A stretch of 64,000 nucleotides of DNA from Octopus sinensis (taxonomy: Eukaryota), in NCBI RefSeq assembly GCF_006345805.1, contig NC_043004.1, forward strand, positions 59,396,001 through 59,460,000. Reading direction: 5' to 3'. The notes beneath the pieces are model-generated. The model made no database searches. It was not told the DNA's origin and saw nothing but the letters and a program-made list of their open reading frames with translations. The position numbers and the translations under genes are program-made. Below are positions 1-64,000 of this stretch, one piece after another. Numbering within the stretch: position 1 is the stretch's first letter; every line of letters begins with the position of its first letter.

Positions 1-11
1 TTTCTCTAACT

Positions 12-80
12 CATTGGTTCTCAAGCAGGGCCCATATAGCCCCTGAGGGTCCATATGAAATGATTGGAGGCCCACGTAAC
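12..80 (+). mobile_element. possible hAT-type DNA transposon terminal fragment
   Basis: cattggttctcaa...gggcccatatagcccc...gggtccat resembles the CAGTGGTTCTCAA terminus of hAT MITEs; no partner end found. Confidence 0.3.
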
Positions 81-542
81 AAAATTGTATAGCGGATATC
101 CATATACAAAATAGTAATTTTAAGTGCTTCTGAAAAAAATTTCTTTAAAATTAATAGAAATATCTGCTGTTGTGAGAGCATTCGGGCAACGTGTCTTGTT
201 TAAGGAAACCTTTAGTAGGTCATGGGTGGGTCCTTTTCTCTTAAATAAAGGATAAAACTATGAAGATTACTGGTGCTGTAAGAAGGATATCAATTTAGTC
301 AATCTATTCAATCTATTCCCTCGTTGATCAAATTATGTTCCAAGTCGACGAAGCACTAAAATTTAGTTAATTATAACTTAACATAATTAATGAAGAAAGT
401 CAAAACTGATAGTTAATTAAAATTAAATCCATAATGAGAAGAAAAATCTTATTTTTAATGACTCAGTCTTTTCTGGACTGAAAAGAGAAACAACTCCAAA
501 CACGAAATGAATTCAAAAATGTATGGAGATCCATGATGTAAG

Positions 543-556
543 GAGTGTGTGTGTGT

Positions 557-627
<71 letters not shown>

Positions 628-668
628 TGTGTATGTGTGTGTGTGTGTGTATGTGTGTTTGTGTTTGT
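543..668. repeat. (GT)n microsatellite
   Basis: direct dinucleotide run. Confidence 0.95.
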
Positions 669-934
669 GTACAGTTGATCGTTTACAGTGCGGTGACGTC
701 ATTAGATCTGTCTTGGTATTATTAAAATTATTAAGGAAAGTAGGTAAATTGGCAGATTAACTTTTGCCTTTTACCTTAGGTGTTTCAAATATTTTGGAAT
801 ACCCTCTTGAAAGGATTAGTCAAATAAATAAATGCCGGTACTCCTTTTCTGTTTGTTTTTTAAATTCTGGTACTTCTTCTACCTTTATCTTTTGCCGAAC
901 TGCTATACTACGGAGTCGTAAACAAACCAACAGC

Positions 935-1140
935 TGCTGTCAACCAATCGTGGTAGCGCGGGACAAGCAGAAAACACACACATATATATAACATATATAC
1001 ATATATATACTCCGGGCTTCCATATAGTTTCTGTCTACTTCATATTCTCACAAGGTTGGCCTTGGGCTACAGAAGACTCTTGCCCAAAGTGCCGCGCAAG
1101 GGGAATGATCCCGACGCAACATAGCTGTAAAGGCATGTTC
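935..1140 (-). mobile_element. degenerate family-B tRNA-derived SINE fragment
   Basis: diverged match to family-B head/body (cttgcccaaagtgccgcgcaagggga ~ cttgcccaaggtgccacgcagtggga). Confidence 0.55.
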
Positions 1141-2954
1141 TTAATCAAGCAGCCATACCTGATTATTTCTGAGTTATTGGAAACATTAACATCTTCACTC
1201 AGTTCAGACATTTTAATTAATGCTCTTTGGGCTCTCTTCATGAAATATCTCAACTTTCACTAAGCTAAATGTTAACATGTAGAAACATTATTTGGAACTC
1301 GTTTCTCAGTCAATATTTTAAGTAATGCCTCACCACTTCTACTCCAATAACGAGAACAAACATTAAAGTGTTCAGATAAAAGTCACGGTAGTGAACTCTC
1401 AAATGAAATTTAATATTTATTAATAACTAAAAGAGGACTTGCAGGGGGTAATGGAGGTGTAATATTATGAAAATATTGCGATTTTATCAGTTCCATTTTA
1501 ATAAAATAAAAAGATATATCGTATGTTAACAATGTATATTCTATGTTAACAATCGTATGTATATAAAAGATATATTGTATGTTAACAAATAGTAAGAGAA
1601 AACGAGAGAGAAAGATTGGGAGAAAAAGAAAGAGAGTGAGAGTAAATGAAAGGGTGAGTGGGCGCGAGCAAAACTTCACGATTGTAAAAGCATGTTTTAA
1701 ACTCAAAGAGGGAGAAGTCCTATTGTGTGTAGAACTAGATTCTACACAGTTGCTCGATAGGCAAAAATAACAGACAATGGGTAATAAAATCTTAAACCAT
1801 CATTCTATACATGCCAAGAGATGATAAAATATATTTCTTGACATCCTCCCGAAGGTTGTGATGGCTATGGTAAGAAGGTCTTAAATCGTACGTTAATATG
1901 CTTCGCGTTTATTCACTTCTAGTAATACAACAAAAAGAAAGACTACTTTAGTATAAAATAAAAGAAGAATATTCTCAAGATCGCTCGATCTGCCAGAAAT
2001 AATAGTCAAGTCACTTACAAATCACACATTATCTTGCAAAATAAAAAGCAAATGTCAATACCAAGGAATGTGTCGCCAAACACGTCTTCATTTTTGTTCT
2101 ATATTGTACTGCAGATCGATTCGTCTTACGACACTTCGCGTTGTATATCCGACTTCTCTATGATTAAAGGTATTAGATCCTCTGCTGTCAACATTTCTAG
2201 ATAAATAGACGCTGTGTATGCGCCACTGACGTCCCACTCATTACGGAGCAACGTGGTTCCGACATATGTACATCTATCAGTGAATCAGCGCTGATATTTC
2301 TTTTGAAACCAGCGTCGATAATTCTCATTGAAGCTAGGTGCATTTAACTCAAAAGCTCAACCCAGAGATTAGTATGAGGGGAAAAGTCCATGTCTATGGT
2401 CACTTTGATAGTTTAAGAAAGAAGATTTAAGAAAAGGATGCTGAAAGATTGACAGTAGTAAAAGATAGGTAATAGCGTAATATTGTTGGAATGATGTACA
2501 GAATAGTCATATGGATACGACGTCCATCTCCCTAGAAGCCTGTCATTCATTTTCGTCCTTACCTTAGTCCTACATTTTTTCTCCTGATCTCTGTATATCA
2601 GCCTCTCTGTCTCTGTCGCTATATTTTACACTCACCAACATGCACAATACGCATGTGCACACACTTTCTCAAACGTCTACATCAGACGATAATGTATAGA
2701 ATTTAAAATGTTTATGAGCGGTTTCGAATATTATGAATGACAGAATATAATTTTTTAAACTTTGTACCATTTGAAATTAGTGACATTTACAAATTATTCA
2801 GGCGAAATATTCTATCAATCAGACCCCTACTTTTCGTATCGTTTGAAAAACAGAGTACACACGCGTGCCCACACACACTCAAGTACAAGCAAACACACTA
2901 GAAATCAGGTTACACAATTTAATAATAACAAATAAAAGTCGCCAAATCATATTC

Positions 2955-2987
2955 AAGCCCCGGGCGATGTTGGGTGTTTCAGCTAGT
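2955..2987 (+). mobile_element. Helitron 3' terminus
   Basis: GC-rich hairpin ccccgggcgatgttggg, short spacer, then CTAG-T. Confidence 0.5.
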
Positions 2988-3034
2988 ATATATACATGTA
3001 TGTATGTATATCTGTGTGCGTGTTTGTATGAGTG

Positions 3035-3070
<36 letters not shown>

Positions 3071-3309
3071 AGAGAGAGAAAGAAAGGAAGAAGGAAACGT
3101 TGAGAAAGAGAATCTGACGAATCATCCTTTGTCTTGATTGTCAATACTTGATTGATATTTTATCGCAACCTACAATGAAATGCAAAGTTGGCTTCGAATG
3201 GATTTGAACAGAGTATCAAAATAAATCACACGACTCTTTGTAATTGATGCTCAAACGATTCAACCACTTCGCCAGTAGAACTGACATACACTGCATCATA
3301 AAATATTAC

Positions 3310-3685
3310 AAAACAAGAGTACTCAGACAGCGCAAACTTCCGCCAAAGCAACACCAACGTCCTCTCAGCGATTGGCCGGAGATGATTTTTAAAATGAGAA
3401 TATCTGAAATAACCTGGACTACTCTTACAAACAATAATACTAAAAATGAACCTGGCCGCTCTTAAAAATTAAGTGAAAAAACAGGAGAAATAATTCAGAA
3501 TCTTTGTCCGATACCGGATCGATGCCAAAATCAAATCAGTTCGTGCTAGTCTCAAGGCCAAACTTTTCTGAAAGTTTCATCAGAATTCATTTAGCGGTTC
3601 TTGAGATATGTTGTCCACGGACAAATAAGCAAACAAACACAACTGAAAACAACACCTCTGCCTTAGAGAAGGCGGAGGTAATTAA
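3310..3685 (-). mobile_element. HINE/DINE-1-like non-autonomous Helentron-type element
   Basis: minus strand: 5' subTIR ttacctccgcc, nearby IR ggcagaggt, gtttgt microsatellite, 3' subTIR ggcggaagt, then gcgctgtctgagtactcttgttt end. Confidence 0.65.
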
Positions 3686-3772
3686 CTTGGGATTCAACAG
3701 GAAACCAGGAACTGGGTTGCTACTTAGACGAGCACACATTTATTTCATCAGAGTATATTATCAATAACACTA

Positions 3773-4340
3773 AGGCCACGAGCTGCTGCACGTCAGGGAA
3801 AAGGCTAAGCGGTATTTCGTCTGCCGTTACGTTCTAAGTCAAAAACTCCACCGAGGTCGACTTTGCCTTTCATATTTTCGGGGTCGATAAATTAAGTACT
3901 AGTTACTCTCTGGGGTCGATCTAATCGACTTAATACCTATGTCTGTCCTTGTTTGTTCCCTCTATGTTTAGCCCTTTGTGGGTAATAAAGAAATAGGTAT
4001 TTCGTCTGCCGTTACGTTCTTAGTTCAAATTCCACCGAGGTCGAATTTGCCTTTAATCCTTTTAAATAAGAACTAGTTACTCACTGGGGTCGATATAAAC
4101 CACTTAATCCGTTTGTCTGTCCTTGTCTGTCCCCTCTATGTTTAGCCCCTTGTGGGCAGTAAAGAAATAGGTATTTCGTCTGTCTTTACATTCTGAGGTC
4201 AAATCCTTTTAAGGACGATTTGTCTTTCATTCTTTCGGTGTCAATAACATAGGTACCAGTTGAGTACTGGAGTCTATATAATCGACATAGCCCTGCCACG
4301 AAATAGCTGGCCTTAAGCCAAAATTTGCAAACAATATTAT
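3773..4340 (+). mobile_element. family-A tRNA-derived SINE, head-to-tail trimer
   Basis: three units restarting at ggtatttcgtctg, each with ttgcctttcatcctttcggggtcgataaattaagtaccag-like core (resembles the Meta domain from memory); tails 1,1,2. Confidence 0.85.
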
Positions 4341-5560
4341 CAATGTTACTAATATAATTTTGTTTAATTCATTCAAGAATTGAAACCAGTTCCTGGGTTC
4401 CGCATACGGTATACAGGTGGTTTACTGCATGGTGTTCAATATACATTCAATACCATATTGATTGTATTCAGGAATCTAAACAAAATGGTGAGTTAGTTGA
4501 GTTAGTCCAGTTCCTTTGATTCTTTTGAATTCCATTATTTGAGATCACGTTTATTTCTCGTTCTATTCAACATCTAAGAAATCAAGATGTGAGTCTTTTT
4601 TTAATATATTTTGAAGTATATTTTACCGAGGTCTGGTATATTCTACAGATTTCAATGCTTTCTTACCGCACGGTTACACTTTATTGACTGGTTGGGTTAT
4701 CACCAAACAAACAAACACATACTTGTGTGCATGTGTGATGTGAAAGTGGATATGGGTATGTATGTATATTTGTATGTGCGTGTGTATGTATGTTTTTATG
4801 TATATACGTATACATGTTTTTGTGTATGTATTTATGACTATGCACTAAATATACACAAACGCTATTGACGTGTTGTTTTCAATTTGTAAAAGCAAAATGT
4901 CATATATATATATATATATATATATGTATCTACATGCGAATACATATATATAAACACAGACTCAATGAGTAAGTGTATATAGGTATGCATACATACATAT
5001 ATATGTTTATAATCGGTAAATACAATTGCCGGCAATGCAGAGTGTGTTTTCCCCCTCTTTAATGTCACTGCTCGCTGACAATGTCTTAGGTATGTGAATT
5101 GTTCCTCAATAGTGATGGTAATTCAATTTACTATTGTTCATTGTTATAGTATAAATTAAAGGCTATTTAGGTTCGTTTATACTAAACAGAAACGGTTTCA
5201 AAGTAGATAGATATAGATTATTAGGATCGTGGTGTCATTCTACAACTGATATGCAACATACACACACACGCGTTCATATTTATACTCGCACACACACACA
5301 CACACGCACTCAATAATACGCACACAAACACACACATAAGCACACACACATGAATACAAACATACACATGTATTTGTTCATACATACATTCGCGATGATA
5401 TGTATTTATATGTTCGTTATATTGATACATGCTTTCACATCAGCATGGCAAATAACCATTTCAAATCATCTACTTTACATCAATAATCTTTATTGTCATT
5501 GACTGTGAGTTGTGAATGACTCTTGAGATCAAAAGCTGGTTTGCAAGCCCTCAGACATAT

Positions 5561-5953
5561 TTACTTGTTTCAGTCATTTGACTGCGGCCATGCTCGAGCA
5601 CCGCCTTTAATCGAGCAACTCGACCCCGGGACTTATTCTTTTGTAAGCCCAGTACTTATTCTATCGGTCTCTTTTGCCGAACCGCTAAGTAACGGGGACG
5701 TAAACACACCAGCATCGGTTGTCAAGCAATGCTAGGGGGACAAACACAGACACACATACGCATACACACACATACATATATATACATATATACGACAGGC
5801 TTCTTTCAGTTTCCGTCTACCAAATTCACTCACAAGGTCTTGGTCGGCCCGAGGCTATAGCAGAAGACACTTGCTCAAGATGCCACGCAGTGGGACTGAA
5901 CCCGAAACCATGTGGTTGGTTAGCAAGCTACTTACCACACAGCCACTCCTGCG
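5561..5953 (-). mobile_element. family-B tRNA-derived SINE, full length
   Basis: minus: tRNA-like head (gtggctgtgtggtaagtagcttg...ggttcagtccc), body, internal microsatellite, tail cagcatggccgcagtcaaatgactgaaacaag. Confidence 0.9.
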
Positions 5954-6269
5954 TCTATAAGATTCAAAATAAGACTCAAAACATTTGCAGGGTTTATATA
6001 TCTTGGTATGGATATTGTATTCTTATGCTCTTTCATCAACGTTTTCAAACCAGAGTGACTCCGACAGGTCTTTCCATATACTACTTACACACATGTTGTT
6101 ACCAGAAAATCGTTGCTCGAAAGATTTTGCTTTCGCGAACGGCTGTGTGACTTTACGTTGTTCATCTAGCTAGCTATTTGACTGGAAATGCTGGTGACAA
6201 TGACAATATATTTACCACTTAATTTTTTATAGTGTATCCCATATACTGCCCTTCCCATTATACTTTCCT

Positions 6270-7000
6270 TCGACAGAAACAGACCTACATCAATTTCTAT
6301 TAGTGTCTTTCTCTTCCTAGTTGTTGTGAATTCAGATCTAGTACCTCTTCTATGCCTTATGGTATAATCGCTTCCCAAATTGTAACCACACCATGGTTTC
6401 ACATCTGACATATCAGTAAGATGTCCAGCTCATTGCATTTCAGATTTCAGGTGTTTACTCAGTGTGAGTCACATGGCAAACTGCCAGTCATCTGAAGTAA
6501 TTCCGTATATAATAGCATATCTTCCCATTTTAATTTCAATATTGTTCGGAGTATTTTTGCTGAAATCATTCAAACATTGTACACGCATAGTGAGAGTGGT
6601 CTACATCTCACAAGTACTGCTATACTTTTCACCTGTAGGTATGTCATTTGAACGCTAATTTTTGTCTAATATCTAACACCATAACTTTTCCTCAATTTTT
6701 CCAAATGCCGTATTCCCTTTAAGAATTTCGAGCATAATTTGATATCCAGACTGCCAGCTCTAGGTAGGCTACTTCCCAAGATTGTACATGTACCTATCTC
6801 TCCTAATTTTGTGTTTTTACATTGATTTTAGGCTTCACAATGTGTTCCTCAGGTGCCGGCGAGCACATCGCCTTGGTCATTTCCTTAAAAATATAGTTAG
6901 ACCGAAATATCGTATGCAGCAAAGTACCTGTCTGTTATGATCTTTGTGGTCTTTTAAATCCCAAATCAGTTAAAAGACCACAATGAACAATTTCATTTAG
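6270..7000 (-). pseudogene. degenerate RTE-clade LINE, RT C-terminal part
   Basis: manual minus-strand translation across frameshifts: RYFGLTIFLRK, TKAMCSPAP, LGSSLPRAGSLD, AFGKIEEKLW, LRTILKLKWED, (W)AGHL, in RTE ORF order. Confidence 0.75.
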
Positions 7001-7661
7001 AATGGTTGATCCTCTCAATTTCGATACCATATGACAAAGGCAAGAAATTCTGTCTTCTCTGCAATTCTGAGCTATTTTTCATTATTTTTTCTAAAAATAC
7101 TCTAGTAAACACGGTTATAGAACGAGCATACAGATGTAAGCATTGGCAGAAACATACTTTTAGTGCATATAAATAGTCTCTATCGTTATATATAGTTTAG
7201 ACTTTACTTTCCTTTATATTTAACATTCACTATTAATATCCCTACTCTTTCTGTTAGCTACTTATGACGTTATATCATATAAGGTTTTTTTAAACGATAT
7301 TAATAGCGTTCTGTCTATCGCTATACGAATCCATCATTTTTTGCTAAAATGTCGTATTGACAAGTTTCGTTTTTTCACTTTCCCGAAGAGAAGATTGCAT
7401 TGTTTATACCTTTTATTCTTTTGAATAAGTATCAGTGGAATTTTTGAAACATATGTAGAAAGTAAAAGTACTTGTTTAAACCTGCGTTAACTCCATTTTT
7501 TATTCATATTATTCAAATATTCAACGTAAACACGAAGTTTCAACCTTTATAAACAAGGAGTTACAACATCTTTACTTGTGAGATTTTTGCTGCCCTGGTA
7601 ACTATTCATTCATTTATCCGTGTTAATTGTTAACAAGGTAAAATACACTCATCTATTATAT

Positions 7662-7694
<33 letters not shown>

Positions 7695-7695
7695 T

Positions 7696-7899
7696 TGTGT
7701 GTCTGTGCTTGTCACCCAACCGTCGCTTGGCAACCGATGCTGGTGTGTTCACGTCCCCGTAACAGCGGTTCGGCAAAAGTGACCGATAGAATAAGTACTA
7801 CACTTACAAAGAATAAGTCCTGGGGTCCATTTACTCGACTAAGTGCTTCAGCATGGCCGCAGTCAAATGACTGAAACAAATAAAAGAATAAAAGAATGA
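7696..7899 (+). mobile_element. family-B SINE 3' half, inside the RTE remnant
   Basis: match to family-B tail, preceded by (TA)n. Confidence 0.85.
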
Positions 7900-7959
7900 G
7901 CATAAATTTTAAGGACAGTCAGTTTATGAAGGATCACCTATATACAGTTTCTCTCATGC

Positions 7960-8800
7960 CTGGTGGCGAGACACGTACGTTCAGTTCATTTCTAATGTAG
8001 CCTGGTTGAGAAAATCATGTCCATTTTCCATCTGTCCACTCGGAAGCCAGATGGAGTTTCTAGTAGAGTTATAAGAACAGAGGTCAGGCATGAGACAATT
8101 CAACTTTACTATCGAGAAAACTTTCTCCACATATTCTAACGGAGTGATACCACGGAAATTGTCGCATACACACATAGGTCCTTTGACTTATTATGGTGCG
8201 CTATTATATCACCTGAGCAATCGGAGTTCTTTCCCAGCTAGTCGCTATCATCCAATGTATTGCTGATTCTGTAAGGTTGCCTGCTTTCAAAATTACTGTG
8301 TATTTCATCTAAGACTGGTGTTTTTCCAGGGTTCCACGGAATCCAGGTAACAGAATTTCTTCAGTTTTGCTAACAGAATTGCTTCAATTTCATGTATGTT
8401 ATCCACGTGGATTTGTGGCAATCCAGTAATTATTTCCATGAAAACTATATAAGAATTGAAGAATTTATTCGAAAAACGTTTTTTCATCGTTTTATGATGT
8501 CAACTTGGTGCATAAAGTGTCATTGTCTAATTTTAGATTTCAAGGTCCACAGATGACTGAGGTCGAACTTCTTTGATAAAGAAACAAGATAAAACCTTGG
8601 AAATCTTTCTGCTGAAAGCATCTTGAACATCTGATGAAATCTCTGACGAACATGTATTTTCATTCTTCTAAATTCTCCCTGCAACGTTGCTTCCTCTGAC
8701 TATGGGCGTTCTATTCTTTGCATCGGATCTAAAGACCCACTTCAGATTGATTGATTTCTCTTCCAGCAACTGATACATTTCATTGTTATTGTTGGCAAAA
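7960..8800 (-). pseudogene. degenerate RTE-clade LINE, RT N-terminal part
   Basis: minus-strand PGKTPVLDEIHS (~GKAPGLDEIP) and HNKSKDLCVCDNFRGITPLEYVEKVF (~KKGDRSVCDNYRGISLL); collinear with 6270-7000. Confidence 0.7.
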
Positions 8801-9419
8801 CAATTATTGTGTATCTTATTTTTCAAAATCAAGATAGTGACACGTAAGCCACACCCTTGACTTTTGAAATTCACGCAAATTCCTTCACTTTATCAATACT
8901 ACTCCATTTTCACATGATTTTAATATAGAGACAAGACAAACCAGATGGAATGAAACATCCACACGAAATCCAATTAAAGTCACGTATGCTTAAACTTCTC
9001 TCTTGTCCTCTCTCTAGCAGCAGTCGCTGCAACCCAGTGGTACGTATTGTAAGTTGAATGGCAGCTACGTTAACTGCAGGTTTGATTTCAGAGTGCTTTC
9101 TCGTTGACTTTTCCCTCCAAAGGTTATTTACAGGTCAACGGGTATATCAAAAAGCAGATTTGCCAGGAATGTATGGACTTTGACATTCATGAGTTCTTGC
9201 ATTTTCTAAAGAGTCTTTTCTTTCCTATCGATGAGAGTCCACATATCACTCATCCGATCAAGCAAGCTTGGAGAGATTGTTCGTTTCATCACCAACAACG
9301 CCTCGGTGCAACACGTCTTACGGCATTATATGCAGCCGGAACTACATAAGCATGATATTATATAACATTAACATGCACACATAATACATATACACACGTA
9401 CACGTGACACCAGGCATCA

Positions 9420-10850
<1,431 letters not shown>

Positions 10851-11626
10851 ATAGATAGACAGATATTCATACGTACATATACATACATCTATTAATATAT
10901 CGACAGACCAAAATTAAATGAAATTGTTGAGAGTATCGTCTATAATCAACGTATTAATATTATTTCTGGATCAAAATCTTCTTAGAGAACTAATACATAT
11001 AATGCCCGATAGATATTTAGAAAACTGCGAGCAGTATCGAACAACGTATCGCTTGGCTTTAGCCGCATGTTCCACGGATGGCGCCTGAGAGGTATTGCCA
11101 CTTTTCTATTTTTTTAGTGTTCTGTACTAAAGTTTAGTAATATAACTCTGCGAGGAATGTAGATATCCGATCAAAATTGTATAACCATTTTCAGCGGAAA
11201 GCGATTTTTGCTAAACAGATTTAAAAAAAAAAACCTCTCCCTATGCTGAGCGAAACAGAGAGACCGCTAGTGACAATATTTACAATTTCACAAGTTTTCT
11301 GATTTTCTTAAATGTTTTTCACATGTTTCGTAAAATTAAGCTTAAAAATGAAATACTTTTAGTGGTGCATATTAAATCGGCACATACATTGAGATACTGA
11401 AAAAGTATTACAGAAGCAGAAAATATCGATCTTATGATCAGGTAAGCTAATTAACATCATTACCGGAATGATCATGAAATTTAATTATACAGTCAGATGG
11501 TTTCAGTAACATCAATATCGCACATGTACCGCAAGATTTTTCAGAGATAACTTCGCAGAAACTCATTTTTCTTCGAAAAACTAATTTACTACCGTGTGAA
11601 GGGATATAAGTACAAACGTATACGAC

Positions 11627-11627
11627 G

Positions 11628-11719
<92 letters not shown>

Positions 11720-11795
11720 GTATCTATCTATCTATCTATCTATGTATCTATGTATCTATCTATCTATCTATCTACCTATCTATCTATCTATCTAT
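11627..11795. repeat. (TATC)n microsatellite
   Basis: direct tetranucleotide run. Confidence 0.95.
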
Positions 11796-11864
11796 CATAC
11801 AAATAATATATATATTCATATATATACATATGCATATATACGTGCATATACATGTATACATTAT

Positions 11865-11917
<53 letters not shown>

Positions 11918-12444
11918 TGCTTATATGGGTAAAGGACGTCACAAAACATAACATGAAATACGAAGGCATACTTGGGTATGCGAACAACGAGAGAAACAAT
12001 TGGAACACAAAAAAAGTAATATAAAGAACGACCCTTCAACAGTTGTTGGCTGTTTATCTACGCCACATTTCAAGCAATTAACAATATGAGGCTTCATAAA
12101 ACAGTTGCTAACGCGAACCAAAATAAAATTTGGGATTTACGGAGGGTTAAGTTAGTACCAAAAACAGGAGAGTGGAGACATACAAAAAACCAAACGAAAA
12201 CAACATGGAGGGTCGTTAGGGCAGACAAGGTAAAAGTAGCGAACGCTGGCGGAAGATTGTCATTCACAAGAGAAAAGATAGAAGAGAAGACAAATAAGAA
12301 TGCCTCTGGTCTGTGCGACAGACTGAAGGAAAAGAAAGATGATCACGCGAGGAAAAGAAAGATGGACGATGTTCACGTGTGAGCAACGAGAGAGAGGGAG
12401 AAAAAGAGAGAGAGAGAGAGAGTAAAGAAGTAAGAGAAACAGGA

Positions 12445-12500
<56 letters not shown>

Positions 12501-12919
12501 CAGACATTTAGAAAACGGTGAACGGGCGAAAAAAGAATTAGATAAAGGAAGAGAGAGAAAACAAAAGGGGGCAAGAGAGAACAGTAGAGGGTAGAGACGC
12601 ATCAAAATTATTAAGATAACTTAGTTGGAAATGAATGCGTGGCATTCAATCATAGAACATCATGAATTAAAAAATATAGATGCATATATGCATACATATA
12701 TGTACATACTTACATATACATTAAAAATTCTACAAGATGGAGTTACAGCGTGGCCGCAATCTAATGACGGAAAGAAGTAAAATATAAAACACAGAAGAAA
12801 CACGCACACACATACATTCGTACTACACACATATATATATATACATATATATATATACATATACACACACACACACACGCATAAATATATATATATACAT
12901 ATACACACACACACAATAA

Positions 12920-12957
<38 letters not shown>

Positions 12958-12970
12958 TACATACATACAG

Positions 12971-13289
12971 CACAGTGTCTTCTGCTATAGCCCCGGGCCG
13001 ACCAATGCCTTGTGAGTGGATTTGGTAGTCGTAAACTGAAAGAAGCCTGTCGTATATATGTATATATATGTATATATGGGTATGCGTGTGTGTTTGTCCC
13101 CCTAGCATTGCTTGACAACCGATGCTTGTGTGATTACGTCCCCGTCACTTAGTGGTTCGGCAAAAGAGAACGATAGAATAAGTACTGGGCTTACAAAAAG
13201 AATAAGTCCCGGGGTCGATTTGCTCGACTAAAGGCGGTGCTCCAGCATGGCCGCAGTCAAATGACTGAAACAAGTAAAAGAGTAAAGAG
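12971..13289 (+). mobile_element. family-B SINE, 5' truncated
   Basis: body, microsatellite and tail match other copies. Confidence 0.9.
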
Positions 13290-13877
13290 TACACACACAC
13301 ACACACACACGTATATTTGTGTGTGCTTATATATGGATAACACTGGAGAAATTGGTAACAGTATGTCGAGATTGAGTGGTTGCTAAACGATGCTTTTGAA
13401 AAATTGTTACCTTTACATTTCATTATTATCATGCACATTAAAATGTCATATTCTTATTTATTAGCACGGTATTTTCGTCGATTCAGAGGAGAAAGGAAAA
13501 TAAACTTTAACGGATGTAGAGACTGTTTTCCATAAAATCAAGTTGAGAGATCTATAAATGTTTTTAAAACAGAGGACCACCAATCAGGATATGTCAGATC
13601 CATTATAATAGGATAAAAATGTCTTAAGCTTTTAGTAGTTGTGAATTCTTCAGTATTTGAGAATAAAAATGTCCGACAGATATTTTTAACCTGGTATTTT
13701 GTTGAATTTGCAAATTGCTGAAAATAGTGTGTTAAACTTATCAGACACAACAAATCTTCTTTAAAAGTTTTTCGATTTTACACCTTTGCTGTGTTCGGCG
13801 TAGCTAAGCATTGATACAACAATGATTACGTCCATTCAAAACACTTAAATTTTTCATGTTCGTCATATCATGTTAAT

Positions 13878-14246
13878 ATTCATCTCCATAATTTCGTCTG
13901 CCGTTACGTTCTGAGTTCAAATTCCGCCGAAGTCGACTTTGCCTTTCAGCCTTTCGGGGTCGATAAATTAAAGTACTAGTTATGAACTGGGGTCGATCTA
14001 ATCGACTGACTTCCTCCCCAAAAATGTCTGGCCTTGTGCCTAGAAAAGAAAAAAACATTCATCTCCATGATTTCGTCTGCCGTTACGTCCTGAGTTCAAA
14101 TTCCGCCGAGGTCGACTTTGCCTTTCGTCCTTTCGGGCTCGATCAATTAAGTACTAGTTATGTACTGGGGTCGATCTAATCTACTGGCCTCCTCCCACAA
14201 AATGTCGGGCCTTGTACCTAGAGCAGAAAGGAATATTCATCTCCAT
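13878..14246 (+). mobile_element. two tandem 5'-truncated family-A SINEs (tail 2)
   Basis: ~179-bp period, bounded by three copies of attcatctccat. Confidence 0.85.
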
Positions 14247-14543
14247 GTAACATCTGGGTATTTATCTATCGTTTCTGCTGCAAGAATAGCATTCGTCTAT
14301 ATCTGTTGACTTTTACTTGTTTCAGTTATTGCTTTCGGCTATGTTGCGGGTTTGATGGAAAAATTTGACTCCCAGAATCATATTTTATAATTTTAGTACG
14401 TATTTTGGTACCTAGGTCTCTAATGCCGAACCAAGAAGTTCGGTAACGTAAGCAGACCTACACCGGTTGTCAAGCAGTGATGGGGAACGAACACAAGCAC
14501 AACCTTCAACCAAACATAGACCATACACACACATACGCCCACA

Positions 14544-14745
14544 AGGCGCGTAGCTTATTGGGTAGGGCATTCAGCTTACCATCGTAGGGTCACGAGTTCG
14601 AAAACCGGCATGTGTCCTTGAACAAGACACTTTATGTTACGTCGCTCCAGGTAATTCAACTGGCAAAAATTAGCTGTCCTTGTAATTTCAAAGGCTTTCT
14701 TGTCAGATTCTGTGTCACGCTGAATCATAACTGGAACACTCATCG
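14544..14745 (+). mobile_element. family-E tRNA-derived SINE (CORE-like domain)
   Basis: ggcgcgtagctta..ggtagggc A-box-like, gagttcgaaa B-box-like, gtgtccttgaacaagacactttat core. Confidence 0.7.
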
Positions 14746-14765
14746 TCATAACCTCCGGATTGCCC

Positions 14766-14886
<121 letters not shown>

Positions 14887-14945
14887 TATATATATTATAT
14901 ATATATATATATTTATATACACACACACATATATATATGTGTGTG

Positions 14946-15215
14946 TGGAGGCGCAATGGCCCAGTGGTTAGGGCAGCAGACTCGCGGTCGGAGGATCGCG
15001 GTTTCCATTCCCAGACCGGGCTTTGTGTGTGTTTATAGAGCGAAAGCACCTAAAAGCTCCACGAGGCTCCAGCAGGGGGTGGTTGCAACCCCTGTTGTAC
15101 TCTTTCGCCACAACTTTCTCTTCCTGTTTCTTGAGTAACGCTGCGATGGACTGGTGTCCTGTGCAGCTGTGGGGAACACATACGCCACAGAAACCGGGAA
15201 ACTGGGACCATGAGC
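14946..15215 (+). mobile_element. family-C tRNA-derived SINE
   Basis: ggaggcgcaatggcccagtggttagggcag...ggtttccattcccagacc head with A/B-box-like motifs. Confidence 0.85.
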
Positions 15216-15464
15216 CTGGGAAATTCTTATTAAAAACTTTAAAACTTACTTTCGTTTATGCTTATCATGTTTAATATCTGTTAAAAACGCATAAATCTTA
15301 AATTTTGTTTATAATTTTATATTCCTTATAATCTTTTTATGATTTTTATTTCATTCTTTTGGGATTCCGCTTATCTGTCTACAGCAGCTATTGCTTTTCA
15401 ATTTGGCTACACCCGGTTTCTCTGCCTCTATCCACAGGATGGAGTGCTAGTTTAGCTGATCAAG

Positions 15465-16265
15465 GCGGCGAGCTGGCAGAATCATTAGCACACCGAGCGA
15501 AATGCTTATCGGTATTTCGTCTGCCGTTACGTTCTGAGTTCAAATTCCGCCGAGGTTGTCTTTGCCTTTCATGCTTTCGGGGTCGATTGAATAAGTACCA
15601 GTTACACACTGGGGTCAATATAATCGACTTAATCCGTTTGTCTGTCCTTGTTTGTCCTCTCTGTGTTTAGCCCCTTGTGGGTAGTAAAGAAATAGGTATT
15701 TCGTCTGCCGCTACGTTCTGAGTTTAAATTCCGCCGAGGTCGACTTTGCATTTCATATTTTCGGGGTCGATTAAATAAGTACCAGTTATGCACTGAGGTC
15801 GATATAATCTACTTAACCCCTTTGTCTGTCCTTGTTTATCCTCTCTGTGTTTAGCCCCTTGTGAGTAGTAAAGAAATAGGTATTTCGTCTGTCTTTACAT
15901 TGTGAGTTCAAAATCCGCGGAGATCGACATTGCCCTTCATCCTTTCGGGCTCAATAAATTAAGAACCAGTTACGCACTGGGGTCGATGTAATAGACTTAA
16001 TCCCTTCGTCTGTCCTTGTTTGTCCCCTCTGTGTTTAGCCCCTTGTGGACAATAAAGAAACAAGAAACGTTAGCACGCCGGAGGAAATGCTTAGCAGTAT
16101 TTCGTCAGTCTTTACTTTCTGAGTTAAAAATCCACCGAGGTCGACTTTGCCTTTCATCCTTCCGGGGTCGATGAATTAAGTACCAGTTGCGTCCTGGGGT
16201 CCATCTAATCGACTTGCCCCCTGCTCAAAAATTCCGGGCCTTGCGCCTAGAACAGAGAAGAATAT
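15465..16265 (+). mobile_element. family-A SINE tetramer (tails 1,1,1,2)
   Basis: full head ggcggcgagctggcagaa, two units restarting at ggtatttcgtctg, last unit restarting at gttagcacgcc. Confidence 0.9.
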
Positions 16266-16727
16266 TTTTGTTGAACTGGAAGAACATATTCAGCTAGCAG
16301 TGCAGAAGGTAACTCCGGATATGCTTTAAAATGTGTTTCCCAAGGGCACGTAGAGATTTGAAATTTGCAAGGATACAGACGGAGGATATGGTGAAGATTT
16401 TAAATAAACTTCTAAAGTAAGATTTATTAATCTCTTTGTTTTGGTAGCATAATTAAGTAATAAATTTAATATTCTGTCAACTTTTTAAAACATTGCCCGA
16501 TTTCATTGAAATACTTAATTCTGGGACACCCTACCCCACCCCACACACACTCACACAAATATATCTATTAGCAATGATTTCGTTGATGAAATTTTCCCCA
16601 CGTAATGAGTTGTGAAAAAGAACTTTTGACTACACATATATGTGTGTGTGTGTGGGTGTGTTTATACATACATACATACATACATACATACATACATACA
16701 TACATACATACATGCATACATACATAT

Positions 16728-16817
<90 letters not shown>

Positions 16818-17020
16818 TAATTATGGGCTCCTAAATAAGGATGCCAAGTGCTAGGGACACAAAAAGGGATAAACTTATCGAGAGTGAAAATCAAATCTTT
16901 CACAGGTCGCGGATTTTAGCGACGAAAATATTTTGACAAATTAAACTTAAATGTTGAAGTGAATCGAACGGCTTTTGTGTGTTTCTTAAATGGCTTATAA
17001 ACACCTTCCACGCTGCAATT

Positions 17021-17070
<50 letters not shown>

Positions 17071-17289
17071 CACGAGCTCCTTACAAATGCTACCAAATCC
17101 GCTCTTCAGATTTTGATCGGTGAGAGGCTAAAGTAGAAGACTTATACCCAATATGCCACGCAGTGGGAACGAAACCAAAACCATGTTGTTCGCAAGAAAA
17201 CTTAATACAACACAGTCACATCTACGTTCGTACAAGTTTATTCCAAAATTTATTCCATAACTGCTACATTAATTATTTCTGGCATTCAG

Positions 17290-17935
17290 TTTAGTTTTCA
17301 GAATTTGAAGACTCTGCATTATTCTTATCTTTTAGTTTTATTCTACGTCTTATTAGGCTTATATAATCTTAATTAGATGAACCTGATTATACACAGTAAT
17401 CTAATTTTCTGATATTGCTGTCTGTATATGATATTTTTTCCTCGTTGTTCTTCCCAAGATATTTTTATTTTGCTCTTCACATTTCTCACGATCCATAGAC
17501 TTTTCGTATATCTTCTCTGAATTCATGAACAATTTTAGTAGATATTTCAACTTGGTATTATCTCTTTGTAAAGAGTTTTAAGTCATCCATATAGATAGTA
17601 TGATTTATATTTTCTCTGTGGCATTTATAACAATTTTCTGATTTAATTCAGTAGATTTGTTAATGGGGTCAGCTCTAGACGGAATGAGATGGCTGCTTTC
17701 CATTTTAGTATGTTTGATGTGCTGTGTTAGTATCGGTGCTGCCTTATTTATGTGAGGTGTCTCCAGCTTCCAAGCGTGCAGTATACTATCAAAAGCTCTT
17801 TGGCTAATCAATTGAAGCTACGATAAGGCCTATGTTCCTCTTATAGCTATCTTCTATAATATCCCTTTTCACATCTAGCTGCACTTTACAGCCATACATC
17901 AATTTCAAGCGATATATCTGCTGTTCTTATGATAA
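17290..17935 (-). pseudogene. degenerate R4/Dong-like non-LTR RT fragment
   Basis: minus-strand GCKVQL (~GCKEQL), QRAFDSILHAW (~KKAFDSVPHSW), NHTIYMDDLKLFTK (~HLLYMDDLKLY). Confidence 0.7.
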
Positions 17936-18077
17936 TGTTATTGCTTTCCAGGTGAGCAACCAACCTGTTCTCCTGCATTTATTGTTGTTGCTGCTGCTGC
18001 TATAGTTATTATAGTTAACACAACAACAACAACAACAACAACAATAACAACAACAACAGCAGCAGCAGCAGCAGCAA

Positions 18078-18199
18078 CAATCCTGAAATTTTGCGGGAAG
18101 GGGACCAGTCGTTTATATCGACCCCAGTGTATCACTAGGACTTAATTCATCGACCTCGAAAGGAAGAAAGTTAAAGTCGACCTCGGTGGAATTTGAATT
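18078..18199 (-). mobile_element. family-A SINE fragment (tail 2)
   Basis: reverse-complement match to family-A core, flanked by (AAC)n/(AAT)n. Confidence 0.7.
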
Positions 18200-18257
18200 A
18201 ATAATAATAATAATAATAATAATGATGATGATAATAATAATAATAATAATAATAATG

Positions 18258-18291
<34 letters not shown>

Positions 18292-18293
18292 TA

Positions 18294-18354
<61 letters not shown>

Positions 18355-18435
18355 CATAAAAATAATAATGATAATGATAATAATAATAATAATGATAATA
18401 ATAATAATAATGATAATAATAATAATAAAAATATA

Positions 18436-18484
<49 letters not shown>

Positions 18485-18501
18485 TAATAATGATGATAAT
18501 G

Positions 18502-18546
<45 letters not shown>

Positions 18547-18578
18547 TTATCATAAAAATAATAATGATAATGGTAATG

Positions 18579-18636
<58 letters not shown>

Positions 18637-18658
18637 TTAATAATAATAAAATAATAAT
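18200..18658. repeat. (AAT)n/(GAT)n array
   Basis: direct. Confidence 0.95.
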
Positions 18659-19209
18659 GCCTTGATGCAGTACCAGGCAGTGGCTTTCATGTCTTCTGAT
18701 CTTAACTTATTGGAAGTGTTATGTACATTGTTTTGTCTTGATACAAAAGATGGGCTACAACAAATATTCTGCTCAATACCACAGATTTGCTTGTCACTTG
18801 TTCGACTGTAACCAGTTGAGCATGTCCATTAGTGGCTGACGATATGTGCATCTCTGATCACGAGCGGATGTAGTGGGGGAACATCATAGCCATGTGTTAA
18901 GAGGAATTCTCAAGGGTTTGGATAATTCTCCTCTGGAAAGATGGGTGTTTCGTTCAACATCCGTAAAGAACTCTTATTCAAAGACCTTTCGAACGGTATG
19001 GGCTACACGATCTGAAGAAAATTCTAACTGGGCCCCACCTGCAAGGTCATGCGCTGTTTATCTGGCTATGAGATAACCCTGTGGCGCATATATGGTTGTG
19101 ATGCATGTACCTGGTGTACCCTTATCAGACGAGTAGTCATGATGGCTATACTGGGCTTTGTATATTTTACCCCAGTGTCACTTTGATGGCATGCCATGTC
19201 CCCTCACTC

Positions 19210-19210
<1 letters not shown>
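18659..19210. mobile_element. family-D ~550-bp non-autonomous repeat, (AAT)n on both sides
   Basis: highly similar to 48904-49297 and 48440-48528; no ORF; orientation uncertain. Confidence 0.75.
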
Positions 19211-19246
<36 letters not shown>

Positions 19247-20038
19247 TTAATAATAATAATACTAAGTTCTACTATAGGCAGAAGGACAGAAAATTTCGGT
19301 GACGAGATTGTTCGATGACATCGTCCCCAGTAACTAACTGGTTCAAATTCCAGAGAGGGGTAAATTTTGCCTCTCGTCTTTCGGGGGTTGATAACACAAG
19401 TACCAGTTCAGCATTGGGGGAGATTTCTTTGATTGACCCCTTTCCGAAAAAAAGTTCAGAACTTGTGCATATAGTAGAAGGAAAAATAATGTGTGTACGC
19501 AATAAGAATTATCGAGAGACGTTTCTAAAGTTCCAGTGAAGTAATCTCTATCAGGATAGTTTCGATTTATATGGTGTCAGAACATAAGCACATATTATTA
19601 AATTTGTTTCTAGCGTAAACTCTATAAGCTTCATAATGGATATACAGATCACGCTGCCCTTTCTCGGATTTAATTCAAGCAATCATCTTAACAAAATTAA
19701 CGACACGTGTACGAAACCATATATAAACATTTTAGATCTATCCGATACTCATCAGTAAACCTAGCAGGAACCTTTTCACCGTTGCTTAATACATTTCTGA
19801 GCGAGCAGCTAGATAAATCATACGTGTCCCTTACTATGGGATTGTTTACTGATTACAATGTTATTCCGTGCTATTTTTTGTTCATTTTGTTTTATATAAT
19901 CGCTAGTTTAATTATGGTTTGTTATCTTTTCATATTAGAGGAAAAGGAACCATCACGGTGATAGATACAACTGAACTGGTGAACACAACAAACAGAGTAT
20001 ATGTCGTTGAATGTGCCCGCGTGTGAATGCAATGGCGC

Positions 20039-20079
<41 letters not shown>

Positions 20080-20529
20080 TGTGCAGATCTGTCAATGTGT
20101 GTATACGTGGGCGTTCTGGCGTACATGTTGGAATACGAGTGTGTATCTGAGTGATTTTTATATGCGTGTATGTAAATGGCTCTCGAGAAAAACTGGATCT
20201 TTCAAGAAGGAATCTCGAGTTAACTGCAATTGAACAATAGTCTTTTGAATTACAGTGAATAGGTAATGCGTAGACGTATAGAATTGTTTTTGGTATGTAT
20301 GCATGAAGGTGAGAGTATATATGCATTTGTGTGTATATATATATATATACATACGTATATACATATGTATGTATATATAATATGTATATAAATATATATA
20401 TATATATATATATACAAATGTATACATACATATATAAACAAGTGTATATGCATATATGTATATTTATAATGAATTTATGTGTGTATATATATAATGTGTG
20501 TATATATATGTACGTGTATATATATTATA

Positions 20530-20562
<33 letters not shown>

Positions 20563-21782
20563 CATACACACACATATATACATGCAGAGGAGGAGAGAGA
20601 AAGAAAGAGAGAGAGAGAAAAGGAGGAAAGAGAAGAAAAATTCTAATGTCTATAAAAATGTACGTGCAGTGTGCATGTGTGTTTAGATGTTCCTAGTTGC
20701 AAAAGAGTCTGTATGCGCATGTTCTTTTCTTATCGAATAACTTCATTCGATCTTCCAGAACTAATCGAAGAAATAAGAGAAAATAATGGCACCGACCGAC
20801 ATAAAACACGATTCACGTCTGTTTGAGAGATTGAAATACGATTTGGAAATTCTCTGCCCATTATACGTGATCTTGCAATCAGGAAAATAATTGTTTCTTT
20901 TCTTCTATCTGGGTATTCGGTTCTTGTTTCGTGTTTACCTTCTCCCAGGAGGCGATGGAAAGGAGGCTCTTTTAAAATTCAAAATGGCACAATGGTTTCA
21001 GACTTTTGAGTGTTTTCCATTGAATAGTTCGGATAAGAATCTAGCATTTAGAAATGGAATTAAGAAGCACAAATATATGGACACATATATCTTCGTGTTT
21101 TAAGATTTATTTGATTTGCTCGGACATTTTGTTTTATATTTATAAATTTATTTCATTTTTTTCTTTCATTTTCTTTCATTTTATGTATTTGTTTAGTATA
21201 ACCACGTTGTAGTGATGATGTCTTTTGATTGGACAGAATGATATGTTTTTCTTTTCTATCATTTCCTCTACAGTCGAGTGATTTTAACAAAGCATAATCC
21301 AATATTACTAGAAACCATAAAAAAGTACGTTATAAATATATCAAATTGTAAAGCATGAGATAATTGATAAAAAATTGCAATGAAAAAAGGTGGTCGATGA
21401 GAACCACATATAGAGGTTGGCTTGAACTGCAATTAAACAACAATTCTAACAAAATCAAATAGTGACATTTCTTGGACGCTGAAGTTCAAATGATTCGTGG
21501 CGGTAGAGCGTGGGAGATGCCTTACAAATTGTTAGCTGTAAAAGGCATGTAAAATGCAAGCCATAAGATTTGTCGTTATTTCCGCGAAATTGATAAAAGC
21601 ACAAATACTCTGCAGGACATTCTTCTCTTTTCGAAGGAGTTGTGGAAAGTGTACTAAAGGTCGGGTAGTCCAACATTCTCATGAACCAAGCAGTTGTTTT
21701 CACCGCTGAAGTGGCATGTAGAACCATAGATTCATTTATTATTAAAGAATGTACACACCGTATATATATATATGTATGTATA

Positions 21783-21842
<60 letters not shown>

Positions 21843-21849
21843 ACTTTTT

Positions 21850-22180
21850 TCTAGCTCTTTCTTCCTGTTCCTGTTGTATCTGTATTTAAAAGGGCCAGTC
21901 TTGTCGCACTCTGTGTCAGGCTGAATCTCCTCGAGAACTACGTTATGGGCACACGTGTGTGTGGAGTGCTCAGCCACTTGCACGTTAATAAATGAGCTGC
22001 GACGTCACTGGTGCCAAGCTGTATCTGTTGTTGCATTTCCCTTGGATAACACTGGTGGCGTGGAAAGGGGAGGCTGGTATGTGTGGGCGACTGCTGGTCT
22101 ATAAACAACCTTGCCCAGACTTGTGCCTCGGAGGGTATCTTTCTAGGTGAACTCCATGGCAGAAGGGGGTCACAATACAT
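21850..22180 (+). mobile_element. SINE 3' module (family C/E body plus further tail)
   Basis: matches 27430-27530 body and the reverse complement of the 55430-55600 tail. Confidence 0.65.
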
Positions 22181-22190
22181 ATAACATAGA

Positions 22191-22355
22191 CGTAGGAGTG
22201 GCTATGTGATAAGTAGCTTGCTTACGAACTACATGGTTCCGGGGTTCAATCCCAATGTATGGCACTTTGGGCAAGTGTCCTCTACTATACACTCGGGTCG
22301 ACCAAAGCCATGTGAGTGGATTTGGTAGACGGAAACTGAAAAAAGCCCGTCGTAT
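22191..22355 (+). mobile_element. family-B SINE 5' half
   Basis: head and body match; 3' half resumes at 23415. Confidence 0.85.
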
Positions 22356-22357
22356 AA

Positions 22358-22393
<36 letters not shown>

Positions 22394-22420
22394 AAGGGTG
22401 AAAAGGAACAAACGAGTTGA

Positions 22421-23358
22421 TATATATGAAAAAACAAGTAAAAAATAGAAAATGCTAAAATAATTTTATAGTGAACGTTTCAGTACCGGTTTCGGTCATT
22501 TTGAGACTTTTTCAACTGTAACGATTAAATAATTAAATTTAGAAAAATTAGAAGAAAAGTTTTTTTAAAAGAATATTTCTATAGTAGTGTTCAGATTTAA
22601 GTGGCATTCTGCCTTTCTCTGACTCCCTTGTTTGCACTTGTGTGTTCGAGGTAGTTGTGAGTTCTTGGTAGGGTAGTAGAGGGAAGGCTGGTGAGGAAAG
22701 CGGGGTGGGAGAATCTGGGAGTGCCCTGATGGTCGTATTTTGAATGGTCAGTGGCGGCTGGCAGTCTCAGTTCAATTCAGGAGAATATTTATATTGACAG
22801 GCTTGTCTATAGAATTAGCGTAGGTGTTATACTAAAAAACATTAGTAACAAACTTAAGGGGTAGGGGGTGGATCTTCTCCTTCTCCTTCTTCTTCTTCTT
22901 CTTCTTCTTCTTCTTCTTCTTCTCCACCCCTACCCCTTAAGTTTGTCACTAATGTTTTTTAGTATAACACCTACGCTAATTCTATAAACAAGCCTGTCAA
23001 TATAAATATTCTCCTGAATTGAACTGAGACTGCCAGCCGCCACTGACCATTCAAAATACGACCATCAGGGCACTCCCAGATTCTCCCACCCCCCATTCCT
23101 CACCAGCCTTCCCTCTACTACCCTACAAGAACTCACAACTACCTCGAACACACAAGTGCAAACAAGGGAGTCAGAGAAAGGCAGAATGCCACTTAAATCT
23201 GAACACTACTATAGAAATATTCTTTTAAAAAAACTTTTCTTCTAATTTTTCTAAATTAATTATTTAATCGTTACAGTTGAAAAGGTCTCAAAATGACCGA
23301 AACCGGTACTGAAATGTTCACTATAAAATTATTTAGCATTTTCTATTTTTTACTGTTT

Positions 23359-23368
<10 letters not shown>
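22421..23368. repeat. long inverted repeat, ~450-bp arms, (TCT)n spacer; Penelope-like terminal fragments
   Basis: 22421-22872 is a near-perfect reverse complement of 22923-23368; arm reads KYSPELN*D (~KPELNRD); minimal hammerhead motif. Confidence 0.9.
23274..23311 (+). ncRNA. minimal hammerhead ribozyme motif, U3-A8 core variant
   Basis: cag UUGAAAA ggtc-tcaaaat-gacc GAAA c-cg-g UA ctg. Confidence 0.6.
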
Positions 23369-23407
<39 letters not shown>

Positions 23408-23414
23408 GTATATA

Positions 23415-23645
23415 TGTATGTGTGTGTATACGTTTGTGTGTCTATGTTGGTCCCCCGCCACATCGCTTGAGAACCGATGCTAGTGTGTTTACCGCCCCGT
23501 AACTTAGCGGTTCCGCAAAAGAGAAAGATAGAATAAGCACTAGGCTTACAAACCATAAGTTCTGGGGTCGTTTTGCTCGACTAAAGGCGGTGCTCCTGCA
23601 TGGCCACAGTCAAATGATTGAAACAAATAAAAGAGTAAAAGAGTG
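23415..23645 (+). mobile_element. family-B SINE 3' half
   Basis: tail match. Confidence 0.85.
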
Positions 23646-23773
23646 TATGTGTGTGTGTATATATACATATATATACATATATATATACATTTATATGCAT
23701 ATATATATATATATATATATATGTATTAAAAAATCTATATAAAAATACAAAAGACACACACGCACGCACACAA

Positions 23774-23807
<34 letters not shown>

Positions 23808-24115
23808 GTGGAGGCGCAATGACCCAGTGGTTAGGGCAGCGGACTGGCGATTGTAGGATCGCGGTTTCGATTCCCAGACCGGGCGTTGTGAGTGTTTATT
23901 GAGCGAAAACGCCTAAAGCTCCAGAAGGCTCCGGCAGGGGTGGGTGGCGATCCCTGCTGTACCTTTTCGCCACAAATTTCTCTCTGTCTTTCTTCTGTTG
24001 GCCTGCTTGCTTAGCCAGCGGAGTGGCGTCATTTGAAGGCTAAAACAATGCAAAGTACATTGTGACCAGCGATGTGTAGCAACATCTGATAGCCTGGTCG
24101 GTCACGTTAATCACG

Positions 24116-24120
<5 letters not shown>
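23808..24120 (+). mobile_element. family-C SINE with alternative 3' module
   Basis: family-C head; 3' part differs from the 14946 and 27227 copies. Confidence 0.8.
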
Positions 24121-24163
<43 letters not shown>

Positions 24164-24633
24164 TGGCTACTTCGGTGATACCACAAAGTATTTTTGTTAT
24201 TATATTTCACTAGATGAACCTATCGCTTCAACTGATATGTCTTTATTGAAGTTGCCTGCCAGGTGTGATATACATTACGCCTAATGTTTATCAGCTCGTT
24301 CACATGTAACGTGCTTATTGATAATTCGCCAACTCACACTCTTATGTTGTATGATAGCATCATATCTAAATAAATATACTTCACATTAATCGCCGTAAGT
24401 AAAATACAACTGTTGAATGACAAAATTCCTAGACATTCTTATACATATAGTCGACGTGTGATCACTTCTGGGAGAAAATCATTCCGATAGCAATAAAGTC
24501 TCAACATCATTATGTAAATATCGAATTCAGGCGCTAAGTTTTAAACAAAACTATTATCCTCGACTCCTATTGTATTCATTATTTACATTACTTACAATTG
24601 ACGGATATTTGCATTCATCTTGTTTGTTGTTAA

Positions 24634-24677
24634 CACAACGTTTCGGCTGATATACCCTCTGGCCTTCATCAGGTGAC
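24634..24677 (-). ncRNA. minimal hammerhead-like motif in a Penelope-like footprint
   Basis: minus: cac CUGAUGA a ggc...gcc GAAA cgUU gtg. Confidence 0.4.
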
Positions 24678-24744
24678 TTGGGGGAAATTTCGAACCATGA
24701 ATTCTCATTCCTAAGGTATTTTTCAATGTTGTTCTTGTTGTTGT

Positions 24745-24750
24745 TGTTGT

Positions 24751-24783
<33 letters not shown>

Positions 24784-24794
24784 TATTATTATTA

Positions 24795-24890
<96 letters not shown>

Positions 24891-24960
24891 TCACTGCTAG
24901 GAATCGAAGTCGGAATCTTGGGGCTTAGTAGCCCGCGCTCTTAACCACTACGTCATATGC
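24745..24960 (-). mobile_element. short tRNA-head SINE with (AAT)n tail
   Basis: minus: gcatatgacgtagtggttaagagcgcgggctac...cttcgattcc then cagtgacctg(aat)n. Confidence 0.7.
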
Positions 24961-25190
24961 TCATCTCTTAAATATAGAACTGTCTCCGATTGTATTGTCG
25001 TTAAATTTTTATACCCAGTAATTTCGCTAACAATAAACGATTGATTACATTATCCATGATTACAATAAACAACACTCTATTACTGATACCTTTTATTATG
25101 GATTTCGAGGCCCAGCAGCTTTGATAAGAACAACATGTTTATAACTTGATCATTATAAAGATCCGCTTCCAATGTGTTACTGATATATAT

Positions 25191-25420
25191 TTCTTTACTA
25201 CCCACAAGGGGCTAAACACAGAGGGGACAAACAAGGACAGACAAATGGATTAAGTCGATTATATCGACCCCAGTGCGCAACTGGTACTTAATTTATCGAC
25301 CCCGAGAGGATGAAAGGCAAATTCGACCTCGGCGGAATTTGAACTCAGAACCTGAAGACGGACGAAATACGGTTACGCATTTCGCCCGACGTGCTAACGT
25401 TTCTGCCAGCTCACCGCCTT
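25191..25420 (-). mobile_element. family-A SINE, full length (tail 1)
   Basis: reverse complement of head, core and tail 1. Confidence 0.9.
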
Positions 25421-26099
25421 TCTGATATACTTTAGTTCGAAGACTGAGACTCACGTATTGTGATAACAATAACTGGTTGTTAAAATGATCTGTGATTATA
25501 ACAAGTGGCTTCTACGATATTGCTGTTACTGTCTTATTGTGATGGATTGTAACCGATGTCATACGATATTGACCAGGAATTACTTTGAATTTATTAATAA
25601 GATTGTGTGGCCGTACATTCTTACTTCTGCTACTTTGCGGAAACATTCAATTCAAAACAATTTACGCACAGAGTATATAACATAACAGAAGATATTGTAT
25701 ATAACAAAATTGTTGCTGCTACGCAAATGCCAAGCACTGGAGAGTCGTAAAAGGTTGTTTATATCCATAAATATTTTTCACTGGTTCTGTAAAGCGTTGA
25801 CAGCTACTTAGTAGTGACATACTACTCCCTAATAATTCAAAAGTAATAAAGACACATTACCTGTATAGAAGATGCAAATATGATCTTTACGTAGCAACGT
25901 GTTCCGCGTTCAATCCTATAATACGGTAGGCTGGGCAAATGTTTTCTACAATATGAGCGAAATCCCTTTGCAGAAATTGTTGGACGGATGTTCATCGGAT
26001 TGTTGGGTGTATATCCACACAGACACAGACACACGCACACACAGACACACATGCACTCACACAAACAGACACACACGTATATATATTCGTATGTATGTA

Positions 26100-26154
<55 letters not shown>

Positions 26155-26592
26155 TATTTTGACTTTGTTTACATATTTCTCGATAAATTTTGAGCGTTAG
26201 ACTATATACCAGAAACTCCTAGTTAGTCGGGTACGTTCTGCGTCTGCGCAGTGATCTGATTAGTTAGAAAGAGCAAATTAGTAGACGCACATGCTCCTAT
26301 TGAGGTGCCATTTCAGAATAACAGGGCTCTTACTGACGAGTCTCCCTGAGTAAATAAATTATTTTTATTGCTGAAAAAGACGAAACTGCAGTATAAGATG
26401 AACCAAGTTAGTAAAAGTTTTTATTTTCATTTCACTAAATTTATCAAGCTTCTGTGTATCTAGTACATACTTCGCCTTTTAATGTACTTATATATGAATA
26501 ATATATGGCCTGTGCTAGAACACCGGCGATAATAATAAATTTATTTTATCGCATTTTGACTTTGTTTATATATATATATATACATATATATA

Positions 26593-26623
<31 letters not shown>

Positions 26624-26639
26624 CATATATATATAATAC

Positions 26640-26700
<61 letters not shown>

Positions 26701-26739
26701 TATATTATATCTATATATATATATATATATATTAATATA

Positions 26740-26770
<31 letters not shown>

Positions 26771-27031
26771 ATATTATTGGTGAATTGAAGAATGGAGCTG
26801 AACGAAGATTGAACAGAAATCGTTTTATTTCATTCTACACGTGTTTCGAAAGGCAGTAATATTATCATCAATAATATTAAAATTCAATTATCCGCACCAA
26901 CGCACGGTTGCAACGCCATATGGTTGTACCTCCAACCGTGCTGTCTTCTGCTGTGATTTTTGCTACCAAGGTATCGGTTAAACTTTTGATTAATCTGCTA
27001 CAAGATTATTCATCTTTCTATTTCACACAAC

Positions 27032-27067
<36 letters not shown>

Positions 27068-27226
27068 CTGACCCTGCTTATTTCTGTGTTCCTTTCTGTT
27101 GATAAGCGTAGGCTCGAAACGTAAAAGACTTTCTCATTTCTCGAGCGTTAAACTAATTCATCTATTTGCTGTTTACACACCCGTCTTCGACTTTTGTTTT
27201 TTTTTTTGTAAATGTGTGTGTGTGTG

Positions 27227-27597
27227 TGGAGGCGCAATTACCCAGTGGTTAGGGCTGAGGACTCGCGGCCTTAGGATAGCGGTTTCGATTCCCAGACCGA
27301 TTGTTCTGAGCGTTTATTAAGCGAAAACACCTAGTGCTCCAGGAGTCTCCGGTAAGGGGTGGTAGTGAATCCTGCACCTGCTCTACGCTTTCACCACAAC
27401 TTTCTCTCACTCTTTCTGTTGTACTTGTATTTTAGCCTTGTCGCACTCTTTGTCTCGCTGAATCTCCCTGATAACTACGTTAAGTGCACACGTGTCAGTG
27501 GACTGCTCAGCCACTTGCACATTAATTTCACGATCAGGCTGTTCCGTTGATCGGATCAAGTAGAACACCCGTCATCGTAACTGACGGAGTGCCAGCC
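27227..27597 (+). mobile_element. family-C SINE with E-type body/tail
   Basis: family-C head, then ccttgtcgcactctttgtctcgctgaatc...gacggagtgcca. Confidence 0.8.
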
Positions 27598-27625
27598 TAC
27601 ATACATATATACATATATATTAATA

Positions 27626-27691
<66 letters not shown>

Positions 27692-27698
27692 ATATATA

Positions 27699-27980
27699 TA
27701 ATTCGAGACAAAACCACTATTTTAAAACCAAACAAGGAAAGACTTAATCAATACATAAAATTTTAATATGAATTAAATAAACCGCCACTACAAATGTTTC
27801 ATGTCTGCTACCGACAATCTTCAGGTGGATTTTCGATCTTCTAATCAGTATCAAATTTTGATTGTCGGTAGCAGACATGAAACATTTGTAGTGGCGGTTT
27901 ATTTAATTTATATTAAAATTTTATGTATTGATTAAGTCTTTCCTTGTTTGGTTTTAAAATAGTGGTTTTGTCTCGAATTA
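27699..27980. repeat. inverted repeat, ~120-bp arms, 40-bp spacer, Penelope-like
   Basis: 27699-27819 is the reverse complement of 27860-27980; (TA)n on the left. Confidence 0.9.
27785..27828 (-). ncRNA. minimal type I hammerhead motif
   Basis: minus: CCAC CUGAAGA u uguc-gguagca-gaca u GAAA c-auuu-g UA GUGG. Confidence 0.55.
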
Positions 27981-28069
27981 TATTATATAATATTTTACTA
28001 TAAAATTGGATTTAACCCTAAATCTGATTTTTCCCTGTAATTTTGGATTCATTCCCTAATATTTATTAT

Positions 28070-28125
<56 letters not shown>

Positions 28126-28173
28126 TTTATATACATATGCATTACATATATATATATACACACGTATATATAA

Positions 28174-28217
<44 letters not shown>

Positions 28218-28220
28218 ATT

Positions 28221-28275
<55 letters not shown>

Positions 28276-29222
28276 TCTTTATACATGCAAACATACATAT
28301 ATACATAAATATCCCGAAACAAGGGAGGTCAGAGTCGACCTAGGTGGAATTTTAGCTCTGAACGTAAAGTTGGAAGAGATTTCGCTCAGTACATATTAAT
28401 GATACTCATAAGAATACAAATAAATTTATGACACTATGATATGTTGGTTTCAGACAGTTTCAAAATACATATATATCTACGTACACACACGTGCTCACAC
28501 ACGTGCTCACACACGTGTGCACCCATATACATATATGCTTATGCAAGTATATATATATATATGCATAAATATATGTGTATGTATGTATGTATGTATGTAT
28601 GTATGTATATGTGTCTGTCTGCTGACCGCCTTTGTGGTCAGTAGCATCTGTTCTGTTATGTCTCCCCACCCGGTCAGTTAAGCTGTTTCCATTTCCTTTT
28701 TCCTTGCGCTACCTTACTACACTGTCTGATATTCGAAAGATAGCACAACGGCAGAGAGTAAAAAACGAGATACGCGGATCATTCGCAGCTAATTTTGTTT
28801 GTTTTGTTTCAGTTGTGCTGTATAGACGAAAGGCTTTTGTCAATTGTACATTTATAATTCTATTTCTTATGTTACGTTCGTCCGATAGTCGTAAGAACCT
28901 TTCTGTTTGTCATTTCCTTGTGTTTATATATGTAAGTCTATTCGTTTGCCTTGCTCATGGACTTAATGCCTTTAGCTTAAATCCTTGGTCATACTTGTTT
29001 CGAGTAGTACCGAAGAGGATTGGGGAAAGCCCTGCAGACATTCCAGACCCCCGACTGAAGAAGCAATCGGCTGCGAATGATCCGCATATCATGTTTTGTT
29101 CTCTTTGCCGTTGTGTTATCGTCCTTTTCCTTCTTGTTATATTTTGACGATTTCCATGTATTGTTTTTACCTTGATAGATAGATAGATTGATAGATATAT
29201 AGATGTGTGTGCGTGTGTGTGT

Positions 29223-29373
29223 GTGATAATTAGTTGGTTGTCGTAATAGAACTCAGAGTTTCGGAGACCGGAGCTGAAGTCTGGTCTGACATCTCATGAT
29301 GTCATGCCGGAGCAGATTTCAGCCCCGGTATCTGAAACTCTGAGTTTTATTATGACAACCAACTAATTGTCAC
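29223..29373. repeat. 150-bp imperfect palindrome (MITE-like)
   Basis: ~60-bp arms around a central tgacatc-tcat-gatgtca hairpin. Confidence 0.8.
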
Positions 29374-29465
29374 ATATTATATTTGTAGATAAATTCCTCT
29401 ATTTTACATAATATCGAGGTCTCACCCATTCTTTTGTTGTCATATTGTTATTATTAATAGATATA

Positions 29466-29678
29466 TACTCTTTTACTCTTTTCCTTGTTTCAGTCATTTG
29501 ACTGCGGCCATGCTGGAGCACCGCCTTTAATCGAGCAACTCGACCCCGGGACTTATTCTTTTGTAAGCCCAGTACTTATTCTATCGGTCTCTTTTGCCGA
29601 ACCGCTAAGTAACGGGGACACACCAGCATCGGTTGTCAAGCAATGCTAGGGGAACAAACACTCACACACAAACACACA

Positions 29679-29754
<76 letters not shown>

Positions 29755-29920
29755 ATATGACGGGCTTCTTTCAGTTTCCGTCAACCAAATCCACTCACAA
29801 GGCTTTGGTCGGCCCGAGGGTATAGTAGAATACACTTGCCCAAGGTGCCACGCCGTGGGACTGAACCCGGAACCATGTGGTTGGTTAGCAAGCTACTTAC
29901 CACACAGCAACTCCTGCGCC
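29466..29920 (-). mobile_element. family-B SINE, full length
   Basis: head, body, (TA)n and tail on the minus strand. Confidence 0.9.
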
Positions 29921-30711
29921 TATATATATATATATATAAGCTCAGAAACTTAGAGGCAGTGTCTGGCGCTGAAACGAATGTTTGTATGAATATATATTCC
30001 CACACACACACTCATACTGCACACAAATATACGTCTATGTAACGTTTGCGGCGGGGTGGATCGATGCGTTTGTGTTCGCTCGAGTTACTTCCGGGTATGT
30101 GAATATGGGTTTTGTCATTCACCCCAAATATGATCAGATATTAAGAAGCAGACAAAATATTGCACTTGATATAACACATTTAGACATTTTCAAGTCTGTT
30201 CTCCAGTATGGCATTATTGTCACTATTTAAACAGTATGATTTAATAGTTGGACTACGGTCATACTGAACTTATGATAGAAAGACGTTGAGCTATCCTGCA
30301 ATATTTGCAAACACAGCCCCTCGTTCTTCTGTCTCACTCTACGTTTGAAAATCAGAAAAAAATCTGTGAAGCCGGTTAAGCCTAAACAAAGTACGCAAGT
30401 CTGTCAGTGCATTTTCAACTTTTTTGCTCTGTATTTTTACCCGTCTGGAGTAAAATAACTGTTTTTATATGTATATATATACATATATAGATGAAGAAAT
30501 AGAGAGATAATAGATAGGCAGATAGAAAGATGTAGTTACATAGATACATAGATAACTTCGTTATTTTGCACACACACTCACACACACATGTATATATGTA
30601 TGAATATACATATATATATATGTGTGTGTGTGTATGCCTGTATATATGTATAATTATATACATACATCATACATACATACATAAATATATATATTTATAT
30701 ATATATATATT

Positions 30712-30795
<84 letters not shown>

Positions 30796-30844
30796 AATAT
30801 ATATATATATATATATAATATATATATATATATGTATATAAATA

Positions 30845-30875
<31 letters not shown>

Positions 30876-31903
30876 TATATATATCACAAATTGGAAAATG
30901 GAGAACAATAGGTGGTTCATCAACTTTGGGACGTTTAAAACTATTAACTTATTTATTTATTAACTGATATTAATAATAACATACATACATATAACATATT
31001 ATTCTTTGAATATAAGATATAAAATATAAAATATAGTAATATATAAGGATACCAGTAATTATTATAAAAAATATCACACTTATATAACTTGTAGATTTTA
31101 GCACATTGACAACAACACAATAATGTATTAAAACCACTGCAAATGTTACATATACATTCAAAAATAACACGTTAATGTACACTCGTAAAGCAACAATGCT
31201 ATTCGGAACTGTATGTAGCATTATTATGAAAACTTTTCGGTGTTTTATTTATATATCTATTTATAATTTTGTTCATCATCTTGCCTGAAAATCATTTCAT
31301 ATTTGCATTTAACCAGCTGACACATTTTATTGATTCGAAAATGGATTTATCAATAAGAGAGAAAAGTTTTGCTAAATCGGAATCTACCGTTAAAAATCCT
31401 AGCTCCTACTGAGGCGATCGTTTCTATAATCCCTTGCTAAAGCATATTTAAAATGGCTGCGTAGCGAAGCGCAAAACACAGAACATATTCGTTTGATATT
31501 TAACATTATTACTTAAGCGGCTTAAGTGTGAAGGCAAGGTTTGCTGCCGTCAGCTCACTCGGAAATATCAATAATACTGTATTGGTACCGCTGTTGTGGT
31601 TGTTATTGAAATGAGAATCAGGCAGCACTAGTCGGCGCCCTCTCATATACAGAAATACATTCACACATAACAGATACGTTCATACTTACATGCGCAAATG
31701 CATACGTACCTACTTATATACATACATATACACACTTATCTACGTATGCAGAGAGATATCAGAAACCACTTAGATAGAAATGGACAAAAAGAAGAGAGTT
31801 TGGGGAAAACATTAACGAAATCCACTATTGAGAAATTCAAACAAAGCATTGGATTATAATTCTGAATATTCAGATTACGTATCAAACCGTATAAATGTAC
31901 GCG

Positions 31904-31947
<44 letters not shown>

Positions 31948-33929
31948 AATACATATACAAAAACATATGTGCATACATATATATTTATATATGTGTGTGT
32001 ATGTTGTGTGTGATTGTGTGTGTGTTAGTATACATATATATAACATCTACATATACACAAGCAAGCATAGTTATACATATCTTCCCAAACGCACACCAAA
32101 ACGAGGCATTAGAATTGTAGATAAGCCAGAAACAAGAATTATAGCCAGTAAAAATATCTTAGCCATCTGTGGTTCTCTGCTTACTATAAGACTAAAAGCC
32201 AAGAATCTATCAGATATAAACATCGTTCGATTTCTTGGTTCTATTCCCTTTGTTCTTTTCTTTTTACTGGTCATTGTGCATCAAGCTGTCGACCTGTTGA
32301 CAAGTGTAAGCACAATCAAGATGTCACAACAAACAGAAGATATGAAAGTGGTTTATTACGGCGAAAAATATTCAACCTTCTCCCCAAGATGTGACTTGAT
32401 TCCTTTATCATTATTCTGAGATTAGTACTAAAGATACAGCCGAATGTATCGAATAAACTTTCTTTTTATAAACTACAGCAATCAGGAATCGATAAAGTAA
32501 TCTACCTCCCCATCAAGGAATGGAAAAATTGATTATATTACTTACAAGTAGTTCGCAGTTTCCATGAACAGAAGATGGTGTATTACATAATGAAATATTT
32601 GCTACATTTATGAGTTTTCTACGGAATGTTTCCAGTGAAATTAGCTTGAACCCCACTTGGGTGCCACAATTGGTCCTGCACTGAACAATATATCTTCGGT
32701 TATTTTAGTTGGGTCTCTTTATGTTTCTGTATCGTAATCCAACTCCGTTGCACTTTACCTTTCATTCTCCGAGATTGATATAGAAATAGTAGTTAGCCAA
32801 ATAAGATCTGGTACTGTAGGATCGCTTGCATACGACGTGTCTTACCATAAATAACTTTAAACCGAGATTGACTATGCTTTGCTCAGTTCGACATGTGGAT
32901 TCCGTCCACAATCAGATAGAATTGGGATACTTGCGTTACAATTTCTGCGTTCAAATCCAACTCAGATCCATCTCACTTTTCAACGTTTCAAGAGTGACAG
33001 CAGAAACAGTATTTGATAAAATAAATAACGATGTTACTGTTATCAACTATACTGCAGAAAGTGTCTTATTTTTCGCTTAGTCAAACTTCACCAAGAACAT
33101 ACAGGCCCTTATTACAACCATGATCATCCGTATTATTTTTTACAGGCATAGTATAACTAGAACTACATTATCTAATGCACCCATATTTGTAAGACTGTGG
33201 GATATAAATGGTAGCAAATAAGGCACGTTGCACGACTTCCTATAGACAAAGCCATTGGCTTGCTTACAAAACAGGATCCCATTAAGGCAACGGTGCAATG
33301 AGCAGTGGAAGAATATAGTCGAAATCATGATCTTTTGAATGCAGTTATTCCTTCCTTCATCTATTTAATTTATTTCCTACTTCATCACTTTAACATTTCT
33401 GTTTAATTATATGTCTGTCATTCTATCTATCTATCTATCTATCTCTATATCTATCTATCTCACAATGGACGGACGCTAGTCATATCGGCTCCAAGTAAGT
33501 TGGCCACTTTTACATGTTTAAAACTCCTTGTTGTCAAATATTTTGTTTTAATCGTTGTGCAAATTCATTCACTAAAAAACCTGAGAATTATTCACGTAGA
33601 ATTCCGCCCCTGTATGGGCGAAATTACAAAAAAACTTTCAAAACTTTCGTGGGTTTTTTAGCCATTTTTCATTTTGAAAATGGCAACTAGAAAACCACGT
33701 GGCTAGCCCGCCAGTCATGCAGAACGGTAGCAAAACACTATTGCTACCACTAGCTGCTAAACATCGCAGCGTGAACACCGCTGTCACCACCATCCACCAC
33801 CACCAACAACAAACAAACAAATCTAACGTCGCATTCACCATCGCCGCGACCAAAGACATAACTTAGATTTCCCCTCACTCCCCACAACCACTTGTTGATG
33901 ATAAAGGGACAGAGAAAGGGATTTCAAAA

Positions 33930-35704
33930 ATGAATACAAACGACGAAAACATGAATGCCAGCACACCACATCACCCCACAACAACAACAACGAAATTGGC
34001 ACAAAGCCGCCTACCAAGAAAACACCGCCAACACCAACACCACTACTACGACGTCAAATGCTACATCCAAGCTTCTGCTGCTGCTAATACCGCCAACAAC
34101 AACACACCACTACCATGACTTCAATTAACACTGCCACATTAACACTTCTACTGCCAAATTCAAAACGAATTTTGCGGACGTAACAAAACAAAAAAGAACA
34201 ATGGTAACATTCACCACCAAGAGATAAACCGCACAAAGGCACTCTTCTCCAAAGAAGGAGACAAATTGCACCTTCATATTCCACAACACATCGTGGAAAC
34301 ACGCAAAAAAAAACAATAATTTATAAGTAATAAACAAAAAAACAGAAGAACAGAAAATGCACCGCAGGAAAAAATCGATAAATGCCTTCGTCCTGTATGG
34401 GACTCCAAGGAATATATCAGTTGGGGAAACAAATTTGGTACAGTCCAAGTACGTTTCCTCAACGAAAGTTTAGCAAAACGTTTTCCACATTGGAGCTACA
34501 TTCGGACGACTTGGTAATGATACCAGTCATTTAAACAAAAGGGTCACGAAAGTCCAATAAAAAAACATACCATTTGATGTCGAAACACAATGGGTGGTCT
34601 CTGCCATCTGCTTTGAAATGTCAGAGACAATGTCAGAGACAAACATCCTGGAAATCGCGGTTCTAGGAGAGAAAGACTATGTGGGCAAATCAATCGATTC
34701 CTGCTTCAATTGGATTGAAGCAGCAGAGAGAAGATACCCACCGCTATAGAACTGCCAGGAGGCTACAAACTCTATATAGTGGTAGAGGGCAGGCGACCAC
34801 GCTGCTATTTGTGTGAAGCGAAAACACACTTGAAAAAGACGTGCCCAACCACTGCACACCAAGAGCAACAACAACAACCACTACCACAACCCAAAGCACT
34901 CCGGAAAAAAAGCTCTACTACCCACACCACCATCAACACAGAAGACGACAAGAGAAGCACACAAGCTAATCCGTCATCAACAAAAAACCACTCCGACACC
35001 TGGAAAAATACCAACACTACCATCAACAGCAAAAACCCAAAGGAACAGAAAACAAAGAAAAACACACACAAAACTGATCCCCATCCCTTATACCGCACTC
35101 AACACACACAAACACTCAACAACCAACAACAACGAAAACAACAACACAACCACTTACACAGACATACATAGAAGCCCACAACATACCCTACCCCCTTCTG
35201 ATTCCTCAGAAATTTCGTCGGCAAGGACCAAGTCCCGGGAAACCCAGTGACGGAAACATGAGGAAGGCAAATAGCTACAAAAAGAAGGAAAATAAAGAGC
35301 AGAAACACAACCAAACCAAATGCAAACACGAACAAAGCAGGGGGAAATACATCTCCCGAAGACATTTCAAAACCCAACGCAAACACAGCCACACCAACAC
35401 CACAAAAACATATACAGCAAACATGCTCACAGCCATAGACACCAAAAACACAAATTTGATGGAATACATCCAATCAAAAAAAAAACATAACAGAAAGATG
35501 ACATAAAAACAAACAACCACCCATAAACAACACCACCAGACCACATCAAAATAATACACATCTCCAAAAGTCTGAACACACACTCAAAGGCATTTTCCCC
35601 AGTGCGGTGGTTAAATGCCAAAAAATATCTCACAAAGAAATGTACTGGATCTTCTCGAGGACAAACCAACGGAGGAGAAAGCAAAAACTTCGAGCAGTAA
35701 GTAA
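33930..35704 (+). pseudogene. ORF1 (gag-like, frameshifted; start uncertain), copy 1
   Basis: CYLCEAKTHLKKTC = CX2CX4HX4C at 34803-34844; Thr/Asn/Gln-rich; ends LLEDKPTEEKAKTSSSK*. Confidence 0.7.
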
Positions 35705-35730
35705 CCCTGTATTCTATTCATTAGAACTAG

Positions 35731-38700
35731 ATCAAGATTGGTTGTGTAAATGCGCGTGGCTTGGGGTCCCCTTGGAAAACAAGGGTACCTCTTAAATGAC
35801 ATAAAGTCAAATAAGTTAGAAATCATAGCCATAAGCGAGACCAGACTCCACAATCCGCGGGCCCTAAAGACCATGTTTGGCGGACAGTTCAACATTATTT
35901 TTCCCCCTGTCTGCCGAGAATGGGCGGTAGTGGCACCGCGGTACTTTTTCACAAGAGTCTGGATCTCAATGTAAGGACATATTCGTAGACCCGGAGGGTA
36001 GACTGGTCGTCCTGGATGTCGACGGCAGCAATGGGTGCGCTTTTCGGCTCGTATCAGTTTACGCACCGCCCTTAACAGGTCGGGCGGATTTCTTTCAACG
36101 TCTAGAAGTTTCTTGGGAACGTCTCGTCCTTTACTCTTAGTGGGGGATTGGAATGCTACCTTGGACACGCATGTAGACTACGTGGGTAGAGATAGGAATA
36201 GACGGGGATGCAAATGCCTCAGAGACTGCTCAGACGCTTTCAACTGTCTGACAGGTTCGACTAGACCACCGAATGCGCCAACCGTGGACATGAGCAACCG
36301 CATCGGGTCGTCGAGATCGTATCTAGATAGGATACTGTGTAGGACAGTAGATAGAGATAGCATAGGATGTCACAATTCCACATAGTCAGCTACACGGATC
36401 ACAAACTTGTGACATGTACGCTAGACTTAGGTAAGACACTTAGGCAGGGTCCGGATACTGGAAACTAAACGCGTCTTTCCCATCGAGACAAGTTTTCAGA
36501 GACCGGATTAGCACACTAGTAAAGAGGGCTTTGACGGGAGCCATCATCAAAAAAACAAATGGTGGTTTGCCCTCAAGAGAGCAGTAAAAGCAGAAGCGAT
36601 TAGGTACAGCAAAGCACTAGCCATAGATAGAAATAGAGTAGAGGGTGAGCTAGTTAAGAAGCTAGAAGAGGCAATTAGAAGCGGCATCGCATCCGACGTT
36701 TGGCGGCGAGGTTGGCCCTCGACCAACACTTCAACGCCAAACACGAAGGATGTGCTGTCAGAGCTAGGATGCGTGCTAAGGAACGAAGTGTTGGAGCCGC
36801 GAGAGAGGCCCGGGTGGCAGAGGCGCAACAGGGCAACAAAGCCACCATCGGTCACTGGTAGATGAACAGGGCGCGAATTGCTCGAGCCAAGTAAAATGTG
36901 TGAGGCCTTTCAGCAGCATTTTGCCCGACTGTTCGGAACGAGTGGAGGGCAAGAAGTGGTGGACTCAGTGCCTACCTACATAGCCTACCACGACTCTCGA
37001 CAAGAAAGGCAGGGTGCTGCGAAGGTGCCATCACGCGGCGGAAGTGCGGGAAGCGATGGCAGAATGCTCGAGGACAATCACCGGGTTTGGATGGTCTACC
37101 CTACGAGCTTTACAATTGTATGCCAGACTTGTTTGGAGATCTCTTGGCGGCGGTGTACTGCAACTGGCAGCAAAACGGGAGCATTCCTGGTTTTGTGAGC
37201 CGAGGAGCCGTAACACTGCTGAAGAAAGATCTAAAACAAGGGAAATGTAATAGATAACTTTAGGCCCATCACCTGCTTAATGCAGACTTGAAAATTTTGG
37301 CCAAGGTGCTAGCCAAGAGGTGGCGCTTGTCATCGAGAAACTGGTCGACAAGGCGCAAACATGCGCCGTGCCAGGCCGGACCATCCATGACAACCTCCAT
37401 CTGATGCGCTACATCATAGACAGGGTAGTTAACGAACCTGGCATGGGTGGGGCCCTGATCAACTTGGATCAATCAAAAGCCTTTGATAGGGTAGACCATC
37501 GATTACTTGGAGGCAGTCTGAGAGCGGCTGGTTTCGGTCCCGTCTTCCGCGGCTGGATAGCTGCCTTGTACAGGGGCATCCGTTCGGTAATTCGCGTAAA
37601 TGGACATCTATCGAGACCTTTCGACATTGCACGTTCGGTCCGTCAGGGATGCCCCCTCTCGGCGCTTCTATACGTATTGACTCTTGAGCCACTACTGCGG
37701 AAGCTGGCGACTCTAAGGGGCATCCCGCGAGAATTGGATGCGGGACGAGCGTGTCTGCATACGCGGGACGACGTCACCGTCATAGTGTCTAGCACGAGCA
37801 CATAGAGCTGGTCGGCGAGACACTGAAAAAACTACGAAGCGGTGACAGGAGCGAAAATCAACCGGGAAAAGTCAGTGGGCTTGCGACTAGGCACCTGGAG
37901 AAGCAACCCATGCCGTCCACCAGCGCCTCCGTCGGGACGCTGGACGACGCCCGGTTGAGTTGCTCGGGGGTGGTTTGGTCCGGACCTCCGAGTGGAGAAG
38001 AACTGGAACGAGATAACGAGTAGGGTGGTCACTCTCGCCCGGCAATGGGCCGAGAGGAAAACGTCCCTAAAAGGTCGAGCGGAGGTGGCGAACACGTACA
38101 TCGCGTCCGTATCTACTACCGCCTGACCGTCGTACCTTGTCCCGACCCTACCATCACCAAACTACAACGCATCCTCTTTCGCTTCTTGTGGAAAGGATGT
38201 GTCCCGATGGTCAGGCGATCCATTTGCTGTCAACACCCGTTAAAAGGAGGGCTGGGCATTGCCGTGGTTGATGATGCGCAGACACGCGCTGAGACTGCGA
38301 CATCTCTGGCTCTATGTAGACGACGGTGAACAGGTGTGGTCGCCGTTTGTGAGGCACGCTTTCCCGCAGCTCGTCTCCATGACCGAACTGCAGTCGTGGA
38401 TCAAAAAGAGGCCGAGGAAGGGCGAATGGCACCGCGAGTGTCGCGTTGCTCTCAAGCAACTCTGCCGTCCTGGGTCGACCTTAAGTGACTTCAACACAAC
38501 CAAAGCATTCTATAGGGGTTTAGTGGAGGGGAGGTACGACGACGAGCTCGGGGCGAACCTGGACGTCGACGAGGAGTACCTGACCCGCCTTCGGGACGAC
38601 TTTCGGCCAGGGCCCGGCCAACTTCCAGAGATCCCTGGCCTGGCAGTGCTACCGAGAAGCGCTACCCGTTCGGGATAAGCTCTACAGACACGGCTCGAGA

Positions 38701-39136
38701 AAACACGGGCCGACCTGCCCGAGATGCGGTCAGAGCGACGAAACCGTTCTGCACGCACTCGTTCAGTGTCCAACAATTTCCGACCTGTGGGCTTATGTCG
38801 AAAAAAACTGCTGTCACGTGTGGACGAGTCGGTTTATCAGCTGAGGTCTATCGTCAATATTGTCACGCCTCTTCCTTCAAACGGGAAGGAAGAGCTATTT
38901 TCATCATCCTTGTGGCTATGGCGAAAGAATGTATCTGGTGGACGCGTCTGAAAGGATGGAGACAAAACACTTTCCTCTCTGGTCAACTCTCTCATCAACT
39001 TCTCAAGTACCACTTGAAAAGGAAAGTGAGAGTAGAGAGGCAAGTTTTGTCTAGCGAATGTTTTAAAAAAAGATGGGTGAATGTAGCAAGAATGGCACGT
39101 ATGAATGACGAAGCCACCTTGAGCATAGTCCTATGA
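35731..39136 (+). pseudogene. ORF2 endonuclease/reverse transcriptase (many frameshifts), copy 1
   Basis: IKIGCVNARG, GDWNATLD, SYLDRI, AQTCAVPGRTIHDNL, DQSKAFDRV, SVRQGCPLS. Confidence 0.9.
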
Positions 39137-39535
39137 ACCCAGAAATCGAAAACAGAGAGTTGCTTATTGCAAAAAAAAAAAAAAAAAAAAAAAGAAATAT
39201 AAATGTGACTTCATTGACCGAGGTTACCGTGGTCTTTTCCGCAGGCTTTTCTTTCCACGGGTAAACCTCACCTGTCCTCCCCTTTACACTTCATATTGAC
39301 ATTTCTTGATAACGATCCCTATTGATCATTTTTTTTCCTCTCCCCCCCTTTTTTTTTTTTTTTTTTTTAACCCCCCTTATTTTTGTCCTCTTTCTCTCCT
39401 TTTCGATCCCTTTTGATCGAAACTCCCCTTCCTATTTTTTCTTTTTTTGTTTTTTTTTTTTAAACCTTCAAAGAAAAGCTCTACCTTGTAATTTGTTCTA
39501 TCTGTGTGCAGCCCTGTGTGGCTAATAAAGAAACA

Positions 39536-39619
39536 TATCTATCTATCTATCTATATATCCTATTATCTATCTAATATCTATCTATCATCTATCTGTCTGT
39601 CTATCTATCTATCTATCTA

Positions 39620-39659
<40 letters not shown>

Positions 39660-39680
39660 ATCTATCATCTATCTATTATC
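39536..39680. repeat. (TATC)n between the two Tx1-like copies
   Basis: direct. Confidence 0.95.
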
Positions 39681-40153
39681 GACGGAGTGATGTCAGTTCG
39701 GTCCGAAGGTTAATCGTTTATTGACTATTTATAGCCCTATTTTGTGTACATTTTTGTAATAAGGTGTGTAAGGCACCCCAACTTTCGTTTGAGTGCTTTT
39801 CCAAGGGAGGAATTCGCCCCTAGGGGCAGTTTCAACCCTATTTAATTTGTGTAATTTCCTTTTCGACATTTTGAAAATGTCGAGAAATTGTATTGCAGAA
39901 CGATGGTCGCGTTCCTCTGTCGACCATCATTTTCCTAGTCTAGAAACGCTAGGAGAAAAAAAAGAACCTATGCACGCAAAGTGCAAACATAAATGATTTT
40001 GGAATAAACTCTGCAACCACTTGTAGTAACAGCCCTGTCACCACCACCACCACCACCACCATCAGCATCGACAACAACAACAAATACAAAACAAAGGTCG
40101 CAAGGCCAAGCACCGTCAACACCACTAGCGAGTCCAACACCGACAACAACACC

Positions 40154-41998
40154 ATGGCAGCATCTGCTACTAAAACTGCTATCTTTGCTAAAGACATCGC
40201 CACCAATAACAATACCAACATCACCATCACCGCCACCAAAGACCGTGCCGTCAATGCTACTAATACCACTAACACCACCGCCGTCATCAAGAACGACAAT
40301 AACAACAACAACAACAACGACAACAACAATTTCCTTCAACCACTGCTTACTCCATCACCAACAAGTGAAAAAATAACAACGACAACCAAACGAAATGCCG
40401 AAATTTGCGCTAATGCAGGACCAAATTACGCAGACAATTTCCACCCCTTGCTAGTTGCATAATCAGCAACCACAAACCTACAACCTACACCTGCCATCAA
40501 CACCAACACCACCGGCCGTAACAACAATAACAAAACACACAACAACTTCGCCGAGGCGATAAAAGAAAAAGTAACAAGAGTATCGTTTACTGCACAACAA
40601 ATAAAAGGTTGCAGAAACCTTATCACCAATGAAAACGGCAAAATACTCTTACACATACCACAACACATACTGAATGAGAAAAAAAAAGAAAACCATTGTT
40701 TATAAAATAACAAATAAAACAACTAAAAGTCCAGAAAAGGCAAGCACGGACAAAATAGAAAAGTGCCTACGCCCCATCTGGGGATACAAGGATTATGTGA
40801 CTTGGGCGAACAAGTTCGCCCACGTACAGGGTGTTTTTCAGAATGAAGAGTTGGCGAAGAAATTCTCAACGATAACCCTTCATTCTGATGAACTAACGAT
40901 GACACCGAGTTACCTTGGCCAGAATGTGACGAAGTTCATTATCAATAATGTTCCCCAAGTAACAACCACACTATGGATAACATCCGCCATAACATCCGAA
41001 ATAGAGGACTTAAACATCCTGGATATCGCTGTTTCGAAAAACAAGGACTGGCTGGGAAAGAGAATGGAGTTCCTATTCCACATAAGTCAAGACGACATTA
41101 ATAAAATTCCCACCCACGTAGTAGTCGAGGGCAGAAGGCCACGATGCTATACACGTGGTGTTGAGCCAAGTGACCTCAAAAAGGAGTGCAAATCTGCCGC
41201 TAAATTACAACAACAACAGCCACAGAAAAAACCACAAAAGCCAGCATTATTGCCCACACCACAATATGGGACGGCTAATCAAGATGCATAAATGCTGAAA
41301 AAACAACAAAGAAACAAGCAACCAACCAAACAACACCAACACCAGCGCAAAACAGATCATCATCACACCAACAACAACAACTAAACCAATTCCAACACGA
41401 GAATAACAACGAGAGACAAGACAACAAAGGATGTAGGAGAGACAATAACCACAACAAAACCCCCAGCAACACCTCCCGCGCACCACAACAATATCTACAA
41501 CCGCACAAACAGACCCAGACGCTTTACCCTTACCCCTGCTGATTCGTCAGACTTTTCATCTAACGATGAAAGTTCGACAGAATGGCAAATAGCCACAGGG
41601 GGTAAAAGAAAAAGATAAAAAAACCCAAACAAGAAATCGCAACCAAAGCAGGGAGATACCTGAACCCTGAAAACTCCATACACAACAAACAAGCACCAAC
41701 ACCACAAAAAACACACACAATGCTATCAGCGATTGACACCAAAGACTCCAAACTAATGGAGTACATCACAGGCCACACAAACATTGTGAAGATGACTTTA
41801 AAAATAGCAATCATCCACGCACCCACCACCCAAACACATCAAAATACTACCATCACACAAACACAACACCACAAACTCAAACCCTCTTCCCAAATGCTGT
41901 AGGGGGTTTCCAAAAATATCTCTCCCAAAACTTTATAAAAACCTCTCGAAGACACATCAAAGAACGAGGAAGCCCAAAACTTTCGACACAGTAAGTAA
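40154..41998 (+). pseudogene. ORF1 (disrupted; start uncertain), copy 2
   Basis: KASTDKIEKCLRPIWGYKDY...VVVEGRRPRCY is homologous to copy 1; knuckle degenerate; ends RHSK*. Confidence 0.7.
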
Positions 41999-42044
41999 CT
42001 CTCTGTACTCCTTTTTGTGTTTTAAAGCACACCCCAATAGAATC

Positions 42045-45000
42045 ATGGTCAAAATTGGTTGTGTGAACGCGCGTGGCTTGGGTCTCCTTGGAAACAAGGA
42101 TACCTCCTAAATGACATCAAGTCACATGATTGGGAATCATAGCCATAAGTGAGACCAGAATCCACGAGCCACGGGCCCTAAAGTCCATGTTTGGCGGACA
42201 GTTTAACATTTATTTTGCTCCCTGTCTGCCGAGGATGGGCGGTAGTGGCACCGCGGTACTTTTCACAAGAGCCTGGATCTCGAAGTCAAGACGATATTCG
42301 TAGACCCTGAGGGTAGACTGATCGTTCTGGATGTCGACGGCAGCAATGGGTGCGCTTTTCGACTCGTATCAGTCTACGCACCGCCTTTAACAGGTCGGCC
42401 GGATTTCTTTCGACGTCTAGAAGCATTCCTGGGAACGTCTCGTCCTTTACTTTTAGTGGGGGATTGGAATGCTACCTTGGACACACATCTAGACTATGTG
42501 GGGAGAGACAAAAACAGAAGGGGATGCAAATGCCTCAGAGACCTGCTCAGACGATTCCAACTGTCTGACAGGTACCGACTCGACCACCCAAATGCACCAA
42601 CGTGGACATGGAGCAACTGCAGTGGGTCGTCGAGATCGTATCTAGATAGGATACTGTGTAGGACAGTAGACAAGGTTAACTTAGGATGTCCACAATTCCA
42701 CACAGTCAGCTACACGGATCACAAATTCGTGACGTGTACGCTAGATTTAGATAAGGCACATAGACAGGGTCCTGGGTACTGGAAACTGAACGCATCATTC
42801 CCGTCCAGACAAGTTTTCAGAGACGGAATCAACAAAAGGGCTTTAACGGGAGCCATTGTCAACAACAAATGGTGGTTCGCCCTCAAGAGAGCAGTAAAAG
42901 CGGAAGCAATTAGATATAGCAAGGCACTAGCCGTAGATAGAAATAGAGTAGAGGGTGAGTTAGTTAAGAAGTTAGTAGAAGCAATAAGAAGTGGCATCAC
43001 ATCCGACGTTTTAGCGGCGAGGTTGGCCCTTGAACAACACTTCAACGCCAAACACGAAGGGTGTGCAGTCAGGGCTAGGATGCGTGCTCTAAGGATGGAA
43101 GGTGTTGGAGCCGCGAGGGAGGCCCGGGTGGCGGAGGCGCAGCAGGGCAACAAAGCCACCATTCGGTCTCTGGTAGATGAACAGGGCGCGAATTGCTCGA
43201 GCCCAGCAAGATTTGCGAGACATTTCAGCAGCACTTTGCCCGACTGTACGGGAAGAGTGGTGAGCGTGAACGCAGGGTGGACTTCAGTGCCTACCTGCAC
43301 AGCCTACCACGACTCTCGGCAAGAGAGGCAGAGTGCTGCGAAGGTGCCATCACAGCGGCGGATGTGCGGGACGCGATGGCAGAATGCTCGAGAGACAAAT
43401 CGCTGGGTTTGGATGGTCTGCCCTACTAGTTTTACAATTGTATGCCAGACTTGTTTGGAGACGTCTTGGCAGCGGTATACTGCAACTGGCAGCAAAACGG
43501 GAGCATACCCGGTTTTGTGAGTCGAGGAGCTGTAACTCTGCTGAAGAAAGATCCAAACAAGGGGAACATTATAGATAACTTTAGACCAATCACTCTGCTC
43601 AATGCAGACCTGAAAATTTTGACAAAGATGTTAGCCAAGAGGTTGGCGCTTTTCATCGAGAAACTGGTCGACAACGCACAAACGTGTGCCGTGCCGGGCC
43701 GGAGCATCCATGACAACCTCCATCTGATACGCTACATCATAGACAGGGTAGTTAACGAACCTGGCATGAGTGGGGCCCTGATCCACTTGGATCAATCGAA
43801 AGCCTTCGATAGGGTAGACCGTCGATACTTGGAGGCAGTCCTGAGAGCGGCTGGTTTCGGTCCCGTCTTCCGCGGCTGGATAGTTGCCTTGTACAGAGGC
43901 ATCCGTTCGGTAATTCGCGTAAATGGACATCTATCGAGACCTTTCGACATTGCACGTTCGGTCCGTCAGGGATGCCCCCTCTCGGCGCTTCTATACGTAT
44001 TGACTCTTGAGCCACTACTGCGGAAGCTGGCAACTTTGAGGGGCATCCCGCGAGAATTGGGATGCGAGACGAGCGTGTCTGCATACGCGGACGACGTCAC
44101 CGTCATAGTGTTAAGCCACGAGCACATCGAGCGGGTCGGCGAGACACTGAAAGACTACGAAGCGGTGACAGGAGCAAAAATCAACCGGGAAAAGTCAATG
44201 GGCTTGCGGCTCGGCACCTGGAGAAGCAAACCCATGCCGTCCACCAGTACCTTCATCGTGGGACGCTGGACAGGTTAAGTTCCTCGGGATCTGGTTAGGT
44301 CCGGACCTCCAAATGGAGAAGAACTGGAACGAGATAACGAGTAGGGTGGTCACTCTCGCCCAGCAATGGGACGAGAGGAAACTGTCCCTAAAAGGTCGGG
44401 CGGAGGTGGCGAAAGCGTACATCGCGTCCATCATCTACTACTGCCTGACCGTCGTACCTTGTCCCGACCCTACCATCACCAAACTAGAACGCATTCTCTT
44501 CTGCTTCTTGTGGAAAGGATGCGTCCCGATGGTCAGGCGATCCATTTGCTGTCAACACCCGTTAAAAGGAGGGCTGGGCATGCCGTGGTTGATGATGCGC
44601 AGACACGCGCTGAGACTGTGACATCTCCGGCTCTATGTAGACGACGGTGAACAGGTGTGGTCACCGTTTGTGAGGCACGCTTTCCCGCAGCTCGTCTCCA
44701 TGACCGAACTGCAGTCGTGCATCAAAAAGAGGCCGAGGAAGGGCGAATAGCACCGCGAGTGTCGCGTTGCTCTCAAGCAACTCTGCCGTCCCGGGTCGAC
44801 CTTGAGTGACTTCAACACAACCAAAACATTCTATAGGGGATTAGTGGAGGGGAGGTACGACGACGATCTTGGAGCAAACCTGGGCGTCGACGAGGAATAC
44901 CTGACCCGCCTGTTTCAAACGACTTTCGGCCTGGGACCTATGGATAACTTCCAGAGATCCCTGGCCTGGCGGTGCTACCGAGAAGCGCTACCCGTTCGGG

Positions 45001-45461
45001 ATAAGCTCTATAGGCATGGCTCGAGAAACACGGGGCCGACCTGCCCGAGATGCGGGCAGAGCGACGAAACCGCTCTGCATGCAATCGTGCAGTGTCCAGC
45101 AATTACCGACCTGTGGACTTATGTCGAACGACTGCTGTCACGTGTGGGACGTGTCGGTTTATCAGCCGAGTCTATCGTCAATATCGTCACGCCTCCTTCC
45201 TTCAAACGGGAAGGAAGAGCTACTTTTATCATACTTGTGGCTATGGCGAAAGAATGTATCTGGTGGACGCGCCTGAAAGGATTAGAGACAAACACTTTCC
45301 TCTCTGGTCAATCTCTCATCAACTTCTTCAAGTATCACTTGGAGAGGAAAGTGAGAGTAGAGAGGCAAGTTTTGTCTAGTGAATGTTTAAAAAAAAGATG
45401 GGTGAATGTAGCAAGGATGGCACGTATGAACGACGAAGCCACCTTGACTATGATTCTATGA
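42045..45461 (+). pseudogene. ORF2 APE endonuclease-RT-zinc finger (few disruptions), copy 2
   Basis: MVKIGCVNARG, GDWNATLD, YTDHKF, YWKLN, QGCPLS, YADD, CPRCGQSDETALHAIVQCP. Confidence 0.93.
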
Positions 45462-45810
45462 ACCGTAAAAATTAATACAGAGAGTTGCTTATTTGCAAAA
45501 AAAAAAAGAAGAAATATAACATGTGACTTCATTGACCGAGGTTACCGTGGTGTTTTCCGTAGGCTTTTCTTTCCACGGGTAAACCTCACCTGTCCTCCCC
45601 TTTACACTTCATATTGACATTTCTGTGATAACGATCCCTATTGATCAATTTCCCCCCTTTTTTTGTTTTAACCCCCCCTTTTTTGTCCTCTTTCTTTCCT
45701 TTTACGATCCCTTTTGATCGAACCCCCCCTTTTTTTTACCCCCAAAAGAAAAGCTCTACCTTGTAATTTGTTCTATCTGTGTGCAGCCCTGTGTGGCTAA
45801 TAAAGAAACA

Positions 45811-45850
<40 letters not shown>

Positions 45851-45864
45851 ATTCTATCTGTCTG

Positions 45865-45895
<31 letters not shown>

Positions 45896-46002
45896 GTCTG
45901 TCTGTATGTCTGTCTCTATCGATCTATATATCTGTTTCTCACTTTGTCTATCTATTTGTCTGTCTGTCTATCTATCCTTATATCTGCTTATCTATCTGTC
46001 TG

Positions 46003-46079
<77 letters not shown>

Positions 46080-46554
46080 ATCTATCTATCTATTTATATG
46101 TCTGTCCATTTCTTAAAATTGGGGATTCGTTTTCGCTAAAATAACTATATTATTCTGCGTTTAATTATCCTTCAAAAAACAATGAAATCGTATCAATTTT
46201 TCACCTGGTCAATGTTTTCATTATACTACAACCCGGTGGACTTGATTGAAGTAGAACCAGAGGATGTATCAGCTTAGACACATGCCCAGTTTTGTAGAGC
46301 ATGAAAGCACAATCCGGATGTTAAATCGATTGAAAATATTCTCGCTTGGTATTTATTGCATGAAAGGCAATGTTTATTCCACTTTCGACACTTGGAGAAG
46401 TATTGATGTCATACGATTTATTCAAATTCCCCGCTGAAAGCGTTAGAACTAACGCAGATGACAATAGCACATTTTATTGATTAAAAAGACGTGTAGAACA
46501 ATGAAGGTATTTGATGTTTCATTTGCTATAATCTTTCACTGGTAGGGCTTTAGA

Positions 46555-46606
46555 GTAGTAGTAGTAGTAGTAGCAGCAGTAGTAGTAGCAGCAGCAGTAG
46601 TAGTAG

Positions 46607-46643
<37 letters not shown>

Positions 46644-46740
46644 AGCAGCAACAGTAGTGGTAGCAGCAGCAGTAGTAGCAGTAGTAGTAGTAGTAGTAGT
46701 AGCAGCAGCAGTAGCAGCAGCAGCAGTAGTAGTGGTGGTT

Positions 46741-46774
<34 letters not shown>

Positions 46775-46830
46775 AAGAAGAAGAAGAAGAAGAAGAAGAA
46801 GAAAAAGAAGAAAAAGAAGAGGAAGAAGAA
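46555..46830. repeat. compound (AGT/AGC/GTC/GAA)n trinucleotide array
   Basis: direct. Confidence 0.9.
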
Positions 46831-47123
46831 GGAGTTTATTTTATTTATGCGCCCTTTTCAAGCCTAGTCAAGCCCGGTTTCCTTATTTCTGTGGCGTATG
46901 TGTTCCCCGCCAGTCCATCGCATCTTTACCCAAGATACAGGAAGAAAGATTGAAAGTTGTGGCGAAAGAATGCAACAAGGGTCGCCACCATCCCCTGCCG
47001 GAGCGTCGTGAAGCTTTTAGGTGTTTTCACTCAATAAACACACACAACGCTTGGTCTGGGAGTCGAAACTGCGATCCTCCGACCGCGAGTCCGCTGCCCT
47101 AACCACTGGGCCATTGCGCCTCC
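46830..47123 (-). mobile_element. family-C SINE
   Basis: reverse complement of head plus the same tail type as 14946-15215. Confidence 0.85.
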
Positions 47124-47334
47124 ACAGTAGCAGTAGTACTAGTAATGATAGCCATATTAAGGGAATGGGTTAGTCAATTAAATCAACCCCAGTACTCGAC
47201 TGGTATTTAGTTCATCGACCCGCGATAGGATGAAAGGTAAGGACGATCACGTCCGAATTGAACCTCAGAAAACTTGTGACCGGAAGGCATCCTGCAATGT
47301 ATTTTGTTCGCTTCCTTAATAATAATATTTCTTG

Positions 47335-47494
47335 TGGAGTGGCTGTGTGGTAAGTAGCTTGCTAACCAACCACATGGTTCCGGGTTCAGTCCCACTGCGT
47401 GGCATCTTGGGCAAGTGTCTGCTACTATAGCCCCGAGCCGACCAATGCCTTGTGAGTGGATTTGGTAGACGGAAACTGAAAGAAGCCTGTCGTA

Positions 47495-47528
<34 letters not shown>

Positions 47529-47868
47529 ATGAACGGATGCACTGAAGAAGCACGGACATTTGAATTACGTAAATAATTCTTTTGTTAAGGCTGAAACCAA
47601 GGTATGCATTTAATTCTGTTTTTAATATAAATTTTCATATGTCATGCCCGCCAAAGTTGGTTCTGGTGTTCGCTGTATTTTTCCTCTAGAGAATTTCCTG
47701 TAGTTTGATCGTTGATGGTCTATTTCTAGCATACGGCCGACTCCCTAGCAGTAAGCCCTGCCAATATACACATATATTAGAATTGTCTCTGATTTCTCAG
47801 ATTTTTGTATGCTGGACTACTGGTTTAAATTGATATTAAAATTAATATTAATTTATCTCCCTCATTAT

Positions 47869-47934
<66 letters not shown>

Positions 47935-47941
47935 ATATATA

Positions 47942-47979
<38 letters not shown>

Positions 47980-48200
47980 TTGTGTGTCTGTGTTTGTCCC
48001 CCTAGCATTGCTTGATAACCGATGCTGGTGTGTTTACGTCCCCGTCACTTAGCGATTTGGCAAAAGAGACCGATAGAATAAGTACTGGGCTTACAAAGAA
48101 TAAGTCCCGGGGTCGATTTGCTCGACTAAAGGCGGTGCTCCAGCATGGCCGCAGTCAAATGACTGAAACAAGTGAAAGAGTAAAAGAGAAAAAAGAGAGA
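47335..48200 (+). mobile_element. family-B SINE split by ~340 bp of unrelated sequence in its (TA)n tract
   Basis: 5' half 47335-47495, 3' half 47960-48200. Confidence 0.8.
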
Positions 48201-48439
48201 GTACTATAGTCACAAGTCCTGAAGTGTCGATGGAGGTAGTGCAGTAATTTTATTATATTAACGTAAAATCGTCGTAGAATTTTCTAATATTTTCGTAAGG
48301 CCAGAAATTTCCAGTAAGGTGCGATTACATCGACGCCATTGCGCAGTGCTACTTATTTCATCGACCCCGAAAATATAGAACGCAAAGCAGACCACCACGG
48401 CAACATTTGAACTCAGAAGGTATAGGGCCAGAGGAAATG

Positions 48440-48563
48440 CCCTTATCAAACGGATAGTCATGATGGGTATACTGGGCTTTGTGTATTTTACTCCAGTGTC
48501 ATTTTGATGGCATGCACTGCTCTCTCAATTAATAATGATAATAACAATAGCAACATCAACAAC

Positions 48564-48629
<66 letters not shown>

Positions 48630-48803
48630 AATAATAATGATAATAATGATAATAATAATAATGATGATGATGATGATAATGATGATGATGATGATGATGA
48701 TGATGCCGACGACGACGACGACGACAACGATGATGATGATGATGATGATGATAATAATAATAATAATAATAATACTGATAATGATAATGATAATGATAAT
48801 AAC

Positions 48804-48839
<36 letters not shown>

Positions 48840-48840
48840 G

Positions 48841-48904
<64 letters not shown>

Positions 48905-49297
48905 GTACCAGGCAGTGGCTCTCATGGCTTCTGATCTTAACTGATTGGAAGTGTTATCATGTACATTGTTTTGTCTTGGTATAAAAGATGGGCTACAGCA
49001 AATATTCTTCTCAATACCAGAGATTTGCTTGTCAGTTGTTTGACCTTAACCAGTTGAGCATGTCCCTTAGTGGCCGACAATATGCGCATCTCTGATCACG
49101 AGCAGAAGTAGTGGGGGAACATCATGTCCATGTGTTGAGAGGGATTTTTGGGGTTTGAGTGATTTATCTCTGGAAACATGGGTGGTTCGTTCAACATCCT
49201 GAAACAACCCTTACTCAATGACCTTTTGAGCGGGATGTGTCAATTGACCAGAAGAAAATTCTAACTGGGCCCCACCTGCAAGGTCATGCGCTGTTGA
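48440..49297. mobile_element. two family-D fragments abutting one (AAT/GAT)n array
   Basis: 48440-48528 and 48904-49297 match opposite ends of 18659-19210; array 48530-48903. Confidence 0.75.
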
Positions 49298-49309
49298 TCA
49301 TAATAATTA

Positions 49310-49520
49310 TTTCTTTACTACCCACAAAGGGCTAAACACAGAGGGGACAAACAAGGACAGATATCGACCCCAGTGCGTAACTGGTACTTAATTTATCGAC
49401 TCCGAAAGGATGAAAGGCAAAGTGGACCTCGGCGGAATTTGAACTCAGAACGTAACGGCAGACGAAATACGGCTACGCATTTCGCCCGGCGTGCTAATGT
49501 TTCTGCCAGCTCGCCGCCTA
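49310..49520 (-). mobile_element. family-A SINE (tail 1, small internal deletion)
   Basis: matches 25191-25420. Confidence 0.9.
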
Positions 49521-50453
49521 CTGATTATAATAATAACAACAACAACAAAAGCTATAATAATGAGACGGAATTTGAACCCAGAATGTAATGATGAACGAAA
49601 TGCCGCTACGCATTTCGACGTTATAATGATTGTGCAGCAAGTGTACCAATGTGAAACAAGGAAAGAGATTTGGGAGACCTCCTTGATGCCATCCTCCCCT
49701 TTCTTTGTTTTTATTTCTTCGATCTCGAACAAAGGAAAGGTGTAAGGGATAGAAAGAAGTTTGAGATCGTTATGATTTGATCTCGGAATGCAAAATATCA
49801 ATGAGCAAATACGCTAAATATATGGCATGGACGAAAAGAAACTCGTTCATTCCAGGTAAGTATGGAAAAATCGGTAAACAGATGATGATGATATATGCAT
49901 ATGTATATATGCGTGTATCTGATTGAGAGAGACACAAAGATACAGAGATAGTGAGAAAAAGAAAGAGAAAGAGAGAGATACTGAGAGCGAGAGAGTAAGA
50001 GAATATATGTCTGTTTGATTGTATCTGTGCATACGTATATAAAATTATATATAAATTTATACGTAATTATCTCACGCGCTGATAAGGAAAACGAAACCAT
50101 TCGTTAATCAATAGCAGAGTTGATAGGAAATAACAACAACGTCATTTTTGTTGTGAAAGGACGTTATAAGAGTCTGTGGACAATGCCATAATCTGACCGT
50201 CTGCTGAGTAATGGAATCCGCCGTGGTTGTTTATTATGTCTTATGGTGTAAGACGGAATAGTAAGAAAGAAATTCTAGAAGAGACGGAATGAATAGAAAA
50301 GAGAACATTACAGAGAAAGATTACGAAACAATGAAAAACAGGAAAAACCATACTCACGCATACACACACAATACATGTACACATACGTATATATGTATGT
50401 CTATAACTATGTGTGTGTGTATGTATGTACGTATGTAAGTATGTATGTATGTA

Positions 50454-50517
<64 letters not shown>

Positions 50518-50585
50518 ATCTGTAAAGAACATAAATCCGAAAGAAGAGTCACAGTCTAAGAAGTACAGCAGTATATATTTAAAAC

Positions 50586-51000
50586 GGGGAAGGCTGGTTT
50601 AGCCTTGTGGCGTATCGTCAGATCTCCAAAACTTGTTGGCCCAAGACCTTTTAAAAATGTGGAGGATAAAATGTCTCACTACTCAAAGGTAACAATTGGG
50701 GATTGTCACCCTTTGCTCTTGCTTATCGGCTTCCGGCTGTGCTGCCATCTTGTGGGGTCCAAAAAGCTAACAGTTCCTACTATTTTTTTCGAGAACGCAA
50801 GATGGCGGTATAACCGGATGTGGATAGCCAATAGCAAAGGAGGATAATCTGGAATTGCTACCTTTGAATAGTGAAATATTTCCTCTTGCATATTTTCAAG
50901 AGGTCTTGGTCTAACAGATTTTTAGGATCTGATGGCACACCATTAAGCTAAACCCTTTATGGACGGGAAATCTGAGGTAATCTCATAAATCGACCTTCCC
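50586..51000. mobile_element. old MITE-like element, ~160-bp diverged inverted arms
   Basis: 50596-50755 vs reverse complement of 50795-50954; GGGAAGG / CCTTCCC outer ends. Confidence 0.6.
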
Positions 51001-51034
51001 TATTTTTAATATATATATATATAATATATATATA

Positions 51035-51082
<48 letters not shown>

Positions 51083-51186
51083 ATATACATATATATGTAT
51101 ATTTATATATACATATATATAAATAACATATATATGTATATATGTATATATATATATCTATATATACATACATAGATATGTATATC

Positions 51187-51229
<43 letters not shown>

Positions 51230-51236
51230 TATATAT

Positions 51237-52009
51237 AAGTCTGTGAGGGACCTGGGTATCGACGTGAGTGATAATACCTCTTTCCAAGTGCACATTACCA
51301 GGATGACGACAAAGTGCAGACGACTGGCTGGCTGGTTGGATCCTAAGAACATTCAGAACCAGAGATAAGGAAACCATGATGGTTCTCTGGCGGACATTCG
51401 TCCTCAGCCGCCTGGATTACTGCTCACAGCCATGGTCACCCACCAGTGTGAAATTAACAGCGGACGTTGAAGAAATCCAGAGAAGATTCACAAAGACGAT
51501 CGTCTCTTTGCAACAGCTCAGCTACTGGGAAATGTTGAAACAGCTAAGTCTCTACTCCCTGGAGACAAGACGGGAGAGGTATGCAGTAATATATGTTTGG
51601 AAGATCCTGGAAGGAATTGTGCCAAATTTTGGCATTGTAAGCTACACCAATGCTAGAACGGGACGACACTGCATAGCCCCAAAGATCCTAGCAATGCCAT
51701 CACGCTTCAGGGCCAGCTACTGCAACAGCCTGGGTTTCAAGGGCCCACAGCTGTTTAATACTCTCCCAAAGAGTCTGAGGAACTTGTACAAAGTAGATGT
51801 AGCGGTTTTTATATCAAAGCTGGACATCTTCCTGTCGAGAGTCCCAGATGAACCTACCTCACGGCAAGTGGTGCAAATGAGAGTAGCTATATCAAAACTC
51901 CATTCTTCACCAAGTGCCGCATATTAGAGGAGGCTCTTCGTAATAACAGTGTAGCACAAAACAGCGGTGCATCAGCATGGCCGCAGCTCTGAGCTGAAAC
52001 AAGAAAAAA
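51237..52009 (+). mobile_element. CR1/L2-type LINE 3' fragment (RT thumb/C-terminus plus 3' UTR)
   Basis: VRDLGI, ILRTF, LWRTFVLSRLDYCSQPWSP, EEIQRRFTK, LYSLETRRER, GPQLFNTLP; frameshift near 51325; 5' end lost in (TA)n. Confidence 0.88.
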
Positions 52010-52055
52010 TATATATATTTAATATATATAATATATAAATATATATAGATATAGC

Positions 52056-52452
52056 TTTATATATAAAAGTGAAGTTGTGTGTCTGTCTCCTACGATTTAG
52101 ATTCCTAACTACTCCCACATTTTGCGGTGCAGCTTAACCAAAACCGGGTATCTTATAGTCGTGATTCATATCGAGCCCTTCTGGGTAGTAGCGCGTGTCT
52201 ACGATGAGTCTACGATTTCAAAAAAAAATTATCATCATTTGTTCCCATTTTAATGCATTTTTTCGCTATTATATAAGGGAAGTAACTCTCTAAAAATGTC
52301 TACGATGAGTCAACGATTTAAAAAAAAAAATTACCATAATTTTTTTCCCATTTTTAATGCATTTTTTTGCTATTTTTTGGCTATAACTCTCTAAAAATGC
52401 TTATATAGTTATTTCCCTTACAAACCCGAGCAACGTCGGGCGATACTGCTAG
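52056..52452 (+). mobile_element. non-autonomous Helitron
   Basis: starts tatatataaaag..gtctgtc; ~100-bp internal duplication; ends cccgagcaacgtcggg hairpin plus CTAG-T. Confidence 0.75.
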
Positions 52453-52957
52453 TTATTTAATAAAGACACTATATATTTTTAAGCGTTACTAATAGTTTCA
52501 TGCGATGAAAATATCCCACACGGCATTTTATAACGCGTTTGGTGTCTCCGTACTATCTTCAGTCTCTGCCCACTTAAAATAACAGGCTAGAATAGTATGC
52601 AGAGCCGGAGAATTGCCTGAAGGCACTAGATGTGTTATATAATGCCGTGTTGTTTTAATTGCCTGACACTATTAGTACCTTATGTAAATATATACTGTGT
52701 TTAATAAATAGTATTTATCTCTCACCACATGGCGTACCTCTTTTGCTGATCTTGCCTTCACAGTACAGTTAAAATATATATATATAAGACGAAAAGAGAA
52801 AAGAAACTGTAAATAGACAGCTAAAAGACACGAACCCCTCAAATTCCTGCTGACAGCTTTACCATTAAGCTAAACAACCCGCTGACAAGTATCATCATCA
52901 AATTAATCAATAAAAAATATAGCTTTTGGATGCAATGACATTTTGTATTTATGTATG

Positions 52958-53320
52958 TAGGCGCAGGCGTGGCTGTGTGGTAAGTAGCTTGTTTACCAAC
53001 CACATGGTTCCGGGTTCAGTCCCACTGCGTGGCACCTTGGGCAAGTGTCTTCTTCTATAGCCTCGGGCCGACCAAAGCCTTGTGAGTGGATTTGGTAGAC
53101 GGAAACTGAAAGAAGCCTGTCGTATATGTCTCCCCAACATCGCTTGACAACCGATGCGGGTGTGTTTACGTCCCCGTTACTTAGCGGTTCGGCAAAAGAG
53201 ACCGATAGAATAAGTACTGGGCTTACAAAAGAATAAGTCCCGGGGTCGATTTGCTCGACTGAAGGCGGTGCTCCAGCATGGCCACAGTCAAATGACTGAA
53301 ACAAGTAAAAGAGTAAAAGG
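52958..53320 (+). mobile_element. family-B SINE lacking the central microsatellite
   Basis: body joins tail directly at gtcgtatatgtctcccc. Confidence 0.9.
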
Positions 53321-53727
53321 GTATGTATATGTACTAGGAAGGATAGATGAATAATTAGATATGTACAGCTAAATCGGTGAGGAACATGGAAATAACATCA
53401 AGCGACATATCTAAATGAATTCCTAATATATTCTAAATTTTCCGGATGCGATAGTATTCCCAGCAGTCCGACGTTTATGGAAGTATGTTATTTATCAGTA
53501 ATGCCATTTAAATGGTTATGTTTAAAAAACTCATAGGCGGATTTTACTGTTTGTACAGAACTTGCTCCAAGAGTCAAAGATATACTGACATGGTGAATAG
53601 ATGAAGAAGACAAACTCTATATTTACTTTCAAAAGACTGCGAGAGTTCCCGAAATTATATTTAAAACTGGTATTTACAGTTGCTATAAAAGAACAATTTG
53701 TGTAATTATAATAATTAACAATTTGCA

Positions 53728-53776
<49 letters not shown>

Positions 53777-54690
53777 TGCAAATTGTTAATAATATTCTCC
53801 TCTAGTTCCTAGATGCCTGCTGATTAAAACCAGACTTGCAGTCTACTAGCTCTTCTGTATAACTAGAACCCTCTTTTTTTCTTTTTCCTTTTTTTCCCTT
53901 CTTTCCCTATTTCTTTCTCTTTTCTCTTTTTTCTTTTTCTTCTTCTTATTCTCTGTTTCCTTTTCTCTTCTCTTTTAGTCCCCCTTCCCCCCCCCTTTTT
54001 GCTCCCTCCATTATTTTCTCTCTTTTCTTCTATTCCCTTCTCTATTCTTGGCCGATCTAGAAAGCCCTTCAGCCTTTAAGAGTTAAATAGCTACAGCCTC
54101 TTGTGAATAGCAGTAATGTGATTAATGTGGCAAATACCTAATCGTATAACAAGGATTGATACCTACCTCATTGTGTTCAACCATTGTAAAATTTATCGCC
54201 TGTGAATATGAAATTCATCTCCATTTCTCTGGAAATTTACATCTACACCATTGGAATCTGTGCATCTATACAAAGGATTAATTCACCCTCTCTGTAATGC
54301 TAATAAGCAGGAATTGAGACCCACCTCGTTGTAATTAACAATGGATAAATTTGTCTTCTGTGAGTATATAATCCCTCATAATATCTATGGAAATTCATAT
54401 GGATTAGGTCACCTTCTCTGTGATGCTATCAAAACTTTTTTAAAATTCTGTGATAAGACTGTACATCATCTTTAAAGAACTTTAATGAACTTTAGAAATC
54501 TGTTTAATTATCTACATTATTTCATGAGTATAGCCTCAAATACTAGGATGTCTAGAGAACTTACATGTATTTTAGCTGATGAGTACGGGACTCGTTTTTA
54601 TGCTGTAATCTTTGCAACTTTTAATAAAACCTGTCCTTGTATGAAACGATCGTACTAAAAACCTATCCATTCTTGTTGCTTCTTTCTCGC

Positions 54691-54770
<80 letters not shown>

Positions 54771-54850
54771 GTATGTATATATGTATATATATATACATAT
54801 ATACATACATACACACATATATATATATATATGTATGTATATATGTATAT

Positions 54851-54885
54851 ACTAGCTGATGTACCTGGTAATTCCCAGGAAAGCA
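54851..54885 (-). mobile_element. Helitron 3' terminus
   Basis: minus: cctgg-gaatta-ccagg hairpin, tacatcag, CTAG-T. Confidence 0.5.
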
Positions 54886-55429
54886 GGGCTTATCCTTTGG
54901 TTCCGTCCTCATAATTGTTTCGCTGATCCAGTGACAACAATAGAAAGTATGTAGCGTTTAAAACGGTTTTTGTGCATTTACAGAGGATACCGAACTGCCT
55001 TACACAGGATCTTGTTTTTCGGAATTCCAAAACTGTGAAGTCAGTTATGTAAAAACATGAAATTAGTTGCCTAATAGTAAGAACTCAAATGAAGTAGCCC
55101 CAAAAAGGGCTTTAATACGTGTGCAGAGTATATAGAACTTTGGCGGAAATGTTAATAAGGTATGTATAATAAAATCTTGAAACATGTTACATAATAACAG
55201 GCTAATCAGGTATGACTTAATAACAATTTAAAGTGAATAACTCTGAAAAGGGCTTTTGAGTATTCCTTGAGAATATTAGACTCAGCGGCGCTAGTGTTGG
55301 TATATTTGTGAATAAGTCACTAACCGAAATAAGTGGATCTATTGTTTAGGGAAATACTATTTACTTGATTACTATACAGATAGTATTTTCCACATATGTA
55401 GCAGATAAAAGTGTAGAAAAAGCCTTTGG

Positions 55430-55748
55430 TCATGAATGACCATGGGATTACACTTAGAAAGTTCCCCTCTAAGGAGCAAGTCTGAGTAAGGTATTTTATG
55501 GAAGACAAGCAGCCGCCCATGCATACCAGCCTCCCCTCTCCATGTCAACGATGTTATAGAAAGAGTAGGCAAAACCCGATTCAACTTGGCACCAGTGATG
55601 TCGCAACTCATTTCTTCAACATTGTGGACTGGAGCAACGTGTAAAAAAGTGTCTCACTCAAGGACACAAAACACAGCGCTGTGATGGAATCGAAGTCAGT
55701 ACGTCATGATTGTCAGTCCGACGCTCTAACAACTCAGCCATGCCCCTA
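55430..55748 (-). mobile_element. family-E SINE with the tail also seen at 21990-22180
   Basis: minus: tRNA-like head, gtgtccttgagtgagacactt core, ttgctccagtccac. Confidence 0.7.
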
Positions 55749-56774
55749 CATATTTTTATATTCTTAAATCTGTGTGAAGCGGCGATTCATCAGCGAATAT
55801 CTTTGGAGAAAAGTTTTAGCATCATATATGTAAAAATGCTGATTAGTATGGAAGACTTATACCTATCCATCCACCCTTCACCTCTGCCCACTATTCCTGG
55901 GATAGTCTTCAGGCGCTTCCCCCACAGTGTCGTAACAAAACCTATTGTCATTACACTCTCCGACTAGATTCCTTGGGTATCTTCATGGTTGGCTCGGCTT
56001 CAACAATCCCACTTTCTATTTATTCTGTATGGATTGTTTACGATGTAAATGGAATAACCAAGTGCATTGAAGCACCCAGTGAATGAGAGGGTTTGTTAGA
56101 ATCTTTAAGGGCTGTAATTGTGGGAGAAACCTTGTGGAACGTTCGTGATATCGGCTTCTTTGCTTATCTTATTAATTTCTTTTCAAGTTTGAATTTATTT
56201 TGAAAGGATTTTAATCTGTAGAATTGTGTTGAAATCAATATATTGTTACATTTGGGAAGAGATATAATTAATAAAACCCAGAAACGCCTTCACGGGTTGT
56301 TTGCGTATAATTCGATTTTTTCTTTAAATTTAAAACGTCATGTTTTTATGTCGCCATAAACATTTTTCACGGCATCAATTCCAAACTATAATTTTCCCAG
56401 TTGGTATACAATCTTTCGTTTATACGTTTGGCATTTAGCCACACACAGACACACACACTCTCACACACACACACACATACACACACAGGCATTTATATTC
56501 TGAAGGTATCAACGTCAAAATTATTACGTAAACAAAAACGTCATCAAATCACACGCTTGCAGTCATGGAGATGTTATAGCATAATGCAACGATATAAGCT
56601 AAAGACAGAGCATTTAAATAAAGAGAAATGTATACGCATTGAGAAAAGTGCTGATTTACGGACGAAATTATTTCCAGTGATATTAAAATAAAACATCAAC
56701 TATTTTGAATAAGGAAAATAAGTGAAATACACACAAACGGTGAGATTTTCTTGGCTTCATTATTTCCGAAATAG

Positions 56775-56842
<68 letters not shown>

Positions 56843-57073
56843 TAATCAATATAGGGTGGCAAAAAAAAAAAAAAATTTGTAGAATTTTTTTGCCACCAGC
56901 GGCCTAGTGGGAAAAAATTAAATAGTCAAAGACCATTTTTAAGTTCAACATCAACAATCAAGGAACGGCCATAATAGGCCATTCACCCACTAGAAATAAC
57001 AGCCAAAGCTTCAACCGCAAATAAAAATCAATTCCGTAAACCAGGAGAAAATTTAAAAAACATTTACCCTGTA

Positions 57074-57180
57074 ATTTCTTATACGATGCACCGTTTCATC
57101 TGCTGTTTAATGGTAAACTAACCTGATTAAATTAAATCAAGCCAATCTTCCATAGGCCCTCAGATTCTTCAGTAAGAAAT
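57074..57180 (-). ncRNA. type I hammerhead ribozyme (inverted unit)
   Basis: reverse complement of the plus-strand motif described at 58051-58157. Confidence 0.8.
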
Positions 57181-57559
57181 AGCCCAAGTCGGAACAGATA
57201 TTTTCACGAGGCATTTCCGACCCTGCCAAGGTAATAGCTGACCTAAAATTTTCAAATCATCGCACTCGCGCCAAATTTATCGGCAGCAAATAAATATAAG
57301 CCGTCGATTCCATTACGGAATTAACCAGAAAATTCATAATTAATCAATATAGGGTGGCAAAAAAAATTTGTAGAATTTTTTTGCCACCAGCGGCCTAGTG
57401 GGAAAAAATTAAATAGTCAAAGACCATTTTTAAGTTCAACATCAACAATCAAGGAACGGCCATAATAGGCCATTCACCCACTAGAAATAACAGCCAAAGC
57501 TTCAACCGCAAATAAAAATCAAAAATATAAAAATAAAAATATCTGTTCCGACTTGGGCT

Positions 57560-57666
57560 ATTTCTTACTGAAGAATCTGAGGGCCTATGGAAGATTGGCT
57601 TGATTTAATTTAATCAGGTTAGTTTACCATTAAACAGCAGATGAAACGGTGCATCGTATAATAAAT
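57560..57666 (+). ncRNA. type I hammerhead ribozyme, one stem I mismatch
   Basis: as 58051-58157 but the 3' stem I strand is taataaat; predicted cut after 57658. Confidence 0.75.
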
Positions 57667-58050
57667 TACAGGGTAAATGTTTTTTAAATTTTCTCCTGGT
57701 TTACGGAATTGATTTTTATTTGCGGTTGAAGCTTTGGCTGTTATTTCTAGTGGGTGAATGGCCTATTATGGCCGTTCCTTGATTGTTGATGTCGAACTTA
57801 AAAATGGTCTTTGACTATTTAATTTTTTCCCACTAGGCCGCTGGTGGCAAAAAAATTCTACAAATTTTTTTTGCCACCCTATATTGATTAATTATGAATT
57901 TTCTGGTTAATTCCGTAATGGAATCGACGGCTTATATTTATTTGCTGCCGATAAATTTGGCGCGAGTGCGATGATTTGAAAATTTTAGGTCAGATATTAC
58001 CTTGGCAGGGTCGGAAATGCCTCGTGAAAATATCTGTTCCGACTTGGGCT

Positions 58051-58157
58051 ATTTCTTACTGAAGAATCTGAGGGCCTATGGAAGATTGGCTTGATTTAAT
58101 TTAATCAGGTTAGTTTACCATTAAACAGCAGATGAAACGGTGCATCGTATAAGAAAT
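58051..58157 (+). ncRNA. type I hammerhead ribozyme
   Basis: ATTTCTTA CTGAAGA ATCTG[58 nt]CAGAT GAA ACGG-TGCA-TCGT A TAAGAAAT; predicted cut after 58149. Confidence 0.85.
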
Positions 58158-58542
58158 TACAGGGTAAATGTTTTTTAAATTTTCTCCTGGTTTACGGAAT
58201 TGATTTTTATTTGCGGTTGAAGCTTTGGCTGTTATTTCTAGTGGGTGAATGGCCTATTATGGCCGTTCCTTGATTGTTGATGTTGAACTTAAAAATGGTC
58301 TTTGACTATTTAATTTTTTCCCACTAGGCCGCTGGTGGCAAAAAAATTCTACAAATTTTTTTTTGGCACCCTATATTGATTAATTATGAATTTTCTGGTT
58401 AATTCCGTAATGGAATCGACGGCTTATATTTATTTGCTGCCGATAAATTTGGCGCGAGTGCGATGATTTGAAAATTTTAGGTCAGATATTACCTTGGCAG
58501 GGTCGGAAATGCCTCGTGAAAATATCTGTTCCGACTTGGGCT

Positions 58543-58649
58543 ATTTCTTACTGAAGAATCTGAGGGCCTATGGAAGATTGGCTTGATTTAATTTAATCAG
58601 GTTAGTTTACCATTAAACAGCAGATGAAACGGTGCATCGTATAAGAAAT
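58543..58649 (+). ncRNA. type I hammerhead ribozyme
   Basis: same motif; predicted cut after 58641. Confidence 0.85.
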
Positions 58650-59034
58650 TACAGGGTAAATGTTTTTTAAATTTTCTCCTGGTTTACGGAATTGATTTTT
58701 ATTTGCGGTTGAAGCTTTGGCTGTTATTTCTAGTGGGTGAATGGCCTATTATGGCCGTTCCTTGATTGTTGATGTTGAACTTTAAAATGGTCTTTGACTA
58801 TTTAATTTTTTCCCACTAGGCCGCTGGTGGCAAAAAAATTCTACAAATTTTTTTTTGCCACCCTATTTTGATTAATTATGAATTTTCTGGTTAATTCCGT
58901 AATGGAATCGACGGCTTATATTTATTTGCTGCCGATAAATTTGGCGCGAGTGCGATGATTTGAAAATTTTAGGTCAGATATTACCTTGGCAGGGTCGGAA
59001 ATGCCTCGTGAAAATATCTGTTCCGACTTGGGCT

Positions 59035-59141
59035 ATTTCTTACTGAAGAATCTGAGGGCCTATGGAAGATTGGCTTGATTTAATTTAATCAGGTTAGTTT
59101 ACCATTAAACAGCAGATGAAACGGTGCATCGTATAAGAAAT
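59035..59141 (+). ncRNA. type I hammerhead ribozyme
   Basis: same motif; predicted cut after 59133. Confidence 0.85.
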
Positions 59142-59284
59142 TACAGGGTAAATGTTTTTTAAATTTTCTCCTGGTTTACGGAATTGATTTTTATTTGCGG
59201 TTGAAGCTTTGGCTGTTATTTCTAGTGGGTGAATGGCCTATTATGGCCGTTCCTTGATTGTTGATATATATATATATGTATATA

Positions 59285-59680
59285 CACTTTTACTCTTTTA
59301 CTTGTTTTAGTCATTTGACTGCGGCCATGCTGGAGCACCGCCTTTTGTCGAGCAAATCGACCCCGGGACTTATTCTTTGTAAGTCCAATACTTATTCTAT
59401 CGGTCTCTTTTGCCGAACCCCTAAGTGACGGGGACATAAACACACCAGCATCGGTTGTAAAGCAATGCTAGGGGGACAAACACAGACACACAAACACATA
59501 CACACACATACATATACATATACATATATATACATATATACGACAGGCTTCTTTCAGTCTCCGTCTACCAAATCCACTCACAAGGCATTGGTCGGCCCGG
59601 GGCTATAGCAGAAAACACTTGCCCAAGATACCACACAGTGGGACTGAACCCTGAACCATGTGGTTGGTCAGCAAGCCACA
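59285..59680 (-). mobile_element. family-B SINE
   Basis: tail, microsatellite and body; head slightly truncated. Confidence 0.9.
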
Positions 59681-60132
<452 letters not shown>

Positions 60133-60773
60133 TAATAAAGGGTTAAATGCAACAAGTTGCTCAAAACCACATACCGAAAATATTAGAAATAGCAGCCAAA
60201 ATTGGTCATTATTTCCTCTACTAGTAAAAAGTCTCCACAAACAAACAGAATTTGTAAGCTGTATATGGCAAAAAAAGGCAGAAAATAACGAAAACCCAGC
60301 CTCTGGATTAATTATAGACGACTCGTTTCTGGATTAGAACCGAAGGTTCATTTCCTTGTCAATATAATATTTCCTATAGATCTAGAAATGCTAGGGGAAA
60401 AAACTTACCCGTTACACCAGTACGATCTGCGACATCGGACGGCTTAACGGAACTGCTAGCATTCGTACATCTATACCGACATGCGAATTCATATTTCCCT
60501 CCAAAATCTACCACGTGAGCCACAAAAACATGACCCACGAAACGAAAAATTCGGAGATAACTTGTAAGGGAGCAAAAGTATTCAATATTCAATAAAGGGT
60601 GGAATATAATTAATTTAATAAAATTAATCAATTTCACCTAGTAGATTTGTCGGTATGGAAAAGACCATATTTGGTAAGGGTTATATATATATATATATAT
60701 ATATATATCCTTAAATCCTTAAAAATGTTTTAGCCCGAAGGCCGCATTTAATTGAACGCCATTTCCAAGTATA

Positions 60774-60830
<57 letters not shown>

Positions 60831-60893
60831 TTATATACATATATACATGCATGTGTGTGTGTGTGTGTGTGTGTGTGTATTCTTTTATTTTAT

Positions 60894-60925
60894 ACTAGCT
60901 GAATAGCCCGTCGTTGCAGGGCAAT
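60894..60925 (-). mobile_element. Helitron 3' terminus
   Basis: minus: gccc-tgcaacgac-gggc hairpin, tattcag, CTAG-T. Confidence 0.55.
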
Positions 60926-61479
60926 TTTTATAATAAAATATCATATATAATTTTTTGTTTATTCCATGTCAGACCATGCCTTCCCCGACAGGACAGGTTT
61001 GTGCATCTTTTCGCAAAACTGCGTCGTTGAGGATTTTTTTCTTTTTAAAGTTACGTACTTGTCTGTTCGGTCGTTTCACATGACTTATTCATTAAAACTT
61101 ATTAAGCTAAAGAAGTTCATACAACTTTGGTCGCAGTAATGCTTTGCTTTCGTTTGTTTCATAAAAATTCCTCTTCATAATGATGATTTTGAATTCATTT
61201 TGTGGTAGGCAGCTATCATGTACAAAATGCCAGCTTCCAAATCCTGTTTTCTGATTAGGTAAAAGTGATTAAACTTTAAATCACAGAAATATCTTTAAGT
61301 TTCTGGAACAGCTAAATAACAAAATCGAATTTTAGACGGGAAGTAGCAAATTTGAAACTTCTGACGTAATTTTAATCTCACACTATGGGACAGCAACAGA
61401 AAAGACCCTACAAAAGTGGAGAGAGAGACAGTTATAGGACGTGACACAGATAAACACACACGCACATACACACACAGAT

Positions 61480-61655
61480 ATATATACACACTTTTATACA
61501 ACGGGCTTTGTTCAGTTTCCGCCTACCAAATAGAATCAAAGCTTTGGTCAGCTCGAAGCTATAGCTGTCGACGACTGCCCTAAGTGCCATGCAGTGTGAC
61601 TGAGCCAGGAACCACGTTGTGGGAAGCAAACATCTTACCATACTACCACAGCTCT
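61480..61655 (-). mobile_element. degenerate family-B SINE 5' half
   Basis: diverged head/body match. Confidence 0.65.
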
Positions 61656-61859
61656 CTTAATTACAAAAAGAAATTTTGCTGCAAACTTCTCAAATATTTA
61701 CTAAAATTTTAGCTAAGTGTATAGAATAAACATTGATTGAACATATGTCAGAAATGAAAATATGATGAACCTCAGTAAAAGACTTTTGAAATGATATGTA
61801 ATGTTTGCCGAAATATTTCTTATATGTGTGTGTTTGTGAACAGCGTCAGAAGGCAGAAA

Positions 61860-62641
61860 TCAGAGAGAAAATAAATGACTGACAGAGAGAGGTGGATGGA
61901 GAGACAGAGGTGGTGAGAGAGAGGGACAAAAAATGGCCGGAGAGGAGGAAAGAGAGGAGGAAAAAGAGGGTGAGAGAGAAGACAGAGAGGGTGGAGAGGG
62001 GACAGGGAGAGAGAATATCTGAAAGGGGGAAAGTGGGTCGGGGAGTGAGGGAGATCACAGATTGATTGTGATAGAGAGGGGATAGAGAGTCAGAGAAAGA
62101 AAGAGAGTCAGAGACATAAAGAGTCAGAGAAGAAAGATAGAGAGAGTAAGAGTCAGAGAAAGAAAGAGGGTGAGGCAGAAAAAGAGACAGACATAGATGT
62201 GGAGAAAGAGCGAGAGGGGCATAGATAGATATAGAGATAGATAAATAAAAAGAGAGTGGGGATAGAGAGAAAAAAGATAAAGAGAGAGTAAGAGAAAGAG
62301 AGAGAGGGTGAGAGGGTGAGAGAAGGAGAGAGACAAAGAAAGTCGCAGATAGAGAAAAACTAAGACAAAAAGACAAGGAGAGAGACTGAAGGATATTGAG
62401 AAATATACAAAGAAAAACTGAGGGAGATAGAGAGAGAGAGATAGAGAAAAACAGAGAGACAGATCCACAGACAGAGATGGAGAGAAAGAGAGGGAGGGGG
62501 AGAGAATGAGAGAGGGAGAGAAAGACAAAGAGAATGAAAGAAAAACGAATGTATATAGGTGTATGTGTATCTGTGTATGAGAGAGAAAGAGAGAGCGAGA
62601 GCGAGTGAGTGATTGTGAGAGAGAAAAAGAAAGGGAGAGAG

Positions 62642-62682
<41 letters not shown>

Positions 62683-62700
62683 GGAAGAATTTAAGATGAT
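61860..62700. repeat. degenerate (GA)n purine-rich low-complexity tract
   Basis: direct. Confidence 0.9.
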
Positions 62701-62853
62701 GAAGAGAAAAGAAAGGAAACATTGCAGCATGACAGGCGATGCTATTTGATTGACTAAATTACTTGATCTTCAAAAGAAACAGCAACTTTAATTAAGTGGG
62801 AAGATGGATGAAGATGGAGGCTGGAGGCTGCGTAACAATTATGAATGTGTGTG

Positions 62854-62903
<50 letters not shown>

Positions 62904-63159
62904 GAGAGAGTGCTCTGTTTGAAGAGTTGGCAAAATTTAGTTGTTTTCTTTGATAATGGGTGCAGCACTTCATTCCATGATTGTGAGGTGTGGTCTTGGT
63001 GTTCAAGCAAAATCATGACAGTCGTAGAGCTGCTGAGGCCTCCGCAGCAGCAGATGCTGCTAGTGATAATGATGGAAATCTCAAAGAGGATGAAGATGGT
63101 AATAATGCTGACATTAAACAGAATGAAATCGATGAGTGTGAGTATAATGAAGGCTGTGA

Positions 63160-63186
63160 TTATTATTATCATTATTATAATTATTA

Positions 63187-63244
<58 letters not shown>

Positions 63245-63258
63245 CATTATTATTATTA

Positions 63259-63343
<85 letters not shown>

Positions 63344-63354
63344 TGTTATTATTA

Positions 63355-63399
<45 letters not shown>

Positions 63400-63443
63400 T
63401 ATTATTATTATTATTATCATCATCATCATCATTATTATTATTA
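63160..63443. repeat. (ATT)n array
   Basis: direct. Confidence 0.95.
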
Positions 63444-63632
63444 AGGCTTTGAGCTGGTGGAATACTTTGCTTTTCGTCCGCCTTTACGTTCTGAGCTCAA
63501 ATTACACCGAAGTCAACATTGCCTTTCATCCTTTCAGGGTTGGTAAATTAAATACCAGTTGCGTATTGGGGTCGAACTAATCGATCGGCCCCGCTCCTCC
63601 CCAAAATTTCAGGCCTTGTGCCTATAGAAAAA
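63444..63632 (+). mobile_element. family-A SINE (tail 2), flanked by (ATT)n
   Basis: core plus ggccttgtgcctatagaaaaaagg tail. Confidence 0.75.
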
Positions 63633-64000
63633 AGGTTTGTTATTGCTGTTATTATTGTTGTGAAAAGATGTGTGACCGAGGCAAAAATTGTTAGAGTGAA
63701 CGACATTATTCTATGCACCTGTAGACCGGAAGAGGCTCGTGCCTATGGTTGTCAGCGTAATCCGGATCTGAGGTTCCTTGATTGGCCCTAACTGGAGTTT
63801 CTCATGCACCAGGAGGTTTGTAACATTCATGTTATCCCATGCATGGTATACTAAATCTATTTTCATCGCATTCGATCGTCATTTCAATTTTTTCTCCACA
63901 TCCTTTATGTGAATCCCAAAACATATCGTTGTCTTTTCTTGTGATGTCTCCATCTCTGCCCTAGTGGATCATAGAATATCATCATCATCGTCGTCGTCAT

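What the first reader, a model, noticed from the sequence alone, without database searches (positions are those of the whole stretch)
56843..59264. Tandem ~492-bp repeat with a complete type I hammerhead ribozyme in each full unit: putative retrozyme / viroid-like circRNA element
Seen: at 58051-58157 there is a perfect 8-bp stem I (ATTTCTTA/TAAGAAAT) and a canonical CUGAAGA core. Stem II is closed by ATCTG/CAGAT and extends into a long hairpin (attggcttgatt/aatcaggttagt, 12 consecutive WC or GU pairs, plus atgg/ccat). Then come GAAA, stem III ACGG/UCGU with a palindromic UGCA loop, and a GUA cleavage triplet. The motif occurs four times on + (cuts after 57658, 58149, 58641, 59133) and once on - (57074-57180). 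Established: tandem type I hammerhead repeats (newt satellite 2, schistosome Sm-alpha, metazoan non-LTR retrozymes) self-cleave multimeric transcripts into monomers that can circularise, and are thought to be mobilised by Penelope-like elements. Inference: a + transcript gives 491-492-nt monomers. That size is large for such repeats, the long stem II is unusual, and I do not know of a description in cephalopods. Caveat: pair 10.1-11.1 is A-U rather than the usual G-C.
Basis: partly seen in the sequence, partly recalled or inferred. Interest (0 to 1): 0.95.

Follow-up and report, generated by a model that had tools for sequence, protein, structure and literature searches.

The report
Hammerhead-ribozyme retrozyme array in (TA)n
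A young, non-coding 492-bp tandem repeat whose every unit carries a self-cleaving hammerhead ribozyme motif sits in a TA microsatellite in the inverted-plus-tandem layout that Penelope-like retrotransposons leave behind, so it is a new example of a known class (animal "retrozymes") and not a new kind of element.

Summary
A 492-bp repeat (3.5 head-to-tail copies, 57536-59265) is preceded by 1.4 inverted copies (56843-57522). Each full unit carries a complete type I hammerhead: 8-bp helix I, CUGAAGA, GAAA, a 4-bp helix III with a palindromic UGCA loop, and a GUA cleavage triplet. One of the four + copies has a C·U mismatch in helix I. The motif is far beyond chance (0 hits in about 100 Mb of random sequence), yet Rfam's hammerhead models do not score it.

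The retrozyme reading is supported and extended:
- The unit is non-coding, 36% GC and strand-asymmetrically structured.
- All copies differ only by private substitutions (about 0.3%).
- The two arrays meet 5'-to-5', their 3' ends abut (TA)n, and a 16-nt direct repeat flanks the whole insertion.
- This matches Penelope-like-element integration, with both target strands primed on a circular or multimeric RNA.

Four further solitary hammerhead loci of unrelated sequence lie in the same window (7.4, 26.3, 47.5 and 54.6 kb). All sit next to (TA)n and all have a 42-68-nt helix II. Rfam scores two of them as Hammerhead_1 (31.5 and 22 bits), and one is demonstrably an insertion.

Cleavage, circular RNA and genome-wide copy number could not be tested. 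I rate it a new member of a known kind with an unusual ribozyme variant, of moderate interest.

The parts
56827..56842 (.). Left copy of the 16-nt direct repeat ATATATATATATGTAT flanking the whole insertion (candidate target-site duplication), at the end of a (TA)33 tract (56776-56842)
   Evidence: exact 16-nt match to 59266-59281; for the (TA)n tract. Low-complexity sequence: the 16-mer occurs 11 times in the window.
56843..57522 (-). Inverted array of 1.4 units, read on the - strand from unit position 51 (57522) through 492 and on to 235 (about 56843). Its 3' end abuts the left (TA)n.
57074..57180 (-). Complete hammerhead motif of the inverted array; predicted cut between 57082 and 57081 on the - strand
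57523..57535 (.). 13-nt A/T filler (AAATATAAAAATA) joining the 5' ends of the two arrays head to head
57536..59265 (+). Direct array of 3.5 units: partial 370-492 (57536-57658), three full units (57659-58149, 58150-58641, 58642-59133), partial 1-132 (59134-59265). Its 3' end abuts the right (TA)n.
57560..57666 (+). Hammerhead motif with a C.U mismatch in helix I (G->T at 57662); predicted cut after 57658
58051..58157 (+). Complete type I hammerhead motif; predicted cut after 58149
58543..58649 (+). Complete type I hammerhead motif; predicted cut after 58641
59035..59141 (+). Complete type I hammerhead motif; predicted cut after 59133
57843..57878 (+). Near-perfect hairpin GGUGGCAAAAAAAUU-CUACA-AAUUUUUUUUGCCACC, present in every unit; role unknown
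   Evidence: seen as a spurious miRNA-like match and in the circular fold
59266..59281 (.). Right copy of the 16-nt flanking direct repeat
26156..26568 (+). Sister locus A: a unique segment between two (TA)n tracts, bounded by the 16-nt direct repeat ATTTTGACTTTGTTTA (period 397). Carries a hammerhead at 26328-26398 with G10.1-C11.1, AC-UGCA-GU and GUA.
   Evidence: Rfam Hammerhead_1 31.5 bits, E=1.2e-6, full model
47529..47871 (+). Sister locus B: a 343-bp insertion in the internal microsatellite of a SINE-like repeat, with a hammerhead-like motif at 47535-47611 (A10.1-U11.1)
   Evidence: Alignment A1 shows the segment is absent from three paralogous repeat copies. No Rfam hit.
54570..54660 (+). 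Sister locus C: hammerhead (CUGAUGA, AC-GAUC-GU, GUA, helix II 60 nt), 31 nt upstream of (TA)80; left end of its segment not defined
   Evidence: Rfam Hammerhead_1 22 bits, E=0.002, full model
7377..7463 (+). Sister locus D: same architecture (AC-AUAU-GU, GUA, helix II 56 nt) but core CCGAAGA (U4->C), so probably inactive. Its segment runs into (TA)19 at 7657.

Best explanation
The locus is one young insertion of a non-autonomous, non-coding retroelement of the animal non-LTR retrozyme class.

Proposed life cycle (inferred, following Cervera & de la Pena 2020): a transcript reading through the + array folds a type I hammerhead in each unit and cuts itself after the GUA at 57658, 58149, 58641 and 59133. 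[quoted passage not shown] Because helix III plus its loop is self-complementary, cutting may work best when two neighbouring motifs pair as a dimer in the multimeric transcript.

Proposed integration (inferred from the anatomy): a Penelope-like element's endonuclease and reverse transcriptase cut both strands of a (TA)n tract about 16 bp apart and primed cDNA synthesis on both. Copying round a circular (or along a multimeric) RNA gave 3.5 units from one side and 1.4 units from the other. The two cDNAs were then joined 5'-to-5' through a 13-nt A/T filler.

The same genome carries other, unrelated-in-sequence families built on the same ribozyme design (long helix II, AC-NNNN-GU helix III, GUA). 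Four of them lie in this window, all at (TA)n.
For: Shown by the sequence:
- Complete hammerhead core and three helices in four of five motifs, against 0 hits in about 100 Mb of random sequence.
- Period 492, 99% identity.
- No ORF: the longest stop-free stretch is 47 aa. GC is 36%.
- The + polarity circle folds to -132 kcal/mol (z -4.0) against -88.9 (z -2.7) for the - polarity. The long helix II holds five G.U pairs that become C.A mismatches in the complement, which points to RNA-level structure on the + strand.
- The catalytic fold is only 1.5 kcal/mol above the MFE. Helix III plus loop, ACGGUGCAUCGU, forms a 12-bp self-duplex at -17.5 kcal/mol.
- All 7 substitutions among 2.4 kb of copies are private, so both arrays derive from one monomer sequence.
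- The arrays are head to head in different phases (unit 51 meets unit 370; 3' ends at units 235 and 132), with both 3' ends on (TA)n. An exact 16-nt repeat flanks the insertion.

From the literature:
- PLE insertions are partial tandems, often preceded by an inverted 5'-truncated copy, with a (TA)n bias in Naiads. Naiads occur in Octopus spp. (PMC8557442).
- A purified PLE protein cleaves and extends both strands, prefers AT-rich DNA and initiates internally on the RNA (PMC11167929).
- Retrozyme definition and the PLE hypothesis.

Sister loci:
- Rfam Hammerhead_1 matches the full model at A (31.5 bits) and C (22 bits).
- B is an insertion absent from paralogous repeat copies.
- A has a unique 16-nt flanking repeat.
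- All five loci share C15.2-G16.2, A17 and a 42-68-nt helix II, none of which the descriptor required.
Against: - Rfam's hammerhead models give no score for this motif.
- Pair 10.1-11.1 is A-U, not the near-universal G-C.
- In a lone motif a competing pairing (UACUG/CGGUG) sequesters C3-G5, and helix III has only about 10% occupancy.
- No independent copies of this family could be retrieved, so there is no unbiased covariation test.
- No PLE reverse transcriptase or GIY-YIG ORF is in the window; only LINE-type RTs are.
- The two arrays start reverse transcription at different unit positions (132 and 235), whereas the studied PLE initiates at defined internal sites.
- The 16-nt flanking repeat is low-complexity.
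- No expression or circular-RNA data exist.
- The host species was not identified. The best named relative of a LINE RT in the window is from a cuttlefish at 49% identity.
Confidence: 0.72

Rival explanations
1. DNA-level satellite birth. A single retrozyme or PLE-terminal monomer landed here, was expanded into a tandem array by unequal crossover or replication slippage, and a later inverted duplication made the - array. No circular RNA template or rolling-circle reverse transcription is involved.
For: The 2026 preprint proposes exactly this route for tandem arrays (local amplification, unequal crossover). Tandem arrays and palindromes do arise by DNA mechanisms, and with only 7 substitutions the copy genealogy is poorly resolved.
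Against: No substitution is shared by a subset of copies, as stepwise duplication would tend to leave. The inverted array is not a fold-back of the adjacent sequence: 186 nt separate the inverted arms and the phases differ (unit 51 against unit 370). Both outer ends, in different phases, abut the same microsatellite, with a 16-nt flanking repeat. That fits one integration event better than several DNA rearrangements.
Confidence: 0.15
2. An ordinary tandem repeat that contains a hammerhead look-alike without catalytic function. The motif is a decayed or accidental match, and the RNA, if made at all, is not processed.
For: No Rfam hit. A-U at 10.1-11.1. The thermodynamic ensemble of a lone motif disfavours helix III. 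One copy already carries a helix I mismatch, and sister locus D has a dead core.
Against: All 11 invariant core positions, A15.1-U16.1 and H17 are intact in every copy. Chance expectation is zero in about 100 Mb. The motif sits in the genomic context where such ribozymes are known to occur, namely tandem, AT-rich and non-coding. Four sister motifs share the same unusual design, and two are recognised by Rfam's Hammerhead_1.
Confidence: 0.07
3. Integrated cDNA of an exogenous, replicating viroid-like or delta-like circular RNA, not a genomic retroelement.
For: The multimeric, more-than-unit-length copy and the compact, highly paired 492-nt circle resemble rolling-circle replicons.
Against: No ribozyme of any Rfam class is found in the minus polarity. 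There is no ORF. No match appears in viral, metagenome or prokaryote collections apart from a chance hit in a phage gene. The same ribozyme design recurs in four unrelated genomic insertions at (TA)n in the same window.
Confidence: 0.03
4. The inverted-plus-tandem layout is an assembly artefact of a simple tandem array.
For: Craig et al. note that PLE-type tandem and inverted structures often cause assembly problems.
Against: The - array carries its own private substitution (unit position 337) and a distinct homopolymer length. The junction has a specific 13-nt filler. The outer 16-nt repeats match the two ends of the whole structure.
Confidence: 0.03

Closest known systems
Metazoan non-LTR retrozymes (Cervera & de la Pena 2020, PMC7229834; coral, mussel, axolotl; historically newt satellite 2 and Schistosoma Sm-alpha)
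   Same: A type I hammerhead in every unit of a short, AT-rich, non-coding head-to-tail repeat. Palindromic helix III/loop 3 that allows dimeric ribozymes. A highly paired predicted circle. Flanking duplications longer than 4 bp. Suspected dependence on Penelope-like elements.
   Different: Helix II is a 68-nt imperfect hairpin (canonical about 4 bp plus a loop), helix I is 8 bp (canonical 6), helix III is 4 bp (canonical 1-2), pair 10.1-11.1 is A-U, and the triplet is GUA. Rfam does not score it. In the papers I read, retrozymes were not described with a microsatellite target or an inverted 5'-truncated companion array.
Penelope-like elements (Naiad, Neptune, Poseidon; Craig et al. 2021 PMC8557442; Frangieh et al. 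2024 PMC11167929)
   Same: Insertion anatomy: a partial tandem plus an adjacent inverted 5'-truncated copy, a (TA)n / AT-rich target, and evidence that both target strands are cut and extended. Hammerheads occur in the pseudo-LTRs of several clades.
   Different: There is no RT/GIY-YIG ORF, so the unit is non-autonomous. PLE hammerheads are usually minimal, with little or no helix III, whereas this one has a full helix III. Naiads, the (TA)n-targeting clade reported in Octopus, lack hammerheads.
Rfam Hammerhead_1 (RF00163)
   Same: Core, topology and cleavage-site rule. Sister motifs A and C align to the full 45-position model.
   Different: The motif of the finding scores below detection. A and C stay below the 34-bit gathering score because helix II carries a 28-54-nt insertion.
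Plant LTR retrozymes and viroid-like satellite RNAs
   Same: Ribozyme-processed, circularisable non-coding RNAs of a few hundred nucleotides.
   Different: Those use type III hammerheads. Plant retrozymes also have LTRs, a PBS and a PPT with 4-bp duplications, while viroid-like RNAs carry ribozymes in both polarities. None of these features is present here.

Membership tests
Hammerhead ribozyme, type I | Invariant core C3 U4 G5 A6 N7 G8 A9 / G12 A13 A14, A15.1-U16.1, H17 not G | tested here: met
   CUGAAGA ... GAAA ... U-A| in all five copies
Hammerhead ribozyme, type I | Three helices around the core, with helix I open-ended and helices II and III closed | tested here: met
   Helix I 8 bp, helix II 5 bp plus extension, helix III 4 bp with a UGCA loop. 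One copy has a C.U mismatch in helix I.
Hammerhead ribozyme, type I | G10.1-C11.1 at the base of helix II (most conserved pair after 15.1-16.1) | tested here: not met
   A-U here and in sister B, G-C in A, G.U in C and D. Natural active exceptions with U.U are documented, so this weakens membership without excluding it.
Hammerhead ribozyme, type I | Score at or above the Rfam RF00163 gathering threshold (34 bits) | tested here: not met
   No hit at gathering score or at E<=10. Sister A scores 31.5 bits and sister C 22 bits, both full-length. Sister B gives no hit.
Hammerhead ribozyme, type I | Base-pair covariation among independent copies | tested here: inconclusive
   Copies in the locus are 99.7% alike and no relatives could be retrieved. 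The five families in the window keep all helices with different sequences, but they were found by a descriptor that demands pairing.
Hammerhead ribozyme, type I | Helix I - helix II tertiary contact | not testable with these tools
   Internal loops exist at the expected distance in both helices. A 5-bp complementarity between the 5' flank of helix I and the helix II internal loop was seen by eye in R and A only.
Hammerhead ribozyme, type I | Mg2+-dependent site-specific self-cleavage | not testable with these tools
   Requires transcription and cleavage assays.
Metazoan non-LTR retrozyme | Type I hammerhead within each unit of a head-to-tail repeat of about 50-1000 bp | tested here: met
   Published size range 51-972 bp.
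Metazoan non-LTR retrozyme | Non-coding, GC below about 45-50%, no LTRs | tested here: met
   GC 36%; longest stop-free stretch 47 aa; no terminal direct repeats other than the units themselves. PBS and PPT were not searched for specifically.
Metazoan non-LTR retrozyme | Target-site duplication longer than 4 bp, when present | tested here: inconclusive
   Exact 16-nt flanking repeat, but low-complexity. Sister A has a unique 16-nt flanking repeat, which could instead be terminal redundancy.
Metazoan non-LTR retrozyme | Expressed as monomeric linear and circular RNA | not testable with these tools
   No transcript data are reachable.
Metazoan non-LTR retrozyme | Dispersed multicopy family in a genome that also holds Penelope-like elements | not testable with these tools
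   Only one locus of this family lies in the 64 kb, and no PLE ORF is in the window. The literature reports PLEs in cephalopods, but the host species is not established.
Penelope-like element (autonomous) | ORF with a telomerase-like RT and a GIY-YIG endonuclease | tested here: not met
   No ORF in the unit. The window's RT ORFs are LINE-type (RVT_1, zf-RVT).
Penelope-like element (insertion signature only) | Partial tandem with an adjacent inverted 5'-truncated copy; microsatellite / AT-rich target | tested here: met
   compared.
Viroid-like / delta-like circular RNA replicon | Ribozymes in both polarities and/or a replication-associated ORF | tested here: not met
   No ribozyme family on the - polarity of the unit; no ORF.

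The most novel reading that the evidence does not exclude
The host genome carries a large, essentially unannotated superfamily of (TA)n-targeting retrozymes, built on a distinct hammerhead subclass: a 42-68-nt helix II, an AC-NNNN-GU helix III, a GUA triplet and a tolerated non-G-C 10.1-11.1 pair. Standard Rfam annotation misses this subclass. This locus would then be a snapshot of how such elements integrate: rolling-circle reverse transcription of a circular RNA, primed on both strands of a staggered 16-bp cut made by a Penelope-like element. That element may be a hammerhead-less, (TA)n-targeting Naiad, which would mean the ribozyme elements parasitise PLE lineages they did not descend from.
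Probability: 0.3. Interest if true: 0.7.

Novelty: new member of a known kind. Interest (0 to 1): 0.5.

Why it matters
Retrozymes are thought to spread through circular RNA copied by Penelope-like elements. So far the link rests on co-occurrence and on sequence similarity to PLE termini.

This young locus shows the PLE insertion signature on a retrozyme: an inverted plus a direct array in different phases, a (TA)n target and a 16-nt flanking repeat. Its star-like copy genealogy favours one multimer-producing event over stepwise DNA amplification.

It also shows that hammerheads with long helix II insertions escape Rfam-based annotation. Five loci in 64 kb were missed at the gathering threshold, so counts such as the 235 hammerheads reported for the giant squid may be large underestimates. 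The natural series G-C / G.U / A-U at 10.1-11.1, plus a U4C copy, offers ready-made test and control constructs.

Tried and rejected
- Rfam at the gathering threshold on the whole window, and at E<=10 on 2.7 kb and on 141 nt, gave no hammerhead at the locus. The weak miRNA/sRNA matches there are low-complexity or hairpin noise.
- A pattern scan for the core with a 45-75-nt spacer found two metagenome contigs (L001, L002). Both are the same GC-rich phage gene with no stems and no repeat, so they are chance hits. The prokaryote-genome and viral collections gave nothing.
- I tried to reach other copies through the only ORF of at least 30 aa in the unit. No protein in the collection shares words with it.
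- Host identification through a LINE RT was inconclusive. The exact protein is not on record. The best named hit is cuttlefish at 49% identity, and the closest hit (75%) is an unnamed ENA contig.
- ARAGORN finds no tRNA-like gene, so the SINE-like repeat stays unclassified.
- BLAST between the five hammerhead-bearing segments shows no similarity outside the ribozyme. I therefore dropped the idea that they are copies of one family.
- I looked for terminal redundancy at loci B and C and found none.
- A simple fold-back origin of the inverted array is rejected, because the arms are separated by 186 nt and are out of phase.
- Two papers I wanted are not held: the cave-cricket pDo500 satellite and the exchange of the 10.1-11.1 pair.
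- A possible pseudoknot between the 5' flank of helix I and the helix II internal loop was seen by eye in two motifs. I do not claim it, because 5-bp matches are frequent in AT-rich sequence.
Full report
**1. What is there**

Tandem Repeats Finder reports one long-period array in the window: 57536-59265, period 492, 3.5 copies, 99% matches. A repeat search adds an inverted arm: 56867-57522 is the reverse complement of 57709-58364.

I mapped everything onto a monomer that starts at the predicted cut (58150-58641, 492 nt).
- The + array consists of unit positions 370-492 (57536-57658), three full units (57659-58149, 58150-58641, 58642-59133), and positions 1-132 (59134-59265).
- The - array, read on its own strand, runs from position 51 (57522) through 492 (57082) and on to about 235 (56843).
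- A 13-nt A/T filler (57523-57535) joins the two arrays.

So the arrays lie head to head. Their 5' ends meet in the middle, out of phase (51 against 370). Their 3' ends point outward, also at different unit positions (235 and 132). Each 3' end abuts a TA microsatellite: (TA)33 on the left and (AT)6GTAT… on the right. An exact 16-nt direct repeat, ATATATATATATGTAT, flanks the whole structure (56827-56842 and 59266-59281). It is low-complexity and occurs 11 times in the window, so I treat it as a candidate target-site duplication only. No other copy of the unit exists in the 64 kb.

**2. The ribozyme motif**

An explicit descriptor required helix I, CUGANGA, helix II, GAAA, helix III beginning A15.1-U16.1, and H17 not G. 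It finds complete motifs at 58051-58157, 58543-58649 and 59035-59141 (+) and at 57074-57180 (-).
- Helix I is 8 bp.
- Helix II is AUCUG/CAGAU, continued by a 7x7 internal loop, then AUGG/CCAU, then a 14-bp arm with five G.U pairs.
- Helix III is ACGG-UGCA-UCGU.
- The cleavage triplet is GUA.

The fifth motif (57560-57666) carries G->T at 57662, which breaks the C2.4-G1.4 pair. At these stem lengths, random sequence with the window's dinucleotide statistics gave no hit in 96 Mb and none in 102 Mb, both strands. Because the five copies are duplicates, this counts as one non-random event.

Rfam 15 does not report a hammerhead here at gathering score, nor at E<=10 on 2.7 kb or on 141 nt. The likely reasons are the 58-nt insertion in helix II, A-U at 10.1-11.1 and the longer helix III. 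This is inference, supported by the sister motifs in section 5.

In a lone 107-nt motif the catalytic secondary structure is -29.2 kcal/mol against an MFE of -30.7. The competitor pairs UACUG with CGGUG, sequestering C3-G5, and helix III has about 10% occupancy. Helix III plus its loop (ACGGUGCAUCGU) is fully self-complementary and forms a 12-bp duplex at -17.5 kcal/mol. That is the dimer-capable design described for newt, axolotl and PLE hammerheads.

**3. The rest of the unit**
- It is non-coding. The only ORF of at least 30 aa is a TTG-start 30-mer, and the longest stop-free stretch in any frame of a multimer is 47 aa.
- GC content is 36%.
- As a circle, the + polarity folds to -132 kcal/mol (z = -4.0 against shuffles) and the - polarity to -88.9 (z = -2.7). 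This asymmetry and the G.U-rich helix II point to structure selected in the + RNA.
- T-runs of 5-9 in the + strand make a Pol III transcript unlikely.
- No ribozyme of any Rfam class appears on the - polarity.

**4. Genealogy of the copies**

Across 2.4 kb of aligned copies there are seven substitutions plus homopolymer length changes. All seven are private to one copy, and none is shared by a subset. Both arrays therefore trace to a single monomer sequence at about the same time, roughly 0.3% divergence ago.

**5. Sister loci in the same window**

These were not part of the finding. Relaxing the descriptor revealed three more intact motifs outside the locus, and a fourth with one core substitution.

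| Locus | Coordinates (+) | Expected per 64 kb | Rfam Hammerhead_1 | 10.1-11.1 | Loop 3 | Helix II + loop |
|---|---|---|---|---|---|---|
| R (the finding) | 58051-58157 | 0 | no hit | A-U | UGCA | 68 nt |
| A | 26328-26398 | 0.0006 | 31.5 bits, E = 1.2e-6 | G-C | UGCA | 42 nt |
| B | 47535-47611 | 0 | no hit | A-U | CAAG | 44 nt |
| C | 54570-54660 | 0 | 22.0 bits, E = 0.002 | G.U | GAUC | 60 nt |
| D | 7377-7463 | 0.012 (relaxed scan) | not run | G.U | AUAU | 56 nt |

The expected counts come, the Rfam results, and the structural columns. The gathering score is 34 bits. A and C match the full 45-position model, with helix II treated as an insertion. D has CCGAAGA (U4->C) in the core.

The segments share no sequence outside the ribozyme. 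The motifs nevertheless share features the descriptor did not impose:
- C15.2-G16.2 and A17 (a GUA triplet) in all five. GUA made up only 6 of 48 null hits.
- A 4-nt loop 3, palindromic in four of the five.
- A helix II plus loop of 42-68 nt that folds as a long imperfect hairpin.

All are associated with (TA)n.
- A lies between two (TA)n tracts and is bounded by a unique 16-nt direct repeat with period 397. That is either a target duplication or slightly more than one unit.
- B starts 7 nt from (TA)18 and ends at (AT)45.
- C ends 31 nt before (TA)80.
- D's segment runs into (TA)19.

Only 8.9% of the window lies within 40 nt of a perfect (TA)8+ tract. Alignment with three other copies of a SINE-like repeat shows that B's 343-bp segment is an insertion into that repeat's internal microsatellite. 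This is direct evidence of mobility and of the target preference.

**6. Mechanism**

The anatomy is shown by the data, and the process is inferred. The known model for animal retrozymes has four steps:
1. The repeat is transcribed.
2. Hammerhead self-cleavage releases monomers.
3. A host RNA ligase closes them into circles.
4. A retrotransposon's reverse transcriptase copies the circle into tandem cDNA.

Penelope-like elements are the suspected helper. PLE insertions are typically partial tandems with an adjacent inverted 5'-truncated copy, and they favour microsatellites: (TA)n for Naiads, which occur in Octopus spp.. A purified PLE protein cuts and extends both target strands, prefers AT-rich DNA and starts reverse transcription internally on the RNA.

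The present locus is what that biochemistry predicts on a circular or multimeric template. There are two cDNAs primed from the two sides of a staggered cut in (TA)n, one running 3.5 turns and the other 1.4 turns. They end at unrelated positions and were joined 5'-to-5' with a short filler. All units were identical at birth.

One point this does not explain: the two priming positions (units 132 and 235) differ, whereas the studied PLE initiates at defined sites.

**7. Rivals**
- Stepwise DNA amplification followed by inversion, the route favoured for tandem arrays in the 2026 preprint, fits the star-like genealogy and the out-of-phase arms poorly. With so few substitutions it is not excluded.
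- A non-functional look-alike is unlikely given the intact core, the context and the sister motifs. Only a cleavage assay can settle it.
- An integrated exogenous replicon is disfavoured by the lack of a minus-strand ribozyme or an ORF, and by the recurrence of the design in unrelated genomic insertions.
- Misassembly of the inverted junction cannot be excluded without reads, but the private variants and the matching outer repeats argue against it.

**8. Comparison and novelty**

The element meets every testable sequence criterion of metazoan non-LTR retrozymes. Its size is ordinary for the class, which spans 51-972 bp.

The differences lie in the ribozyme: a long helix II, an 8-bp helix I, a 4-bp helix III, A-U at 10.1-11.1 and a GUA triplet. 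The other difference is the clearly readable PLE-type insertion signature with a (TA)n target, which the retrozyme papers I read do not mention.

The host is probably a cephalopod. The best named relative of a LINE RT in the window is from a cuttlefish at 49% identity, and from my own memory the repeat landscape resembles octopus. The species was not established.

In cephalopods I found only a bare count of 235 Rfam Hammerhead_1 hits, plus Penelope elements, in the giant squid genome paper. I found no description of retrozymes there. The paper library covers only open-access papers and preprints.

I therefore file the locus as a new member of a known kind, carrying a ribozyme variant that standard annotation misses. 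Interest is moderate. It would rise if the long-helix-II design proves active and abundant, and if the insertion signature holds genome-wide.

Noticed in passing
window 26156-26568, 47529-47871, 54570-54660, 7377-7463: Four further solitary type I hammerhead loci (A, B, C, D) of unrelated sequence, all on the + strand, all next to (TA)n and all with a 42-68-nt helix II and a GUA triplet. A and C are scored by Rfam Hammerhead_1 (31.5 and 22 bits). B is an insertion absent from paralogous repeat copies. D has a U4->C core change.
   Followed up: yes
window 47336-48190, 59285-59685, 5558-5952, 29466-29916 and at least six further partial copies: An abundant SINE-like repeat of about 400 bp with an internal (TA)n/(TG)n microsatellite. 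One copy directly flanks the 492-nt array on the right, and its microsatellite hosts hammerhead insertions B and probably D. ARAGORN finds no tRNA-like part.
   Followed up: partly
window 7377-59265: All five hammerhead-bearing loci have their (main) orientation on the + strand, which is 1 in 16 by chance. This might reflect orientation bias relative to a host transcription unit.
   Followed up: no
window 34779-38678 and 40674-45461: Two adjacent copies of a LINE-type retrotransposon on the + strand (ORFs with RVT_1 and zf-RVT, plus an upstream ORF1-like ORF), with about 50% GC against about 35% background. The closest named relative is a cuttlefish protein at 49% identity. There is no GIY-YIG domain, so these are not the Penelope-like helper.
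   Followed up: partly
window 13875-14247 and 15511-16060: Two tandem arrays with periods of 179 and 184 bp (2-3 copies, 86-88% identity) sharing the same consensus. They are probably tandemly arranged SINE-like units.
   Followed up: no
window 57843-57878 (and the same unit position in every copy): A near-perfect 15-bp hairpin with G/C-clamped ends and A/U-run arms inside the retrozyme unit. The - array ends 13 nt past it. Unit 58150-58641 carries a C->G change in its 3' arm.
   Followed up: no
window 58046-58076 and 26317-26346: In motifs R and A, the five nucleotides just 5' of helix I (GGGCU; CAGGG) can pair with the 5' side of the helix II internal loop (GGCCU; CCCUG). This is a possible pseudoknot of the kind reported for other hammerheads. 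It was seen by eye, and such a match is frequent by chance in AT-rich sequence.
   Followed up: no
window 51376-51927: A 183-aa ORF without any Pfam match. From memory it resembles the C-terminal region of CR1/L2-type LINE ORF2 proteins.
   Followed up: no
L001 9551-9619 and L002 2651-2719: Two marine metagenome contigs match the 24 specified bases of the hammerhead search pattern inside a conserved phage gene. It is a reminder that core-plus-spacer patterns alone give false positives in coding DNA.
   Followed up: yes
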